Shown here piece by piece: positions 1 to 64,000 of a DNA stretch of 64,000 nt. A program made the translations under genes and the position numbers. This DNA comes from an uncultured bacterium. GTDB taxonomy: Bacteria; Cyanobacteriota; Cyanobacteriia; B231. The notes beneath the pieces were generated by a model. It was not told where the DNA came from, ran no database searches, and saw only the letters and a list, made by a program, of their open reading frames with translations. Numbering within the stretch: the first letter of the stretch is position 1; every line of letters begins with the position of its first letter. The stretch lies in assembly GCA_964536415.1 (NCBI GenBank), contig CAZHXN010000002.1, forward strand, positions 785-64,784, written 5' to 3'.

Positions 1-1040
1 ACCCCAAATTTACAAATAATTTGACCTGCTCCCGGTTGCCATAATCGGTGTTGCAAGTGTTTCCACAAGGATGCTTCGACTTGGGCATCGGCAATTTCGC
101 CCTGAAGTTGGCGTTGATGACCAACGGCTAAAAAGCGATGGGCTTGCTCCTTAACACTGGCCTCTAATCCGCCAAACCGCACCAGTAGCCCATATCCCTC
201 GCTCCCATTCATCGCAGCCACAAGAGTCGGTGAAAGAATTTCCACCGCGATCGGCACCAGAGCCGAATTTAATAGGATTTGTGCCGCTTGGGCGATCGCC
301 GTTGCAGCCCCCGTTAACACCACCGTTTGCCCCATTTCCGGACGTGGATAAACCCGCAACGTCACTTGGCTGATCGCTGCCAATGTGCCCCAGGAGCCAG
401 TCATCAACTTCATCAGATCGTAGCCGGCCACATTTTTCACCACCCGGCCCCCCGCTTTGGCAATTTGGCCGTCCGATCGCACAAAGGTAATCCCCAACAG
501 GAGATCCCGAATGCCCCCATACCGCTGCCGTAAAGCACCCGTATCTGCGGTGGCCACAATACCGCCGATCGTCGCTTGCTCTGGATAGGCCGGATCGATC
601 GGCAAAAATTGATTAGCCCTGGCCAGGGTTGCCTGGAGGTCTGCCAACCGCACACCCGCTTCCACGGTTACCGTCAAGTCACCCACAGCGTGTTCTACTA
701 GCCGATTCAGGTGCCGGGTGCTGACGATTAGCAGGGGAGCATCCGATGAAGTTTTAAGTAACCCCCCCCACCCTAATTTGCTGCCATGACCGCTCATTAA
801 TAACGACCATCGTTGTTCCTGGGCACAGGCCATTACCATCGCCAGTTCCGCTTGACTGCGGGGATACACCCAGCCTCCCACCATTGTACGTGGGTCCAAT
901 GCTACCGCCACCCGTTGACGATCGGCTTCAGTCGCCTTTTCCCAAGTCACCATTTGCGCTGGGCCAACGATCGGGATTAAACAATCGGCTATATGTGCCG
1001 CGATCGCTTCAGGCGTTGGGTTAGCAGCGTTGAGCACCAT
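1..1040 (-). CDS. glcE: FAD-binding glycolate oxidase/dehydrogenase subunit GlcE-like protein; N-terminal ~346 codons only, 3' end runs off the window
   Basis: Absent from the ORF track because it is open to the window edge. Manual minus-strand translation from ATG (1040-1038) gives MVLNAANPTPEAIAAHIADCL...MSGHGSKLGWGG...VEAGVRLADLQATLA...GGRVVKNVAGYDLMKLMTGSWGTLAAISQVTLRVYPRP with no stop down to position 1. This is the PCMH-type FAD-binding pattern of the GlcE/GlcD family. Confidence 0.7.
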   Translation of the reverse strand, partial: MVLNAANPTPEAIAAHIADCLIPIVGPAQMVTWEKATEADRQRVAVALDPRTMVGGWVYPRSQAELAMVMACAQEQRWSLLMSGHGSKLGWGGLLKTSSDAPLLIVSTRHLNRLVEHAVGDLTVTVEAGVRLADLQATLARANQFLPIDPAYPEQATIGGIVATADTGALRQRYGGIRDLLLGITFVRSDGQIAKAGGRVVKNVAGYDLMKLMTGSWGTLAAISQVTLRVYPRPEMGQTVVLTGAATAIAQAAQILLNSALVPIAVEILSPTLVAAMNGSEGYGLLVRFGGLEASVKEQAHRFLAVGHQRQLQGEIADAQVEASLWKHLQHRLWQPGAGQIICKFG

Positions 1041-1123
1041 AAGCAAGGTCCATCATCTACGATAGGGTTAGTGAGGTCGAGTGCCCCCTATCATCATCCC
1101 GCAGTTCCGGTCCAATCTCGCGC

Positions 1124-1740
1124 ATGATGACTCTGCCATCTGGATTTACTGCTGATGAGTACCTCGCTCTCGAAGAGAAAGCTACGGTGCGTCACGCGTA
1201 TCGTTATGACCTCGTCTATGCGATGGCGGCAGATAGCGATGACCATGATGAATTAGCACTGAACTTGATTGAACTGTTGCGGCAAACAGTGCGTGACCAG
1301 GGCTGTGAAGTCCGATTGGGCAACGTCAAAGTTACAGCCTTTACCTAGTTTACTCAGTACACCGTTAAGGCTTGGATCTCGATCCGACCGGCAGCCCGCA
1401 TCCCCCAACCCCTGCTCCCAGCCCCCCTAACCCCCCGTTTGCGGGGGGATGGGGAGAAGGGGAGCCGGATTTTCAAGTCCCTCTCCCGCTCTGGGAGAGG
1501 GATTTAGGGTGAGGGTCGCACCAGCGGGCTGCCCCCATCCTACCCCGGTAACACTGTACTTTATGATTAAGGTAAAGACTGTAACTATCGAGGCGATTTT
1601 TTCTATTATCCCGATGTATTTGTCACCTGTGAACCCCATGATCGCAACGATCGCTACATCAAACGTTATCCCAAACTCATTGCCGAAGTATTAGCCCCCG
1701 GTACAGAAACCTGCGATCGCGAGGGACGGCGGTTTTTTTC
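1124..1740 (+). pseudogene. Uma2 (DUF820) family endonuclease gene split by a ~0.2-kb repeat insertion
   Basis: ORF 1124-1348 gives a Uma2-like N-terminus (FTADEYLALEEKATVRHAYRYDLVYAMAADSDDHDELALNLIELLR...LGNVKV) and then a stop. About 250 nt later, in another frame, manual translation from ~1596 reads GDFFYYPDVFVTCEPHDRNDRYIKRYPKLIAEVLAPGTETCDREGRRFF, the conserved Uma2 core. Homology beyond ~1740 is unclear. Confidence 0.55.
1356..1560. mobile_element. MITE-like hairpin-rich repeat element (copy 1) inserted in the Uma2 gene
   Basis: Bounded by imperfect inverted repeats, AGTACACCGTTA (1356-1367) and TAACACTGTACT (1549-1560), 10/12 complementary. The core (1423-1560) is near-identical to 41394-41535 and contains the perfect palindromes CCCCCC-GTTTGC-GGGGGG and CCCTCTCCC-GCTCT-GGGAGAGGG. 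Confidence 0.45.
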
Positions 1741-1933
1741 GGCCCCAGCCGTCAATCTATCATCGGCATTACCTAACCAATCACGGGGCGGGGAACCCGC
1801 GATCGTGAGTAAGACCGAACGCGAACCAAAACCTGCCTGTTTCCAAAGTCAAGCCTGTGGTCGCCCGTGGATGCTCAACCACTAGCTCCCCTCCTCCTCT
1901 AGCAGAGGCGTGGGGAGTGAGGGCTACTAATAA

Positions 1934-1961
1934 CTAACAATTACCCCCTAACAATTACCCC
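1934..1961. repeat. Tandem duplication 2 x 14 nt (CTAACAATTACCCC) spanning the stop codon of the sensor kinase gene
   Basis: Direct reading of the sequence. The second unit contains the TAA (minus strand, 1955-1957) that ends the 1955-5437 ORF. Confidence 0.8.
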
Positions 1962-4900
1962 AGGGGGAACTCAACCGTGAAACAGGTCTGCATGGCTTGA
2001 CTCACCACGGTAATCGATCCCCCTAACAGTTCAACCCGACGTTTTACCAGCGTCAGCCCTAACCCTGTTCCCCCATGCTTCCAGCGATCGCCGCTCGGCA
2101 CTCGATAAAACTTATCGAAAATATAGGGCAACTCGGCGGTGGGGATTTCACTGCCCGTGTTAGTCACCGTAATCTGGATCACCGTCGGCATCGCCGTTGC
2201 GGCAACCGCGATCGTGCCGTTGGGGGGAGTATATTTACACGCATTATGAATTAATTCACCGATCGTGCGCTCTAGCATAAGGGGATCGGAGAGGAAGGGG
2301 GGTAAAGTTGCCTCCAGGCTGAGGCTGAGGGTTTGCTGTTGTTTTTTGGCCCGTTCCTGAAAGGCATTCACCCACGCAGGTAAACACTGGTCTAACTCAA
2401 CTGTGACCAGGGTAGGCAATTCCGTTCCCGCTTCTAGTCGCGAGAGATCTAAGAGGTCATTCACCAAGCCTAATTCTTGCTGATATTGCGATCGCATCAC
2501 GTCTAAATACTGGAAAGCGCGATCGGGCTTAATGCGTAACGTCTCGGCTTGCTCACTGAATAATCCTGGCTGCTCCAAAAATAACTGCAACATGTGCAGG
2601 GCACTATTCATATTCGATAGGGGCGTGCGTAACTCATGGGAAACCGTACTTAAAAAGTCATCCTTCAGTTGATTCAGTCGTTCCAACTCCCTAACTTGCG
2701 CGAGGGATGCCTGGTAAAGTCGTGCCTGTCGCAAGGCGATCGCGCACTGATTTGCAACTTGCTGCACTAAGCGAATATCCTGCTCTGTAAAGCCATAATG
2801 AGGCTCATTAATCACCCAAACATCTCCCAAAACCCCCTGATCAGTTTGCATCGGACAGGCAAGCGTTGCGACTCTGCCTCGCTGGGGATAAGGGGATAGA
2901 CTACAGTATTGAAAACACTGCCCTGCCAGTAATTGTTGATACCCGACGGCAAAATTCTGCATCCGCATCTTATAGTTACGGAAGGGCTGACTGAAGGTCG
3001 TATATTCGTATTTAATCGTGGAGGTTTGCGTCTCCAGATCATACAGTGCTGCATTACATCCCCTAGCCCCCAAAGCACGCGCTAGGGCCTCAACGGCGGT
3101 CTGTAGGATTTGTGCCTCATCGAGATGATCGCGAACTTGATCCGTGATGTGTTTAAGCGTGGCTTCAAATTCAAAGGCTTGCCGCAGTTGACGGGTACGT
3201 TCCTGAACCTCAGATTCCAAAGCTATATTAAATTTTTGAAGCTGTTGATAAAGCTCCGATTGTTGGATTGCGATCGCCACCTGATCGGCTAACTGCGTCA
3301 ACAATTCGACTTCTATCGGTTGCCATTGACGGATACTCGTACATTGCTGGACCACCACCAACCCCCAAAGGGAATTCGATGCTTGAGCGACCGTTGAGGG
3401 CATCAAGACCGGCACGATTAACTTACTGCGGACTGACCACTGTTCGATAATCTCAATTAAGTCAGGACTGAGGCCCAGATCGGGATCACGTATATCCACG
3501 ATGACCTGTACCTGTCCTTGTCGGTACAATTCTTGGGCCTCCACCGCGAAAAGCGCCAGGGGTAAAGATTTGCCGAAGACGGATAGGAATCCGGGTACAA
3601 CTGCCTCAGCAATCACAGTGATTGTTCCATTTTCCATTAATTGGTAGACAAGGACGCGATCGGCCTGGAGAAGGTGTTGGATTTCCGTAACCGTCGTGTT
3701 CAGGATCTCCTGAAGTTCTAAGGATTGTCGAATATGTTGGGTAATCGTTTTGATAAGACGTTCATGTTGAATGCGCTGTTGGAGAGTATGTTCTGCTTGT
3801 TTACGATCGCTAATATCAACGCCAATGCCCCAAGCCCCCCAGCCTTGAATCGGGAATTCATCCGAAATATTTGACCAGGAAATTGTCTTTCGAGTCCCAT
3901 CCTTACAGGTAATCTCCCACTCCCAGTTACGGTAATTATTTCCACGTCTCTGCCAAAGTGCTAGCATGGTTTCACGGTAAGCGGCATCTGGATAAAGCCA
4001 CGAAAAAGCTTGGGGATTATGGATAATCTCTTCGGCACTATAACCCGTGACCTTCTCACACTCCCGATTCCAGACAATTAACTGCCAGTTTTCGTCCACC
4101 GCATCTAACATCACAGGCATATTTTCTAAGATATGTCGGAGGCGTTCTTCATTTTGGCGTAAGGCTATTTCTGCCTGTTTAAGGTCGGTAATATCCCGCG
4201 CCAAAACTAACACAGTTTCTACACGGCCATCTGCATCAAACTCCGGTACCAATTGCGCTGACCAATATTGACGACCACCCTGATTAGTAGGAGTATAGTT
4301 TAATTGCTGATCTTTCCCCGTGGCGAAGACGCGATCGAGGGCTGCATTCCAGCTTGTGATAAAGTCTACTGGGAACAATAGCTCTTCGCTGGTCTTGTGT
4401 ATGAATTGGGCAGCAGGAATTGACAAAATTTGCTCAATTTTGGAATTGATATATAGAAATTCATATTGGTTATGCTCCTCCCCTATTTTTCGGGGCGACA
4501 AACGAGCAACAATATCTGGAATATGTTCAACCAATGCCCGAAATTCTTGCTCTTGACGTAAGAGTTTTTGCTCGGTTCGTTTACACTCAGTAATATCTTT
4601 GCTAATACAGAGGGCACAGGCTTCACCTTCAATATGAATTAATTGAGCCGACAGCAATGCGACTTTTTTCTCACCTCGCTTAGTTTGGTAATAGATCTCT
4701 CGATTTTTGAAATTATGTCTAGCTTTTAGATCGGGAAAAAACTGTTGCTGTTGCTTTAGATCGATCCAAAAATTGAGTTGATCTATCCGCTGACCAATGA
4801 GTTCTTCACGGGTATAGCCAAACAGTTCTAAAAAACAATCATTGGCCTCAATAATTTGGAGATCGCCCAGCCGGATAATCCCGATCGCATCAGGGCTAGC

Positions 4901-5437
4901 CCGAAAAATAGTGGAAAACTTAGCTTCCGATTGTTCCAGCGCAACCTGCATATGTTCAAAAAATTGCTGTAATTGCCAAGCCATTTGGGCACAGGATTGA
5001 CTGAGGGTATCAATTTCCGCGATCGGGTTGGGGGGATAATCGACCTTTCTGACTCCCGCTAACACCGCCTGACTCACCTGGCTCAGATAACGCCATGGCT
5101 GGGCTAGCTGATAACTTAACCACATTGCCAACGTCCCTATCCCCACTACCACCCCCAGATTGATTACCAAGAGGGGAGAACGAATATTGGCCACTTGCGC
5201 CTGTGCGATCGCAACGGCTATCTGCTCCGCTTCCGCCACCTGCCCCTGCATCAAGACCGCCTTGATCGTCTCACGGTCAGCCTGTAAAACGAACCACTCG
5301 ATGGTCGGGATCAGGATGACGATTAGCAACAGCAACGGTACCGTTAGCACCATCTGTAGCGGTAGGCGTCCCAGCAAGGGTGCCAATCGCCAGGAAAATC
5401 TGAAACAGGGTCGTGGGGAATGTTGAGGGACAGACAC
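1955..5437 (-). CDS. Multi-sensor hybrid-architecture histidine kinase (TM/HAMP, 3 PAS, 2 GAF, HisKA, HATPase_c)
   Basis: 1160-aa ORF. H-box DDFLSTVSHELRTPLSNM; G2 box GGTGLGLTLVKRRVELLGG; PAS-like segments (ASPDAIGIIRL..., ILENMPVMLDAVDENWQLIVWNRECEKVTGY); GAF-like segments (LELQEILNTTVTEIQHLLQADRVLVYQL; LDEAQILQTAVEALARALGA). Confidence 0.92.
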   Translation of the reverse strand: MSVPQHSPRPCFRFSWRLAPLLGRLPLQMVLTVPLLLLIVILIPTIEWFVLQADRETIKAVLMQGQVAEAEQIAVAIAQAQVANIRSPLLVINLGVVVGIGTLAMWLSYQLAQPWRYLSQVSQAVLAGVRKVDYPPNPIAEIDTLSQSCAQMAWQLQQFFEHMQVALEQSEAKFSTIFRASPDAIGIIRLGDLQIIEANDCFLELFGYTREELIGQRIDQLNFWIDLKQQQQFFPDLKARHNFKNREIYYQTKRGEKKVALLSAQLIHIEGEACALCISKDITECKRTEQKLLRQEQEFRALVEHIPDIVARLSPRKIGEEHNQYEFLYINSKIEQILSIPAAQFIHKTSEELLFPVDFITSWNAALDRVFATGKDQQLNYTPTNQGGRQYWSAQLVPEFDADGRVETVLVLARDITDLKQAEIALRQNEERLRHILENMPVMLDAVDENWQLIVWNRECEKVTGYSAEEIIHNPQAFSWLYPDAAYRETMLALWQRRGNNYRNWEWEITCKDGTRKTISWSNISDEFPIQGWGAWGIGVDISDRKQAEHTLQQRIQHERLIKTITQHIRQSLELQEILNTTVTEIQHLLQADRVLVYQLMENGTITVIAEAVVPGFLSVFGKSLPLALFAVEAQELYRQGQVQVIVDIRDPDLGLSPDLIEIIEQWSVRSKLIVPVLMPSTVAQASNSLWGLVVVQQCTSIRQWQPIEVELLTQLADQVAIAIQQSELYQQLQKFNIALESEVQERTRQLRQAFEFEATLKHITDQVRDHLDEAQILQTAVEALARALGARGCNAALYDLETQTSTIKYEYTTFSQPFRNYKMRMQNFAVGYQQLLAGQCFQYCSLSPYPQRGRVATLACPMQTDQGVLGDVWVINEPHYGFTEQDIRLVQQVANQCAIALRQARLYQASLAQVRELERLNQLKDDFLSTVSHELRTPLSNMNSALHMLQLFLEQPGLFSEQAETLRIKPDRAFQYLDVMRSQYQQELGLVNDLLDLSRLEAGTELPTLVTVELDQCLPAWVNAFQERAKKQQQTLSLSLEATLPPFLSDPLMLERTIGELIHNACKYTPPNGTIAVAATAMPTVIQITVTNTGSEIPTAELPYIFDKFYRVPSGDRWKHGGTGLGLTLVKRRVELLGGSITVVSQAMQTCFTVEFPLG

Positions 5438-5640
5438 AACAGCAGTCCTTCAAAAATTCAAGACTCTTAAAAATCTAACTGTAAAAAGCAAACCTTGGAA
5501 ATCTACTGTAGTAAAGAGTAGCTCTAGCTACAACACAGTCATGACCAAAGTAGCCCCTTATCAGCATACCCCGCGGCGCCAGTACTATATGCCAGTCGTA
5601 TCTTCCAGTTATAGTTATTTCAGATTAGCAAGAGATGTCT

Positions 5641-5715
5641 AAGCCCCTCTCCCGCTCTGGGAGAGGGGTGGGGGGTGAGGGTGCTGTTTCAGCCTAAATT
5701 GCAATGACTGTACTG
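5641..5715. repeat. Partial copy (copy 2) of the hairpin-rich repeat family
   Basis: Contains CCCCTCTCCCGCTCTGGGAGAGGGG followed by GGTGAGGGTG and ACTGTACT. This matches the core and right end of the 1423-1560 and 41394-41535 copies. Confidence 0.55.
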
Positions 5716-6000
5716 ACCCGATGCGCGGCAAGCCCCGCCGTACCGCTGCGCGGGAGCAAGCTAACAGGCCAGGGAAGAACAGCGCGGACGGCGGAGCCGT
5801 CCTAATAATCAGGATGTCGCCGATATCCAACGCGGCCTACGGCAGGACATGCCGGCAGTAACGCCTGCGGCGATACGAGCAGCGGTCACGCCCTCGGCCT
5901 AGGAACCCGCCGCAGCGCTCAGGGGTGGCTCAATGCCGCGTCCGACCATCCCAGCGGGCACCGATCCTGTGTTTGCCAGGGAAAGCCAGATGCACACCCA

Positions 6001-6972
6001 CTATTCCCCCTGGCGCGATCGCTTTTGCCGCTCAATTTCCCGCTGCAACTGCTCAATCTGTCGCCGTAAGACCTCTGCCTCGCTGGCTGGGCGGGCCTCT
6101 GTCTCCACTGCGCCCTCAGCCCCGGCCTGGGGATAGTCCCCGGCACGAATCCGTTTGTATTCTGCCGAAGCGGCCCACTCCTGCAAATAGTGCACCCGCT
6201 CCACTGTAAACGGATGGGTCAAAAACGTCCCCTGGGACACATTGTTATACAGCAGGAATTTATAGACCTGGTTCAGACTGTCATTATCCAGATCCTGATA
6301 GCGATCGGCCTGACGCAGAAACTCCTCCAAACTGCATTCATGCAACCGACGGGCACTTCCCCCCGCTAGCTTCATCATCGTCTTAAACACCAATGGCAAA
6401 TCATCCGTCACGAGTAAGGCCGCACGATCGGCAGAGAGTTCCGCCTTGCGTAACCACTCATAAAATGCAAACACCAACCCCCGACTGACGATATTGCTAA
6501 TCCCAAAGGTCAAATCCCCAATAAAAAACGCTGCCTCCAACGCCCAGCGGGCCATCTGATTCAACGTCGTGTGCCCACATTTCACATGGCCCAGTTCATG
6601 GGCCAACACCATGCGCAACTCGGTATCATCCAGCAAATCCAATACACCCGTATTCAAAATTACCGACGGTTGTTCCTGCCCTAGGGCATAGGCATTGGCC
6701 ATTGGGTTTTGCATCACAAACAGGGCTGGTTCTGGGGTAATGTCCAGATCATGGACACACTCACGAAACAAGCGATAAAGACTGGCATACTGACGCGGCC
6801 CCACCTGGATGCCATTGCCCATGAAATAGACATAATTGGGCCGTTCCAGGAAAAATTCCATAAACTTTCGCGCCGCCGCCTCAAAACCGGGCAGACTCCG
6901 TAGGGCCTGCTCCGCCTCGCGATCGAGGGGATGGCGAAAGGCTTCACTGGAAATGCCAGGATAGCTAGGCAT
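6001..6972 (-). CDS. M48 family zinc metallopeptidase (apparently soluble, coiled-coil C-terminal tail)
   Basis: 323-aa ORF with HELGHVKCGH (HExxH) and a downstream ELSADRAA glutamate, as in M48. C-terminus EAEVLRRQIEQLQREIERQKR. Confidence 0.88.
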   Translation of the reverse strand: MPSYPGISSEAFRHPLDREAEQALRSLPGFEAAARKFMEFFLERPNYVYFMGNGIQVGPRQYASLYRLFRECVHDLDITPEPALFVMQNPMANAYALGQEQPSVILNTGVLDLLDDTELRMVLAHELGHVKCGHTTLNQMARWALEAAFFIGDLTFGISNIVSRGLVFAFYEWLRKAELSADRAALLVTDDLPLVFKTMMKLAGGSARRLHECSLEEFLRQADRYQDLDNDSLNQVYKFLLYNNVSQGTFLTHPFTVERVHYLQEWAASAEYKRIRAGDYPQAGAEGAVETEARPASEAEVLRRQIEQLQREIERQKRSRQGE

Positions 6973-6976
6973 CGCT

Positions 6977-7750
6977 TTACTCCCTTGCCTCGATATCCAA
7001 CAAGACCTGCACCCACGCCGGTGGGGCAGGGATCGAACTGCCCAAGCGCTCCAGCAACAACCAGGCTGCTAAGTGGACCACAAACAGATAAATAATGCTA
7101 TTGATCACCACCACCGTCACCGCGATCGTCTGAATCACCCAGAGGTCCGGTTGGGCTAATATCCCCAGTTTAGTAAAGATCCACTCCGCCAGGTTAGCAA
7201 TTTGCACCATTGAGTAGGCCCAAAGGTCATCCCCCAACAACAGCGACACCAGCCAGATGCGAAAGAAAAAGCCCACCGTATTCAGCAGCGTACCCAGGCC
7301 GATCGCAATCCACCAATTCACCGCATTCCGCCACAGCCACCCCAACAAAACCCCCAGCAACCCAAAAGGCACAATGAATAGAATGCTGCGCGTCGGTCCC
7401 ATCAACACTGACAAGAGTAACCCCGATACCAGGGTAGCCATCCACGTCGCTCGATGCCCCCAGCGCAGGTAAACCAGCGTGATCGGCAGGGGAAAAAAGA
7501 TCCGTAACAGGGGACCGATCGGAAAATAATAGTTAACCAGCCAAATCAAGCTGGCTGTACTGGCCAAAAATGCTGTTTCCACCAAACTCAGGGGGGCAGG
7601 TGCCGTCAGGTAAGGCTCAGCTAACGGCAGTGATACGGGGGCTGTTGGGGTTCCCGCAGACGGGGCAGCCGCACTGGGGGGTTCCTCATCAGGCCAGCGA
7701 TCGCTGGGCGACGCCAAGGGCATATCGCGACTGTCGGGGGACGAAGGCAT
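6977..7750 (-). CDS. DUF2232-like polytopic membrane protein
   Basis: 257-aa ORF with a Pro/Ala-rich N-terminus followed by multiple hydrophobic helices (LVETAFLASTASLIWLVNYYFPIGPLLRIFFPLPITLVYLRWG...). Only 4 nt upstream of the M48 gene on the same strand. Confidence 0.75.
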   Translation of the reverse strand: MPSSPDSRDMPLASPSDRWPDEEPPSAAAPSAGTPTAPVSLPLAEPYLTAPAPLSLVETAFLASTASLIWLVNYYFPIGPLLRIFFPLPITLVYLRWGHRATWMATLVSGLLLSVLMGPTRSILFIVPFGLLGVLLGWLWRNAVNWWIAIGLGTLLNTVGFFFRIWLVSLLLGDDLWAYSMVQIANLAEWIFTKLGILAQPDLWVIQTIAVTVVVINSIIYLFVVHLAAWLLLERLGSSIPAPPAWVQVLLDIEARE

Positions 7751-7778
7751 AGGGTCAGATCAGGCACTTGTGCGACGC

Positions 7779-8486
7779 TTAGGAGAGCAACAGGCGATCG
7801 AGGGCATCAGTATCGGGGATACACAGCACATCCCGTTCGCGTTGAATTAGCCCTTTTTTTTCTAACTTACTCAAGACCCGCGTCACCGTTTCCCGCGCCA
7901 GCCCACTTAAGCTACTCAGTTCCCGGTGGGGTAAGTTGGGGATCATGACCCCCTTCTCACTGGTTTGCCCCTGGCCATCAGCCAGGAACAGCAGAATATC
8001 TGCGACTCGTGAGGTACTATCCGACTCCCGTAACCGCAGCCGACGATTGACCTGCCGTAGCCGACGAGCCATCAGCTGGGCTAACCGGATCGCCGCTAGG
8101 GGTTCTGTTTGCAACATCTGGACAAAATCCTGGGCGGGGACATTGGCAATCACCGTAGGTGCCAGGGTAATCACATCCGTCGATCGCGGCACCGACTCCA
8201 GAGGAGCCATCTCCCCAAAGATTTCCCCCTTACCCAAAATATTCAGCGTCACTTCCTTACCTTCCAGGTTATAGGTCCGAATTTTAACCCAACCATCTAG
8301 GATGAAATAGACCGAACTCCCCCAGTCGTTTTCTAACAGCAGAATTTGGTTGGCGGGATGGCTGCGCACGACGACATGGGCCGTCGCCTTCTCGACAATC
8401 TCAGCAGGTAAGCCCTGGAAGAAAGTCGAATGACGGATCTGTTCTTCATTTGCGCGATGACTGCGAGAGGCGTGCCGATCTTCCAT
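7779..8486 (-). CDS. Crp/Fnr family transcriptional regulator (cNMP-binding domain + C-terminal HTH)
   Basis: 235-aa ORF. Beta-roll motif GKGEIFGEMAPL and HTH region HRELSSLSGLARETVTRVLSKLEKKGLI. Confidence 0.9.
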   Translation of the reverse strand: MEDRHASRSHRANEEQIRHSTFFQGLPAEIVEKATAHVVVRSHPANQILLLENDWGSSVYFILDGWVKIRTYNLEGKEVTLNILGKGEIFGEMAPLESVPRSTDVITLAPTVIANVPAQDFVQMLQTEPLAAIRLAQLMARRLRQVNRRLRLRESDSTSRVADILLFLADGQGQTSEKGVMIPNLPHRELSSLSGLARETVTRVLSKLEKKGLIQRERDVLCIPDTDALDRLLLS

Positions 8487-8864
8487 CTGGCGTTATAAGC
8501 ATTCAGGATGAGGTCTTAAACAAGCAATGCGATAGCTTTGCGACGCTGAAGGCGTATCTATAGATAGGCCCTGATAAGAGATAGGCCCTGATAGGCCCTA
8601 AACCCCACTCGACACCAGTGCCGAATCGAGGTTGTTCAGTTGGCGAACACCAGTCTAACCCGAAATCAGGCCAAAGCGCGTTAGGCTAGCGGCGACATCG
8701 CCCACCTGGGATTTGCAACCTGGGGCTATCCCCTCCTGCGCCTCCGCGACAAAATCCACCCCCCAAAAAAATTCACCCCCCCCAACCCGCATCCATTGTC
8801 TGTGAGTAACGTGACGCTAGACTGCTCTTAGCATACACTTTAAATTACAAGTGAACTGACCAAC

Positions 8865-8900
8865 ACCGACCAAGCGCCTAATACCGACCAAGCGCCTAAA
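8865..8900. repeat. Tandem duplication 2 x 18 nt (ACCGACCAAGCGCCTAAT/A)
   Basis: Direct reading. Intergenic. Confidence 0.85.
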
Positions 8901-9231
8901 CGTTGAAGGGGCTGCGCGTGGCCTCCTCCGGCGGCATCGGTTATCAGCGACAATACGAAAATAGGCTTGTCCCGAAATCTGGTTGCATCTAGAGAGGGGC
9001 CTCGCCCTGAAATCACCCTGATGGGTTGATACCCAATAGGAATGAAGTGATATGGACGCTGCACTCAGCCCCCTATCCCTTGCACCTTAAGTTAAGTCCC
9101 TGGAGGTTAGCCTGATTGAGATCTAGCCTGATTCGGTGAAGTCTGATTGAGGGACCCTCTGATCACAGATTAATTCGAAGGGGCCAATCTGGGTGAAGTG
9201 CGCTAGTGCGCTGTCAAGTTTAATGTGGGTC

Positions 9232-9300
9232 GGTTGGGTCAAACCCAATGCGACCTAAGCAGGTGAGTGTGTTCGGTCTCGCAAGCTCGACGCCATCTAC
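9232..9300. repeat. Dispersed repeat, copy A (GGTTGGGTCAAACCCAATGCGACC ... GGTCTCGCAAGCTCGACGCCATCTAC)
   Basis: Both end segments recur at 55957-55980 (GGTTGGGCCAAACCCCATGCGACC) and 56074-56098 (GGTCTCGCCCACTCGCTGCCTACCC), with a different-length interior. Confidence 0.35.
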
Positions 9301-9312
9301 AACCTGTTATTT

Positions 9313-9346
9313 TAAGCATGACGGTCTACTAAGCATGACGGTCTAC
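9313..9346. repeat. Tandem duplication 2 x 17 nt (TAAGCATGACGGTCTAC)
   Basis: Direct reading. Intergenic. Confidence 0.85.
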
Positions 9347-9513
9347 TAGGCTAATTAAGGTGCAGGGCGTTTGCTTGATCAGGCGCTCAGGCGCATCCAC
9401 CCCTGTTCAATCTAGTCATTGTTCAGTTATCAAGGTTACACTCATTGTCAAAATCACCGGATGCGATATGCGAATGGCATCGCCCCGCGCTCGCCCAGCG
9501 TTGCCCTTCTCAC

Positions 9514-9549
9514 CTGGACTCTTCCGGGTTACTGGACTCTTCCGGGTTA
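9514..9549. repeat. Tandem duplication 2 x 18 nt (CTGGACTCTTCCGGGTTA)
   Basis: Direct reading. Intergenic, about 100 nt upstream of the 9648 ORF. Confidence 0.85.
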
Positions 9550-9647
9550 GAAGATGCAGGCTGGTTTAGGCTGGCCCTGTTTACCCCTGGGAACCCAGCA
9601 TTGTCATATCCCCAAGCGCTCGACTTGATTGTCCCCTTGTCCGTTGC

Positions 9648-12644
9648 ATGCCCATTGGCTGCATTCCCGTTGGAGATTTCAGAGGTTCTACCGTGACTCC
9701 TCAGCAGGCCCAAGCCCAGGCACTGATCCACGAAATTGACAGTGTGCTTCACAAAGCTAGCCCTCGTTTACCCTGGGTCATGTCCAACGAAGACGCCCAG
9801 CAGCGTCAGCTATTGCACCAATTGCGGTCTTATCTGGTGACCTCCCTGCAAGTGTCGTCGCCGTCACCCTCGCTTCCAGAAGACCCTTCGCCTAGTGTCT
9901 CCACCAGCGACTTGAACCGCGATCGATCCCCCTTGGCCAATATGGGCCAACTGGATGCCATGCAACAAACTCTGCACGCCATGATGCAGGAGATGAACCA
10001 TCTGCGAAGTACGGTCCTGCAACCGTTGCAAGCCGATGTGGCGGGGTTACAGCAACAACGGGAAGCCCTCCGTCAGGAAGTGCAACAACTGGAAAGTCAG
10101 CGGCAAGCAGCGATCGCCGCAGCGACCCCAACGGCCCCAGACGCCCTCAGCCAGCAGGTCCTCCAGGAGGTGTTGCAACTACTGATGCAACGGCTTCAGG
10201 AAAATTTAAGTCAACAGATTAGCCAGCAGATTCACCAATCGTTCCAACGCTTGCAAGCGACCCTGCAACCGCCCCAGGACCTCTCCCCCGCCAGTGCCAC
10301 CACGGGGCTGTTGCCGGGGATGACGGCGGAACAGGTGCAAAACCTGGAAGCCCTCCAGTCGCGTGCGGATCAGGTGTTAACCACGATCGATACCACGTTG
10401 CGGGTTGTGTTTGAGTCCATGCAGCGCAATCTCGAAAGTTACCAGGATTCCCTCACCCGTGGGCTGGAACGTATGCATGGGCTAGGACAACAGAGTGAGG
10501 CGCAATTTGCCGCCCTTCTTAACCACTTGGCCCAGCGGCTAGGGCAAGAAGCCTCTGCCTATCTGAATGCATCCCTACAAACCCAAGGGTTGATTGCACC
10601 CGAAGCCCCTGTTGCACGGGAAGCCGTGCGCCCAAGCGGTGCTGCTGCTCCTGCCGCCTTACCTACGGAAGCGATCGCCGAAGAGGCCCTGCCCTTTGCT
10701 GGCTCAGAGTTAGGGAGAGGCCGTTCCGAAGTTTCCCTTTTCCCCACACCGTCCCCGGTTGCCAGGGCAACCCCGTCAGCCCACCGTTCTGAAACCCTGC
10801 AACTGGAAGATCTCGATCTGTCCGATTTCAACCTGGATGCCCTGGATACCAGTCTGATTGATGCCGAAGAGACTGATCTGGAGGCGTTCTCGTTGGAATC
10901 TGGCGTGCCAGAGACAGGGGCCTTAGACGTGGGGATTGAAGATCTGGGAGGCGATCTGGGGATTGCCGATCGCGAGGCCAAGCCAATGTCTCATGCTGCC
11001 CTGCCGACGGACACAACGACGGAAGCGGAGGCAATGGACTTCCTCAACCAATTAGCAGACACCTTTGATGCCCCTCCCCTCGTCCGGGAGGCTGAATCGC
11101 CCCCCCCCCCCGCACCCCCAACAAGCTGGACGGATAGCAGTACCACAGCCGAATTACGCGAACTGTATCAAAGCCTGTTCGGCTCCGATGAGTTTGCTGG
11201 CACCGCCCCCGTCGCCAGCCCTCCCCAAGCGGAAACCCCAGCGATCGCCGCCACGAGTCCTCCCACCCTGGACAATCTGTTTGGAGGACTGGACGCCACG
11301 ATCCATCCCGATAGTTTCAATCTCGACCTGTTAGAGACGGAGCCATCCCAAGCTGATGCCTTGTTGTCCGAGCGTGAGGCTACCCTACCGACGCGTCTAG
11401 AACCTGAGGCTGACCTGGGTGCTGATTGGGCCGATTTGTCCCTAGAGATGGACGACATTCGCGCCGGGTCTTCCCCGGAGGGTCGCCCCAGTTCTCTGGA
11501 AGACTTTTTCTTCCCCGAAGCCACCCCCGCAAGTTCTCCGACACCTTCCCCCGATGCGGCCCCGCCCGTCGAGGAGGAACGGCCCCTAGCCGCGATCACC
11601 GACGCCAAGGCCGAGGCGATCGCATGGCTGGACGAGGCAGCGTTGGAGCAGCTAAGTGAGCCAGCCACCGTGGAGCCGACTCCCCGTACCACCGCTGCCC
11701 CCGATCTCCCTGATTTAGATACTGATCCGTTCAATCTGGGCGCTCTAGCCGCAGATTTAGCCGCTGGGCAAGAGACAGCCACCGCCGGGACCGATCTGGC
11801 GGATCTCCTGGCCGACATCAGTGCTACGGAAGCCACATCCGCGAACATCCCCGCGATCGAGACGGGTGTGGTCAGTGCCAGCCTTGAAGATAGCTTTGAT
11901 GCTGCTGCCCCCGATGAAGATCTACTGGCGGCGGAAGACCCACAGACCACTGCCAGTCCCGACCTACTCCAACTTGACGACCAGACGTTGCAACAGTTGA
12001 GCGAGGATCTGTTCAGCCTGGAGTCCAATGAACTTGCCACTACTGGGGAACTACCGTTCGCGCCGCCTCCCCCAAGGGAAATCGCACCGCCATCGTCCCG
12101 GATGACGGCACCGCGTCCCGCGTCGCCCCAGGCAAATCGGTCCACACGCCAGGATGACGTAGGCCAACCAGAATCAACTTCTGACTTGGCCACCCAGCCC
12201 ACAGAGTTCAGTCTTGAGGCCTTCGCCGCTGATCTGTTTGGGGAGCTTGAGGTTGATGACCGTGAGGGCGATGCACCCGGTACGGCCATGCCGCCCTCCC
12301 TGGCAGAGCCAATGGCCTCCAGCCATACGCCGCTCTCAAGCCCAGAAACCCGTGCGGATCAGCTAGATACCGATCCCTCCCTGGCGGTTCTGGAGGATCT
12401 CTTTACCGATCCCGCCCCCCCTGATGTCACCCCTGGGGCACCCACCCCTGAGCCAGTGCCTGCTTCCACGCCCAAGCGTTTCTCCGGTGGAGACGCTCCG
12501 CGAACGGATAGTGGGTTGTTGGATGATCTGTTTGCCGATTTCGGTGAGCTAGATGTGGCTAGCAAGACGGCGGAGAACAATCTAGCCAGTTTCCAGGCGG
12601 AATTTCCCGTTTGGGATGACGATCCGGCAAAAAAAAAGTTCTGA
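9648..12644 (+). CDS. Large acidic protein: SepJ-like N-terminal coiled-coil domain plus ~600-aa Pro/Ala/Glu/Asp-rich disordered region with repeated D/E-L-F motifs; no membrane domain
   Basis: 998-aa ORF. Heptad-rich N-terminus (LQPLQADVAGLQQQREALRQEVQQLESQRQ). Segment ADQVLTTIDTTLRVVFESMQRNLESYQDSLTRGLERMHGLGQQSEAQFAALLNHLAQRL aligns colinearly with the N-terminus of the 20789-22615 protein. The start may instead be the GTG at 9693. Confidence 0.8.
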   Translation: MPIGCIPVGDFRGSTVTPQQAQAQALIHEIDSVLHKASPRLPWVMSNEDAQQRQLLHQLRSYLVTSLQVSSPSPSLPEDPSPSVSTSDLNRDRSPLANMGQLDAMQQTLHAMMQEMNHLRSTVLQPLQADVAGLQQQREALRQEVQQLESQRQAAIAAATPTAPDALSQQVLQEVLQLLMQRLQENLSQQISQQIHQSFQRLQATLQPPQDLSPASATTGLLPGMTAEQVQNLEALQSRADQVLTTIDTTLRVVFESMQRNLESYQDSLTRGLERMHGLGQQSEAQFAALLNHLAQRLGQEASAYLNASLQTQGLIAPEAPVAREAVRPSGAAAPAALPTEAIAEEALPFAGSELGRGRSEVSLFPTPSPVARATPSAHRSETLQLEDLDLSDFNLDALDTSLIDAEETDLEAFSLESGVPETGALDVGIEDLGGDLGIADREAKPMSHAALPTDTTTEAEAMDFLNQLADTFDAPPLVREAESPPPPAPPTSWTDSSTTAELRELYQSLFGSDEFAGTAPVASPPQAETPAIAATSPPTLDNLFGGLDATIHPDSFNLDLLETEPSQADALLSEREATLPTRLEPEADLGADWADLSLEMDDIRAGSSPEGRPSSLEDFFFPEATPASSPTPSPDAAPPVEEERPLAAITDAKAEAIAWLDEAALEQLSEPATVEPTPRTTAAPDLPDLDTDPFNLGALAADLAAGQETATAGTDLADLLADISATEATSANIPAIETGVVSASLEDSFDAAAPDEDLLAAEDPQTTASPDLLQLDDQTLQQLSEDLFSLESNELATTGELPFAPPPPREIAPPSSRMTAPRPASPQANRSTRQDDVGQPESTSDLATQPTEFSLEAFAADLFGELEVDDREGDAPGTAMPPSLAEPMASSHTPLSSPETRADQLDTDPSLAVLEDLFTDPAPPDVTPGAPTPEPVPASTPKRFSGGDAPRTDSGLLDDLFADFGELDVASKTAENNLASFQAEFPVWDDDPAKKKF

Positions 12645-12793
12645 CGCCAACCGCTGAGTGCGTTTCAGAAGCCGTCTCGGCATCAGTCCCAGAGATAGCG
12701 TCTGAAATAGCCTCTGAAATAGCCTCTGCGGTAACCCCTGAGGCTGTCTCTCCCCCTGCCAGTGACACTGCGGCCTCTCACCCTTCGCTCACG

Positions 12794-14890
12794 ATGCCAG
12801 CGACCCTAGCCGATCCGCCTACGGGTGAAGGACGAATCGCGGTGTCTTCGATCGCGCCACCTCCCCAACAGGGAATCGTGCCAACCGATTGGTACCTAGG
12901 ACTGGATATTGGCACAACAGCCCTCTCGGCTGTGCTCTGTCATTGTCCCACGGGGGCCGTCTATCCCCTCTACTGGTGGGTAGCGGCTACCGATACCCCT
13001 ATCCCAGGCCAGCCTTGGCACGTTCGTGAAACGTCTCCCTCGGAGAATCGCGTCGCTCCTCGTCAGGGTCATCGCGCAGCGTCTTCGCCGGAGCATCGCC
13101 CAACTTGGCCCCCAACTTGGCCCCCAGTCCCTTGCTTCCGGTTACCTAATCTGGCCTACCTGACCGCCCAGCAACTGACCCAGCCCCCCCAGATGCCCAC
13201 CGCCATTGGCCTAATGGCCCAAATGGCTGCCCCCGGGGGAGACTACCCCGATCAACCACTGCATGAGCTAATCCACACGCTAGAACCCCATTGGCCCTGT
13301 GAGGAAGGGGGCCTTTCCCTCCACAACTACCTCCCGCTTTTGCACCTCGCTTGGCCCTACTATTCGCCCCAATCCCTGCGCTGGGAACCCCAACTCCAGT
13401 GGTCAGAGACTGAGGTTTTGCCCTTAGGGTGGTGTCAACAGACGCTACAAGCCCTCATTGGTAGCCTGTTAGACCCGCTGGTTACGACAATGCTGCCGAT
13501 GGGGAGGCTGCGGTGTGCGGCAGTGGGGTTAGATAGTCAAACCTTCCAGACGGCCCTGCGTCACCTGACAGGGGTCTGTGTGAGTGGTTATATCCACCAC
13601 TCGGATGTTTATGCCTACAATGTGCGGGAAGCCATTTTAGCCGCCGGGTTAGTGGCACAGCCCGATCAAATTGCGTTGGTTGAAGGCCCGATCGCGGCAC
13701 TGTTAACGGAATTACAAGGACTGCAACAAACGCGACGGTATGCCGACGACGGCACGACCCCCCTCTCCCAAGCTGGGGCCTGGACCTGGGACGGCTTAAC
13801 CCTGGTCATTGAAGCTGGGGCGAGCCACACGGATTTACTGCTGAGTGATCTGCCTGTCCCCCTCTCAACCCTAAGCTATCAAGATTTCTGGCTACGGGGG
13901 TTGGACTATGGGGGCGATGCCCTCGATCAGGATATTTTCTGCCAGTTGCTGTTACCCCAACTGTCTACACGCCCCCCCGAATGGCAGGTGTTAACTGTGC
14001 CCATTGTTGGTGAACCTGATCGGGAGCGTCGTGCTCGGTTGCAGCAGCAGCTTGCTAATACGTCCCTAGGCCGGGTTTGGCTCCAGTTTGCCCAACAGAT
14101 TAAGTGGCAGTTGGTCCAGGCGGCTGGGCCACAGGCGTTCGCGCCGCCTTCCCAAGGGGGAATCGCGCCCCAAACCTTTACCCTGGGAGACACGATCATC
14201 CATCTCAGCCCCCATGACTTAGAAATCCAGATCTTCCTGCCCTATTTGCAACGCCTGAATCGTGAGTTAAATGCCCTTCTCAGCCAAGCAGGGGTGGTGC
14301 CTGCCCAAATCCGGCAGGTCATCTGTACGGGGGGAACGGGAGCGATCGGGGCCATGACCCGATGGCTACGGCAAAAGCTACCCAATGCCACGATTCTCCA
14401 GGATACCCAGCCCAACCCTGCTCAACCGAGTTGTAGTCGCGTGGCCTATGGCTTAGCCCTGGTTTCACTGTATCCCCAGGTGATTGCTACCGATCGCCAG
14501 ATCTATAGTGACTGTTTCCTTCTGCTGGAATTGCTGCGCACGGTGCCGACTGAACCCGTCTCCTTGACCCAAATCCTGATAGGACTGGCTCGTCGGGGCA
14601 TTAATGTCAATACCTGTCGATCGCGCATCCAGCAATTGCTTGCGGGCCACCTGCCCCAGGGGCTTGGGCTAGACGATCGCCACCACGTCTGGCTGAGTGC
14701 AAGCTCCCAGCAACACCCGTTTTACACCACGATCGCCACGGCCCCCCTCTTCCAGACCCTTGGCCCTGACACGTATGTTTTGAATGGGGAGCAGGCCCAG
14801 GTTTGGCACGATTACCTCACCCAGACACTAACAGGTAAGCATCAGCTACTGGACGAACCACTGGCGGTCAGTGGATTGCCTTCGCCGTGA
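12794..14890 (+). CDS. Highly divergent Hsp70/actin-fold (ASKHA) ATPase-like protein with unknown C-terminal domain
   Basis: 698-aa ORF. Phosphate-1-like motif WYLGLDIGTTALSAV, phosphate-2-like LVIEAGASHTDLLL, adenosine-like VICTGGTGAIGAMTRWLRQKL. Otherwise little resemblance to canonical DnaK. Confidence 0.75.
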   Translation: MPATLADPPTGEGRIAVSSIAPPPQQGIVPTDWYLGLDIGTTALSAVLCHCPTGAVYPLYWWVAATDTPIPGQPWHVRETSPSENRVAPRQGHRAASSPEHRPTWPPTWPPVPCFRLPNLAYLTAQQLTQPPQMPTAIGLMAQMAAPGGDYPDQPLHELIHTLEPHWPCEEGGLSLHNYLPLLHLAWPYYSPQSLRWEPQLQWSETEVLPLGWCQQTLQALIGSLLDPLVTTMLPMGRLRCAAVGLDSQTFQTALRHLTGVCVSGYIHHSDVYAYNVREAILAAGLVAQPDQIALVEGPIAALLTELQGLQQTRRYADDGTTPLSQAGAWTWDGLTLVIEAGASHTDLLLSDLPVPLSTLSYQDFWLRGLDYGGDALDQDIFCQLLLPQLSTRPPEWQVLTVPIVGEPDRERRARLQQQLANTSLGRVWLQFAQQIKWQLVQAAGPQAFAPPSQGGIAPQTFTLGDTIIHLSPHDLEIQIFLPYLQRLNRELNALLSQAGVVPAQIRQVICTGGTGAIGAMTRWLRQKLPNATILQDTQPNPAQPSCSRVAYGLALVSLYPQVIATDRQIYSDCFLLLELLRTVPTEPVSLTQILIGLARRGINVNTCRSRIQQLLAGHLPQGLGLDDRHHVWLSASSQQHPFYTTIATAPLFQTLGPDTYVLNGEQAQVWHDYLTQTLTGKHQLLDEPLAVSGLPSP

Positions 14891-16275
14891 TGGGTAGTCT
14901 TAACCCACTTCAGCCGTTTCGGTCGCACGGAAATGCGCATGGCCATCGTGGCAATCACCAGCATCCAGTGCATCAGGTAGACGTTTGCTTGTAAGGTTTG
15001 CCAGCCTTGAAGCCAGAAGGGTTGGCGTTGGGTGCGGCGTAGGCCCGTCATCATACTGAGCATCGAAAAGCCGATCGCGAGCGTCACCAGTGGACTCAGA
15101 AGGGGAGGACGGTTCCGCAGGTAGGCCATCAGTAGATCGGGCACGGCTGCCGTTGGCAGGAGGTACTGGATAAACCAGAACATCGCCAAATCGTAGGTTT
15201 TGCGGGGGCCAAGTCGATTCTGGATGAGCGGTTTCCAATAGTCGAGGTAACGCTGGTAACCGCCCTCGGCCCAGCGATTGCGCTGATGCCATAACCCGAT
15301 CGCCGTCGTCACCCCTTCTTCAAGTACCGCCACATCATTCAGGAACTCAATATCCCAGCCTTGCACATGCAGGTGCAAGGTCAAGTCAAGATCATCCGTA
15401 ATGGTCGCTTCATTAAACCCCCCACAGGACTCCAACGCCTCCCGGCGAATGAATTGGCCATTGCCCCGCAGTTCCCCAATCCCCCCAATGGCAATCCGCT
15501 GTTGTTGCACGCAGCTATCGAGGGCCATTTCCGCTGCTTGACACCGGGTCCAGAAGTTATGCTGGGCATTGGCGATCGCCTTACGAACCTGTACGGCCCC
15601 CACCCGTTCCTGGGTAAACAAGGGCAATACCCGCCGCAGGAGATCCGCCGGGACCTGGGCATCCGCATCAAACACGGCTAAAACCTCGCCCGCCGCCTGG
15701 GGCCACACCTGGTTGAGGGCACCCGACTTCCCTCCACCCGCGCCAGGTCCCCGGCGAACAATCCGTAAATGGCTGTACTGTTGGGCCAACTGTTTCAGGA
15801 TGACGGGGGTTTGATCACTGCTATTGTCATCAATGATCCACAGATCGTAGCGATCGCGGGGATAGTCCAGTTGGCAGAGAGATTCCACCAGTCGGGCAAT
15901 CACAGCCTCCTCATTCTTGGCCGCCACGAGCAACGAGACATAGGGACAATTCTCAGGCACATCAATTTCCAGGGGCAAGGGGGCCACATGGGGCCGCACC
16001 CGCAACACGCGCAAGGCATGAACCCCCATCAAGGTGGTTAGCCCCAACACCAACCACAGCCCCCATGAGACGGAATGGAGGGCGATCGTACTCCCCCAAA
16101 CGACCGTCAAGAGTACGGCAGCTTTCTGACGACGGCGATCCGACCGTGGGCCAGCCGTTGCCGTTGGGTCAGGCATAGGCGGAACGCTGCCTGCGGATAT
16201 CGACTCTTCTGAAGTCAGCGACTCCGGGTCAATCACACTGTAGGAATGGCTTTCGGACCAGGATGGCTCCGACAT
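14842..16275 (-). CDS. Family 2 glycosyltransferase, membrane-embedded processive type (D, DxD, QxxRW)
   Basis: 477-aa ORF with IIDDNSSDQT, GKSGALN, FDADAQ and QRNRWAEG, plus hydrophobic helices at the N- and C-termini. Size and architecture are compatible with, but do not prove, a cyanobacterial MGlcDG-synthase-type or exopolysaccharide synthase. Confidence 0.85.
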   Translation of the reverse strand: MSEPSWSESHSYSVIDPESLTSEESISAGSVPPMPDPTATAGPRSDRRRQKAAVLLTVVWGSTIALHSVSWGLWLVLGLTTLMGVHALRVLRVRPHVAPLPLEIDVPENCPYVSLLVAAKNEEAVIARLVESLCQLDYPRDRYDLWIIDDNSSDQTPVILKQLAQQYSHLRIVRRGPGAGGGKSGALNQVWPQAAGEVLAVFDADAQVPADLLRRVLPLFTQERVGAVQVRKAIANAQHNFWTRCQAAEMALDSCVQQQRIAIGGIGELRGNGQFIRREALESCGGFNEATITDDLDLTLHLHVQGWDIEFLNDVAVLEEGVTTAIGLWHQRNRWAEGGYQRYLDYWKPLIQNRLGPRKTYDLAMFWFIQYLLPTAAVPDLLMAYLRNRPPLLSPLVTLAIGFSMLSMMTGLRRTQRQPFWLQGWQTLQANVYLMHWMLVIATMAMRISVRPKRLKWVKTTHHGEGNPLTASGSSSS

Positions 16276-16918
16276 AGGCTACCTGCTTTAACCCCCAATA
16301 AGCGTCAATTTCCTTGCCGTCACGACGGTCGCGGCCAAGACTGATCGTCGTCAAGACCCATTGCAAAACCGATAGTGATCAGGACCAATGACCGTTCTGG
16401 GAACCACAACAGCGGGAACCACAACAGTGGGGAGTCCCCCTGTCCTCAGGCCGGTCCCCCTCGGCAAGGGCTGTTTTATTTTAGCCAACCTTGGCCAGCT
16501 TCTTTGTGCCTGCCGCGATCGTTGTCCAGGCCAAACACCCACCAGGAGCCGGTGCCATAAAAATTTACGAAAAATCTGCAAAAGGGGATCTGCCCCCTGT
16601 TCTCTCCCGGCGCTGTGGCGGGTAATCTTATAAGTAGTCAGTCAAATGATCGTTAAACACTGTTGTCACCAAATGGTGTCTGAAGCCTCCCCAATTGTCA
16701 GGGGGAAATCGAGTCATTGGTTTGGGTCACAGGTTTTCTTGCTGAGTACGCAATCAGTCGCGGGAGGGTGTTCCGAGACTATAAACGGACGCGAAGCAGG
16801 CATAAGACCGCTTTGGGGGCAACCTGGGAGGAAGCGTCAACCCATGCAACGGCCTTTCCCTGCGTGTAGGTTAGGGCGTGGCGAGGAATCCCCGCACCCT
16901 GAGGCCAGGAAGGATGTT

Positions 16919-16960
16919 AATACTTGGTGGCCAATACTTGGTGGCCAATACTTGGTGGCA
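16919..16960. repeat. Tandem repeat 3 x 14 nt (AATACTTGGTGGCC)
   Basis: Direct reading. About 60 nt upstream of the 17018 ORF start. Confidence 0.85.
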
Positions 16961-17017
16961 CTGATCTTGCGCCGATCGTTTGCTTAATGCCGGATTCATA
17001 GTGAAGAAGAGGTACTG

Positions 17018-17392
17018 ATGCCCATTAATCAACCTAAGGCCGCAGCACCCGAAAAGGTCATGATCTACCAACCCTACTACCAGGGGAGTCGGCGGAATGC
17101 CCTGCCCTATGCTATCAGCCTCTATCAGGAAGGGTCCCTAGAAGGTGAGCGGCGCATTGAGGGAGGAGAGAGCATTCCTTTTATTGCTTCCTGGGAAGTG
17201 ACCTCACTGCCGCTACAAATGACCCGATGCCGGGTGCAGTTTGATGGTAAGGCTGATCTCAGCTACCAAACGTCGATGAAGAGTCATGAACTGATTGACT
17301 TTCTGATTGATGCCTTTGTCCATTATCGCCGGAACCAGGTGGCCGACTTTCCCCCTGCCTTTTACCGCAAGCTGCTGAATATGGAAGCTTAG
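17018..17392 (+). CDS. Hypothetical protein (124 aa), no recognisable domain
   Basis: ATG-initiated ORF with ordinary, not low-complexity, composition. No competing ORF of similar quality. Confidence 0.55.
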   Translation: MPINQPKAAAPEKVMIYQPYYQGSRRNALPYAISLYQEGSLEGERRIEGGESIPFIASWEVTSLPLQMTRCRVQFDGKADLSYQTSMKSHELIDFLIDAFVHYRRNQVADFPPAFYRKLLNMEA

Positions 17393-17691
17393 GCGATCGA
17401 TAATGGCCGCTTCGGCGATGCTCACGGCTCCCCCATTGACTGCTAGGGCGGCGATCGGTGCTGCTTCGGATCTCGTTAGCGGATGGTTCCCCGGCACGCT
17501 TCATCGGGGGACTCCGAGTCTAATGCGCTCTCTCAAGGCGGCTGTTGGCCCGGATTCTCAAGGGTCTGCTCATCATCCGCCCATGTCGCTATCTCCTTAC
17601 TTGTTTCTGTTGTCACGTCCCCGTCTCCCCTAGAATGGGGAAGATTAAGCGGGCAATTTTTACCCAGTAGGATTTGGTAAGGAGTGGGGGT

Positions 17692-18768
17692 GTGCCGAGC
17701 GTAACACCGTATTTACTTGTGGGTTCAACCGAAACGTATAGTGGCAAGTCCGCAACCATTTTAGGACTCGCCCATCAACTCAAGGCACGGGGGGTGGATA
17801 TTGCCTATGGCAAGCCGTTGGGAACCTGTTTGAGTCCCACCGATGCCGGGGTGGATGAGGATATGGCGTTCGTGGTTGAGTCCCTGGCGTTGGCGGCCAA
17901 TCGGCTCTACCCGCCGGTCGCCTTTCAGGATACCCCCACCCTAGCTCGGCAAATGCAGTCCAGTGGCTCTCCCCCCTATGCGCAGCAGCTACGGGCACAC
18001 TTTACGCCCCAAGGGGAGGATTTGATCTTGCTAGAGGGACCCTCGGGTATTTCGACGGAAGGGCGGCTGCTAGACCTGTCCCTGGCCCAAGTGGCAGCCA
18101 GTTTAGAGGCCAATGTCCTGTTGGTGACGCGGTGTGGTTCGCTACGGGTTGTGGATGCCTTGCTCTATGCCCGTGATATTCTGGGCGATCGCCTGGTGGG
18201 GGTGGTCCTCAACGATATTGCCCCAGACATCATGGCCCAGGTCGAGCAGGTCCTCACCCCCTTTCTGGATACCCAAGGGATTACGGTGTTGGGGGCCTTA
18301 CCCAGCAATCCCCTCCTGCTCAGCGTTAGTGTGGCGGAATTGGTCCGACAGTTGCAGGCAGAGGTCCTGTGTCGTCCCGATCGCCTCGGTCTCATGGTTG
18401 AGATGCTGAAAATTGGGGCGATGAATGTCAATTCAGCCCTGGAATATTTCCGCAAGGGCCACAATATGGCAGTGGTGACGGGCAGCGATCGCGCTGATAT
18501 TCAACTGGCGGCCCTGGAGACCTCCACCCAATGTCTGATCTTGACGGGGCATCTGCCGCCCCCAGCAGAGGTTCTGGCGCGGGCCGAAGAGTTGGAGATT
18601 CCCATCCTTTCAGTGCAGTTGGATACCCTGACCACGGTGGAAATTATCAATCGGACCTTCCGGCAAACCCGCCTGAATGAGCGGGCGAAGGTACAGTGCA
18701 TTCGAGAGATGATGGAGCGGTATTTTGATTGCGATCGGCTGCTGGCCAAGATTAAGGCCCGTCCTTAG
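17692..18768 (+). CDS. Phosphotransacetylase-family protein (BioD/CobQ-like P-loop N-domain + DRTGG domain)
   Basis: ORF 17674-18768. I prefer the GTG at 17692 because AAGGAG (17679-17684) lies 7 nt upstream. N-terminus YLLVGSTETYSGKSATILGL, C-terminal DRTGG-like region VVTGSDRADIQLAALE. Confidence 0.8.
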   Translation: MPSVTPYLLVGSTETYSGKSATILGLAHQLKARGVDIAYGKPLGTCLSPTDAGVDEDMAFVVESLALAANRLYPPVAFQDTPTLARQMQSSGSPPYAQQLRAHFTPQGEDLILLEGPSGISTEGRLLDLSLAQVAASLEANVLLVTRCGSLRVVDALLYARDILGDRLVGVVLNDIAPDIMAQVEQVLTPFLDTQGITVLGALPSNPLLLSVSVAELVRQLQAEVLCRPDRLGLMVEMLKIGAMNVNSALEYFRKGHNMAVVTGSDRADIQLAALETSTQCLILTGHLPPPAEVLARAEELEIPILSVQLDTLTTVEIINRTFRQTRLNERAKVQCIREMMERYFDCDRLLAKIKARP

Positions 18769-19417
18769 CTCCGAGGGCGCGATTGTCCTGGGCAGCAGGT
18801 TGCGGTTGGCCAACAGTGGTATGACGGGAACGGTCGGGACGACGGCGGCCTGCACGCAGGTGTTGCAAGAGCCAGATCCCCAGGCAATAGCTCAACACAC
18901 TACTCACGGCCCCCACAATTGCACTGCCCAGCAGGAGGGCCGTGGCCACCTCGGTCCCCAAGTCCCACCAATGTTGCCAGGTTGTTAGGCCCGTGAAATC
19001 GATCGGTGAGGCGGAGGACGCTAAGACCCAGCGTCCAATCTGGTAGTTGAAGGCAAAGATCGGCACATAGGTGAAGGGGTTGCTCACCCAGGTCCCGGCG
19101 ATCGTTAACAAGCGATTGCCGCGAATCAGGGTGGCGATCACAAGGCCGATCGCGATCTGGAAACCAAAGAAGGGAAAGCATCCAGCAAAGACCCCCGCTG
19201 CTAAGCCCCGTGCCATTTGCTGCGGTGTCCCCCGCAGGCGCAGTAACCGGCAGTAAACATACCGGCAAGACCGTCGCCAGGACACACGCCAATGGAGGAA
19301 ACGGGAAGTTAGGGGAAGGGGGAGTCGTTTAACCATACCAAGGGGGATTATGCAAGCGTTAGCTGTAGAATGCCGCCGGACGGTGGCGATCTTGAGCGCT
19401 AGGCTGACACCTGGCAC
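18752..19417 (-). CDS. DUF2062 domain membrane protein
   Basis: 221-aa ORF with LRGTPQQMARGLAAGVFAGCFPFFGFQIAIGLVIATLIRGNRLLTIAGTWVSNPFTYVPIFAFNYQIG, typical of DUF2062. Its 3' end overlaps the convergent 17692-18768 gene by 17 nt. Confidence 0.8.
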   Translation of the reverse strand: MPGVSLALKIATVRRHSTANACIIPLGMVKRLPLPLTSRFLHWRVSWRRSCRYVYCRLLRLRGTPQQMARGLAAGVFAGCFPFFGFQIAIGLVIATLIRGNRLLTIAGTWVSNPFTYVPIFAFNYQIGRWVLASSASPIDFTGLTTWQHWWDLGTEVATALLLGSAIVGAVSSVLSYCLGIWLLQHLRAGRRRPDRSRHTTVGQPQPAAQDNRALGAKDGP

Positions 19418-19635
19418 TTAGTTGCAGTGCAAGTTGCAAGTTGAAGCTCTGTCCTATCAAGGCTAATCTAATATCAAGGCTAATCGAAAAGATGAGCCAT
19501 TGCTTTTCCCGTGCCGTTGCCTTGATGGATGCCATCCGCTGCTAGCCTCACACGACTGAGTGCGCCAGTACCGGTGTTGTGCGGATGCAGGGCACCCAGC
19601 AAGCTTCCCCCCTCTGTACGCTGACCAGGTGAACT

Positions 19636-20769
19636 GTGTCTCACATTATTTGCGTTCATTCCTTTCGCCACGGGACGGGCAAGTCCAGTCTGACGGCAAA
19701 CCTGGCGGTTTGTTTGGCCCGTCAAGGGCAGCGGGTGGGGATTATCGATACGGATTTTCAAGCCCCTGGTATCCATACCCTGTTTGATGTCGATCCGGAT
19801 CACCTCGATCCAGCCCTCAACTATTACCTGTGGAGTGATGTCAGTCTTGATGAAGCGGTCTATCCTACGGACCTCTGGCTGACGGTGGGTGACGGCCAAA
19901 TCATCTTGATGGGGGGAGGCATTTATTTAGTGCCCACCAGCCTCAAATTATCGGAAATGACACGCTTACTGAATCAGGGGTATGACGTGGTCCGGCTGCA
20001 GCAGGGCATTCTGGATTTGGTGAATCGTCTCCATCTGGATTTTCTCCTGATTGACTCCCATCCGGCTTGGGATGAGGGAGCCTTAGCCACGATGGGCATG
20101 GTCGATATCGCGATCGTGCTCATGTGCCTCGATCGTCAGGACTTCCAAGGGACTGCTGTTGCCCTAGACATCACCGCTAACCTGGAAGTTCCCCATACCC
20201 TTCTAGTGGTCAACCAGGTGCTCTCCAGTTATGACCGGAAGGCGGTTCGGGAACAGATTATGGTGACTTACAACATGACCGATGTCACGCTATTACCCCT
20301 GTCGCTCAAGATGGCTTTAATGGGGGGACAAGGGATTTTCTGTCTCAAATACCCCCAGGATGAGCTAGCCCAAACGATCGCAGGCATTGCCCAAACCGTG
20401 CTAACCCTGACGCAGGAACAGCAGCCTAAATTTAAGTACGCTCCTCTTCCCATCACTGCCACAGTGACCACACCCGCCGTGAAATCGGGTTTACGCATGG
20501 TGGATCTTCTGGAAATGCCCCATGAGCAACGCCAGTTAGTGCGCTGGTTGATGCGCCGCCCCCGGGCCAGCTTTGCCGAGATTGCAACCTATGCGGCCCA
20601 GACCTGGCAGCAAAGTGAAGCTGAAGTCCAAACCCTGCTGGATACCCTGCTGCAACAGCAATACCTCACCACCCACGGGGAGGCAACCCACCCAGTTTAC
20701 CAAATCAACTTAGCCGCTAAACCCGGCCAATCGGGAATCACGATCACCTGGTCTAAACTAGAAGTCTAA
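19636..20769 (+). CDS. MinD/ParA-superfamily P-loop ATPase with atypical Walker A and a C-terminal winged-helix-like extension
   Basis: 377-aa ORF (GTG start in the track). Walker A region VHSFRHGTGKSSLTANLA; switch-like IIDTDFQAPG; LLIDSHP (Walker B-like). The C-terminal ~100 aa (EQRQLVRWLMRRPRASFAEIATYAAQ...YLTTHGEATHPVYQINL) looks like a wHTH. Confidence 0.8.
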   Translation: MSHIICVHSFRHGTGKSSLTANLAVCLARQGQRVGIIDTDFQAPGIHTLFDVDPDHLDPALNYYLWSDVSLDEAVYPTDLWLTVGDGQIILMGGGIYLVPTSLKLSEMTRLLNQGYDVVRLQQGILDLVNRLHLDFLLIDSHPAWDEGALATMGMVDIAIVLMCLDRQDFQGTAVALDITANLEVPHTLLVVNQVLSSYDRKAVREQIMVTYNMTDVTLLPLSLKMALMGGQGIFCLKYPQDELAQTIAGIAQTVLTLTQEQQPKFKYAPLPITATVTTPAVKSGLRMVDLLEMPHEQRQLVRWLMRRPRASFAEIATYAAQTWQQSEAEVQTLLDTLLQQQYLTTHGEATHPVYQINLAAKPGQSGITITWSKLEV

Positions 20770-20788
20770 ACTAGAAGCGGAATAATAG

Positions 20789-22615
20789 CTAGCGAGCTGT
20801 TTTCGGAGACGTCTGACTCTGGCCCTTGAGGCGCTCAAAGCTAAGGGCAACTACCCCAAGCGTCACCAGGACAACGCCAAGAATTTGCAAACGTTGTAAG
20901 GTTTCCCCAATCAAGATCAGGGCGAGGAGGGCAGTAAAGGCAGGCCCAGTTGCCCCAACGATCGCCGAGCGTGCGGCCCCGGCCATTCGGATACCAAAAT
21001 TGTTGGACAAGTACCCCGCCAGCGTTGTCACCGCCAGCAACAGAACCCCGATCACTAAATTGGACCATTGGTTGCCGTTGACCCGAACCGCCCATGTACT
21101 GGGTAGGGGTACCAGAGCCAAGATCAATCCACTACAGAGGAAGATCGTGGCAAACTGGACCAGCGTCACCGCCACCGCATTCAGCTTGCGCGTACTGCTC
21201 TGGGTATAGATGACAAAAAAGGCAAAGGCAATCCCCGACCCGATCGCCGCTGCTAACCCGATCCCAGACAAGTCATTGGCACCGGTCCTTCCCCCCGACA
21301 GGGCGATCATGCCCACCCCCAGCAAGACAACTGCCGTAATTCCCAGCCGGAATAGGGTGGGGCGATCACCAAAGAAAGCCCAGGATAGGAAAAGCGTCAC
21401 GATCGGGTAGATGAAAAAGATGGTGATGGCGATTCCCGTCGGAATTTGCCCCAGGGCAATATAAATGAACAGTTGCGACAGAAAAAGGCAAAAGCCACTC
21501 CCGAATACAGTCCGTTGCAAAGTGCGATCGCGGGTGGTTAAAAATTGCCGCAGATCTCGCCAAACGTGGGGATAGAACCACTGGGCCAACAGGGCCAGCA
21601 CGGGCAGCACCAACACCACCCGCAGGAAGAGAATTAACACCGAATTCCCAAAGCTGGGTGAAATGATGCCTCCCCATTGGAACAATCCCACAATTGACCG
21701 CTCCTTGAGAATCACCCGCAGGACCACATTCTGCAACGACAGGAAAAAGGAGGAGAGCAAAATAAGCAGCAGTCCCACTTGAACCGGGGAGAGACGTTGG
21801 GTTGCCGAGGCTGGCGTTACCGACGGAGCAGGGTGTTTTGGCCGTTCCCGCTGCGGCAGGGTCTCCGGCTCAGCCAGGGGAGGGGAAGGATCAGGCCGAG
21901 GCGGATAACTTCGGGACGAAGGGGCCGGTGCGGGAGGGGCTGCCCAGTCGATCGGCTGCCGATCGCGGGGGATCGCAGCCAGCCATTGATCCTCCAGGGG
22001 GGCAAACCGGGAACTGGTGGGGAGCTTGGCCACCTCTTCCTCCAGCACCGCATTGAGACGGTTGACCAGAGCCGTTAGAATAGCTTCCCCCTGTTGCTCC
22101 AGGTTGTGCATCCGGCTGAGTTGCTGCGACAGCGCACTCTGGTAGCTACTGAGATCCTGCTCTAAGGATTGAAACGTGGTGTTGAGGGTGGCATCCAGAG
22201 ACGCGATCATTTGATAGGCCCGATCGCTATACCCATTACTGTGGACAGCGCTAGCCGATGTATTGGTGGGGGCCGGGGTTTGTCCGGCCAGTTGGTGCAG
22301 TTCTTCGCTCAGGCGATGTTGGAGGTGAGCTGCGATCGCCTGGGCCAGTTTTTTCGCCCACTGTTGTTGTCGGAGTAATTCCTGGCGGGTAAAAGCCTCC
22401 TGATGCTCGGCCCGGAGGGTTTCAATTTCGCGGACGAGGCGCTCCTTTTCCAGTTGCAACCATTGAATATCCTGGGCCAGTTGGGCCACCAGGCTTTCCT
22501 GCAATTTTTGCAGTTCTTGAGTCATGGCATTTAAGGCCGTATCTGCTGCCCGTGCCGCCGCCGGACCCGACAGACTACCACTCCCACTTCCCAATCGCTG
22601 ATTGGATTGCGCCAT
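20789..22615 (-). CDS. sepJ: SepJ/FraG-like septal protein: N-terminal coiled coil, Pro-rich linker, C-terminal DMT/EamA-type permease
   Basis: 608-aa ORF. Residues ~25-200 are heptad-rich (LQKLQESLVAQLAQDIQWLQLEKERLVREIETLRAEHQ). The linker is PPAPAPSSRSYPPRPDPSPPLAEPETLPQRERPKHPAPS. The C-terminal ~330 aa contain about 10 hydrophobic helices in two EamA-like halves. This tripartite architecture is the published hallmark of SepJ. The gene symbol is architecture-based only. Confidence 0.65.
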   Translation of the reverse strand: MAQSNQRLGSGSGSLSGPAAARAADTALNAMTQELQKLQESLVAQLAQDIQWLQLEKERLVREIETLRAEHQEAFTRQELLRQQQWAKKLAQAIAAHLQHRLSEELHQLAGQTPAPTNTSASAVHSNGYSDRAYQMIASLDATLNTTFQSLEQDLSSYQSALSQQLSRMHNLEQQGEAILTALVNRLNAVLEEEVAKLPTSSRFAPLEDQWLAAIPRDRQPIDWAAPPAPAPSSRSYPPRPDPSPPLAEPETLPQRERPKHPAPSVTPASATQRLSPVQVGLLLILLSSFFLSLQNVVLRVILKERSIVGLFQWGGIISPSFGNSVLILFLRVVLVLPVLALLAQWFYPHVWRDLRQFLTTRDRTLQRTVFGSGFCLFLSQLFIYIALGQIPTGIAITIFFIYPIVTLFLSWAFFGDRPTLFRLGITAVVLLGVGMIALSGGRTGANDLSGIGLAAAIGSGIAFAFFVIYTQSSTRKLNAVAVTLVQFATIFLCSGLILALVPLPSTWAVRVNGNQWSNLVIGVLLLAVTTLAGYLSNNFGIRMAGAARSAIVGATGPAFTALLALILIGETLQRLQILGVVLVTLGVVALSFERLKGQSQTSPKTAR

Positions 22616-22809
22616 TAGAGTTTGCCCCCCTTGGACTGCCCTACATCATAAGTAAAAAATTCCAAAAGGGCCGCATCGCTCAAAATGTTTTCAATCTTAC
22701 TGGGCGATCACGGCAACAACGGACACATCTGACCCGCTCCCCGGCCCGCAAAGTGTGATTCAAGCGTTAGACTAACGACAAATTAAGGTTTAAGTACACA
22801 TGGAGTCGA

Positions 22810-24306
22810 ATGAAATTTCATACGGTTGAGACGGCTCCCCAGGACTGGCGTGGGGATGGGCTGGCGATTGGACTATGGCAAACGGCGACCACCGAGGATC
22901 AAGACCCCCCAATCGCCCTTGCCAACGAATGGGCGGCCCTGGATACCCAGTTCAACGGTGCCCTGACAGAATTGATCACAGAGATGGAATTTAAGGCCAA
23001 AGCCGGGAGTACGATCGCCACCCGACTGGGAGGCAACGCCCCCGTGCGCAAGGTGATTCTGGTGGGAATGGGCAAGGCTGCCGATCTCACCCTGGATGGA
23101 GTACGCCGTGCCGCTGCAGCAGTTGCCCGTTTAGCGAAAAAAGAACGCTGCAAAACCCTTGCCCTGTGTCTACCCCTGGCGGATCTAAATCCCAGCCTGG
23201 CGGTCCAGGCCATGACCGAGGGGATCGAACTAGCCCTGTATCAGGATCTACGTTTTAAATCCGAACCGGAAAAGGTGCCATCGCCGGAGCGCATTGACTT
23301 TCTGGGCTATGGGGATCAACTGGCCGCGATCGCCCGTGCCCAGGCTATTTGTGCTGGGGTACAACTGGCGCGGGAACTCGTGGCCGCCCCCGCCAATGCC
23401 GTCACCCCCCTTACCCTCGCTGACACGGCACGAGAGATTGCCGAAACCGCTGGGTGGCAAGTCGAAGTGTTGGGCAAAGCCGAATGTGAGCAACTCGGCA
23501 TGGGGGCCTATCTGGGGGTGGCCCAAGCCTCGGAAATCCCCCCCCAATTCATCCATTTAAGCTATCAACCGGCAGGGACCCCTCGCCGCAAACTGGCCAT
23601 TATTGGTAAGGGCCTCACCTTTGACTCCGGCGGTCTCAACATTAAGGGGGCGGGGAGTGGCATTGAAATGATGAAAATGGATATGGCCGGTGCCGGAGCC
23701 ATGCTGGGTGCAGCCAAGGCCCTCAGCCTGCTCAATCCGCCGGACGTTGAACTGCATTTCATCAGCCCCGCTACTGAAAATATGATCAGCGGCCATGCCC
23801 TCCACCCAGGGGACGTGATTACCGCCGCCAATGGCAAAACGATCGAAGTCAACAATACCGATGCCGAAGGTCGCCTTACCCTGGCCGATGCCCTGGTCTT
23901 TGCTGAAAAATTGGGCGTGGATGCGATCGTCGATCTGGCGACCCTCACCGGAGCCTGTGTGATTGCCCTGGGGGATCAGATTGCCGGGTTGTGGAGTTCC
24001 GATGCTGCCCTGAGTGAAGCCTTGCAGCAAGCGGCGACCCAAGCCGGGGAGAAACTCTGGCCCATGCCCCTAGAGGAAAAATACTTCGAGGGCATGAAAT
24101 CCCAGATCGCTGATATGAAAAATACTGGCCCTCGCAACGCGGGTGCGATCACCGCAGCCCTCTTCCTCAAGCAATTTATCAAAGACACCCCCTGGGCGCA
24201 CCTGGATATTGCGGGTCCCGCCTGGTTGGAGAAGGAGGATGGCTACAACAGTGCGGGCGCGACGGGGTTTGGGGTGCGCACCCTGGTCAATTGGGTCCTG
24301 AGCTAG
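22810..24306 (+). CDS. pepA: Leucyl aminopeptidase (M17 family)
   Basis: 498-aa ORF with [24 protein letters not shown] and [16 protein letters not shown] signature motifs. Confidence 0.95.
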
Positions 24307-24594
24307 GGACAGTGGGGACGGCGAGGCGTGCCTTCGTCCCCCGCGATTGGTCCCCGACAGCCCCCGCAGATCCCACTCACGTTAATGTCAAGAAAGGTAA
24401 ACCTGTGGGGGAACTAGACAGAACCAAGGGGGGACTCAGTAGAATGTGCGTAATATGATGAGGGGACTGGGCGATCGCTGGCGTGTTATCGGTGCCTGTG
24501 GGTGTGATCACAGCCTAGCCAGCCCCAGAGCCTTATCGTTAACGGTTAGCCGTCCCTACGGCCCATCGAAACATATCGGAATACTTAAACACCT

Positions 24595-25122
24595 GTGAGC
24601 TTAAAAAAACCCAATCGCGATCTTCCCCAAATCAACGAGCGCATTCGCTTTCGCGAAATTCGAGTCATCGATACGGATGGCGGTCAACTGGGCATCATGA
24701 CGCCCGCCGAAGCCCTACGCATGGCTGAGGACAAGGATCTGGACCTTGTGTTACTGAGTGACAAGGCCGAGCCGCCCGTCTGCCGCATCATGGACTACGG
24801 CAAATATAAATTTGAGCAAGAGAAGAAGGCCCGCGAGGCCAAGAAGAAACAACACGCTGCCGAAGTCAAGGAAGTCAAGATGCGCTACAAGATCGAAGAG
24901 CACGACTACAATGTGCGCATCAATCAGGCAGAACGCTTTCTCAAATCGGGCGATAAGGTCAAGGCCACGGTTACCTTTCGCGGTCGAGAAATTCAGCATG
25001 CGGACCTAGCGGAAGACCTCCTGAAGCGGATGGCCACGGACTTACAGGAGATTGCGGAAGTGCAGCAGTCCCCCAAGCGGGAGGGCCGCAATATGATGAT
25101 GCTCCTGTCGCCGAAGAAGTAA
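24595..25122 (+). CDS. infC: Translation initiation factor IF-3
   Basis: 175-aa ORF: [73 protein letters not shown] start; an in-frame TAA lies 9 nt upstream, so no ATG start is possible. Confidence 0.95.
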
Positions 25123-25139
25123 CCCCTTGGGTTGATGAC

Positions 25140-25300
25140 AAAGACAGGGTGCGGGTGGGCACCCCAGGACTCATGCATAACCCCACACCTTCCGCCCGAC
25201 ACAGGGTCCAGGTTAAACCAATAATGACCTCCTGGATACGGGCAGAGGTGCAACTCGCGGCTAAGAGGCGATCGTAAAGGGTGCGCGGGTGCCGTTTCAT
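25140..25300 (-). pseudogene. Possible 5' remnant of a DUF4213/DUF364 (putative heavy-metal chelation domain) gene
   Basis: Within ORF 24971-25540(-), the segment starting at ATG 25300 reads MKRHPRTLYDRLLAASCTSARIQEVIIGLTWTLCRAEGVGLCMSPG. This resembles the DUF4213 N-terminus (LYD.L......V..V.IGL.WT.V....G.GLA). The frame then runs antisense into infC, so only ~50 codons are credible. Confidence 0.3.
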
Positions 25301-25896
25301 GATCTCGTTTCGTTTTATTTCGTTACACCAGATGTGACGAACTCTAACATTTCCCTCAGCTAAGCCCCGCGCAGCAACGGCCACGGTCACACCCTGCGTC
25401 GGACGATCGCCCTCCCACAGCCAACCCGCGTCCACCAGCCCCCCTGCACCCAAGCCGGAATTTTCTTCGCACAAGCTAAAAAATCCCCCGATCCCAACGT
25501 TATTCTCATGTGTGCTTTGGGAACACAGTCGCTGCCGCACCCTTGGGCCGCGATCGCTCCCTCAGAGGTTTCTTGCTTAAGGATAGACATTTGTCAATCT
25601 GAGATTATTTTACATAAAGTAACAATACGATCTCTAGGTTCATGCGCCTGTGGCCAGCGGGGCCTGCGAATTTTGTTGCATAGGATGCATTGTCACCCCA
25701 GAATCCTGGGTACCCTAAGACTAGGGGGGAAACCACATTGGGAGGAAAAGCGTTTCTCAGAATCAGTTGAGTTATCTGAGAGAGAATGTTACAATTATTG
25801 ACAATAGAACATACGATTTAATCCAGCTAGCGATCGGCGTTAGCTGCGGGGAGTTTTTTATTCGTCTTTATTATCTGCCTTACCTGGATTGCCGCC

Positions 25897-26853
25897 ATGA
25901 AGACATCTCAGCGTTCAACAGACTTAGTGCGGGCCTACCTGCGGGAGATTGGTCGGGTACCCTTACTCACTCATGACCAGGAAATTGAATTTGGTCGTCA
26001 GGTTCAGCGCTTAGCGAAACTTCAGAAAAATAAGGAAAATTTAATAAATTCCCTGGGTCATGAGCCAACACTGAGTGAGTGGGCGGCCTGTGTCGATCTG
26101 TCGGAAAGCGAACTGTCCCAAGCCATTACTGAGGGGGAGACGGCTAAGCGCAAGATGGTGGAGGCCAACCTGCGGCTAGTGGTTTCGGTGGCGAAGAAGT
26201 ACATCAAGCGCAATGTGGATTTGCTTGACCTGATCCAGGAGGGCACGATCGGGATGCAACGGGGGGTAGAGAAATTCGATCCGGCCAAGGGCTATCGCTT
26301 CTCCACCTATGCCTACTGGTGGATTCGCCAAGCCATTACGCGGGCGATCGCCGAGAAGGGGCGAACCATTCGTCTGCCGATCCACATCACCGAGAAGCTG
26401 AATAAGATCAAAAAAACCCAACGCCAGTTATCGCAACAGTTGGGGCGGGCGGCCACCACGGCGGAGTTAGCGGCTGCTCTGGATCTGAAACCCGAGCAAG
26501 TCCGGGAGTATCTGGAGCGATCGCGCCAGCCCCTCTCCCTTGATCTGCGGGTGGGGGATAACCAGGATACGGAGTTGGTGGAATTGCTGGAGGATGCGGG
26601 GCCGCAACCAGAGGACTACGTGAAGCAAAATGCCCTGCGTCAAGATCTGGAAACCCTCATGGCGGATCTGACGCCGCAGCAACGGGAAGTCTTGGCCCTG
26701 CGCTTTGGTCTGGAAGACGGGCGGCAATTAACCCTGGCCAAAATTGGCGATCGTCTCAATATCAGCCGTGAGCGCGTCCGGCAGATCGAGCGGGAAGCCC
26801 TCACCAAGCTGCGCAAGCGCAAGGGTGATATGCACGAATACCTGGCGAGTTAA
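25897..26853 (+). CDS. Group 2 (RpoD-like, non-essential type) RNA polymerase sigma-70 factor
   Basis: 318-aa ORF. Region 1.2 [17 protein letters not shown], region 2 [41 protein letters not shown], region 4 [18 protein letters not shown]. The length lacks the long region 1.1 of group 1 sigma factors. Confidence 0.93.
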
Positions 26854-26895
26854 TTGGCACCTATCTATGCTGGGATTAATCAGGATTAATTTTGA

Positions 26896-26924
26896 GGGCA
26901 GGCATCTCACCTGCCCGATTTTTA
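26896..26924 (+). terminator. Rho-independent terminator downstream of the sigma factor gene
   Basis: GGGCAGG-CATCTCA-CCTGCCC (7-bp GC-rich stem) followed by GATTTTTA. Confidence 0.65.
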
Positions 26925-26983
26925 TGGGATGGCCAGATTGCAGCAGACTGTTACCAAAAGCTTGGGGAAATCAGTGGGCAAAA

Positions 26984-27112
26984 TCAGTGGGCCGTAAAGC
27001 CAACAAACAGTAGGGGCAACAGCAGGGAGAGTGCAACAATAAGGAGCAAGGTACCGGGGTCAACATTGAGGATCAGGGGCTGACCCTTTTTCGTGCCAGG
27101 TTTTTCAGGCAT
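26984..27112 (-). CDS. Small (42 aa) single-pass membrane protein, unassigned
   Basis: Below the ORF-track length cutoff. Manual translation gives MPEKPGTKKGQPLILNVDPGTLLLIVALSLLLPLLFVGFTAH: a basic N-terminus followed by one hydrophobic helix. Same strand as the rhodanese gene and 97 nt downstream of it, ending just before the 26896-26924 hairpin. Confidence 0.3.
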   Translation of the reverse strand: MPEKPGTKKGQPLILNVDPGTLLLIVALSLLLPLLFVGFTAH

Positions 27113-27209
27113 GGTGGGTGCTCTACAATACTTGAGATCAGCACGATCGTAGCAGGAATCTCCTAACGAGCGTTCCTAGGCCCCCGACAATTTAATATTG
27201 GCGATCAAC

Positions 27210-27572
27210 TTAATACTGGCGTAAGGAAGGGTCAATCCGAATAGCATAGGCGTCGATGCCCCCCACCACATTTTTTACCTGTTGAAACCCCTGGGAAACG
27301 AGCCATGTGCACATGTGCTGCGATCGCATCCCGTGATGACAGAGGACGATGGTTTCCTGATTAGGATCAAACCGTTGGCTAATTTGACCCGACCACGTTT
27401 CAAATTGACTCAAGGGCAATAGTTCAAAGCCATCCAGGTGAACGATCTCCCATTCGTGGGGTTCACGCACATCGATCAGTTGCAGTGTACCAGGATCAGC
27501 CGAGGCTAGCTGCGTAGCAAGTTCTTCCACACTGATCTGGGTAATGGGGACATCGGCATGAGGAACCGTCAT
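27210..27572 (-). CDS. Rhodanese-like domain protein (single domain sulfurtransferase)
   Basis: 120-aa ORF with active-site loop IVLCHHGMRS and LIDVREPHEW. Confidence 0.9.
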   Translation of the reverse strand: MTVPHADVPITQISVEELATQLASADPGTLQLIDVREPHEWEIVHLDGFELLPLSQFETWSGQISQRFDPNQETIVLCHHGMRSQHMCTWLVSQGFQQVKNVVGGIDAYAIRIDPSLRQY

Positions 27573-27766
27573 CGCAGTCGTCAGGCGATAATATCTACCT
27601 CCTCAGCATAGAGCTAACCGAACTCAATGGGGGGAAAAGCCCGTATGCTTTTGCCCTGCTCCTCGCAGCCAAGTCTCCTTAAAATAGAGGCAGTAGACAG
27701 ATAAATATTCTCTAAACGGTTTTTAGATCTTTCTCACCTTACTGAGCAGAACGAGGCAACGGAGCT

Positions 27767-28438
27767 ATGATTTTCCACCCATCAATGGTGATTCTGATCC
27801 CAGGGATTATCCTCATGTACTGGGCACAAAGCCGGGTTCAAGGCACTTACCAAAAATACTCCGACGTGCGGTCTTCCTTGGGGCTAACGGGTGCCCAGGT
27901 TGCCGAAACTATTTTGCAACGGATGGGTGTTTCTGGGGTACGGGTTGAGCCTGTCGCAGGTGTCTTGACCGATCACTACGATCCCTCCGCCAAGGCGGTG
28001 CGTCTCTCCCAAGGGATCTACGGATCCAGTTCCCTGGCTGCTGCTGCCGTGGCTGCCCATGAGTGTGGACACGTCTTGCAAGATGTCAAGGGTTACTCAC
28101 CGATGAACTGGCGGGCGGCCATCGTCCCTGCAGCTAACTTTGGTTCCCAGTTGGGTCCCCTGCTGGTGCTAGGAGGGGTATTGTTTAATACCACGGGTCT
28201 GATCAACGTGGGCATCGTCCTCTTTGCCGCTGTGATCGCCTTCCACCTAGTGACCCTACCCGTTGAGTTCGACGCTTCCCGGCGCGCCCTGAAGCTGGTG
28301 GATGAATTGGGTATTTTGCAAGGAGATGAGCGGGACGGTGCCCGCCGCGTCTTGAATGCTGCTGCCTGGACCTATGTGGCCACTGCCCTATATGCGATTC
28401 TGCAACTGGTTCAACTGTTGATGATTCGCCGCGACTAG
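27767..28438 (+). CDS. YugP-type membrane zinc metallopeptidase (Zn_peptidase_2 family)
   Basis: 223-aa ORF with AVAAHECGHVLQ (HExxH), flanking TM segments, and EFDASRRAL. Confidence 0.88.
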   Translation: MIFHPSMVILIPGIILMYWAQSRVQGTYQKYSDVRSSLGLTGAQVAETILQRMGVSGVRVEPVAGVLTDHYDPSAKAVRLSQGIYGSSSLAAAAVAAHECGHVLQDVKGYSPMNWRAAIVPAANFGSQLGPLLVLGGVLFNTTGLINVGIVLFAAVIAFHLVTLPVEFDASRRALKLVDELGILQGDERDGARRVLNAAAWTYVATALYAILQLVQLLMIRRD

Positions 28439-28608
28439 GGTACACCCCTACTTCCTCGACCCCTTAACCCCAAGCACGAAGTTACCCCGCTCCCCTGCGA
28501 TCGGGGTGTCCACTTCGTGCGCTTTGTGTCTTTATGGTTATAGCCACGTCTCAATGCCCCGCCACGGATTCCTTCAATACTCTTCAGCCCATTCATCCTC
28601 TAACGAGC

Positions 28609-29487
28609 ATGACTTCCCCACCCATTCAATGGTATCCCGGCCACATTGCCAAGGCCGAAAAAGCCCTCCTCGACCAACTGAAACGGGTGGATCTAATCCT
28701 GGAAGTGCGCGATTTCCGGATTCCCCTGGCCACTGCCCACCCCAAACTCCCCCAGTGGATTGGGAACAAAGCCCATCTGCTGATCCTGAATCGGATGGAT
28801 ATGGTGCCAGCAGCGGTACAAACCCAATGGCTGCACTGGTTCCAGCAGCAGAATACCCCCGCTTATTCGACTGATGCCAAACAGGGGAAGGGTATCCCTG
28901 CGATCCTGCAAGCGGCCCAAACCGTCAGTGTCGGGATTAATCAGCGACGCCAACAGCGGGGAATGCTCCCCCGACCGGTCCGAGCTGTTGTGATTGGATT
29001 TCCGAATGTGGGGAAGTCAGCGTTGATCAATCGTTTACTCAAACGGCGCGTGGTTGAGAGTGCGCGGCGGCCTGGGGTAACTCGCCAGTTGCGCTGGGTA
29101 CGGGTGTCGGATCAGATCGAATTACTCGATGCCCCTGGGATTTTGCCAGCAGCCCTCCGAGATCAGGATGCGGCCTTAAATTTGGCGATTTGTGACGACA
29201 TTGGGGAAGCCGCCTACGATAATCAGCGGGTGGCAGCGGCTCTGGTGGAGCGTCTCAAATGGTTGCAAATCACTGCCCCAGCCCTGTTGCCCCAGTCTCC
29301 CTTGGGCAGCCGCTATGGCCTGGAGCCGGAGACATTGACCGGCGAGGACTATGTCGCTCAACTTGCTCACGATCGCCATCATGGCGATGTGGAACGCACG
29401 GCCAGGGAGCTACTCAATGATTTCCGCAAGGGCGTGCTGGGACCGATCCCGCTGGAACTCCCTGATGGCTTCCAGAAAGATCCATAA
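28609..29487 (+). CDS. rbgA: Ribosome biogenesis GTPase A (YlqF/RbgA, circularly permuted GTPase)
   Basis: ORF 28534-29487. Homology starts at MTSPPIQWYPGHIAKAEKAL, so the ATG at 28609 is preferred. Motifs LNRMD (G4), GFPNVGKSALINRL (G1) and DAPGIL (G3) occur in permuted order. Confidence 0.92.
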   Translation: MTSPPIQWYPGHIAKAEKALLDQLKRVDLILEVRDFRIPLATAHPKLPQWIGNKAHLLILNRMDMVPAAVQTQWLHWFQQQNTPAYSTDAKQGKGIPAILQAAQTVSVGINQRRQQRGMLPRPVRAVVIGFPNVGKSALINRLLKRRVVESARRPGVTRQLRWVRVSDQIELLDAPGILPAALRDQDAALNLAICDDIGEAAYDNQRVAAALVERLKWLQITAPALLPQSPLGSRYGLEPETLTGEDYVAQLAHDRHHGDVERTARELLNDFRKGVLGPIPLELPDGFQKDP

Positions 29488-29523
29488 GCTGTGCTGCCTA
29501 CGCCCATCCCTAGCAGTTGGCGG

Positions 29524-31275
29524 TTACTCAATACTCACCCCCCGCACGGTTTGGGGACGTTTGCGACTCGCAACGGGGGCCTGGGCAGCTTCCCGATCCT
29601 GTTGATGGTGGGCCTGGAAGTAGGATTGCCAGAGGGCGGGGGCATTCAGGGTTTCGCCGCCGTGTTGGGTGAGTCGCTGACGGACCTGACAGAGCACAGG
29701 GGTATTCACACAGGCTCCGGCAATAATCACCTGCCCCTTGGTGAGGGCGGGAAGTTCTTTGAGTAAATCCCGTCCGGCAGCTTCTACCCCATATTTGAGG
29801 CTGTCCTGATCGACTGGATTGACGATGCGCATGATGAACTGACTCATGCACTGGGACAACACATCGGAGTCGAGCTTGCCCGGACGCTGGGTAATCAGCC
29901 CCACCCCCAGACCGAATTTGCGACCCTCGCTCAGGATGGTGCGCAGGACAGCCTTGCAGCGGGAGGGTTCGTGGGCCGGGGCAAAGCGGTGGGCCTCTTC
30001 TAGGAGAATAAACACGGGATAAGGCAGATAATTCTCGTCATCGGGGGTAATCTTCTCTTTTTGGGTATTCATGCGGGCGTGGTATGCCTGCCGGAGGACG
30101 GCGGCACAGATGACCTGTTGTTCTTCCTGGCTGATTTCGTTCATTTGCATGACGGTCACCTGACCCGGTTCAAACAAGTCTTTGGGGGTGCAGTGTTGCA
30201 ACGGGTCAAAGTAGGGCGATCGCGCCAATTTTTCCAATTTCCATTCGATCGCAGGAGCCGAAGATCCGGATTTCTCATTGCCCTCATCGTCGGTTTGGGT
30301 ATCGGCTTCATAGACGGCGGCGATGAGATCGGAAACATCCCAGCGATAGTCCCCCCGTTTGTGGCGTTTGAGGATGGCGTAGGCTTTGCTAAGGATGGAC
30401 TGCTGGCGATCGCTCATTTCCGGCAACAGCATCAAAATGTCATAGTAATCGAGCGAGGAAATCCGAATCCGAATGGCATCCGGTGTCAGGATTTTTACTG
30501 TGGGGGCATAGCCGTCGTGACCCTTAAACCCAGCATGACCGCGAATCGCTTCCAGGGTGCCATATTCCCCGTGGGGGTCGAAAATCAGCACAGCAGCCCG
30601 GTTGTAGGGACGCAGGAGTTCTTCAACCAAAACCCCAGCAGTATAGGATTTCCCCGACCCGGTTCCCGCCAGGATTGCCATGTGGGTGCTAACCAGTTCT
30701 TTGACGTCCAAGGTAATGGGGACGGCGTCGCAATCGCGCAGGAGCAATGAACCAATATGAGCCGACCCCACTGCACCCACCGGACGCCGGTTCAAGATCT
30801 CCTGTAGGGTAGTATCACTGGCTAGGTAGACTTTGGCTCCGGGATCGGGGGTTTGACGGGGGTTCATGAACCCCAGGTTGCGATCGAAGTAGCCAATGAC
30901 ATCGACGGTGACTTCGTAGATTTCGGGATTGGTATAGGTGAATCCCACTAGGGCTGCAATGACTTCTGGGCTGGTTTCCGTGTCGGCAAAAATGCGATCG
31001 GGCAAATGATCGATCAGCTTGCAGGCTGAGATTTTCCCCAGGATTTGCTGACGCTGCGTCTGCACGGGAGCTTCGTAGTAGACAAATTCGCCAATTTTGA
31101 CGTGTTGATTATCGGCGGTGATAAACACATACTGGTTGCCGTCTTGGCCGGGGCCTTTGACGGTGCCGATTCCCGTAGGGATCGCTTCGCGAATCGTTTG
31201 GGGGGCAAGGGCGCGTTCAAGGTTGGCGAGGTCTGTTTGCGGAAGGTTCATGGCTTGTTTAGAGAAGGTGGCCAA
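29524..31275 (-). CDS. HerA/DUF87-like hexameric ATPase (HAS-barrel N-domain + FtsK/HerA P-loop)
   Basis: 583-aa ORF. Walker A ILAGTGSGKSYTAGVL, Walker B VFILLEEAHRFAP, ITQRPGKLD arginine-finger region. Confidence 0.85.
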   Translation of the reverse strand: MATFSKQAMNLPQTDLANLERALAPQTIREAIPTGIGTVKGPGQDGNQYVFITADNQHVKIGEFVYYEAPVQTQRQQILGKISACKLIDHLPDRIFADTETSPEVIAALVGFTYTNPEIYEVTVDVIGYFDRNLGFMNPRQTPDPGAKVYLASDTTLQEILNRRPVGAVGSAHIGSLLLRDCDAVPITLDVKELVSTHMAILAGTGSGKSYTAGVLVEELLRPYNRAAVLIFDPHGEYGTLEAIRGHAGFKGHDGYAPTVKILTPDAIRIRISSLDYYDILMLLPEMSDRQQSILSKAYAILKRHKRGDYRWDVSDLIAAVYEADTQTDDEGNEKSGSSAPAIEWKLEKLARSPYFDPLQHCTPKDLFEPGQVTVMQMNEISQEEQQVICAAVLRQAYHARMNTQKEKITPDDENYLPYPVFILLEEAHRFAPAHEPSRCKAVLRTILSEGRKFGLGVGLITQRPGKLDSDVLSQCMSQFIMRIVNPVDQDSLKYGVEAAGRDLLKELPALTKGQVIIAGACVNTPVLCQVRQRLTQHGGETLNAPALWQSYFQAHHQQDREAAQAPVASRKRPQTVRGVSIE

Positions 31276-31400
31276 GTCCAGGGGCGGGTGCTGTGACGAC
31301 TCAAGTCGTTACTACGAACTGTGATGGCTCAAGTCGTGACGACAACCTGGGAGGAATCTATCCTGAAATCGCTAATATGCTGTCATTTGGGGCGGGTCGC

Positions 31401-31406
31401 TATAAT
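31401..31406 (+). promoter_or_regulatory. Candidate -10 box (TATAAT) for the RND efflux operon
   Basis: Perfect TATAAT 29 nt upstream of the preferred ATG (31435). No convincing -35 element was seen. Confidence 0.3.
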
Positions 31407-31434
31407 CAGCTTACTTGTTGAAATCCCCTTATGC

Positions 31435-32694
31435 ATGAGCGTTCTTCGTCCCACTCCCCAACACTTGGGGCCGGGTTTGCTTCCCCTGATGGTGGGGGTC
31501 AGTCTGATGATGGGCTGTTCCCAGGGCCCGCCTGCCGGGATGGCTGGGGGACCGCCGCCCGGTGTGCCCGCCCAGTTGGCTACGGTGTCTACCCAACCCC
31601 TGGAAACTACCTCTGAGTTTGTGGGGACTTTGGAATCTCGCCAGTCGGTGTCCCTGCGGCCAGAGGTGAATGGCTATGTCAAACAGATCTTTGTCCAGCC
31701 GGGCGATCGCGTTCCGGCGGGAAAAACGGTAGTAGTGTTGAGCTTGGATAAGCAGCAGGCCCAACTGGACCGAGAGATTGCGGCCCTCAATGCGGCTAAG
31801 GCTCGACGCATTAGTGCGATCGCGGCTCTGCGGACGATAGAAGCGGAACTGGCGACGGCGGAGGCAGAGGTAGAGCTGCAAAAGGCGGAATATGACCGGA
31901 TTGCCAAACTGGTGGAAGAGGGTGCCCTGGCCCAGCAAGCCCTCGATCGCGTCCAGCGCGATCGCACGAAAGCCGAGGCGGACCTGCGGGCCAAACGTCA
32001 GCAGATCGAAGCGGCCCATGCCAGTGTCGCCGAAGCCGAAGCTGACCTCAAACAAGCCCAGGCCCAGGTCACCCTGGAGTCGGAACGGTTGCGGGATTCC
32101 ACAGTCACGGCTCCCTTCGCGGGCGTGATTGGCGATATTCCCGTCAAGGTGGGGGCCTATGTGGAGTCCGGGGATACCCTGATGACGATTACCCAGAATC
32201 ATGTGTTGGAGTTGCGCCTGCCGATTCCCCTAGAACGGGGTCCCGATTTACGTCTGGGGCTACCGGTACGGATCGAGGATGCCCAGAGTAGAGCATTGGG
32301 CAATGGTCAGGTGACCTTTATTTCGCCCCAAGTGAATGCAGATGCCCAGACGATTCTGGCCAAGGCGACGATCGACAATCCCCAGGGCCAGTTGCGGGAT
32401 GGGCAATTTGTTCGGGCTAAGGTGATCTGGAAGCGGCAACCCAGCGCGATCGTGATTCCCAGTACCGCGATCGTAGCCCAGGGTCGCGATCGCTTTGTCT
32501 ATGTAGCCGCCCCCGGCAAAACAGCAGGAAGCCTCGTAGCCCAGCAACACCCCATTCAGGTGGGCCAGATCCAGGGTGATGCCACCGAAGTCACCCAGGG
32601 CCTAGAACCGGGTACGAAAATCGTCGTATCGGGTCTCCAAAAGCTGGCGGATGGCGTCCCCCTGATGCCATTGAGTGAGAACCCCCCCCAATGA
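31435..32694 (+). CDS. Efflux RND transporter periplasmic adaptor subunit (membrane fusion protein, lipoprotein)
   Basis: ORF 31321-32694. The ATG at 31435 gives MSVLRPTPQHLGPGLLPLMVGVSLMMGCSQ with an LMMGC lipobox. Followed by a long alpha-hairpin (AKARRISAIAALRTIEAELATAEAEVELQKAEYDRIAKL) and beta-barrel regions. Confidence 0.9.
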   Translation: MSVLRPTPQHLGPGLLPLMVGVSLMMGCSQGPPAGMAGGPPPGVPAQLATVSTQPLETTSEFVGTLESRQSVSLRPEVNGYVKQIFVQPGDRVPAGKTVVVLSLDKQQAQLDREIAALNAAKARRISAIAALRTIEAELATAEAEVELQKAEYDRIAKLVEEGALAQQALDRVQRDRTKAEADLRAKRQQIEAAHASVAEAEADLKQAQAQVTLESERLRDSTVTAPFAGVIGDIPVKVGAYVESGDTLMTITQNHVLELRLPIPLERGPDLRLGLPVRIEDAQSRALGNGQVTFISPQVNADAQTILAKATIDNPQGQLRDGQFVRAKVIWKRQPSAIVIPSTAIVAQGRDRFVYVAAPGKTAGSLVAQQHPIQVGQIQGDATEVTQGLEPGTKIVVSGLQKLADGVPLMPLSENPPQ

Positions 32695-33056
32695 TTCAGA
32701 GGGGCAGCCCTGTCAGCACATGGATTCAGAGAGGACTGCTCAGGACATCGGTGGGTTAACCAAAGTCACTCGAAATCACCCGATCCGGTGCAGCGATCCC
32801 TGGGGAGAACCCACTAGGATCGAAACTCAAAATCACCAGCCCCAAGGATCAGCATAGCCCTGAAGCCCTGCGTAACGCTTCCCGCTTTCCCCCACTTACC
32901 CTCCAAACTGCTCCGCCAGCATCGCAGCAGGCCGAGAATCGGAATCTAAGCGCTTGTGGGGTAGACATCTTGCCTGATACTGGAACCACCGAGACGGCCT
33001 CCTACCCACACTTTGCGATCGATTCAGCCCAGTTCCCCACTCCCCCCTGACTGTTC

Positions 33057-36000
33057 ATGTTTACGAATTTTTTCATCCGCCGCCCCGTCTTTGCCTCGGT
33101 CTGCTCCTTGCTCATTGTCCTGGTGGGTTTAGTCAGCTATGCCCGCCTACCCTTGCAGGAATACCCCAGCATTGATCCGCCCGTGGTGAGTGTACGCACG
33201 GTCTATCCGGGAGCCAACCCCCAGGTGGTGGAAACCGAGGTCACGGAAATCCTGGAGAAGGAGATTAACGGGATTGAGGGCATTCGGACCCTGACCTCAG
33301 AAAGCCGGGACTCGGTGAGCAGTATTACTGTACAGTTTGACTTGAGCCGGGATTTAGAAGTCGCCGCCCAGGATGTCCGGGCGCGGGTGGCGCGAGTCGT
33401 GGGGGATTTACCCGATGATGCCGATGCACCAGTAGTGGAGAAGGAAGCGGGGGATGCCTCACCGATCGTCTGGTTTGCCCTCTACGGGGAGACGTTTACC
33501 CCCCTGGAGTTGAGCAATTACGCCGATCGCTTCATCATTGATGCCCTGGAAACCGTGCCGGGAGTGAGCAGCATTTTTGTCGGCGGGGAGCGGCGCTATG
33601 CCATGCGCCTCTGGCTTGACCCACAGCGGCTAGCGGCCCGCAATCTGACGGTCTTGGAGGTGGAAACGGCCCTGCGGCAGGAAAATATCGAAATTCCCGG
33701 TGGCCGCATTGAAGGTAAAACGACAGAATTTTCTGTGCGCACCCTGGGACGGCTGCAAACCCCAGCAGAATACGAAGCCTTGATGCTCAAACGCAACGCC
33801 GATGGCTCCCAAGTGCTGCTGCGGGATGTGGGACGGGCGGAACTGGGGGCCGAGGACGATCGCGTCATTGCCCGCTTTAATGGCGACCCCGCGATCGCCC
33901 TAGGGATCGTGAAGCTATCGGGGGCGAATACGCTGGCGGTAGGGAAGGCCGTAAAGGCCAAAATGGCGGACTTATCGAAGACCTTCCCCCAGGGCATGGC
34001 CTATCGCATTGCCTACGATCAGTCGGAATTCGTCCAATTGGCGATCGAAGAAGTGTTTGCCTCCCTCTATTTGGCGATCGGCCTAGTGGTGTTAGTTATT
34101 TTCCTTTTCCTGCACGATTGGCGAGCCACCCTGATTCCAGCCGTTACCATTCCGGTATCGCTGATCGGAGCCTTTGGCGTCATGTTCTTCCTGGGCTTTT
34201 CCGTCAATACCCTCACCCTATTTGCCCTGACCCTGGCGACGGGGCTGGTGGTGGACGACACGATCATCGTGCTGGAAAATATCGTGCGTTACATCCGGGA
34301 AAAGGGGTACCGGCCCTTTGCCGCCGCCCAAGCCGCAATGGCCGAAGTGGTCTTTGCCGTCATTGCCACCACGATTGTCCTCGTAGCGGTGTTTCTGCCA
34401 GTTGGGTTTTCCGGGGGGACAACGGGACGTTTATTTAATGAATTTGCCCTGACCCTGGCAGGGGCGGTGATCTTCTCAACGATCGTGGCCCTAACGCTCG
34501 CACCAGCCATGTCAGCCCGGATTTTGAAGACCGAATCCGGCTCCTCCATCTGGGTGCTGGATCGGTTTTTCCGGGGATCAGAATGGGTCTTGGCGCGATC
34601 GCGGGATGTCTATGGGGCCGTGCTCCAAACCCTCATGCACTGGAAGTGGTTAGTCGTCGGGGGGTTTATCCTGGCGCTGCTGGCAACGGCGGGGGTCTAT
34701 CGCCAACTGCCTCAAGGCTTTCTGCCCGTGGAGGATCGGGGCGGGATCTTTATCCCTGTGGCCGCACCGGAGGGGGTCAGCCTGGAGTATACCGATAATG
34801 TCATGCGCCAGATTGAAGGTCAACTTCAGGCAGTACCGGTGGTGGAAAGCTACTTTACCTTGGCTGGCTTTAGCTTTGGTGCTCCCCTCGCCAATTCCGG
34901 CTTTGCCTTTACGCGGCTGAAACCTTGGTCTGAGCGCCAGGGACCTGGACAAACCCAACAAGCCGTGGTTGGGCAACTGTTTGGGGGCTTTATGCAAATT
35001 AGCGATGCCCTGGTTTTCCCCATCAATCCCCCCTCCCTACCGGGCGTTGGCTTTCAGCAACCGGTGCAGTATGTGTTGCAGGGCAGTGATCTGCAAACCT
35101 TGGCCCAGGTATCTCAGGACTTTACCAACCGGGCACGGCAACTCCCCCAATTGGTGAATGTGGATACAACGCTGAAAATTAATAAGCCGGAATTGACTGT
35201 GGCGATCGATCGCGCCCAAGCGGGGAATCTGGGTGTCGCCGTGCGGGATATTGCCCGGACGCTCCAGATCCTCTTAGGCAGTGAGAAGATTACCAACTTT
35301 AATCAGAACAACCGTCGCTATGAAGTCGTCGTTCAGGCAGAAAAATCCTTCCGGGATGCACCGGAGGATATTGGACAGTTTTACGTCCGGACCAATCGCA
35401 CCCTTGCCGCTGCCACCCCATCCCCCCAAGCGGCTGGCCAATTAGTACCCCTCAATCAAGTTGTGACGGTAGAAGCGACGACCACCCCCCCGAAAATCGA
35501 TCGGTTTAACCGCTTTCGAGCGGCTACCCTAGAGGCGGGTTTGGCCCCCGGCGTGAGTCTAGGTCAAGCCTTGGATGCCCTGGATGCCCTCGCTGCCGAG
35601 GTGATCCCGCCTGACATCCGCACCACCCTTTCGGGGGAATCGTTGGAATTTCGTGACGCGGGCAAGGCCACCCTATTTATCTTCCTGTTGGCACTTGCCT
35701 TTATTTTCCTCGTGCTCGCGGCCCAATTTGAAAGCTATCTCGATCCGCTGATTATTCTGCTGGCGGTTCCCCTATCCCTGCTGGGGGCATTTGCTAGCCT
35801 CTGGCTGCGAGGCCTAGAACTAAATATTTTTAGCCAAATTGGCCTGATTATTTTAATTGGTCTAGTGACCAAGAATTCCATTTTAATTGTGGAATTTGCT
35901 AACCAATTACGGGGGCAGGGCTTACCGATCACTAAAGCCGCCCTCGAAGCCAGCCGCATTCGATTTCGCCCGATTTTGATGACGGCTTTCTCCACGATTT

Positions 36001-36242
36001 TCGGCCTGCTCCCCCTGGCCTTGGCTACCGGAGCCGGAGCCGCCAGTCGCGTCGCGATCGGGACCTCCGTCTTGGGCGGAATGTTCGTTTCGACGCTGCT
36101 GAGTTTGTTCGTTGTTCCCGTTTTCTATGTGATTGCTACTTCCCTACAACACCGCTTGCTACATTCCCATTCAGAAATTGCTACAGACCCCTCCACCAGT
36201 GCCTCGCAGGCGGAGAATTTGGAAATAGGGGATCAAGAATAA
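33057..36242 (+). CDS. Efflux RND transporter permease subunit (AcrB/HAE1-like)
   Basis: 1061-aa ORF starting MFTNFFIRRPVFASVCSLLIVLVGL, with 12-TM RND topology and two large periplasmic loops. Confidence 0.95.
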   Translation: MFTNFFIRRPVFASVCSLLIVLVGLVSYARLPLQEYPSIDPPVVSVRTVYPGANPQVVETEVTEILEKEINGIEGIRTLTSESRDSVSSITVQFDLSRDLEVAAQDVRARVARVVGDLPDDADAPVVEKEAGDASPIVWFALYGETFTPLELSNYADRFIIDALETVPGVSSIFVGGERRYAMRLWLDPQRLAARNLTVLEVETALRQENIEIPGGRIEGKTTEFSVRTLGRLQTPAEYEALMLKRNADGSQVLLRDVGRAELGAEDDRVIARFNGDPAIALGIVKLSGANTLAVGKAVKAKMADLSKTFPQGMAYRIAYDQSEFVQLAIEEVFASLYLAIGLVVLVIFLFLHDWRATLIPAVTIPVSLIGAFGVMFFLGFSVNTLTLFALTLATGLVVDDTIIVLENIVRYIREKGYRPFAAAQAAMAEVVFAVIATTIVLVAVFLPVGFSGGTTGRLFNEFALTLAGAVIFSTIVALTLAPAMSARILKTESGSSIWVLDRFFRGSEWVLARSRDVYGAVLQTLMHWKWLVVGGFILALLATAGVYRQLPQGFLPVEDRGGIFIPVAAPEGVSLEYTDNVMRQIEGQLQAVPVVESYFTLAGFSFGAPLANSGFAFTRLKPWSERQGPGQTQQAVVGQLFGGFMQISDALVFPINPPSLPGVGFQQPVQYVLQGSDLQTLAQVSQDFTNRARQLPQLVNVDTTLKINKPELTVAIDRAQAGNLGVAVRDIARTLQILLGSEKITNFNQNNRRYEVVVQAEKSFRDAPEDIGQFYVRTNRTLAAATPSPQAAGQLVPLNQVVTVEATTTPPKIDRFNRFRAATLEAGLAPGVSLGQALDALDALAAEVIPPDIRTTLSGESLEFRDAGKATLFIFLLALAFIFLVLAAQFESYLDPLIILLAVPLSLLGAFASLWLRGLELNIFSQIGLIILIGLVTKNSILIVEFANQLRGQGLPITKAALEASRIRFRPILMTAFSTIFGLLPLALATGAGAASRVAIGTSVLGGMFVSTLLSLFVVPVFYVIATSLQHRLLHSHSEIATDPSTSASQAENLEIGDQE

Positions 36243-36267
36243 CAGGTTTTGAATTTTGAATTTGGAT

Positions 36268-37653
36268 CTACAACAAGCGTAATTGGGTCTCCCTCCCCTC
36301 ACGGGTATCTGTTTCTGGCGGCGGCGAGGGCATGGCCAGGGACCCTGGGGGCGAGAGGGCTGCTTCAGCAGGCGGACCCTGGAGCATTCCAGAAGCCACA
36401 GCTACCCACTTTTCCCCCTGCTCAGCAGCCTGGTCGGCACCGTTGGCATCAAGCATCGCTTGGGCAGTAGCCAGCAGATCAGGGGCCAGTTCCTGAAGAT
36501 CAGCGCGGCTGTCAAGATAGGCTCTCAGGGCGTCTAGGGGGTCAATATTGCCCCCTACTCCCAATTCTGGGACCCGCGATCGCGCCCATTGACTGACTAA
36601 TTCCGGCTCGATCGTATAACTGTGGGCGATCGCGAGGGCATCATGAAGCGCCCGGTTGTCGATCGCACTCAGTTGCTCCGGTCGCAGTTGGTACATGAGG
36701 CGAACCACGGCATCCTGAACCTGATCCGGCGCGATCGCAGCTAATAGGGTTGCCTGGGGATCATCAGCACTCGAGAGATCCACCTGAATAGTCAGAAACC
36801 GCCGCACGGGCAGGGGACAGAACTGGGCCTGGGTTTGCCGCCGTGCTAGGGTGACCAGCATAAAGCCTTTGTCTTCTTTCTCTTCGCTAAAATCAACCCG
36901 TTCAATGCTGCCGGGATAGACCACCCAGGGGGATTGGCAGAGGACCTGGTGGCGGTGGACATGGCCAAGGGCCACATAGTCAAAGCAATCACGGGTTAAT
37001 AGAGATAGGGGAACGGTAAACCCCTTACCCACAGCCAAAAACCGCTCCGCCCCATAGCGAGCCGTATCCACCATCAAATGCCCCAATAAAACCGTGGGCA
37101 CATCGGGATCGAGGGATCGAATTTCACCTTCCAAAGCCACCCGCAGGCGATCGATCAATAACTGATTAACCGCAGCTAACGAGAGGCCTTCGGTTTCGGG
37201 TCGGGTTAAGAGCATCGATCGCGTTAACCACGGTAAGGTTATCACCTGCACCGGCCCATTGCGGGTTTCAATCCGATGGGTTTCCAGCCGATCGCCGACG
37301 ATAAATCCCGGCACCCCCAGGGTGCGATAAATACACAAACTTGCCCCCCCCTGCCCCTGGGCATGTTGGTCATGGTTGCCGACCAGCAACACGGTGGGAA
37401 TTTGGGCCGCAACCAGGCGGCAAAACTCACGGGCAAAGGCCTCCTGCACCAGCGGCGGCGGCGTGGCATCGGGAAAGGCATCCCCCCCAAAAAGGACTAA
37501 ATCGACAGATTCCGCCAGGGCACGATCGATACACCGCCCCAGGGTTTGGACAAAATCTTCCAAGCGGGTATTTAATCCCGTTTGGGGGTTGACCCGTCCG
37601 TGGGAAAACCCACTACCCAAATGAATATCCGACAGGTGTAGTAATTTAATCAT
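36268..37653 (-). CDS. Mre11/SbcD-like calcineurin-fold DNA repair exonuclease
   Basis: 461-aa ORF with metallophosphoesterase motifs HLSDIHLG, GGDAFPD, GNHD and GHLMV...GHVH. Confidence 0.85.
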   Translation of the reverse strand: MIKLLHLSDIHLGSGFSHGRVNPQTGLNTRLEDFVQTLGRCIDRALAESVDLVLFGGDAFPDATPPPLVQEAFAREFCRLVAAQIPTVLLVGNHDQHAQGQGGASLCIYRTLGVPGFIVGDRLETHRIETRNGPVQVITLPWLTRSMLLTRPETEGLSLAAVNQLLIDRLRVALEGEIRSLDPDVPTVLLGHLMVDTARYGAERFLAVGKGFTVPLSLLTRDCFDYVALGHVHRHQVLCQSPWVVYPGSIERVDFSEEKEDKGFMLVTLARRQTQAQFCPLPVRRFLTIQVDLSSADDPQATLLAAIAPDQVQDAVVRLMYQLRPEQLSAIDNRALHDALAIAHSYTIEPELVSQWARSRVPELGVGGNIDPLDALRAYLDSRADLQELAPDLLATAQAMLDANGADQAAEQGEKWVAVASGMLQGPPAEAALSPPGSLAMPSPPPETDTREGRETQLRLL

Positions 37654-38407
37654 GAGCGTAACAAAAAGCCGACTGAGAACCCTATTAACACGTTAAACAC
37701 AGGAGAAGATACCCAGAGTGATCATCCAGAGTGATCATAGGGGCATCTCTACCAGGTTTATAAAGTGGGAGACCCGCTCCAACACCGTGGGTTCACAATC
37801 GACTTACGCTAGGGTTGGCAGAAGATAGAGGACCACTAGACTCGTTCGCTATCGCGGATATATCGCGGATACTGCAATCGCAAGCGACTACCGCAAGTTG
37901 TTATCGCCAATTGCCATCGCAAATGTTAACTCCCGCAATAACCTACCGACAGGTCCCGCAAGCATAACTACCTAGCGTGTTAATTCAATCTTCTGGTAAC
38001 CCCTACCAGTACTACCTGATTAATCAGTGTGGCTAAATTCTGAGAAAAAACTTGCCAAGATTACAAAAAAATTAAATTTATTTACGCATCGTAACAACCT
38101 CAACTGGCCCCCCTGGCTTGACGCTGTCGGGTGCGATGTCTTACAATCTTTTACACAATCTTTTACAATTGAGAATAGGTACCCCCTAAAAACAGACACC
38201 CCCTTTCAGGAGAAACGATCGCGCTGGGCATTCTAAAGCTTAAATAACCCTGAAGAAAATAACCCTAAAGAATTTTAAAGGACTCTGACGCAGACCCCCA
38301 TCAGACCCCCATCAATCTGCCCCAACCCTCCAGATGGCTTTGACGGACGGCCCGATGCTGGCACACTCACCTTCTTAACTGACATTTTCTTAACTGACAT
38401 TCTCTAT

Positions 38408-38449
38408 CTACTTCATCTACATCTAATCCTACTTCATCTACATCTAATC
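38408..38449. repeat. Tandem duplication 2 x 21 nt (CTACTTCATCTACATCTAATC)
   Basis: Direct reading. Immediately upstream of the 38476 start. Neighbouring duplications lie at 38291-38312 and 38372-38401. Confidence 0.85.
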
Positions 38450-38475
38450 TAATCTACTTCTGCATCTCTTCTGCT

Positions 38476-41370
38476 ATGTCTTCTGCTACTGACCTACTCC
38501 AGGAGGGGATCAAGGCTGTTCGCCAGGGGCGCTACGCTGAGGCGATCGCCCCCCTGATAGCCTTTTCCCAGGCATGCACTAACCCGCAATCGATGGACTT
38601 TTTACAGGCCCAGCGCGGTTTGCTCAAAGCCTATCAAGCTACGGGGCAAATTGATGCCGCCCGTGACCTGTGCCAACGGTTGCTAGAGATTGATGATCCG
38701 GCCATCAGGGCATTGGCCAATAAGGCCCTGGCGGCTCTGGCTAGTGCCGAAACCGCCCCCAGCCCTGAACCCTCAGCAGCGGCACCCTCCACGCCAACCG
38801 CACCCTCCCCCGCCCAAACAGAGCGACTGGCTCTCCTGAAGCAGGGCATTGACCTAGCACGACGGGGGGATTACGCAGCCGCGATCGCGCCTCTGCAAGA
38901 ATATTCCGAAAGTTGCCCTAACCAGGGGTCTAACTATTTCCTGCAAGCCCAACGGGCGTTAGTAAAGTCATACCAAGCCCTGGGCCAAGTGGAGCAGGCG
39001 ATCGCCCGCTGCGAACAGTTCCGTGACAGCGAACATCCAGCCCTGAAAGCCTGGGCCAACCAATGTCTGGCTGCCCTTGCACCAGCCATGCCTACACCAG
39101 AGACCACAGCGACGGCCACTTCTCCGGTTGCACCAGAGGCATCGGCGGCAGCCACTTCCCCGGCTGGGCTAGACGCCGCTATGGTGGCTACCCCAAGACC
39201 GCGATCAGGTCGAGGAGTCAAGTCTACCAACACCTCAGCAATGGCCCTGCAAAAGGCGGGACGGGCAGCGAAGGCCGGGGTCAAGCTCACAATGGCGGGC
39301 GTGGGCGGCAGCTTAGTCCTAGCCTCCACGGCCACCCTGTCGTTACTGTTCGGCATGGTCTTTGTCCTGATCCTGGGTCTCCTCCTGATTCAAGACAGCA
39401 CCAACCCCACCCTGGGTTTGGCGATCGCCCTGGGTTTCACGCTCCTCTTCAATCTGGCCAGCTTTTTCATTGCACCGTTCTGGATGGATCTGCTGCAGGC
39501 TTGGCTCTACGGCACCCGTTGGGTCACCCTCAGCGACATTGAGCGACGCAGCCCGGAATCGGGGCGCACCATTCGCCGCGTCTGTGCCGAGTACAAGCTC
39601 AAGCAACCGCGCCTGGGCCTGATCTCCGACCAGAATCCTACGGCATTTACCTATGGCTCTTTCCCCAATGCCTCGCGCCTAGTGGTGAGTCAGGGGCTGT
39701 TTACCTATCTGGATGACGATGAGATTGCGGCGGTCTATGCCCATGAGTTGGGACACATTGTCCATTGGGACTTTGCCATCATGACCCTCGCTTCGACACT
39801 GGTGCAAACAGCTTATCTTGTCTATGTCTACGTCCGCCGGATGACCACCCATCTCGGTAAGAAGCAACGGGAAGCGGCGACTAATTTAGCACTGGCGGCC
39901 TACGTTTTTTATGTGATTGGTACCTATCTCCTGCTCTATCTGTCGCGGGTGCGGGAATATTTCGCCGATCATTTTGCGGCTGAGGTGACGGGGAACCCCA
40001 ATGCCCTGTCCCGTGCCCTCGTGAAAATCGCCTATGGCATTTTAGAGGAAGGCAAACGGGCCGAGGAACCCAGTCGCCTAGTGGAAGGGACTCGTGCCCT
40101 GGGGATTTATGACGCCCGTGCCGCAGCGGGGGTGGGGACGGCCTATCGAGTGGTTTCGGAACCGGCCCAGATCGGACGGGTTTTCCTCTGGGATTTGTTT
40201 AACCCCTGGGCCTGGTGGATGGAGTTGAACTCAACGCACCCCTTGACGGGGAAACGGGTCCGGGCGCTCTCCACCTATGCGGAACAGTTGGGCCTGGATG
40301 TCGAGTTTGACATGGGTAAGGTGGTGGCTGAAGGCAAGAAGCTGAATAAGCGCAAGCTCTATGGTCACTTTGTCCTGGATGTGTTGCTATACTTGTCGCC
40401 GGTGATCGGGTTCCTGGTGGGGTTAGCCGTGGGTATCGCCCTTTTCCTGTGGACCTGGAATTGGGGGGCGTTGCTGGGCATGATGCTTCTGGGCTTTGGC
40501 ATCGGCCAGTTGTGCCAAACCCTGGCTCTGTTCCCCAATTTCGGGCGGGCACCCCAGAAGGATATCTTGACGCTCATGTCTGATCCCTATGCCAGTCCCC
40601 TGCGCGGTCAACCCGTCAAGTTGGCGGGGACTGTGATTGGTCGGGGCGATGCGGGCTATCGCTTTGGCTCCGATCTCAAATTCCAGGATGGGACGGGGAT
40701 GGTCTTTGTGCGCTATAGTTCGCGCTTTGGGCCGTTGGGCAACTTCCTGTTTGGGGCCAGTCAGGCAGACGGCTTTGTGAACCGAGAGGCGAGTGTGACG
40801 GGGTGGTTCCGGCGGGGGGTGATGTCTTGGGTGGATCTCATCCAACTGCGTCGCCAAAACGATGGCCGGGTTGTGAACAGTTATCACCGCTTCTGGGGGT
40901 TCCTGCTGGCGATCGGCGCGATCGTGCTTAGCTTCTTGATTATGGCCAATACTCCTGCCCCCCAAGGCAAACCCTTCCCGGCTGGTCAGGGGCCGACAAC
41001 GGGCGTGGTGGCAGCGGATGTCCCCAGTTTGCAGGATGAGTGGGTCCCGGTCGGTAAAGTGGGCGAAATGGCGATCGCGGTTCATACCGACTCTTTAAGC
41101 AAAACCGGAACCACAGCCCAAGTGTGGGCTAGTATGAAGCCAGCGAATGTCTCCACCCAAATCCAAGAAGAGATCCCCACCCAACTGCAACAGATGACCG
41201 TCAATTGCCCAACCAAAATGGTGCAATGGCAGCGGTCAGTGATCGTTGATTCGTCGGGGCAAGTGCTCGTGGATAGCCAAACGGCAGAGATGCCAGCAGC
41301 GTCACCCCCCTCGCAACTGGCCACGGTAGAAAATGGTCTCGATCCGATTGTCCGTTACGTCTGCCGTTAA
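38476..41370 (+). CDS. Large multidomain M48 (HtpX-like) metalloprotease: duplicated TPR-like N-terminal module, TM-embedded M48 core, extra TM block and C-terminal soluble domain
   Basis: 964-aa ORF. HELGHIVHWD (HExxH) and downstream EYFADHFAAE. Two ~85-aa N-terminal modules are ~45 percent identical to each other. Confidence 0.88.
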   Translation: MSSATDLLQEGIKAVRQGRYAEAIAPLIAFSQACTNPQSMDFLQAQRGLLKAYQATGQIDAARDLCQRLLEIDDPAIRALANKALAALASAETAPSPEPSAAAPSTPTAPSPAQTERLALLKQGIDLARRGDYAAAIAPLQEYSESCPNQGSNYFLQAQRALVKSYQALGQVEQAIARCEQFRDSEHPALKAWANQCLAALAPAMPTPETTATATSPVAPEASAAATSPAGLDAAMVATPRPRSGRGVKSTNTSAMALQKAGRAAKAGVKLTMAGVGGSLVLASTATLSLLFGMVFVLILGLLLIQDSTNPTLGLAIALGFTLLFNLASFFIAPFWMDLLQAWLYGTRWVTLSDIERRSPESGRTIRRVCAEYKLKQPRLGLISDQNPTAFTYGSFPNASRLVVSQGLFTYLDDDEIAAVYAHELGHIVHWDFAIMTLASTLVQTAYLVYVYVRRMTTHLGKKQREAATNLALAAYVFYVIGTYLLLYLSRVREYFADHFAAEVTGNPNALSRALVKIAYGILEEGKRAEEPSRLVEGTRALGIYDARAAAGVGTAYRVVSEPAQIGRVFLWDLFNPWAWWMELNSTHPLTGKRVRALSTYAEQLGLDVEFDMGKVVAEGKKLNKRKLYGHFVLDVLLYLSPVIGFLVGLAVGIALFLWTWNWGALLGMMLLGFGIGQLCQTLALFPNFGRAPQKDILTLMSDPYASPLRGQPVKLAGTVIGRGDAGYRFGSDLKFQDGTGMVFVRYSSRFGPLGNFLFGASQADGFVNREASVTGWFRRGVMSWVDLIQLRRQNDGRVVNSYHRFWGFLLAIGAIVLSFLIMANTPAPQGKPFPAGQGPTTGVVAADVPSLQDEWVPVGKVGEMAIAVHTDSLSKTGTTAQVWASMKPANVSTQIQEEIPTQLQQMTVNCPTKMVQWQRSVIVDSSGQVLVDSQTAEMPAASPPSQLATVENGLDPIVRYVCR

Positions 41371-41393
41371 TGCCAAGATACCAATGGTCCCTC

Positions 41394-41535
41394 ATCCCCT
41401 ACCCCCCCCCGTTTGCGGGGGGATGGGGGGAAGGGGAGCTGGACTGTCAAGTCCCTCTCCCGCTCTGGGAGAGGGATTTAGGGTGAGGGCCGCAGCCGGC
41501 GGCTGCACCCAGCCTACCCAGGTAAAACTGGACGT
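41394..41535. repeat. Hairpin-rich repeat family, copy 3
   Basis: Near-identical to 1423-1560 over ~130 nt (CCCCGTTTGCGGGGGGATGGGG.GAAGGGGAGC.GGA.T.TCAAGTCCCTCTCCCGCTCTGGGAGAGGGATTTAGGGTGAGGG). Confidence 0.7.
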
Positions 41536-41599
41536 TGGGGGAGTTTAGACGCCCCCTGTTCCCGGTGCTTTCTCTAAGAGCGACGTCGTTGTTGTAGGA

Positions 41600-41755
41600 C
41601 TAACTGGCTGACGAGGAGCGACGGCGGCGACAGCGCTCCGAACAATACTTAACTTCATCCCAACAGGTGGCCCATTTTTTCCGCCAAGTGAAAGGTCGCT
41701 GGCAGACAGGGCAGATTTTTTGAGGTAAGTCGGATTTGCGGATCTGGCGGGGCAT
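41600..41755 (-). CDS. DUF2256 family small zinc-ribbon protein (51 aa)
   Basis: Below the ORF-track cutoff. Manual translation gives [51 protein letters not shown]: CxxC ... WRKKW ... VKYCSxxC, the DUF2256 pattern. Confidence 0.75.
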
Positions 41756-41950
41756 GGGGGTGAGGAGTGAGGATGTGCTTATTTTGCTTTTGTTTTTTTG
41801 CTGATTGTGCCTCGATCTTCTCGCGACCTATGGTAGAAAGGTAGCCACCTAGCCGTTGATCGGGGTACCGGGTTTTTACCCTTGGCCAGGTTGTCGGGTG
41901 TCGGAGTTGCCCTTGGCCAATGTCTACTTTGTTGCTGTGAGCCTGTGCCC

Positions 41951-42898
41951 ATGTCTGCGATCGCCGACCTATCCCCATCTGGAACCGGGTTAGAGCATGT
42001 CCGGATTGTTCTGGTTGAGCCAGCAGGTGCCCGCAATGTGGGGGCGATCGCGCGGGTGATGAAAAACTTTGGGCTACGCCACTTGGTTTTGGTCAATCCC
42101 CACTGTGATCCCCTAGGAGCAGAGGCCCGACAGATGGCGGTTCATGCGGCGGATCTCTTGGCCCAGGCGCGATCGGTCACTAGCTTGCCAGCCGCCCTCG
42201 CAGGTTGTCAGCGGGCGATCGCGACGACTGATCGGCCTCGCACGCTCAATATTCCCCTAGAGGCTCCCCGCACTGCACTTCCCTGGCTCCTGGAAGCACC
42301 CGCTGCCCTTATTTTTGGGCCTGAAGATCGGGGTCTCAATAACCAGGAACTCAACCATGCCCAGCGTTGGGTCAGCATTCCCACCAGTGGGGAGTACTCT
42401 TCCCTCAATCTGGCCCAGGCGGTAGCGGTTTGCTGCTATGAGTTACACTTGAGCCAGCGGTCCGGCGCTGCCCCCCCGTCCACCACTTCCACCGAGGTCA
42501 CGCTCCAAAGCATGGGTCCAGTCCTCGCTCCGGCCCTGGATGCAGCGACATCGATAAAAAACTTAACCTCTGTTTTACCGGACCCGACAGCCATCCCAAC
42601 GGCTACATCCCTTGATAATTCTGAATTGCCAGCAACGTTAGAGGCATTAGCTGCCTATTATGCACATTTAGAAGCCGTCCTCCTAAAAATCGGTTATCTT
42701 TATGCCCATACTGCGGCGAGTCGAATGCAAAAGTTCAAAAGACTTTATAATCGCTGTCAACTTTCCGCTAATGAGCTAGCCATGTTGCGCGGCATGTTAA
42801 GACAAGTCGAATGGGCGATGGCTAACCCGCAGGCTAACGCGATCGCAGTTAACCCCGTTCCAATTGCCGATACTTTGGACCAGTCTGGCAGTGAATAG
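41951..42898 (+). CDS. SpoU/TrmH-class RNA 2'-O-methyltransferase (TrmJ-like) with long C-terminal extension
   Basis: ORF 41882-42898; the ATG at 41951 is preferred. RIVLVEPAGARNVGAIARVMKNFGL, LIFGPEDRGL and IPTSGEYSSLNLAQAVAVCCYEL are SPOUT motifs. Confidence 0.85.
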   Translation: MSAIADLSPSGTGLEHVRIVLVEPAGARNVGAIARVMKNFGLRHLVLVNPHCDPLGAEARQMAVHAADLLAQARSVTSLPAALAGCQRAIATTDRPRTLNIPLEAPRTALPWLLEAPAALIFGPEDRGLNNQELNHAQRWVSIPTSGEYSSLNLAQAVAVCCYELHLSQRSGAAPPSTTSTEVTLQSMGPVLAPALDAATSIKNLTSVLPDPTAIPTATSLDNSELPATLEALAAYYAHLEAVLLKIGYLYAHTAASRMQKFKRLYNRCQLSANELAMLRGMLRQVEWAMANPQANAIAVNPVPIADTLDQSGSE

Positions 42899-44672
42899 AG
42901 CACAGAACCAACCCTCCAACCCCCAGTTTGGCGAACAGTTTGGCGCAGAGTCAGACAAGACTGCCCCCCTGCGTCCGCGACGGCGGGCGCGTGCCCGCAC
43001 CGCTCCGAAGGGACCGAATCTCTCTGTGGTGGTGCATCCCTCGGCACGATCGGCCAGTCAACGTAGTCAGGCAGATACGCCCCCCTTGCCCAGTGACCCT
43101 TTGCAACGGGCCAGACTGCAACACCGAACTGGGCGGCTGTCTTCGGCTGGTAGCAGCCCAGCACGGGAGTGGGACCCTTTGTCGGACTTGGTCGGGCCGC
43201 CTCCCAGTTTACCCAGCCAGCGGCATCGGGTAGGGATGCGCCCGACACCCGAATCTGGCCGTGACGAGGTGCGGGCGGGGGGAGATCCGCGACGGCGATC
43301 GCGCGGACGGCGACGGACCAGTCTTCCCCTTAGTAGTGCTGCGAGTTTTACCAATACTGGCAGTGCCTATGCTGCACCGGGTCAGCAAACAATGGCTCGC
43401 CCAGGTAAGGCGGCATCCCGTAGCAGCCCTTTGCGGCAGCGATCGCGCCTTTTGGCCCCCTTCCTTTATGCCCTGCGGCTGCTGATCTTGGGCGTGGGCT
43501 TGGGGGTGATTGCAGGGACGGTCTTATCCGTGTGGGACCCGACAGGGCGCTACATGACGGGCATTGGGCCGACGGGTGAACAAACCTTGCCCACGGAAAC
43601 GACGACGCAACCGGAAGCTCCCCCTGCCATCACGCCAGCCCTGGATCTAGGGCAGGAAATGACGGCGCTCAAGCAACAGGTGCAATCCCTGGCAAGTGCC
43701 CAGCCGGATCTGACGCCGGGGGTATTTATGATCGACCTGGATACCAATGCCTATGTCGACCTCAACGGCAGCATGGCGTTTCCGGCAGCCAGCATGATCA
43801 AGGTGCCGATTCTGGTGGCGTTTTTCCAGGACGTGGATGCGGGTAAGATTCGCCTCGATGAAGAACTGCCCCTCACGGAGGATGTCATTGCGGAGGGGTC
43901 GGGAGATTTGCAATATCAGCCGATCGGGAGTAAATATTCCGCGTTGGAAACGGCGACGCTGATGATTGTCATCAGTGACAATACGGCTACGAATATGCTG
44001 ATCAAACGGTTAGGGGGCAAGGAAGCGCTCAATCAACGTTTCCAAAGTTGGGGCCTCTCCCATACGGTCATCAACAGTCCGCTGGCGGATCTGGCGGGCA
44101 CGAATACCACGACCCCGAAGGATCTGGTTAGCTTGTTGGCCCTGGTCAATCGGGGGGATCTGGTGTCCTTACGATCGCGGGATCGATTGCTGGACATCAT
44201 GCGGCGCACTGAAACCAATACGCTCCTGCCCCAGGGGTTGGGTCCCAATGCCACGATCGCCCACAAGACGGGTGATATTGCCTCAACAGTGGGGGATGTG
44301 GGGTTGATCGATCTGCCTGATGGCAAGCGCTATTTGGCTACGGTGATTGTGAAGCGTCCGGATAATGACGATCGGGCACAGGAGTTAATCCGGCAAATTT
44401 CTAAGGTCAGCTATACGGCCTTTGAGCAACAGGCCGCAGCCACTCCAACCCCAGCCCCCGCCATCCCGACAGATCCAACGGCGGCTCCCACCGGTGCGAT
44501 CGCACCGACGGCCCCCAGTGCGCCGGGAACGCCCCCTAGTCCCTCAGCTGATCCCACGGCCTCCACCCGTGAACCCAGGATCGATCCGACTGGCGAAGTT
44601 ACCCCAGGGGTATCGCCTGGACCGGCAGCCCAACCCAACGCTACACCGGCAGCTCCAACACCAGAACCCTAA
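42864..44672 (+). CDS. Class A beta-lactamase-related serine hydrolase with Arg/Pro-rich N-terminal region, one TM helix and Pro/Ala-rich C-terminal tail
   Basis: Catalytic motifs SMIK (SxxK), SDN (VISDNTATN) and KTGD (HKTGDI). The start is uncertain: the ORF is open from 42864 (overlapping the upstream gene by 35 nt), with alternative ATGs at 43236 and 43392 (MARPGKAAS... just before the TM helix). Confidence 0.75.
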   Translation: MPILWTSLAVNRAQNQPSNPQFGEQFGAESDKTAPLRPRRRARARTAPKGPNLSVVVHPSARSASQRSQADTPPLPSDPLQRARLQHRTGRLSSAGSSPAREWDPLSDLVGPPPSLPSQRHRVGMRPTPESGRDEVRAGGDPRRRSRGRRRTSLPLSSAASFTNTGSAYAAPGQQTMARPGKAASRSSPLRQRSRLLAPFLYALRLLILGVGLGVIAGTVLSVWDPTGRYMTGIGPTGEQTLPTETTTQPEAPPAITPALDLGQEMTALKQQVQSLASAQPDLTPGVFMIDLDTNAYVDLNGSMAFPAASMIKVPILVAFFQDVDAGKIRLDEELPLTEDVIAEGSGDLQYQPIGSKYSALETATLMIVISDNTATNMLIKRLGGKEALNQRFQSWGLSHTVINSPLADLAGTNTTTPKDLVSLLALVNRGDLVSLRSRDRLLDIMRRTETNTLLPQGLGPNATIAHKTGDIASTVGDVGLIDLPDGKRYLATVIVKRPDNDDRAQELIRQISKVSYTAFEQQAAATPTPAPAIPTDPTAAPTGAIAPTAPSAPGTPPSPSADPTASTREPRIDPTGEVTPGVSPGPAAQPNATPAAPTPEP

Positions 44673-44749
44673 CCTTGGCCAGTAGTCACCACCATGCCTG
44701 CCCGATCGGACTATTGTGGTAACTATTGTGGGTATTACGGGGAGCTACT

Positions 44750-45697
44750 GTGTTTTTTAGTGTTGTCATCCCAACCTATAATCGCCTACCCATTCTGGAG
44801 AAATGTCTCTGGGCGCTGGCCCAACAACGGTGGGAGCCAACCGTGGGCATTACGGGGTACGAGGTGGTGGTGGTAGATGATGGTTCAACCGATGGCACGA
44901 TTGCGTGGTTGACGACCCACCGGGAGGAACTCTCCCCAGTGCGCTGGTTAGAGCAGGCGCATCTCGGCCCTGCTGCGGCCCGAAATTTGGGTGTACAAGC
45001 GGCCAAGGGGGAATGGATTATTTTTATCGATAGTGATCTGGTGGTGACGGACACCTTTTTACAGGCTCATGCCCAACGGTTACGTCAGGAACAGGCGCGA
45101 TTAGGTCTCCAAACGCTAGAAAAACTACCTTGTTTTACCTATGGCCGGGTCATTAATACCTGTAATTTTGAGCATCCAACCGCAGAACCGTATAAAGTGA
45201 CCGATTTTTCGGCAGCCTATTTTGCAACCGGTAATGTGGCGATCGCCCGTCATTGGCTGGAAACCGCCGGGTTATTCGATACCCAATTTCAACTCTATGG
45301 CTGGGAAGATTTAGAACTGGGAGTACGCCTGAAAAAACTGGGATTACGGTTACTCAAATGTCCCGAAGCGGTGGGATATCACTGGCATCCCCCCTTTGCC
45401 CTCAGCCAGATTCCCAGCCTCATTGACAAGGAAATTCAACGGGGACGGATGGGGGTTTTGTTCTATCAAAAACATCCGACCTGGGAAGTTCGGATGATGA
45501 TCCAGATGACCTGGCTGCATCGCCTTCTCTGGGGTATCTTATCGCTGGGGGGATTCCTCAATGAAAAGACAATGGCTCCGCTGTTGCAATGGCTGATCGA
45601 TCGCGACCAACCCCAACTCGCCCTCGAAGTTGCCCGCATTTTCCTCAACTGGTACAACGTGCAGGGGGTTTATGCGGCCTATCACGAACAGCGCTAA
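44750..45697 (+). CDS. Family 2 glycosyltransferase (soluble, non-processive type)
   Basis: ORF 44726-45697. The GTG at 44750 gives VFFSVVIPTYNRLPILEKCL, with GGGGAG 5 nt upstream. VVVDDGSTDGT and FIDSDL motifs. Confidence 0.85.
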   Translation: MFFSVVIPTYNRLPILEKCLWALAQQRWEPTVGITGYEVVVVDDGSTDGTIAWLTTHREELSPVRWLEQAHLGPAAARNLGVQAAKGEWIIFIDSDLVVTDTFLQAHAQRLRQEQARLGLQTLEKLPCFTYGRVINTCNFEHPTAEPYKVTDFSAAYFATGNVAIARHWLETAGLFDTQFQLYGWEDLELGVRLKKLGLRLLKCPEAVGYHWHPPFALSQIPSLIDKEIQRGRMGVLFYQKHPTWEVRMMIQMTWLHRLLWGILSLGGFLNEKTMAPLLQWLIDRDQPQLALEVARIFLNWYNVQGVYAAYHEQR

Positions 45698-45766
45698 GAG
45701 CACCTTATCACAAAGTTTTGATAGGCAGCACAGAGGGTGCCTAACCACACCAGCACCAACCACAGG

Positions 45767-46150
45767 TCATGTCGTCGGCTTTTGGCTTTGCGGTCGTCGC
45801 AGATCTTGTGGCAGCGTTGGCAAATGGGCCACAAAGCCAGCCCAGGATTCACACTGGAAGGCCAGATCGACTAGCGCCTTTAGTTGTTCGGGCGTCAGCG
45901 GTTCTAGCTGGGCAGCTACGGTGTCCGGCACACTCGAAAAGCGATTGTTAAGAACTTTCAACAACAGGCGCAGGGCTTCTTCATGGCGACCTTCCTGTCT
46001 GCCTTCCTGTCTACCTTTCTCAATGCCAAGGCGCTCAATACTGGTGATATAGGGTATATTTCCCTCCTGTTCGTAGGCGGTGACGCTTTCCCAAACTTCG
46101 GCTTCGAGTGCTTGAGGTAATTGTAGAATCCAATCGATGAAACGGAAGAG
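45767..46150 (-). pseudogene. 3' remnant of a DUF4351/Rpn-type (PD-(D/E)XK putative transposase) gene
   Basis: Manual minus-strand translation gives LFRFIDWILQLPQALEAEVWESVTAYEQEGNIPYITSIERLGIEKGRQEGRQEGRHEEALRLLLKVLNNRFSSVPDTVAAQLEPLTPEQLKALVDLAFQC. This is only the C-terminal ~125 aa of a ~300-aa family. The frame is closed by a TAA just upstream. Confidence 0.6.
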
Positions 46151-46863
46151 GTTGCATTGAAGGAACAGTATTGGTTAAAATAATTCCCGCTAGCAGACAA
46201 GCCACAAAATCAGGCAATTTTAAGCCCAAAGCATTAATCACTGTACTGATTAATCACTGTACTGATTTGAAATCCCAGACCAATCGTTACTCCTAGCACC
46301 AGTAACGAGTAAAGCATGGTGTTATAATCAATTCTTACTAGTTGCTGATCTTGTTTAATCCCAACAGTGATATCGGTATACAGTTCTGATGTTTTGAGGT
46401 CATAGCAAGAAATCAACCACTGGGCGATCGGACCGCCAATTACTCCTCCCAAAACGAGGCCAAAGGTCGCACAGGCAATCCCAATTGCGAGGGCATTGAC
46501 AATGCCATGTTGCTCAACAAAGATGGGTGCCCACGCGATCGTCGTGCCATGCCCCCCAAAAGAGATACCGACCCTGCCAACACTCCCACTAAGGGATTGA
46601 GTCCCAGTGTCGCTGCTGTCACCACCCCCAGCAGGTTTTGCAACCACAGGGCATCACGAATATAGAGATTAAAATCAATCTGTAACTGCAATACGCCATA
46701 CAAGAGACCAAACAATAGGGAAGCCAGTACCCCCCCCCGACACTGCCTCAGGAATATTAAAAGTTTGCAACCAGCGAATTTTGTGGGGTAAATACTTACC
46801 GAGATACAGTACTAAGATGGCCATAATCGTCGTTTGGCGAACATCAAACTGCACAATATTCAT
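46151..46863 (-). pseudogene. gltS: Sodium/glutamate symporter GltS gene, frameshifted and 3'-truncated
   Basis: GltS-like pieces in three different frames: MNIVQFDVRQTTIMAILVLYLGKYL...NIPEAVSGG (46675-46863), QNLLGVVTAATLGLNPLVGVLAGSVSLLGG (46440-46715), GGHGTTIAWAPIFVEQHGIVNALAIGIACATFGLVLGGVIGGPIAQWL (46234-46647) and LKLPDFVACLLAGIILTNTVPS (46035-46241). Roughly the last third of the gene is missing. Confidence 0.7.
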
Positions 46864-47003
46864 GGTAAATAAGACCCTTGTTCAAGACGAAATGACAAGA
46901 AATTAAACTTCGTAATGCTTCAAAAGACTTTGCTCTTGGTAAGAGTACTATCCTCAGCTGCTCTGGCCTAGCACCGTTGCTGACATCCTGTTGGTATCAG
47001 ACA

Positions 47004-48941
47004 TCAAAATGGTCGCAATCCCACTGAAAAATAAATTCCCCTTTCCTGGAGCGTGTCATCTCCCTTGCCCACGTCAATCAAGGGAACCCCGTAATCTAGA
47101 CGCACTGTCAGGGCATCCCCCTGCTGCCAACGTAAACCTAATCCCGCCCCCAGTAAGGTATTTGTGCGTAAGTCAGGATTACCGCTTTGATTCCAGGCGG
47201 TGCCAAAGTCGATAAAGGGGGTGAGTTGCACCAGGGTTTGCTCACGGGGAACCCACAGAATCGGGAAGCGTAACTCTGCTGAGGCAAAGACCCCACTGTC
47301 ACTGAGTAAATAATTCTGGGGATAACCCCGCACCGTATCCTGTCCGCCTAGCCCAAATTGCTCCAGCGGCACTAAAGGATTAGCCGCCAATTGCACATCC
47401 GATCGCAGTAATACCACCGTATCCGGAGCCAACAACCGTAACCATTGCGCCTGTCCCCGCCATGCCAAAAATTGCCCATCCGGCCCCTCATTGTTCACCG
47501 TGGCATTGAATAGGCTAGTTCCTAGGCTGAATTGCGATCGCAAGGCCAAGACACTGCGACGATCGCGATCGAGCCATTCCTGGAAGAACCGGGCGATCGA
47601 CAATCGCGTTTCCCCCTGAGCATTAGCTCCCAGCGAGAGGGGAAAGGACGTATCCAGCAGGTAATTAAAACTTTCGCGACGGGTGAGGGTGAGGCCCATT
47701 GCCAACTCCTGGCTAGGGCTTTGATATAGCGGTTGCCGATAGGTTAATTCGGTGTCCCAGGAATTCGCCTTAATATCCAGCACATCAAAGGGAGGCGTAA
47801 TGACTGTGCTGTTGTTGTAATCGACATAAAGACTTAAGGTGCCATTACGGGCATTGATTGGTAACGTATACCGTCCCTCAAACTCATCACTGCCATCGGT
47901 GTTGGCATAGGTGAGCCGCAGTTCATCTCCCAATCCCAGCAGGTTGCCCTCGGTCACAGTGCCCCCACGCCGGAAGGTACCCACACTGGGGTTACGGCCA
48001 TTGTCCGCTTGAAGATCGATATGAAAAGAATCGGCTTCCGTCACCTGCACTGCAATGATGCTAGTCCCCGGTTGTACTCCCGTCGCCAGTTCGGCAGAAA
48101 TGTTGGCAATCAGGAGATTGAGACGCAAGAGTTGCAAGGCTGCCAATAGCTGGTTGACATTCAGCGGGGCCTGAGTTGCGATCGCCAACCGCCGCCGAAT
48201 ATATCCCGGCCTCAACCGCCGGTTCCCCGTGATATTAATCTGCTCAACCGAACCTTCCAGAATTTGGATAGTAACGGTCCCCCGATCCAGGGTTTGTGGG
48301 GGAATGAAGGCTCCAGATGTAATAAACTCCTGATCGATATAGTGTTGGGTGATGGCCGATCGCGCGCCTAAGAGTTCAGAAAAACTAATTTCTCTACCCA
48401 CAAATCCTTGCGTAATCTCAGCCAATTCCGCATCACTAAAGGCCGTATTGCCCTCAAATTCAAAGGCATTGACGACGATCGTCGCGGGAACATCCCCGTC
48501 AGGTTCTACCTCTGCCGGCGGTGTCGGCACAGCGGGCACGGGAGGGGCCGTAGGGGTGAGGAAATCTTCTGGTCCTAATGGCGTCAGAGTGGGGGGATCT
48601 ACCAGGCGTGGCGGGGTCCCAGGAATTGCAGTCGGTAGATTCTGGACGATGATTGGGTGAAGGGGTGGCGCGATCGGGAATAAATTATCAAGGGAACCGG
48701 ATACTAATTCGGCTGCTGAACCTGATCGGGGAGGCGCGATCGGGCTACTCACAATCGAAGCGGGGATTAAGGGTGAGGCAGGCTCCCCGTCAGGGAGTGC
48801 GATCGCAGGGCTACTCAACCAACTTCCAATGCCCACACCCACCAGCGTCAAGCCTGTTTTCCAAATCGGGTGGGAAGGGTCCCGGTTGCTACGATGTGTT
48901 CGCCACTCCACCAAAGCCTGTCGCCTCACCTGTCGAGCCAT
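47004..48941 (-). CDS. ShlB/FhaC/HecB-family two-partner-secretion outer-membrane transporter (TpsB; POTRA + 16-strand barrel)
   Basis: 645-aa ORF with an N-terminal signal-like region. POTRA region VNAFEFEGNTAFSDAELAEITQGFVGREISFSELLGARSAITQHYIDQEFITSGAFIPPQTLDRGTVTIQILEG. C-terminal beta-barrel ending YFSVGLRPF. Confidence 0.85.
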   Translation of the reverse strand: MARQVRRQALVEWRTHRSNRDPSHPIWKTGLTLVGVGIGSWLSSPAIALPDGEPASPLIPASIVSSPIAPPRSGSAAELVSGSLDNLFPIAPPLHPIIVQNLPTAIPGTPPRLVDPPTLTPLGPEDFLTPTAPPVPAVPTPPAEVEPDGDVPATIVVNAFEFEGNTAFSDAELAEITQGFVGREISFSELLGARSAITQHYIDQEFITSGAFIPPQTLDRGTVTIQILEGSVEQINITGNRRLRPGYIRRRLAIATQAPLNVNQLLAALQLLRLNLLIANISAELATGVQPGTSIIAVQVTEADSFHIDLQADNGRNPSVGTFRRGGTVTEGNLLGLGDELRLTYANTDGSDEFEGRYTLPINARNGTLSLYVDYNNSTVITPPFDVLDIKANSWDTELTYRQPLYQSPSQELAMGLTLTRRESFNYLLDTSFPLSLGANAQGETRLSIARFFQEWLDRDRRSVLALRSQFSLGTSLFNATVNNEGPDGQFLAWRGQAQWLRLLAPDTVVLLRSDVQLAANPLVPLEQFGLGGQDTVRGYPQNYLLSDSGVFASAELRFPILWVPREQTLVQLTPFIDFGTAWNQSGNPDLRTNTLLGAGLGLRWQQGDALTVRLDYGVPLIDVGKGDDTLQERGIYFSVGLRPF

Positions 48942-49123
48942 TGGTTATCTATCCCACCCTAATCACCGCTGATCCGTCCAATGTCGATCAGCATAAAGGT
49001 ATCCCGCCCAATCTCCAACTGCTCCCAGTAGGTGATCGTCCTTGCCATCGGTAATCACGGTCTATTTCCCGAAGGGGATGTTAGATGTGGGCCAATCCAA
49101 CTGAAGGCTTTCTCTTCTCGCAT

Positions 49124-50032
49124 CTACCCCCCCTGGGAGTCGAGCCAATTCACTAAATCCGCCAACTCGGTAAACTCTAACAACGCATCGCCCAATGTTT
49201 CTAGCTTCGCCAGCGATAACGCTTGCACTTGTGCGGTCAGGGCTGGGGGCAAGTCCCCAACGCGGCGGGTGAGCAGTCTTAGGATCAGCGATCGGCCCTC
49301 TTCCTGCCTACCTTCCTGTCTGCCTTCCTGTCTGCCTACTTCCTTGCCCTGCTGCCATCCCTGGCGTTCCCCTTCGCGCAGAATTTCTTGGTACCAGGGT
49401 GATTCCCGGAGGATTGCCATATCCCACCTCATGATTTGCCGGACAACATCACTATCCAACACAAAACTAGCAAAAAATGCCAGTAAGGCTTCCAACTCTA
49501 CCAACTGCTCATTTTGACGCAGCAAAGCCAACGCCCGCTCGACCGTCGCCACCTCGCTACCCTGCTTCAGGATCGGGACAAAGGGCAAGAGTACAGCTAG
49601 GGATTGCTGAAAGACCACCGCTGCCTCCACTTCCCAGAGGTTGATCACTCAGTAGTCCTGGCAGCTGTACAGCCCCATAAAGGTTGACTCATCGCGATCG
49701 CAAATCGTGACCGAGGCGGCAGGTGGCAAAATGTTGACCAGGACGGGATAGATCGGCAAGTCATACTTTTCCGCAGCAAGGGTGGCATAGGCGTGCATCC
49801 GCTTGGGGAGTCGGGTGTTATAGCGTAACTGCAACTCATTGAGGATTAAAAATTCACCCTGGGTCGGGCTATACGCCTTGACGAGGACATCATTTTCCCG
49901 GCCCACCCATTGAAACTCAGACCCCAAAATTTCCTGGGCAACCACATCTGCCTGTTGCGTCACCCACTGTACCCAGGCCGTTGGGGCTAACCCGATGAGG
50001 CGCTTTCCACCAATATCTGCTGTCTTCGCCAC
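49124..50032 (-). pseudogene. Rpn-family recombination-promoting nuclease/putative transposase (PD-(D/E)XK + DUF4351) interrupted by one in-frame TGA
   Basis: ORFs 49649-50032 and 49124-49648 are in the same frame, separated only by TGA (49649-51): ...MGLYSCQDY*VINLWEVEAAVVF... Together they make ~301 aa, the normal family length. N-terminus RENDVLVKAY...LNELQLRYNTRLPKRMHAY; C-terminus LILRLLTRRVGDLPPALTAQVQALSLAKLETLGDALLEF. Confidence 0.65.
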
Positions 50033-50140
50033 AGTCCTTAAAACCTTTGCCAGAGCTTAACCTGCTACTAAAGGGATGATTACCCATTGCGACAAGCAAA
50101 CTTCTAGAATAGCGGCAAAGCATTGTATTGGGGATTACCT

Positions 50141-50788
50141 ATGCCGCCCACCGCGATTTCTGAGGCCCTAGCCCCGCAGGACCTCCGGCAATTACTGGAG
50201 GAATACTACCAGGAGCGGACCCTGATTCCCTACCAGGCAGGCCAGAATATTAGCCTACAACCGGATGAGATCTGGATTGTCGGGCGGGGGGTGGTGGTGC
50301 TGAGTACCCTATACCAATCAGGGGACGAGGCCCTGTTGGGGCTAGCGGGTCCGGCTATGCCTTTTGGGTTACCCTTGACGGCGATCGCTCCCTATCAAGC
50401 GACGGCCCTCTCGGATGTGGATGTCATGCGCCTGACAATGGTCGAAATTGAATCCTCCCCCCTGTTGCAGCATGAAATTGATCGTCAGCTAGCGCGACGG
50501 TTACGCCAAACTGAAGCCCTCCTGGCCCTGAGTGGTTACCGCCGAGTCGAAGAACGTCTGCGGCAACTCCTCCTCCTCCTGGCGCAAGAAATGGGCCAAC
50601 CAACCCCCGACGGCATCCGGCTCACCGTGCGACTCACCCATCAGCACCTCGCCAACGCGATCGGAACCACACGGGTGACGGTCACACGCTTAATCGGGCA
50701 ACTGCGGCGGGAAAAATGGTTGGCGATCGATGCTTCACGCCACCTCACCCTGCGCTATCCCACGCAGCTAGAGTTTGCCACTCTCTAG
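50141..50788 (+). CDS. Crp/Fnr family transcriptional regulator
   Basis: ORF 50123-50788 (TTG in the track); first ATG at 50141. cNMP-binding-like beta-roll and HTH THQHLANAIGTTRVTVTRLIGQLRREKWL. Confidence 0.85.
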   Translation: MPPTAISEALAPQDLRQLLEEYYQERTLIPYQAGQNISLQPDEIWIVGRGVVVLSTLYQSGDEALLGLAGPAMPFGLPLTAIAPYQATALSDVDVMRLTMVEIESSPLLQHEIDRQLARRLRQTEALLALSGYRRVEERLRQLLLLLAQEMGQPTPDGIRLTVRLTHQHLANAIGTTRVTVTRLIGQLRREKWLAIDASRHLTLRYPTQLEFATL

Positions 50789-50867
50789 ACTCAAATGCAG
50801 GAGTGGATTGCAGTATTGCAGTATCGTATTGAAGTTGGATTACTGCTAAGCCGCTGCTAACTGCCCC

Positions 50868-52097
50868 ATGACCGCTGAACTTACATCGCCGACCCCCAAG
50901 CCTGACTGGCTTTATCGGGGCATTTGTGAGATTTTCCCCGATAACCCTGCTGCTCAGGATGTTAACGAAAGTCTAGTTTACCGCCTACAACAGAGCGATC
51001 GCCCGCTGCGGGTAAAGTTGGGCATCGATCCCACAGGGACAGATATCCACCTCGGACATGGCATTGTTTTCCGGAAGCTGCGAGCCTTCCAGGATGCGGG
51101 CCATACGGCAGTGTTGATCATTGGCGATTTCACCGCCCGGATTGGGGACCCTACCGGCAAATCCGAAGTCCGGCGACAGTTAACGGCGGCAGAAGTGGCA
51201 GCGAATGCGGAAACCTATCTCAAGCAACTGCGGCCCCTTTTAGATTTCGACACCCCTGGCCGGTTGGAAATTCGCTACAACTCGGAATGGTTGGCGGCAC
51301 TCGATCTGTCCAAGATTCTGGAATTGTTAGGAACGATGACCGTGGGCCAAATGTTAGCTAAAGAGGGGTTCGCTGAACGCTACAAGCAGGGGAATCCAGT
51401 CTATTTGCATGAGTTTCTCTATCCCTTGATGCAAGGGTATGATTCTGTTGCTGTGCAGGCAGATGTGGAATTAGGCGGTACGGACCAGAAGTTCAACCTG
51501 GCGGTAGGTCGGGATTTACAGCGCCATTTTGGGCAGCGGCCCCAGTTTGGCTTGCTGATGCCGATTTTGCTGGGAACCGATGGGGTACAGAAAATGTCCA
51601 AATCCTTGGGTAACTATGTGGGGTTGGCGGAAGATGCTCTGAGGATGTATTCCAAGCTGGAAAAAACGCCGGATAGTATTATTCAGGCCTATTTTGAGCT
51701 ACTGACGAATTTACCGCTGGATGCGTTGCCGGAGAATCCCCGCGATCGCCAGAAATTACTCGCACTCACGGTTGTCAGCCAGTTTCACGGGGAGGAAGCC
51801 GCCCGTCAGGCTCAGCAAGCGGCCCAAGCACTGGTTATGGGGGGCCAAGCTGATGCTGATGCGGTGCCAGAGTTTTCCCTTGCGGAGATTCAGTTTCCTG
51901 CCAAGCTGTTCTATATCCTCAGTGCCAGCGGCTTGTGTAGCAGTAGTGGGGAGGCCCGTCGCCAGATTCAGGGCGGGGCTGTGCGTTTAGCGGGCGATCG
52001 CGTGGAAAGTGTGGATTTAACGATCTCAACGCCGGACGATCTGGCGGGCAAAGTGCTACAAGTGGGCAAGAAGAAATTCATTCGCCTGGTTAGTTAA
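50868..52097 (+). CDS. tyrS: Tyrosine--tRNA ligase
   Basis: 409-aa ORF with the class I HIGH variant (TDIHLGHG), KMSKS (QKMSKSLGN) and a C-terminal S4-like domain. Confidence 0.95.
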
Positions 52098-52235
52098 GTG
52101 CATATTTAGGGGCATATTACATGCGTCAATCTTGTGGGATAGCCGTTTGAGTCTATGGAGAACTCGGCTGTCCCGGTGGCAGGCAGGATGCCTACCCCAC
52201 AAATCGCTTCTTATCCTCAGTGGGGAACTGACCCT

Positions 52236-52967
52236 ATGACCGCTATAACCGCTATAACTGATCGCCTCATTGTGCCCCTCGATGTTCCCAGCCTGCCAGC
52301 CGCGATCGCGTGGGTAGACCGCTTACCCCAGGTCAGCTTCTGGAAAGTCGGCCTGGAATTATTTGTCAGCGCCGGACCTGCCATTTTGACCGAACTCAAG
52401 CAGCGCCAGAAACATATTTTTTTAGACCTGAAATTCCACGATATCCCCAATACCGTGGCAGGAGCCTGTCGCTCAGTGGCAACCTATGGCGTTGATCTGG
52501 TTACCCTCCATGCCGCAGCAGGCCCCGCAGCCCTCAAAGCCGCCCAAACCGCAGTCAGCGAAGCTGCCACTGCCGCTGGCCAATCCCCCCCCCAATTGTT
52601 AGCCATTACCGTGTTGACGAGTCTCACGGCGCGATCGCTCGCCCTGGATCTGAAAATTCCTATAGAATTACCGGAATACGCCCTGCATATGGCCCGCATG
52701 GCTCAGGAACAGGGAATTCCCGGTGCCGTCTGCTCACCCCAGGAGGTGGCCCAATTGCGTCAGATCTGCGGTCCTGATTTTCGGCTGGTGTGTCCCGGTG
52801 TGCGTCCGGAATGGGCGGCCAAGGGGGATCAACAGCGGACCCTGACCCCTGCAATGGCCGTCAAAGCGGGGGCTGACTACCTGGTCATTGGTCGTCCGAT
52901 CACGCAAGCCCCTGACCCAGCGGGTGCCTTTCAACGCATCTGTGATGAGCTGGCAACAGTGGTTTAA
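52236..52967 (+). CDS. pyrF: Orotidine 5'-phosphate decarboxylase
   Basis: ORF 52155-52967. Homology starts at [17 protein letters not shown] (ATG 52236). Motifs [12 protein letters not shown] and LVIGRPIT. Confidence 0.93.
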
Positions 52968-52991
52968 ATTCAGCCGTGGTTTCAATCAACG

Positions 52992-53591
52992 ATGGGTCAA
53001 TGCTCCTGGTATCGTCCTCACCTATACGCATGGCTCCTGCTGTTGGGAGGCCCAGGGGTTGGGATGTGGGGAGTTACCCCGGCAGCGATCGCCCTCCACC
53101 CAGCCCCAGTGCTCCCATCCCGCGCCGTATCCGCCACCTGTCCACTGGATTTGGCAACCCTGGCCGAGCGTCTGGCCCAAGATCTCCCCGCCTATGCCAA
53201 CCGGGTGAGCCAGCGTTCACGTCTAGTCCCAGACATTCAACCCAGCACGATGCTCATTGCCAGCCGCCCGGAACTGGAGCCGCTGCCTCTGGGGGGAGTT
53301 CACGGTGGCTCGACCCTCTCGCCCCCACCGGCGAGTAACCCTATCCAACAAATCTTCCTGACTACCCTGAGCCGTCGCTCGACCCTCGGTAAAGTCATCA
53401 CCCTCCAGCAATTTCACTGGCTCCTGCTCAGCCGTAATGACCAGGGCTGGTGGCTAGTCATGAGCTTTAGCCGGACCGGTGGGCATCCCCTCACGCAGTC
53501 ACCGACACCGCCCCAGGACAGCAGTCAGGGGGTCGTGGCCGTGGCAGTGCGCCTGTGGTTGCGCGATTGTCGGGCCGGGGCGCTGCGCTAA
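52992..53591 (+). CDS. Hypothetical protein (199 aa) with N-terminal hydrophobic/signal-like segment
   Basis: ORF with ordinary composition (LATLAERLAQDLPAYANRVSQRSRL...QQFHWLLLSRNDQGWWLVMSF). No motif recognised. Confidence 0.55.
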   Translation: MGQCSWYRPHLYAWLLLLGGPGVGMWGVTPAAIALHPAPVLPSRAVSATCPLDLATLAERLAQDLPAYANRVSQRSRLVPDIQPSTMLIASRPELEPLPLGGVHGGSTLSPPPASNPIQQIFLTTLSRRSTLGKVITLQQFHWLLLSRNDQGWWLVMSFSRTGGHPLTQSPTPPQDSSQGVVAVAVRLWLRDCRAGALR

Positions 53592-54087
53592 TTAACTTCG
53601 CTAATTAATGGGGGTGTGCTACACTCGGAACTAATCCACGCTTGAGATACCAAGCCGCCAAGGCGAAAAGGAGGTGATGCCCATGCAAGATAGTAGTAAA
53701 CACATGGGTCATCAGGTTAGCGTAGTCCGGCTGTGCGCCGGGGCTGTTCTCTAAGTTCGGTGCCATTTCTCAGAAGTCTCAGACTTTTTGGAAGGCGGAA
53801 CTTCTAGTTCCTCCCGGCAGCCTGGTACTAACCTGAAGACCCGCTACACCGCTCTTGTCCTGTGAAGATTCCCTAGGAGTTTTTACGCCCGACAAGAGCG
53901 GATAGTCTTTTAAAGGGCTTTGTCTGTTTTTTATAAAAATTGCATCTCTACCCCTGAAGGAAGAGTAGTGCGGGTGGCAGATATCATTGAAACGGTGGCT
54001 CGAACCCGGAAATCGACGATCGCCTTGTCTTAGATTGTCTTAGATTGTCTTAAATGAATCTTAAATGAAACAGCGAGGACAGTGGGC

Positions 54088-54651
54088 ATGAATCTTCTCA
54101 TGGCATTCGCTACGTTAGTGTTCTGGTGGCACAGTTGGGGATTGGCCCCGCTCTCTGGCCAACCCTGGGCCGATCGCCCGATTGCCCACCCCGCATTGGG
54201 AGCCATGACGATCCGTATCCCCACCAGTGGCGCGATCGTGGGCAGTGTGCTGTCATTCCCCGGAACGCCCCCGACTAACCTAGGCGTTAAGGCGGGTAAA
54301 CTGGCCCCTTGTCCCAGTTCGCCTAACTGTGTGTCTAGCCAAAGCCGGGATGCCCAACACCGGATCGATCCCCTGACCTATACCGGCGAGGGCAAAACCG
54401 CCTTTGCCAATCTCCAGCAGGTAGTGGCTAAGCAGGAACGCACCCGCATCCTTGAGGCAACTGACACCTATCTGTATGCCGAATTTTCAACCCCGCTCCT
54501 GGGTTTTGTAGATGATGTTGAGTTCTGGCTGGATGAAGCCAACGGTTTGATCCAGGTGCGATCGGCGTCCCGACTAGGGGAGTCGGATCTGGGGGTGAAC
54601 CGTAAGCGGATTGAAACGATTCGTCAGCAGTGGCAACAACAGCAAGCTTGA
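54088..54651 (+). CDS. DUF1499 domain protein
   Basis: ORF 54082-54651; ATG at 54088. LAPCPSSPNCVSSQ ... GFVDDVEFWLDEANGLIQVRSASRLGESDLGVNRKRIETIR matches the DUF1499 pattern. Confidence 0.8.
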   Translation: MNLLMAFATLVFWWHSWGLAPLSGQPWADRPIAHPALGAMTIRIPTSGAIVGSVLSFPGTPPTNLGVKAGKLAPCPSSPNCVSSQSRDAQHRIDPLTYTGEGKTAFANLQQVVAKQERTRILEATDTYLYAEFSTPLLGFVDDVEFWLDEANGLIQVRSASRLGESDLGVNRKRIETIRQQWQQQQA

Positions 54652-54790
54652 CGAGAACGGGATGCGCACCAGCGGTTAACTCGCATCCTAAAACCTCCAC
54701 TCGACAGCTGCCGGTGGGGTGAACTGGCCGAAGCGGTGTAAACTCGCCCCATCATCGTGAATCTGCCCAACCCCGATCGGTCTATTCCCT

Positions 54791-55381
54791 ATGTCTGCCT
54801 TAAGTGCAAAGGTTGAAGCTATTCTTTACCTGAAAGGACAGGCCCTCTCCATTGCCCAGATCGCTGAGTATGCCCACTGCGATCGCGCAGCGGTTGAAGA
54901 AGCCCTGCTAGAACTGATGGACGACTACAACCACCGGGATAGTGCGCTGGAGGTGATTGAAACGGTGGAGGGCTACAGCCTGCAATTGCGCACGGCCTTC
55001 CAGGGGTTAGTCGAACAACTGATTCCACTCGATTTAGGGGTAGGTACCCTGCGGACCCTAGCAGCGATCGCCCTTAAGGGATCGATTTTGCAAACGGAAT
55101 TAGTAGAATTGCGAGGATCGGGAGCCTACCAGCATGTCCAAGAGTTGATCGAGAAAGGATTTGTGCGCAAACGTCGGGTCGCGGATAGCCGGTCCGTGCG
55201 GTTGTTACTGACTGATAAGTTTTTTCGATATTTCCAAACCGAATCGTTGCCCCAAATTCCAGCCCTCAGCCCGCCGCCGGCTGCGGTTACTCAGAGTCCT
55301 GCGAATCAAGTACCAGAGACAACCCCAATCACGGACCCTCAAGCCCATCCCAGCGTCGATGCCGCTGCCTCATCTCCGTAA
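54791..55381 (+). CDS. scpB: SMC-Scp complex subunit ScpB (segregation and condensation protein B)
   Basis: 196-aa ORF: VEAILYLKGQALSIAQIAEY..., two winged-helix halves, LRTLAAIALKGSILQTELVELRG. Confidence 0.88.
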   Translation: MSALSAKVEAILYLKGQALSIAQIAEYAHCDRAAVEEALLELMDDYNHRDSALEVIETVEGYSLQLRTAFQGLVEQLIPLDLGVGTLRTLAAIALKGSILQTELVELRGSGAYQHVQELIEKGFVRKRRVADSRSVRLLLTDKFFRYFQTESLPQIPALSPPPAAVTQSPANQVPETTPITDPQAHPSVDAAASSP

Positions 55382-55524
55382 ACTTACTGGATTAGGCAGC
55401 TGTCTGTTACCCCCTGCATCGTTAATGGACCGGAGTTAAAGGGAGAATTCACGCAAATTTGGGGAGGTGAAAGTTAACAGGAGCGTTTAGATTAGTAAAT
55501 AACCAATCTCGATCTTAAGCACTC

Positions 55525-55917
55525 ATGGTATTTGACCCTGACTTTCTGAATACGGACGTGGAAGACAACCAGACCAATCTGTTGTTGCAATATCTCCAAC
55601 ACCAACCGCCGGAGGTCTTGGCACGGGTTGTGAAGTCAGTTAGCCCTGAAATCAAGGAAATTATTTCCCAGAATGTGCAGGGAATGGTCGGGATGCTGCC
55701 ATCGGAAGGGTTTAATGTGCAAATTACCACCGATCGCGAGAACCTCGCCGGTTTGCTGGCCTCGGCCATGATGACAGGCTACTTCCTGCGCCAGATGGAG
55801 CAACGCATGGAACTCGATGTCCACATTACGGGTGACACCGCCTTTGCTGCCCCTTGGGATCGGTTCGTGTCTAATCCTCTCGGCTGCCCCCCTCGCGACT
55901 ACGACCCACAGGATTAG
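55525..55917 (+). CDS. DUF760 domain protein
   Basis: 130-aa ORF: NLLLQYLQHQPPEVLARVVKSVSPEIKEIISQNVQGMVGMLPSEGFNVQITTDRENLAGLLASAMMTGYFLRQMEQRMEL. Confidence 0.8.
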   Translation: MVFDPDFLNTDVEDNQTNLLLQYLQHQPPEVLARVVKSVSPEIKEIISQNVQGMVGMLPSEGFNVQITTDRENLAGLLASAMMTGYFLRQMEQRMELDVHITGDTAFAAPWDRFVSNPLGCPPRDYDPQD

Positions 55918-55956
55918 GGACTGACCTCGCTCAAGTGTACCGTTTGTACCTTGTCA

Positions 55957-56098
55957 GGTTGGGCCAAACCCCATGCGACCCAACACTCCCGACGAAAAAG
56001 GGCCAAGAAAGGTGACCCCACACCCTGAAAAAATGTTGGGCTTTGCCACTACGAATGCCCCCCGCAACACTTGGGTCTCGCCCACTCGCTGCCTACCC
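55957..56098. repeat. Dispersed repeat, copy B (related to 9232-9300)
   Basis: GGTTGGGCCAAACCCCATGCGACC (55957-55980) and GGTCTCGCCCACTCGCTGCCTACCC (56074-56098) match the ends of copy A. The interior contains ATGTTGGGCTTTGCC. Confidence 0.35.
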
Positions 56099-56126
56099 AC
56101 GATCGCCTGATGATCACGATCACCCG

Positions 56127-57719
56127 CTAGGCGATCGACTGCATCACCTCCACCGGGCGATCCGAGGGGGCAGGCAGGGCGATTGGGGCGTCTGGTTGGA
56201 GGGTGGCTAACTGTTGCTCAATTTGCGATCGCACAATCTCCCGGTACTCCAAAAAATGCTCGTTATGGGCACAGACGGTTAAGTAGTGAGTCCAAACGGC
56301 TGGATTCTGGCGCAGCATACCAAATAAGTGATGCCAGAACTTCCAACGGGTGCGTCGTTTGATCCCCTGCCGCCAAACGACGATCGCCAGTGCCCGCAGA
56401 TCAACTAAACTGGGCCATTGGAAAGGCCGTTTGGCTCTGGGTGCCCCCATCATTAGAAAATGGCGATAGGTGCGGTCTAAATATTTCTCTGGATCGTAGA
56501 GTTCCCAAAAGGCTTCCACATATTCCCTGGCAATTTCTGCGACCGGACGGGTCGGCACAAAGTTCATCAACGTGGTTTGATTCAGGTTGCCACTGCGATC
56601 GCGCAAGCGTCCTTCCTTTTCCAGCCGATGCCACAGGGCCGTATGGGGCAAGGCTTGGAGCATCGCAAACGTGGTGGTGGGAATCCCCGTAATTTCGGCA
56701 AACTCGATAATTCGGCGTCCGGCCCCCGGCTTTTCACCATCGAAGCCAATAATGAATCCCGCCATCACGCGCAAGCCTGATTTGACGATCGTCTGTACCG
56801 AATCGACTAACGAACTGCGGGTATTCTGGAACTTCTTGGTTAAGGACAGGCTTTCTTCATCCGGCGTTTCAATACCCAGGAAAACCGCATCAAAATAGCA
56901 GTCCACCATCAGGTCCATTAGCTCCTGATCCTGGGCCAGATCGACTGAGGCTTCCGTGTTAAACGCAAAGGGATACTGGTGCTCTTCCTGCCACACCTTG
57001 AGTTCCTTGAGCAACAATTTAACGTTGCGCTTGTTGCCAATGAAGTTGTCATCGACCATAAACACCCCTCGCCGCCAGCCCAACTCGTAGAGGGTATCGA
57101 GTTCCTTTAACAATTGCTGGGGGGTCTTCGTCCGGGGTTTACGGCCATAGAGGACAATAATATCACAAAACTCGCACTGGAAGGGGCAGCCCCGCGAAAA
57201 CTGCACCGACATGGAGTCATAGGCATCCAACTCCAGCAGGTCGTAGCGGGGGACTGGCGTTTCGGTGACATCAGGCTTTTCGCCATTGGACCGGAAGGTG
57301 CCCTGGGTGTCGCCCCGTTCTAGGGCCTCAACAAACATCGGTAGCGTGATCTCGCCTTCATCCAAAATCAGGTAATCCGCCCCGGCGGGTAACACTTCCT
57401 CCGGCATGGAGGTGGGGTAGGGACCGCCCACGGCCACCCGTTTGCCCCGCCGTTTTGCCTCCCGGATTTGGGCCAGTAGGTCTTCCTTTTGCACAATCAT
57501 GGCTGAGCAAATGACCAGTTCGGCCCAGTCCCACTCGTCCTCGCGCACGTCGCGCACATTGCGATCGACGAGCTTAAACTCCCAGGTTTGGGGCAAGATT
57601 GCGGCTACCGTAATTAATCCCAGGGGGGGCAACAGCACCTTGCGATTGACCAACTCCAGAATTTTCTCGTAGGACCAAAAGGTCTTCGGAAATAACGGAT
57701 AAATCAATAGGGCCCGCAT
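56127..57719 (-). CDS. B12-binding domain-containing radical SAM protein with DUF4070-type C-terminus
   Basis: 530-aa ORF. N-terminal MRALLIYPLFPKTFWSYEKILELVNRKVLLPPLGLITVAAILP (B12-binding-like) and a CPFQCEFCD radical SAM cluster motif. Confidence 0.88.
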   Translation of the reverse strand: MRALLIYPLFPKTFWSYEKILELVNRKVLLPPLGLITVAAILPQTWEFKLVDRNVRDVREDEWDWAELVICSAMIVQKEDLLAQIREAKRRGKRVAVGGPYPTSMPEEVLPAGADYLILDEGEITLPMFVEALERGDTQGTFRSNGEKPDVTETPVPRYDLLELDAYDSMSVQFSRGCPFQCEFCDIIVLYGRKPRTKTPQQLLKELDTLYELGWRRGVFMVDDNFIGNKRNVKLLLKELKVWQEEHQYPFAFNTEASVDLAQDQELMDLMVDCYFDAVFLGIETPDEESLSLTKKFQNTRSSLVDSVQTIVKSGLRVMAGFIIGFDGEKPGAGRRIIEFAEITGIPTTTFAMLQALPHTALWHRLEKEGRLRDRSGNLNQTTLMNFVPTRPVAEIAREYVEAFWELYDPEKYLDRTYRHFLMMGAPRAKRPFQWPSLVDLRALAIVVWRQGIKRRTRWKFWHHLFGMLRQNPAVWTHYLTVCAHNEHFLEYREIVRSQIEQQLATLQPDAPIALPAPSDRPVEVMQSIA

Positions 57720-57822
57720 GGCGATACTCCTGGCAACGGTTTGGCAAAGACTTGGGCAAAGGCTTTGACGAAGACTTTATTACACTCACGATAGCACTTA
57801 CTCCCTAGTCTAATGGAGAGTT

Positions 57823-58260
57823 TTAGCGCTTTTGCGGGGAGGGGCGCTGGCCATAGTGGCGGTACTGGAGGTAATCGGCCAGGACACGATCGTGATCAAA
57901 ACATAGACTTTGGGGCAAATTCCAGGGTTCAAAGATGCCCACCCGTAACGCATCATCCTGAGCCACAGGTTCCCCGATCGCTGTGGCAATGAACACCACA
58001 CTCAGGGTATGCTGGCGCGGATCACGCTGGGGGTCGGAGTATACATACAGTTGGTCAATGAGTGTCACGCTTAAACCCGTCTCTTCCTTGGCTTCCCGAC
58101 GGGAAGCCGTTTCTAGCGTTTCCCCATAGTCCACAAATCCGCCGGGGATGGCCCAACCGAGGGGTGGATTGCGACGTTCAACCAGGACGATCGGGCGATG
58201 GGGGCGATCGAGCAGTTCAATAATAATGTCAACGGTGGGAACTGGATTGCGATAGGTCAC
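57823..58260 (-). CDS. NUDIX hydrolase
   Basis: 145-aa ORF with Nudix box [24 protein letters not shown]. Confidence 0.9.
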
Positions 58261-58412
58261 AGCAGCTTACCGGGCAATGGACCGGGCGATCAAGGACGAG
58301 GGTATTAAATATTGTCAGCGTTGCGCGTTTCGCTGATCCAAAACTGTAGACTAACCTCTAGACTTTTGGCAAAGTCTCCCTTGTCGCAGTAATCCACGTT
58401 TGAAGTAACCCA

Positions 58413-59912
58413 ATGCCTTTTCCTAGAGCCAGCGGTATTCTCCTCCATCCCACCTCCTTCCCCAGTCGCTTTGGAATTGGGGATCTGGGCCCCGGTGCCT
58501 ACACATTTATTGACTTCCTTGCCAATGCGAAGCAGCAACTCTGGCAGGTGCTTCCCCTGGGACCCACTGGGTTTGGCAACTCGCCCTATATGTGTTACTC
58601 CGCCCTGGCGGGCAATCCCCTGCTGATCAGCCCGGAGTTGTTGCGGGATCAGGGGTTGCTCAACAATGGGGACTTGGACCAGTATCCCCACTTATCGCCC
58701 GATCGGGTTGAGTACGAAGCGGTGGAGCGGCTGAAATACCCCCTATTGCGCCGTGCGTTTGAGAATTTCCAGGCCCGTAATGATGCGACCCAGCGATCGG
58801 CCTTTGCCGCCTTCTGTCAGCAACATGCGTCCTGGTTGGATGACTATGCCCTGTTCATGTCCCTCAAGGAGGTCTTTAAGCTCAGTTGGAACCAGTGGGA
58901 TACGGCGATCGCGTGGCGGCATCCTGACGCCCTAGCTCACTGGAAATCCGAGCTACAGACTGAAATTCAATATCGCCAATTCCTCCAGTTTGAATTTTTT
59001 AGCCAGTGGGCAAAGCTGCGCCAGTATGCCAACGATCGCGGCGTGCGCATTATCGGCGATATTCCCATCTATGTCGCCCACGACAGTTCCGACGTGTGGG
59101 CGAATCCTAAAAACTTCCGGCTGGATGAAGCGACGGGTGAAGCGGCCCAGATGGCAGGGGTTCCCCCCGATGTTTTCAGCGATACGGGCCAACTCTGGGG
59201 AAATCCGATCTATAACTGGGACTACCAGCGGCAGCAGGGCTTCCAGTGGTGGGTGCAGCGATTCCAAAGTTTGTTGGAATTTGTCGATGTGATTCGCGTT
59301 GACCACTTCCGGGGCTTTAGTGCGTATTGGGCAGTCCCCCAAGGGGAAGAAACGGCGATGAACGGTCAATGGGTGAATGCCCCAGGACATGAACTCTTCC
59401 AAACGTTGCGTGATCGCCTGGGTGGCCTCCCAATCGTGGCCGAGGATTTGGGCATTATTACGCCGGATGTCGAAGAACTGCGCGATCGCTTCGAGTTCCC
59501 AGGGATGAAAATCCTCTTGTTTGCCTTCGACTCCGGCAGCGATAACCCCTACCTGCCCTTCCAATACATCCACAACTGCATTGTTTACACGGGTACCCAC
59601 GACAACAACACGACGATCGGCTGGTTTAACGAAGCTGAGGACTGGAAGCGGCAGGCCTTTGAGCGTTATCTGGGTCGCTTTGGCCACTGGGGGATTCATT
59701 GGGACATGATCCGGCTGGCCTTGAGTTCCGTCGCCGACTGGGCAATTCTGCCCCTCCAGGATGTGATTGGCCTGGGGGGCGAAGCCCGCATGAACTTCCC
59801 CGGCACTAGCCAGGGGAATTGGGTCTGGCGCTACCGGGCCGAGATGCTCAATGGCGAAATGGGCGACCGCCTCCGCCAAATGACAGAACTCTATGGCCGT
59901 GCGCCTAGTTAA
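58413..59912 (+). CDS. malQ: 4-alpha-glucanotransferase (GH77 amylomaltase)
   Basis: 499-aa ORF: PRASGILLHPTSFPSRFGIGDLG, IIGDIPIYV, VRVDHFRGF, VAEDLG, YTGTHDN. Confidence 0.95.
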   Translation: MPFPRASGILLHPTSFPSRFGIGDLGPGAYTFIDFLANAKQQLWQVLPLGPTGFGNSPYMCYSALAGNPLLISPELLRDQGLLNNGDLDQYPHLSPDRVEYEAVERLKYPLLRRAFENFQARNDATQRSAFAAFCQQHASWLDDYALFMSLKEVFKLSWNQWDTAIAWRHPDALAHWKSELQTEIQYRQFLQFEFFSQWAKLRQYANDRGVRIIGDIPIYVAHDSSDVWANPKNFRLDEATGEAAQMAGVPPDVFSDTGQLWGNPIYNWDYQRQQGFQWWVQRFQSLLEFVDVIRVDHFRGFSAYWAVPQGEETAMNGQWVNAPGHELFQTLRDRLGGLPIVAEDLGIITPDVEELRDRFEFPGMKILLFAFDSGSDNPYLPFQYIHNCIVYTGTHDNNTTIGWFNEAEDWKRQAFERYLGRFGHWGIHWDMIRLALSSVADWAILPLQDVIGLGGEARMNFPGTSQGNWVWRYRAEMLNGEMGDRLRQMTELYGRAPS

Positions 59913-60148
59913 GAAACGGTTACTCTGATAGCGATCGCAATCCTCAGTTGTCGGCACTCACACAAGTATCAACGGGGTAGGCATCCGGCCTGCCCCCGAA
60001 CCCGCCCCACGGTTAATCATGGTGTAAATGGTGTAACAGGCTGACCCGCGACACACACGCTCAGCCTAACTTCGAGGAGGACTCGCACCGGCTTTGCCTT
60101 CATCCCAACGCTCCCCGTCAGGAGCGTGCGGGGCCTTCGCAAAAGCAG

Positions 60149-60994
60149 TTAGAACCGCAAAGGCAGGGGTAAACTGGCGGTTTGGGCTTCCGACTCAAAG
60201 ACCACTTCCTCAACGGCCCCTGGCTCACCCAGACGCTCGTCCTTGCCGTCATTAAAACTGAGCAGAACGGCTCCCGCATCCCCCGCCCGGACAACAAGCT
60301 GTTGATTCGCCGCCCATTGTTGATTCGTCCCCGGCTGGAGCACACCTTCAAAGGCGGTCTGACCATCCGCCACCACGCGAATCCACGATTGAGAGACCAG
60401 GGTTACCCGAACCCGCAAAGGCTTGCTGGGTTCGGAGGGGGGAACCTTAGCCTGCTGGGTGGCGATGTTCTGGGCTGCAATGGCTGGCTCCTGCGCTTCT
60501 GAAGGCGGCAATTCTGAGGTGGGCATGGCTTCGGTGAGGCTGGGGGTCTGTCCCGTTTGCCCGATCGACGGATTCACCAGAGACGAGAGGCCATTCACCG
60601 CACAGACCACGATAAAGATATAGATCAGGTACAGGTGAAAGGGGCGTAATTGCGCAACGGGCAATTGTATCCCGGCCAGGCGAGGTCCCTCGGCACGAAT
60701 AATATCGCCGGTGGGAAACTGCTGGGCCAAGGGTGCGCCCTCTAGCCCTAATGCCTCAGCAAAGCGACGAATAAAGCCCTGGATATAGACCGGCTCCGGT
60801 AATGCCTCTAGCCGTCCCTCTTCGATCGCTTGTAGTAAACGGGCCTGCACCAGGGTCCTGGAAGCAACATCCTGGAGGGAGAGGGCCTGTTGTTGACGCA
60901 CTTCGGCCAAGTAAGCCCCAATCGTAGCCAGTTGCATGGCCTGTTCTTCTTTCAGATGAAAGCTACTTTTCCGCATGTTCCCACTCTTGCTCAT
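60149..60994 (-). CDS. rodZ: RodZ-like protein (N-terminal XRE-type HTH, TM segment, C-terminal DUF4115)
   Basis: 281-aa ORF. HTH LATIGAYLAEVRQQQALSLQDVASRT. C-terminus RVRVTLVSQSWIRVVADGQTAFEGVLQPGTNQQWAANQQLVVRAGDAGAV. The start overlaps the upstream gene's stop by 4 nt. Confidence 0.8.
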   Translation of the reverse strand: MSKSGNMRKSSFHLKEEQAMQLATIGAYLAEVRQQQALSLQDVASRTLVQARLLQAIEEGRLEALPEPVYIQGFIRRFAEALGLEGAPLAQQFPTGDIIRAEGPRLAGIQLPVAQLRPFHLYLIYIFIVVCAVNGLSSLVNPSIGQTGQTPSLTEAMPTSELPPSEAQEPAIAAQNIATQQAKVPPSEPSKPLRVRVTLVSQSWIRVVADGQTAFEGVLQPGTNQQWAANQQLVVRAGDAGAVLLSFNDGKDERLGEPGAVEEVVFESEAQTASLPLPLRF

Positions 60995-61803
60995 AGCCTG
61001 CGCTCCTCACTCGCAGTCGATATTCCTAACACCCGATACGCCTTTGGCGTTGCGAAGCGATCGCCAACCCGTTGGGATTCGCACTTAAGGGCCGTGATCT
61101 CCGGCCCTGTCAGCGATCGCCACTGGCCAGCCGGTAGATTGCCTAATTGGATGGGGCCGATAGCGACTCGATGCAGTTGCAGAACGGGATGCCCCAACTG
61201 GTCAGCCACCCGCCGGATTTGCCGATTTCTACCTTCGCGCAAGATAATTTCCAAACAGGTCCGATTCGAGTCCGGGCAATGGGCCAAAACACGCACGTCA
61301 GCGGGCAGGGTTTTGCGCCCAAGCAAGGAAATTCCCTGTCGCCACTGTTGCAGGATCGCCGCTGAAGGATTACCCTTAACCCACACATGGTAGGTTTTGG
61401 CCACGTGATGACGCGGATGCGTTAGGTAAAACGTGAGCGAGCCATCATTGGTTAGTAAGAGGGCACCTGTTGAGGCGGCATCTAACCGGCCCACCGGATG
61501 GAGGCCAAGCTGTTGCCACTGGGGTGGCAGTAAGCCCAAAACAGTTGGTCGCTCCTGGGGATCACGGCAGGTAGAAACCACTCCCGCTGGTTTGTGCAGC
61601 AGCAGATAGCTAAGGTCTGGGCTGACATCTGAGGATAATCGCTGGCCATCGATGGTAATCACATCCGCCTGAGGGTTAGCCTTTTGCCCTAATTGGGCCG
61701 TAACCCCGTTTAATTGCACCCGTCCCGTCAGGATCATCATTTCAGCCTGACGACGGGAAGCGATGCCTCGTTGGGAAAGGATTTTTTGCAGCCGTTCTTC
61801 CAT
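60991..61803 (-). CDS. RsuA/RluB-family pseudouridine synthase (S4 domain + catalytic domain)
   Basis: 270-aa ORF: ERLQKILSQRGIASRRQAEMMI (S4) and HPVGRLDAASTGALLLTNDG (catalytic Asp motif). Confidence 0.9.
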   Translation of the reverse strand: MEERLQKILSQRGIASRRQAEMMILTGRVQLNGVTAQLGQKANPQADVITIDGQRLSSDVSPDLSYLLLHKPAGVVSTCRDPQERPTVLGLLPPQWQQLGLHPVGRLDAASTGALLLTNDGSLTFYLTHPRHHVAKTYHVWVKGNPSAAILQQWRQGISLLGRKTLPADVRVLAHCPDSNRTCLEIILREGRNRQIRRVADQLGHPVLQLHRVAIGPIQLGNLPAGQWRSLTGPEITALKCESQRVGDRFATPKAYRVLGISTASEERRL

Positions 61804-62078
61804 AAGGGGGTGTATCAGTCAGACTCCGATTGCATCTTATCTAGCGCGACCTTTCGCCTCGTGACCCGTTACCGGTTGACCCTTGCCAATTGACCTGGGT
61901 TGGGGGAAGGGTGCCCGCCTGTGCACTGTTACCTTGAACCGTTCCTTAGTCTCCACGCAATTGGCTGTTCTATATTCAACCACGGGAGTAAAGCAATGTT
62001 AAGCACTCTTCGACATCTCCCGACAAATTTCCTGGTTAGTGGGGTTCCGGTCGGCAGGCGGGGGTTCCCCCTGCAAGG

Positions 62079-63536
62079 TTATGGATGACGCTGGATGCTG
62101 GGGGGGGCAGGCGGGTGTTGGGGTAACCAGACCTGAAGCCAAGCTCCCCCGGTTTCCGGGTGATTGCTGGCGCGGACAATGCCCTGGTGAGCCTCCACAA
62201 TTTGGCGCACGATCGCCAGCCCCAAGCCACTACTGCCGGTGAGGACCGTTGCCATTGTCCCTTCCCCCGCTGGTTCCCGCGTGCTCCCCTTCGGTGACGG
62301 GGGCGGGGATGGGGCAGCTAACAACAATGGCCCAGGGTCATGCGTAAAGTCAATGCGGGTTCGGGAGGGATCAGCCCGATAAAACCGCTCAAAAATATAC
62401 GGCAGATCGGCTTCCGAAAAGCCCTGGCCTTTATCGATGACGCTAATCTGTACCCAGGTTGAGTCGCTGGCAACCCCATCGCCTGCTCGGAGGGGGCGTC
62501 TCCCCACCCCTAACGGGGCAGTCGCCTGGATCTGCACTTGAACTCGCACCTGACCCCCCAGTGGACTGTATCTAATACTATTATCGAGCAAATTTGCCAT
62601 GACCCGATAAAGACAGGAGTAGTCTCCCCAAAGCATTAGGGAGGCCGGTCCATGATATTGCCACTGAATTTGACGCTTTTGCGCTAGGGGATCAAGGCTA
62701 TGCCAAACAGAATGGATGAGATCAACCAGATCAAAGTGGGTGTACTGGAGACAGGTGGTGGCTCCCCGTTCCAGTTGGGTCAGATCCAGGAGATCCTGGA
62801 CTAGGGTACTCATGCGGATCACCTCCTTGATGACGCGATCGGCCCAGTGGTGTAAGTCAGGATCTAGCCGATTTTGAATGGTTTCCATCACCAGCCGAAT
62901 TGAGGTGAGGGGTGTTTTTAATTCGTGGGCCAGGTCCGAAAAGGCGCGATCGCGTTGCTGTTGTAGTTGGAGGACCTCCTGACGGTCTTCCAGAAAGACA
63001 CCAACTTGGCGGTTAGCTAGGGGAATACCCAACCCCCGCAGGCGCACGCTCGGCGTGGGGGTGGGAGCATGGGGTGAGATCGCCAAGTGAGAGAGGTGGA
63101 AGGTCCACTCCTGTTCAATCGGGCTTTGGCTTTGGCGGGTTTGGGCAATCAGCTGATCCAATTCATAGGAGCGGACCACTTCCAGCAGGAGGCGGGGCCT
63201 GATGGCTTCCCAGGTCTGAATTTGGAGTAACCGATAGGTCTGGGCATTACACCAAACGAGCCGATCCTCAGCGTCTACCTGCAAATACCCCACCGGCGCC
63301 TGATGCAGGATTTGTTTCCCAGTCTCCAGCGCCTGTTCCAGGTCGGCACAGTGCTGCTTGTGAAGATTGATTGCCGCAGTGAGTCGCGAGGTCAGGGGTA
63401 GGGCGACCTGAAGCGCATCGGATTTGAGATCCTGGACAAGCAATCGTAGCTTGCGATCGAACCACCAGTGGTAACCCAACAGGCAGAGGAGACCAATGGC
63501 TAACCCTTGCAGGAATGCTAATAGCACGCTTCCCAT
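62079..63536 (-). CDS. PAS-containing sensor histidine kinase, PhoR/SphS-like, with insertions in the ATP-binding domain
   Basis: 485-aa ORF. N-terminal hydrophobic helix, PAS-like segment, H-box FSDLAHELKTPLTSIRLV, N-box NLLDNSIRYSP, G1 DKGQGF, G2 GSSGLGLAIV. Confidence 0.88.
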   Translation of the reverse strand: MGSVLLAFLQGLAIGLLCLLGYHWWFDRKLRLLVQDLKSDALQVALPLTSRLTAAINLHKQHCADLEQALETGKQILHQAPVGYLQVDAEDRLVWCNAQTYRLLQIQTWEAIRPRLLLEVVRSYELDQLIAQTRQSQSPIEQEWTFHLSHLAISPHAPTPTPSVRLRGLGIPLANRQVGVFLEDRQEVLQLQQQRDRAFSDLAHELKTPLTSIRLVMETIQNRLDPDLHHWADRVIKEVIRMSTLVQDLLDLTQLERGATTCLQYTHFDLVDLIHSVWHSLDPLAQKRQIQWQYHGPASLMLWGDYSCLYRVMANLLDNSIRYSPLGGQVRVQVQIQATAPLGVGRRPLRAGDGVASDSTWVQISVIDKGQGFSEADLPYIFERFYRADPSRTRIDFTHDPGPLLLAAPSPPPSPKGSTREPAGEGTMATVLTGSSGLGLAIVRQIVEAHQGIVRASNHPETGGAWLQVWLPQHPPAPPSIQRHP

Positions 63537-63768
63537 CCCGCTAATCTCTGCTGTTAATCCGCGTTGACGGACCGATCGCGATCGGTCAAAGTTTACCCCT
63601 TTCTTAAGCTTTAATTAAGAGTCATCTTGATCTCTGTCTCTTTAAAACGGTTCCCGTCGGGTCCCTGTTGGAATGTTTCTCACTGCTATCATAGCCTGTT
63701 CATCTGGCCAGGTTAAGATCCCCCCAGCGGGGTTCCCTGACAATGGGCTGATCCCGTGGGGACCTGAG

Positions 63769-64000
63769 TTAGCCAAAGCGATAACCGAAGCCTCGCACCG
63801 TGATCAGATAATCTGGATTACTGGGATCAACTTCTAACTTTTCACGCAACCAGCGAATGTGGACATCTACGGTTTTGCTATCGCCCATAAAGTCTGGCCC
63901 CCAGATGCGCTCTAGCAATTGTTCCCGCGACCACACCCGCCGGGGATAGCTCATGAACAGTTCCAACAGGCGAAATTCCTTGGGCGATAGGTTCACCTCC
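63769..64000 (-). CDS. OmpR/PhoB-family response regulator, C-terminal winged-helix part only (5' end beyond the window)
   Basis: LSPKEFRLLELFMSYPRRVWSREQLLERIWGPDFMGDSKTVDVHIRWLREKLEVDPSNPDYLITVRGFGYRFG. The frame stays open to the window end. Confidence 0.88.
   Translation of the reverse strand, partial: EVNLSPKEFRLLELFMSYPRRVWSREQLLERIWGPDFMGDSKTVDVHIRWLREKLEVDPSNPDYLITVRGFGYRFG

Follow-up and report, generated by a model that had tools for sequence, protein, structure and literature searches.

The protein encoded at 9693-12644 and the ATPase encoded at 12794-14890 are the N-terminal and second halves, respectively, of a conserved bipartite unit. The window, i.e., the whole 64,000-nucleotide stretch of DNA that was analyzed, contains this pair together with two divergent upstream neighbors and a gene for a SepJ-like paralog, as follows (the 9693-12644 product is called the scaffold protein below).

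6977-7750, minus strand: DUF2232 membrane protein gene, divergent upstream neighbor (Pfam)
7779-8486, minus strand: Crp-family regulator gene, divergent upstream neighbor (Pfam)
9693..12644, plus strand: gene for the coiled-coil and acidic-tail protein, from its probable start (ORF, P0001 copy, and family consensus N-terminus)
12794..14890, plus strand: gene for the partner ATPase of 698 aa, which has an ASKHA, Hsp70-NBD-like fold and a helical C-terminal domain (AlphaFold2 and Foldseek)
20789..22615, minus strand: gene for the SepJ-like paralog, with a two-part N-terminal coiled coil, a short Pro-rich linker, and an EamA/DMT permease (EamA Pfam E value, 3e-21)

The initial annotation had treated the scaffold protein as a stand-alone protein with the downstream ATPase as a possible client, and this view was contradicted by the homologs. 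The coiled-coil/tail and ATPase parts were fused in 13 of the 51 homologs from the first search, a Rosetta-stone relationship, and in a tblastn-based count of informative loci (those with enough sequence), the ATPase lay immediately downstream or was part of a fusion in 59 of 61, comprising 20 fused and 39 split cases. The point at which the unit is split into two genes varied within the tail. Defined by its N-terminal module, the family contained 730 clusters at 50% identity, none of which was functionally annotated, with protein lengths of 800 to 2,700 aa (~1,350 aa when fused in Nostocales). All the named members that were seen came from filamentous cyanobacterial genera. Nostocales contributed 485 proteins at an E value of ≤1e-10, and the 120 matches listed among them were fusions of ~1,270 to 1,420 aa, except for one partial record. 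A literature search found no paper on the coiled-coil/tail family, in agreement with the earlier remark that no described protein was recognized.

Divergently upstream of the pair, a Crp-family gene was present in 43 of 80 loci and a DUF2232 gene in 20 of 80, and the arrangement of the two was identical in Cylindrospermum and Trichothermofontia sichuanensis. Across the same 80 loci, no linkage to SepJ, EbsA, the GT2 gene, ParA, or DRTGG was conserved; a SepJ permease lay within 8 kb of the pair in none of them, and the proximity is not kept outside this clade. The E. coli-type CRP site TGTGA-N6-TCACA was absent from the 1.2-kb upstream region, its single match in the window being at chance level, and Rfam and tRNA scans of the window returned nothing.

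The ORF at 9648..12644 on the plus strand, which encodes 998 aa, was confirmed to be present. Its ATG at 9648 is the longest-ORF start only; the true start is probably the GTG at 9693, giving 983 aa, because the family consensus N-terminus (M/V-T-S/P-Q) begins there, as does the 100% identical, 983-aa database copy P0001, and because an AGAGG sequence lies ~6 nucleotides 5' of this GTG. Read from this codon, the protein begins with a head that is specific to the family.

9693..9842, plus strand: family-specific head, ~residues 16-65 of the 998-aa ORF, QAQALIHEIDSVLHKASPRLPWVMS..QQRQLLHQLRSYL (alignments A2 and A3)

Six head residues, L26, I30, L34, L41, R53, and L63 (998-aa numbering), were invariant in alignments A2 and A3, and a near-invariant RLPW also falls inside the head. 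This strongly conserved segment has no counterpart in SepJ and lies outside the BLASTP and HMM alignments with the SepJ-like protein. The scaffold protein had no Pfam or NCBIfam match, no signal peptide, and no transmembrane segment (highest 19-residue hydropathy, 0.7), which is in keeping with its original description as a paralog without a permease. The one PADLOC match of the scaffold protein was to ZorA, marginal and confined to coiled coil (E = 0.001), and the ATPase gave none.

After the head come two coiled-coil segments that correspond to those of the SepJ-like protein.

9948..10244, plus strand: coiled-coil segment 1, homologous to SepJ-like residues ~20-113 (BLASTP; HMM, 36.6 bits)
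10362..10556, plus strand: coiled-coil segment 2, homologous to SepJ-like residues 132-196 (HMM, 65.9 bits, E = 2e-22)

Judged from sequence comparison, the similarity between the two proteins is homology and not coiled-coil composition. BLASTP aligned scaffold residues 109-303 with SepJ-like residues 28-196 at 30% identity, with a score of 72 bits and an E value of 5e-17 under composition adjustment. Furthermore, an HMM derived solely from distant members of the family, leaving out the window protein and the six relatives closest to it, gave 96.4 bits (E = 1.2e-31) against the SepJ-like protein, with matches over residues 20-113 and 132-196, whereas 1,000 residue shuffles of the SepJ-like N-terminus scored ≤9.5 bits with the same HMM. 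Both peptide pairs quoted in the initial annotation fall within the BLASTP alignment, and the colinear N-terminal alignment that it proposed stood as homology by both methods; however, the alignment covers only ~residues 101-303 and not the first ~300 residues. Within segment 2, RMHxLGQQ(G/S)E is the best-conserved motif of the family, and as a search pattern it found 223 genomic loci.

The coiled-coil region of the scaffold protein is rich in Q and L, the family profile gave weak matches at segment 1 to leucine-zipper and ZapB coiled coils, and PDB sequence searches with the N-terminus and its profile returned just generic coiled coils (Max, ZapB, and Fos). These properties would suit a reading, raised from the outset as a possible objection, in which the SepJ similarity reflects generic coiled-coil or Q/L-rich compositional bias, while the tail serves as a rapidly evolving spacer whose motifs arose by chance. 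Such an explanation is extremely improbable, however, since the matches are colinear in two separate segments, the profile score exceeds those of all the shuffles, the BLASTP E value already takes composition into account, and the tail has islands that are kept from Leptolyngbya-like genera to Nostocales and motifs that are ~7-fold enriched. The candidate was accordingly discarded on the basis of BLASTP, the HMM shuffles, and the motif enrichment.

The architecture encoded at 20789..22615 agrees with the published domain scheme of SepJ (PMC6463045, PMC12096826), a protein with “two coiled-coil structures” (PMC12096826; PMC6463045) that interacts with itself to form multimers (PMC12096826). Like SepJ (FraG, Alr2338), the scaffold protein has two consecutive, homologous, colinear coiled-coil segments followed by a long low-complexity region, and the named members of both families all come from filamentous cyanobacteria. 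The scaffold protein differs from SepJ in having neither the EamA/DMT permease nor any membrane segment, in carrying the additional conserved head, and in being coupled to an Hsp70-like ATPase. In addition, the SepJ linker is Pro/Ser/Thr-rich, whereas the scaffold tail is A/P/L/D/E-rich and strongly acidic, with conserved acidic-aromatic motifs.

[quoted passage not shown] By description only, SepI (Alr3364) resembles the scaffold protein in its N-terminal coiled coils, linker-like region, and absence of a permease. The scaffold family could therefore be SepI itself, and thus the orthologs of a known protein; SepI interacts with SepJ, ZipN, SepF, and FtsI (PMC12096826; PMC12288457), and many non-heterocystous filamentous strains are reported to have homologs of it (PMC12669612), both of which would fit. 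We nevertheless regard this identity as unlikely. SepI is a stand-alone protein of ~500 aa (Anabaena, 521 aa; Nostoc azollae, 497 aa; PMC12421839), whereas the listed Nostocales members of the scaffold family are the much longer ATPase fusions, a distinction that is drawn from the description of SepI. The papers on SepI that were consulted mention no Hsp70-like domain or partner. Moreover, SepI homologs are also reported in the unicellular Synechocystis and Synechococcus PCC 7002 (PMC12669612), whereas no named scaffold member is unicellular.

The remainder of the scaffold protein is the acidic tail, which contains the following conserved elements.

10638..12641, plus strand: acidic tail, residues 331-998 (composition, charge, motif enrichment, and islands)
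10689-10709, plus strand: tail island LPFAGSE
10803-10868, plus strand: tail island LEDLDLSDFNLDALDTSLIDAE
11037-11057, plus strand: tail island DFLNQLA
11142-11201, plus strand: tail island ELRELYQSLFGSDEF
11487-11519, plus strand: tail island SSLEDFFFPE
11703-11753, plus strand: tail island DLPDLDTDPFNLGALAA
11892-11930, plus strand: tail island SFDAAAPDEDLLA
11976-12026, plus strand: tail island DDQTLQQLSEDLFSLES
12222-12242, plus strand: tail island FAADLFG
12390-12410, plus strand: tail island LEDLFTD
12567-12608, plus strand: tail island TAENNLASFQAEFP
12630..12644, plus strand: basic C-terminus AKKKF and stop codon (conserved)

The long Pro/Ala/Glu/Asp-rich acidic tail with motifs, as first described, was confirmed by composition, charge, and motif enrichment. 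The tail is A/P/L/D/E-rich, with 134 D+E versus 29 K+R residues and a net charge of -105, and it falls on the disordered side of the charge-hydropathy plot with no hydrophobic segment. The pattern [DENSQ]LF occurs 7 times against 1.03 expected, a number reached in none of 5,000 shuffles. Fourteen islands kept among close orthologs account for 25% of the tail and for 17 of its 27 Phe residues; the motifs are more conserved than the linker around them, and several islands, those listed above, are conserved family-wide. The seven motifs originally noted were located correctly to within a few bases, but they do not represent one repeat and instead form part of at least 14 islands of several kinds. 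A tail repeat consensus of F-T-L-E-G-(L/M)-(D/E)-D-L-F-G-D-x-P was obtained (in shorter form, TLE-x-(L/M)-DDLF-G-D-x-P), and the repeated motifs lie upstream of a short predicted helix. At the C-terminus, (E/Q/A)KK(K) forms the end of most unfused members, and some fusions keep it as SEKKN directly ahead of the ATPase domain. The tail provides a well-defined bacterial case of short linear motifs that are conserved and follow one another in a set order within an acidic disordered region, and the protein may reasonably be read as a candidate multivalent docking scaffold.

For the partner, the AlphaFold2 model had a pLDDT of 82.7 and a pTM of 0.86, and the top 50 Foldseek matches were all NBDs of Hsp70, DnaK, BiP, or Hsp110, with a probability of 1.0. 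The partner family shares with the Hsp70/DnaK NBD its fold and conserves a phosphate-1 motif (DxGTT), a DnaK-E171-like Glu in (V/L)-E-x-x-I-A-A, and an adenosine GG motif. The phosphate-2 position is not fixed as Asp but holds S, N, E, or D, so that many members may hydrolyze ATP weakly or not at all. The partner also differs from Hsp70/DnaK in its low identity (~12%) and in having a helical C-terminal domain of 140 residues in place of the substrate-binding domain and lid, and most members are below the Pfam HSP70 threshold. Weak Pfam matches among 43 ATPase members were to PilM_2 in 30 and to HSP70 (PF00012) in 14, and the window partner protein itself had no Pfam match; the weak profile matches of the family were to DnaK, Sse1, and PilM chains.

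The PilM_2 matches raise the question of kinship with PilM/FtsA-type adaptors, which have the ASKHA fold and bind short peptides of their partners. The best E value for PilM (PF11104) among the 43 members was 6e-5, below the curated threshold; the scores are far under the family thresholds, whereas the structural neighbors are Hsp70 NBDs. The unit might belong to the type IV pilus or gliding-motility apparatus, which forms rings beside septa, with the ATPase as a PilM-like adaptor. In line with this, a PilM chain is among the profile matches, the divergent Crp-family regulator is conserved, an EbsA homolog lies 2 kb downstream in this genome, and a DnaK system binds the pilus motor (PMC12288463). 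The balance of the evidence makes a pilus role improbable, given the subthreshold PilM scores, an EbsA linkage that is not kept in the other 80 loci, the absence of an adjacent pil gene and of an E. coli-type CRP site in the promoter region, and an N-terminal module that is related to SepJ and not to any pilus protein.

No support was obtained for docking of the DLF peptides onto the downstream ATPase, as proposed in the initial annotation. When residues 812-1665 of the natural fusion P0009 were modeled with AlphaFold2, the tail had a pLDDT of <50 and showed no strand pairing; all seven motif-type sites in the modeled segment had a pLDDT of <50, which is a weak negative result that concerns docking in cis and per-residue confidence only. 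Motif densities per 100 aa were 0.79 in fused tails, 0.85 in unfused tails, and 0.69 in Nostocales tails. The idea that the motifs substitute for a covalent tether to the ATPase was rejected because the density is equal whatever the fusion state.

These results also bear on a possible actin-like cytoskeletal system, in which the ASKHA ATPase would polymerize and the oligomeric coiled-coil protein, through its tandem amphipathic DLF motifs, would bind several ATPase monomers and nucleate or anchor the polymer. Actin-fold proteins commonly bind short amphipathic peptides, and the partner has the ASKHA fold, with weak affinities in its family to PilM and, in one member, to MreB; the repetition of the tail motifs upstream of a short predicted helix would suit such a system as well. 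Tandem WH2 nucleators or ParR-ParM would offer a parallel. We consider it a doubtful proposal, since the best structural matches are Hsp70 NBDs and not polymerizing actins, no motif docked in cis, motif density was independent of fusion, and a 1:1 covalent fusion would be unusual for a nucleator and its monomer.

The reading that we favor, to which we assign an even chance, is that of an oligomeric scaffold that sits in the cytoplasm at the septum or the divisome and brings its own ATPase. The unit consists of the helical head, the SepJ-type coiled coil, the acidic disordered tail with its motif series, and the Hsp70-NBD-like ATPase. The scaffold protein is taken to be cytoplasmic because a signal peptide and a transmembrane segment are both absent and because its partner needs ATP. 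It would oligomerize via the SepJ-type coiled coil, by which it would also join the divisome or complexes of the SepJ type at the septum between cells. The tail, being flexible, would act as a multivalent tether that recruits partner proteins through its short motifs, and the ATPase would provide a nucleotide-dependent switch or remodeling activity at the septal site. The septal assignment is suggested only by the homology of the coiled-coil module; counting against the reading as a whole are the lack of conserved SepJ linkage (0 of 80 loci) and of an ordered motif-ATPase contact in AlphaFold2, as well as the variable phosphate-2 residue of the ATPase.

SepJ, SepI, and SepT are coiled-coil septal proteins that are recruited to the septum via the divisome and interact with one another (PMC12096826, PMC12288457). 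The SepJ coiled coil has been argued to be periplasmic (PMC12096826, PMC6463045); if so, a cytoplasmic paralog would be unable to pair with SepJ directly. A bolder reading, which we hold to be quite unlikely, is a dedicated Hsp70-like machine that handles SepJ-type coiled coils, with co-assembly of the unit on the cytoplasmic face with the coiled coils of SepJ (and of SepI or SepT) and ATP-driven assembly, remodeling, or threading into the septal complex. If true, such a machine would explain how the SepJ coiled coil, which has no signal peptide, is placed (the SepJ topology problem), and the biogenesis of cyanobacterial cell-cell junctions would have a new, ATP-dependent component.

In multicellular cyanobacteria, SepJ has a central part in keeping filaments intact and in communication between cells. 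Its coiled-coil module also occurs in the scaffold protein, which is soluble and, being linked to an ATP-binding Hsp70-fold domain either covalently or genetically, is presumably cytoplasmic. The ATPase-coupled scaffold is a candidate energy-using partner for septal-protein assembly, and the conserved, unnamed unit, so far seen only in filament-forming cyanobacteria, links a multicellularity protein to an ATP-using partner. Hubs of the HubP/FimV type combine a localization module with a very long acidic cytoplasmic region that bears motifs or repeats and is thought to recruit several clients. The likeness of the scaffold protein to these hubs is one of analogy only: it has no LysM, transmembrane segment, or FimV C-terminal domain, its localization module would be the SepJ-type coiled coil, and it has an ATPase of its own.

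The uninterrupted ORF at 9648-12644 encodes a coiled-coil protein with an acidic tail (the scaffold; residue numbers refer to the 998-aa ORF), the N-terminal region of which resembles that of a SepJ-like protein encoded in the same window:

9648-12644, plus strand: scaffold ORF, uninterrupted, 998 aa
20789-22615, minus strand: SepJ-like ORF, 608 aa, the C-terminal half matching the EamA (DMT permease) Pfam family twice

ORF scanning, BLASTP, and composition analysis bore out the ORF, the SepJ-like similarity, the acidic tail, and the motif positions described in the initial annotation. In BLASTP with compositional adjustment, scaffold residues 109 to 303 aligned with residues 28 to 196 of the SepJ-like protein (72 bits, E = 5e-17, 30% identity), and both peptide pairs that the annotation had quoted fell within this alignment. 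Homology was tested against generic coiled-coil bias with an HMM built from distant family members only, without the scaffold itself or its six nearest relatives. The HMM scored 96.4 bits against the SepJ-like protein (E = 1.2e-31, single target) in two colinear segments, residues 20 to 113 and 132 to 196, whereas 1,000 shuffled versions of the SepJ-like N terminus scored at most 9.5 bits; the similarity thus reflects homology. The SepJ-type module was absent from all other ORFs in the window. Although SepJ similarity had been assigned to the first ~300 aa, it was confined to residues ~101 to 303, whereas residues 16 to 65 form a separate, strongly conserved head that is missing in SepJ. The true start is most likely the GTG at 9693, giving 983 aa, because the family consensus N terminus, many homologues, and the identical database protein P0001 begin there, with AGAGG upstream; several homologues likewise use a GTG start. 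Searches with the scaffold returned no Pfam or NCBIfam match and no meaningful PADLOC match. An antisense ORF of 373 aa (11168-12289, minus strand; Ser/Ala/Arg/Gly rich) lies wholly within the tail-coding region; most likely it is not a gene but a consequence of the high GC content and compositional bias of the sense strand.

The SepJ-like protein carries a Q/L-rich region at its N terminus and a short Pro-rich linker, and its domain order, judged from sequence, is that of published SepJ, in which a short N-terminal stretch precedes a coiled-coil domain with two coiled-coil motifs, followed by the linker and then the permease (PMC6463045; PMC12096826). Of three features tested that define SepJ, in contrast, the scaffold lacked two, the permease and the P/S/T linker; we therefore regard it not as SepJ itself but as a protein paralogous to a single SepJ domain.

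A search of 5.8 billion proteins with the scaffold identified 51 relatives, all annotated as “hypothetical.” All of the named relatives came from filamentous cyanobacteria: Trichothermofontia (the closest, with 70% identity), Leptolyngbya, Trichocoleus, Stenomitos, Pantanalinema, Elainella, Prochlorothrix, and Nodularia. Thirteen of the 51 continued into a C-terminal domain homologous, over nearly its full length and with 31 to 40% identity, to the product of the next gene in the window (12794-14890, plus strand; 698 aa; the partner ATPase). In a collection of species-representative genomes, a scaffold relative was encoded at 223 loci; 80 were fetched, and every label was filamentous cyanobacterial or an unresolved MAG. 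Of the 61 loci at which at least 6.5 kb of sequence followed the scaffold gene start, 59 had an ATPase-like gene directly 3' of the scaffold gene or fused to it (20 fused and 39 split, by tblastn coordinates). None was detected at the sole exceptions, L073 (Tychonema bourrellyi) and L080, where true loss, relocation, or divergence could be the cause. The split point between the two genes varies among family members, and several ATPase-family proteins (P0064, P0075, P0103, and others) begin with an acidic tail of several hundred residues containing the same DLF-type motifs. The fused form appears from sequence to be the rule in Nostocales, in which 485 proteins matched at E ≤ 1e-10; the 120 matches listed were ~1,270 to 1,420 aa long (for example, Cylst_3667), one partial record excepted, and were mostly named hypothetical or uncharacterised, with a few called “Hsp70 family protein” or “Molecular chaperone.” Among 1.84 billion representative proteins, a profile covering the N-terminal 300 residues matched 730 clusters, 457 of them at E ≤ 1e-30, and in nearly all of the 150 matches listed the module was at the extreme N terminus of proteins of up to 2,700 aa. 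Members of 2,100 to 2,700 aa (P0261, P0270, P0336, P0345, P0374, and P0375 among them) exceed the length that head, coiled coil, tail, and ATPase would require and may have much longer tails or additional domains. The fusions, the neighbouring ATPase genes, and the N-terminal profile matches argue that the scaffold represents half of the architecture shared by a large and conserved family, as yet unnamed: a head, a SepJ-type coiled coil, an acidic tail, and an ATPase. The interpretation in the initial annotation stood in part, but the “downstream ATPase,” which it had treated as a possible client, is with the scaffold one of two halves of a single ancient unit; this is our main addition to that account.

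The partner had no Pfam match of its own and only faint sequence similarity to DnaK. Its AlphaFold2 model, from a 43-sequence alignment, was confident (pLDDT 82.7, pTM 0.86), and the top 50 Foldseek matches in the PDB were exclusively nucleotide-binding domains of Hsp70, DnaK, BiP, and Hsp110 (probability 1.0; target-normalised TM-score up to 0.66; identity ~12%). Weak Pfam matches among family members were to PilM_2 (30 of 43) and HSP70 (14 of 43), and the family profile weakly matched DnaK, Sse1, and PilM chains. Conserved features included the phosphate-1 motif LGxDxGTT, the adenosine motif C-T-G-G, and the Glu of (V/L)-E-x-x-I-A-A at the position of DnaK E171. The phosphate-2 position, occupied by Asp in Hsp70, actin, and MreB, was variable in the family alignment (Ser in 13 and Asn in 8 of 43; Glu at residue 340 of the window protein), and some members may bind ATP without hydrolysing it. 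In the model, the Hsp70 substrate-binding domain is replaced by a helical domain made up of the last ~140 residues. Fold matches, nucleotide motifs, and this C-terminal domain together identify the partner as a predicted ASKHA-fold, Hsp70-NBD-like nucleotide-binding protein that is not a canonical chaperone.

The tail (residues 331 to 998) is rich in A, P, L, D, and E, with 134 D+E versus 29 K+R; a charge-hydropathy plot places it on the disordered side of the boundary, and it contains no hydrophobic segment. The pattern [DENSQ]-L-F was present 7 times versus 1.03 expected, a count reached in none of 5,000 shuffles. Across the seven closest orthologues, mean identity fell from 0.83 in the N-terminal region to 0.60 in the tail, and 14 tail islands, covering 25% of the tail, were at least 90% conserved and held 17 of the 27 Phe residues. 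Family-wide, the islands recur in constant order:

first, P-x-A-G-x-E-L; LEDLDLS; LDFLNQL; ELDEFYxSLFG
then, Y-x-x-A-x-P-(D/E)-E-x-L-L; L-x-L-D-x-x-T-L-x-Q-L-S-x-D-L-x-x-L-E
last, DLF repeats in variable number; terminal (E/Q/A)KK(K)

The repeat consensus is F-T-L-E-G-(L/M)-(D/E)-D-L-F-G-D-x-P (323 occurrences). The seven D/E-L-F motifs of the initial annotation were located correctly but are not of one kind, comprising at least three island types plus true repeats, and the pattern has the signature of putative short linear motifs within a disordered region. The suggestion that these motifs bind the downstream ATPase gained no support. When a natural fusion segment containing seven motif-type sites and the ATPase domain was modelled with AlphaFold2, the ATPase folded confidently and the whole tail remained at pLDDT ~30 to 45, with no strand pairing anywhere in the tail; its sole structure was a six-residue helix, LENLDN, immediately before an L-F. 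Motif density was equal in fused and unfused proteins. These two arguments, both weak, hint that the motifs address partners other than the ATPase.

Among published proteins, SepI (Alr3364) comes closest in concept: it is described as having coiled-coil and linker-like regions but no permease, it interacts with SepJ, ZipN, SepF, and FtsI, and its loss leads to fragmentation and nanopore defects (PMC12096826; PMC12288457). We consider SepI to be a distinct protein that may be related, because it is shorter (521 aa; 497 aa in Nostoc azollae [PMC12421839]) than the ~1,350-aa ATPase fusions among the Nostocales matches listed, and no mention of an ATPase was found in the SepI papers that were read. 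The literature search turned up no report of the coiled-coil/tail/Hsp70-like family; the pilus-associated DnaK1-DnaJ3-GrpE of cyanobacteria is a canonical Hsp70 system (PMC12288463) and is unrelated. As a lead only, the family may correspond to one of the “filament-specific” hypotheticals all1765, alr0202, all2344, and alr4863 (Stucken et al. 2010), which are still unnamed.

Beyond the observed architecture, SepJ coiled-coil homology, genetic coupling to the ATPase, motif conservation, and taxonomic range, a mechanism can be proposed. The scaffold would be cytoplasmic, given that it lacks both a signal peptide and any membrane segment and that its partner is predicted to bind ATP, and would oligomerise through its coiled coil; SepJ is self-interacting and was isolated mainly as a tetramer (PMC12096826). 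Because the septal coiled-coil proteins SepJ, SepI, and SepT interact mutually and are recruited via the divisome (PMC12096826; PMC12288457), the simplest interpretation is that the scaffold would sit at the septum or divisome, with its own ATPase attached by a long, flexible tether, and would recruit further partners through its motifs. The family joins a septal-type coiled-coil protein to an Hsp70-fold ATPase and bears directly on SepJ topology and assembly, because the predicted ATP-binding partner would put a SepJ-type coiled coil in the cytoplasm. Septal localisation of SepJ reportedly requires its coiled-coil domain (as attributed to Mariscal et al. 2011).

The genomic surroundings include the following:

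1955-5437, minus strand: sensor histidine kinase, multi-PAS/GAF, 1,160 aa, upstream of the conserved block
6001-8486, minus strand: block of M48 peptidase, DUF2232 membrane protein, and Crp-family regulator, divergent from the scaffold gene
14842-16275, convergent with the ATPase gene: GT2 glycosyltransferase, PgaC/cellulose-synthase-like
19636-20769, plus strand: ParA/MinD-type P-loop ATPase with a C-terminal extension of ~120 aa

The Crp and DUF2232 part of the block is conserved from Leptolyngbya-like genera to Nostocales: upstream of and divergent from the scaffold gene, a Crp-family regulator was present at 43 and a DUF2232 membrane protein at 20 of the 80 loci, including Cylindrospermum and the complete genome of Trichothermofontia sichuanensis, the gene order of which is that of the window. 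The regulator scored best against the CRP and PtrA models, in both cases under the cut-off, and is not NtcA. The non-coding region between the crp-like and scaffold genes is unusually long (8487-9692, ~1.2 kb) and contains no Rfam family, tRNA, or CRP site by the E. coli-type consensus; the gap at the same position in Cylindrospermum is also long (~800 bp). The nearby SepJ-like, ParA-like, DRTGG, GT2, and EbsA genes were not conserved neighbours at the 80 loci. The 3' ends of the ATPase and GT2 genes overlap by 49 nt (14842-14890). The 124-aa ORF at 17018-17392 (plus strand) had no Pfam match in its own scan, presumably since the T4P_EbsA model is absent from the library, and is the counterpart of a T. 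sichuanensis gene with that match; EbsA is a type IV pilus-associated protein. The ParA/MinD-type gene is convergent with the SepJ-like gene, 20 nt away, a pairing also found in T. sichuanensis, where the multi-PAS/GAF histidine kinase likewise occupies the same position.
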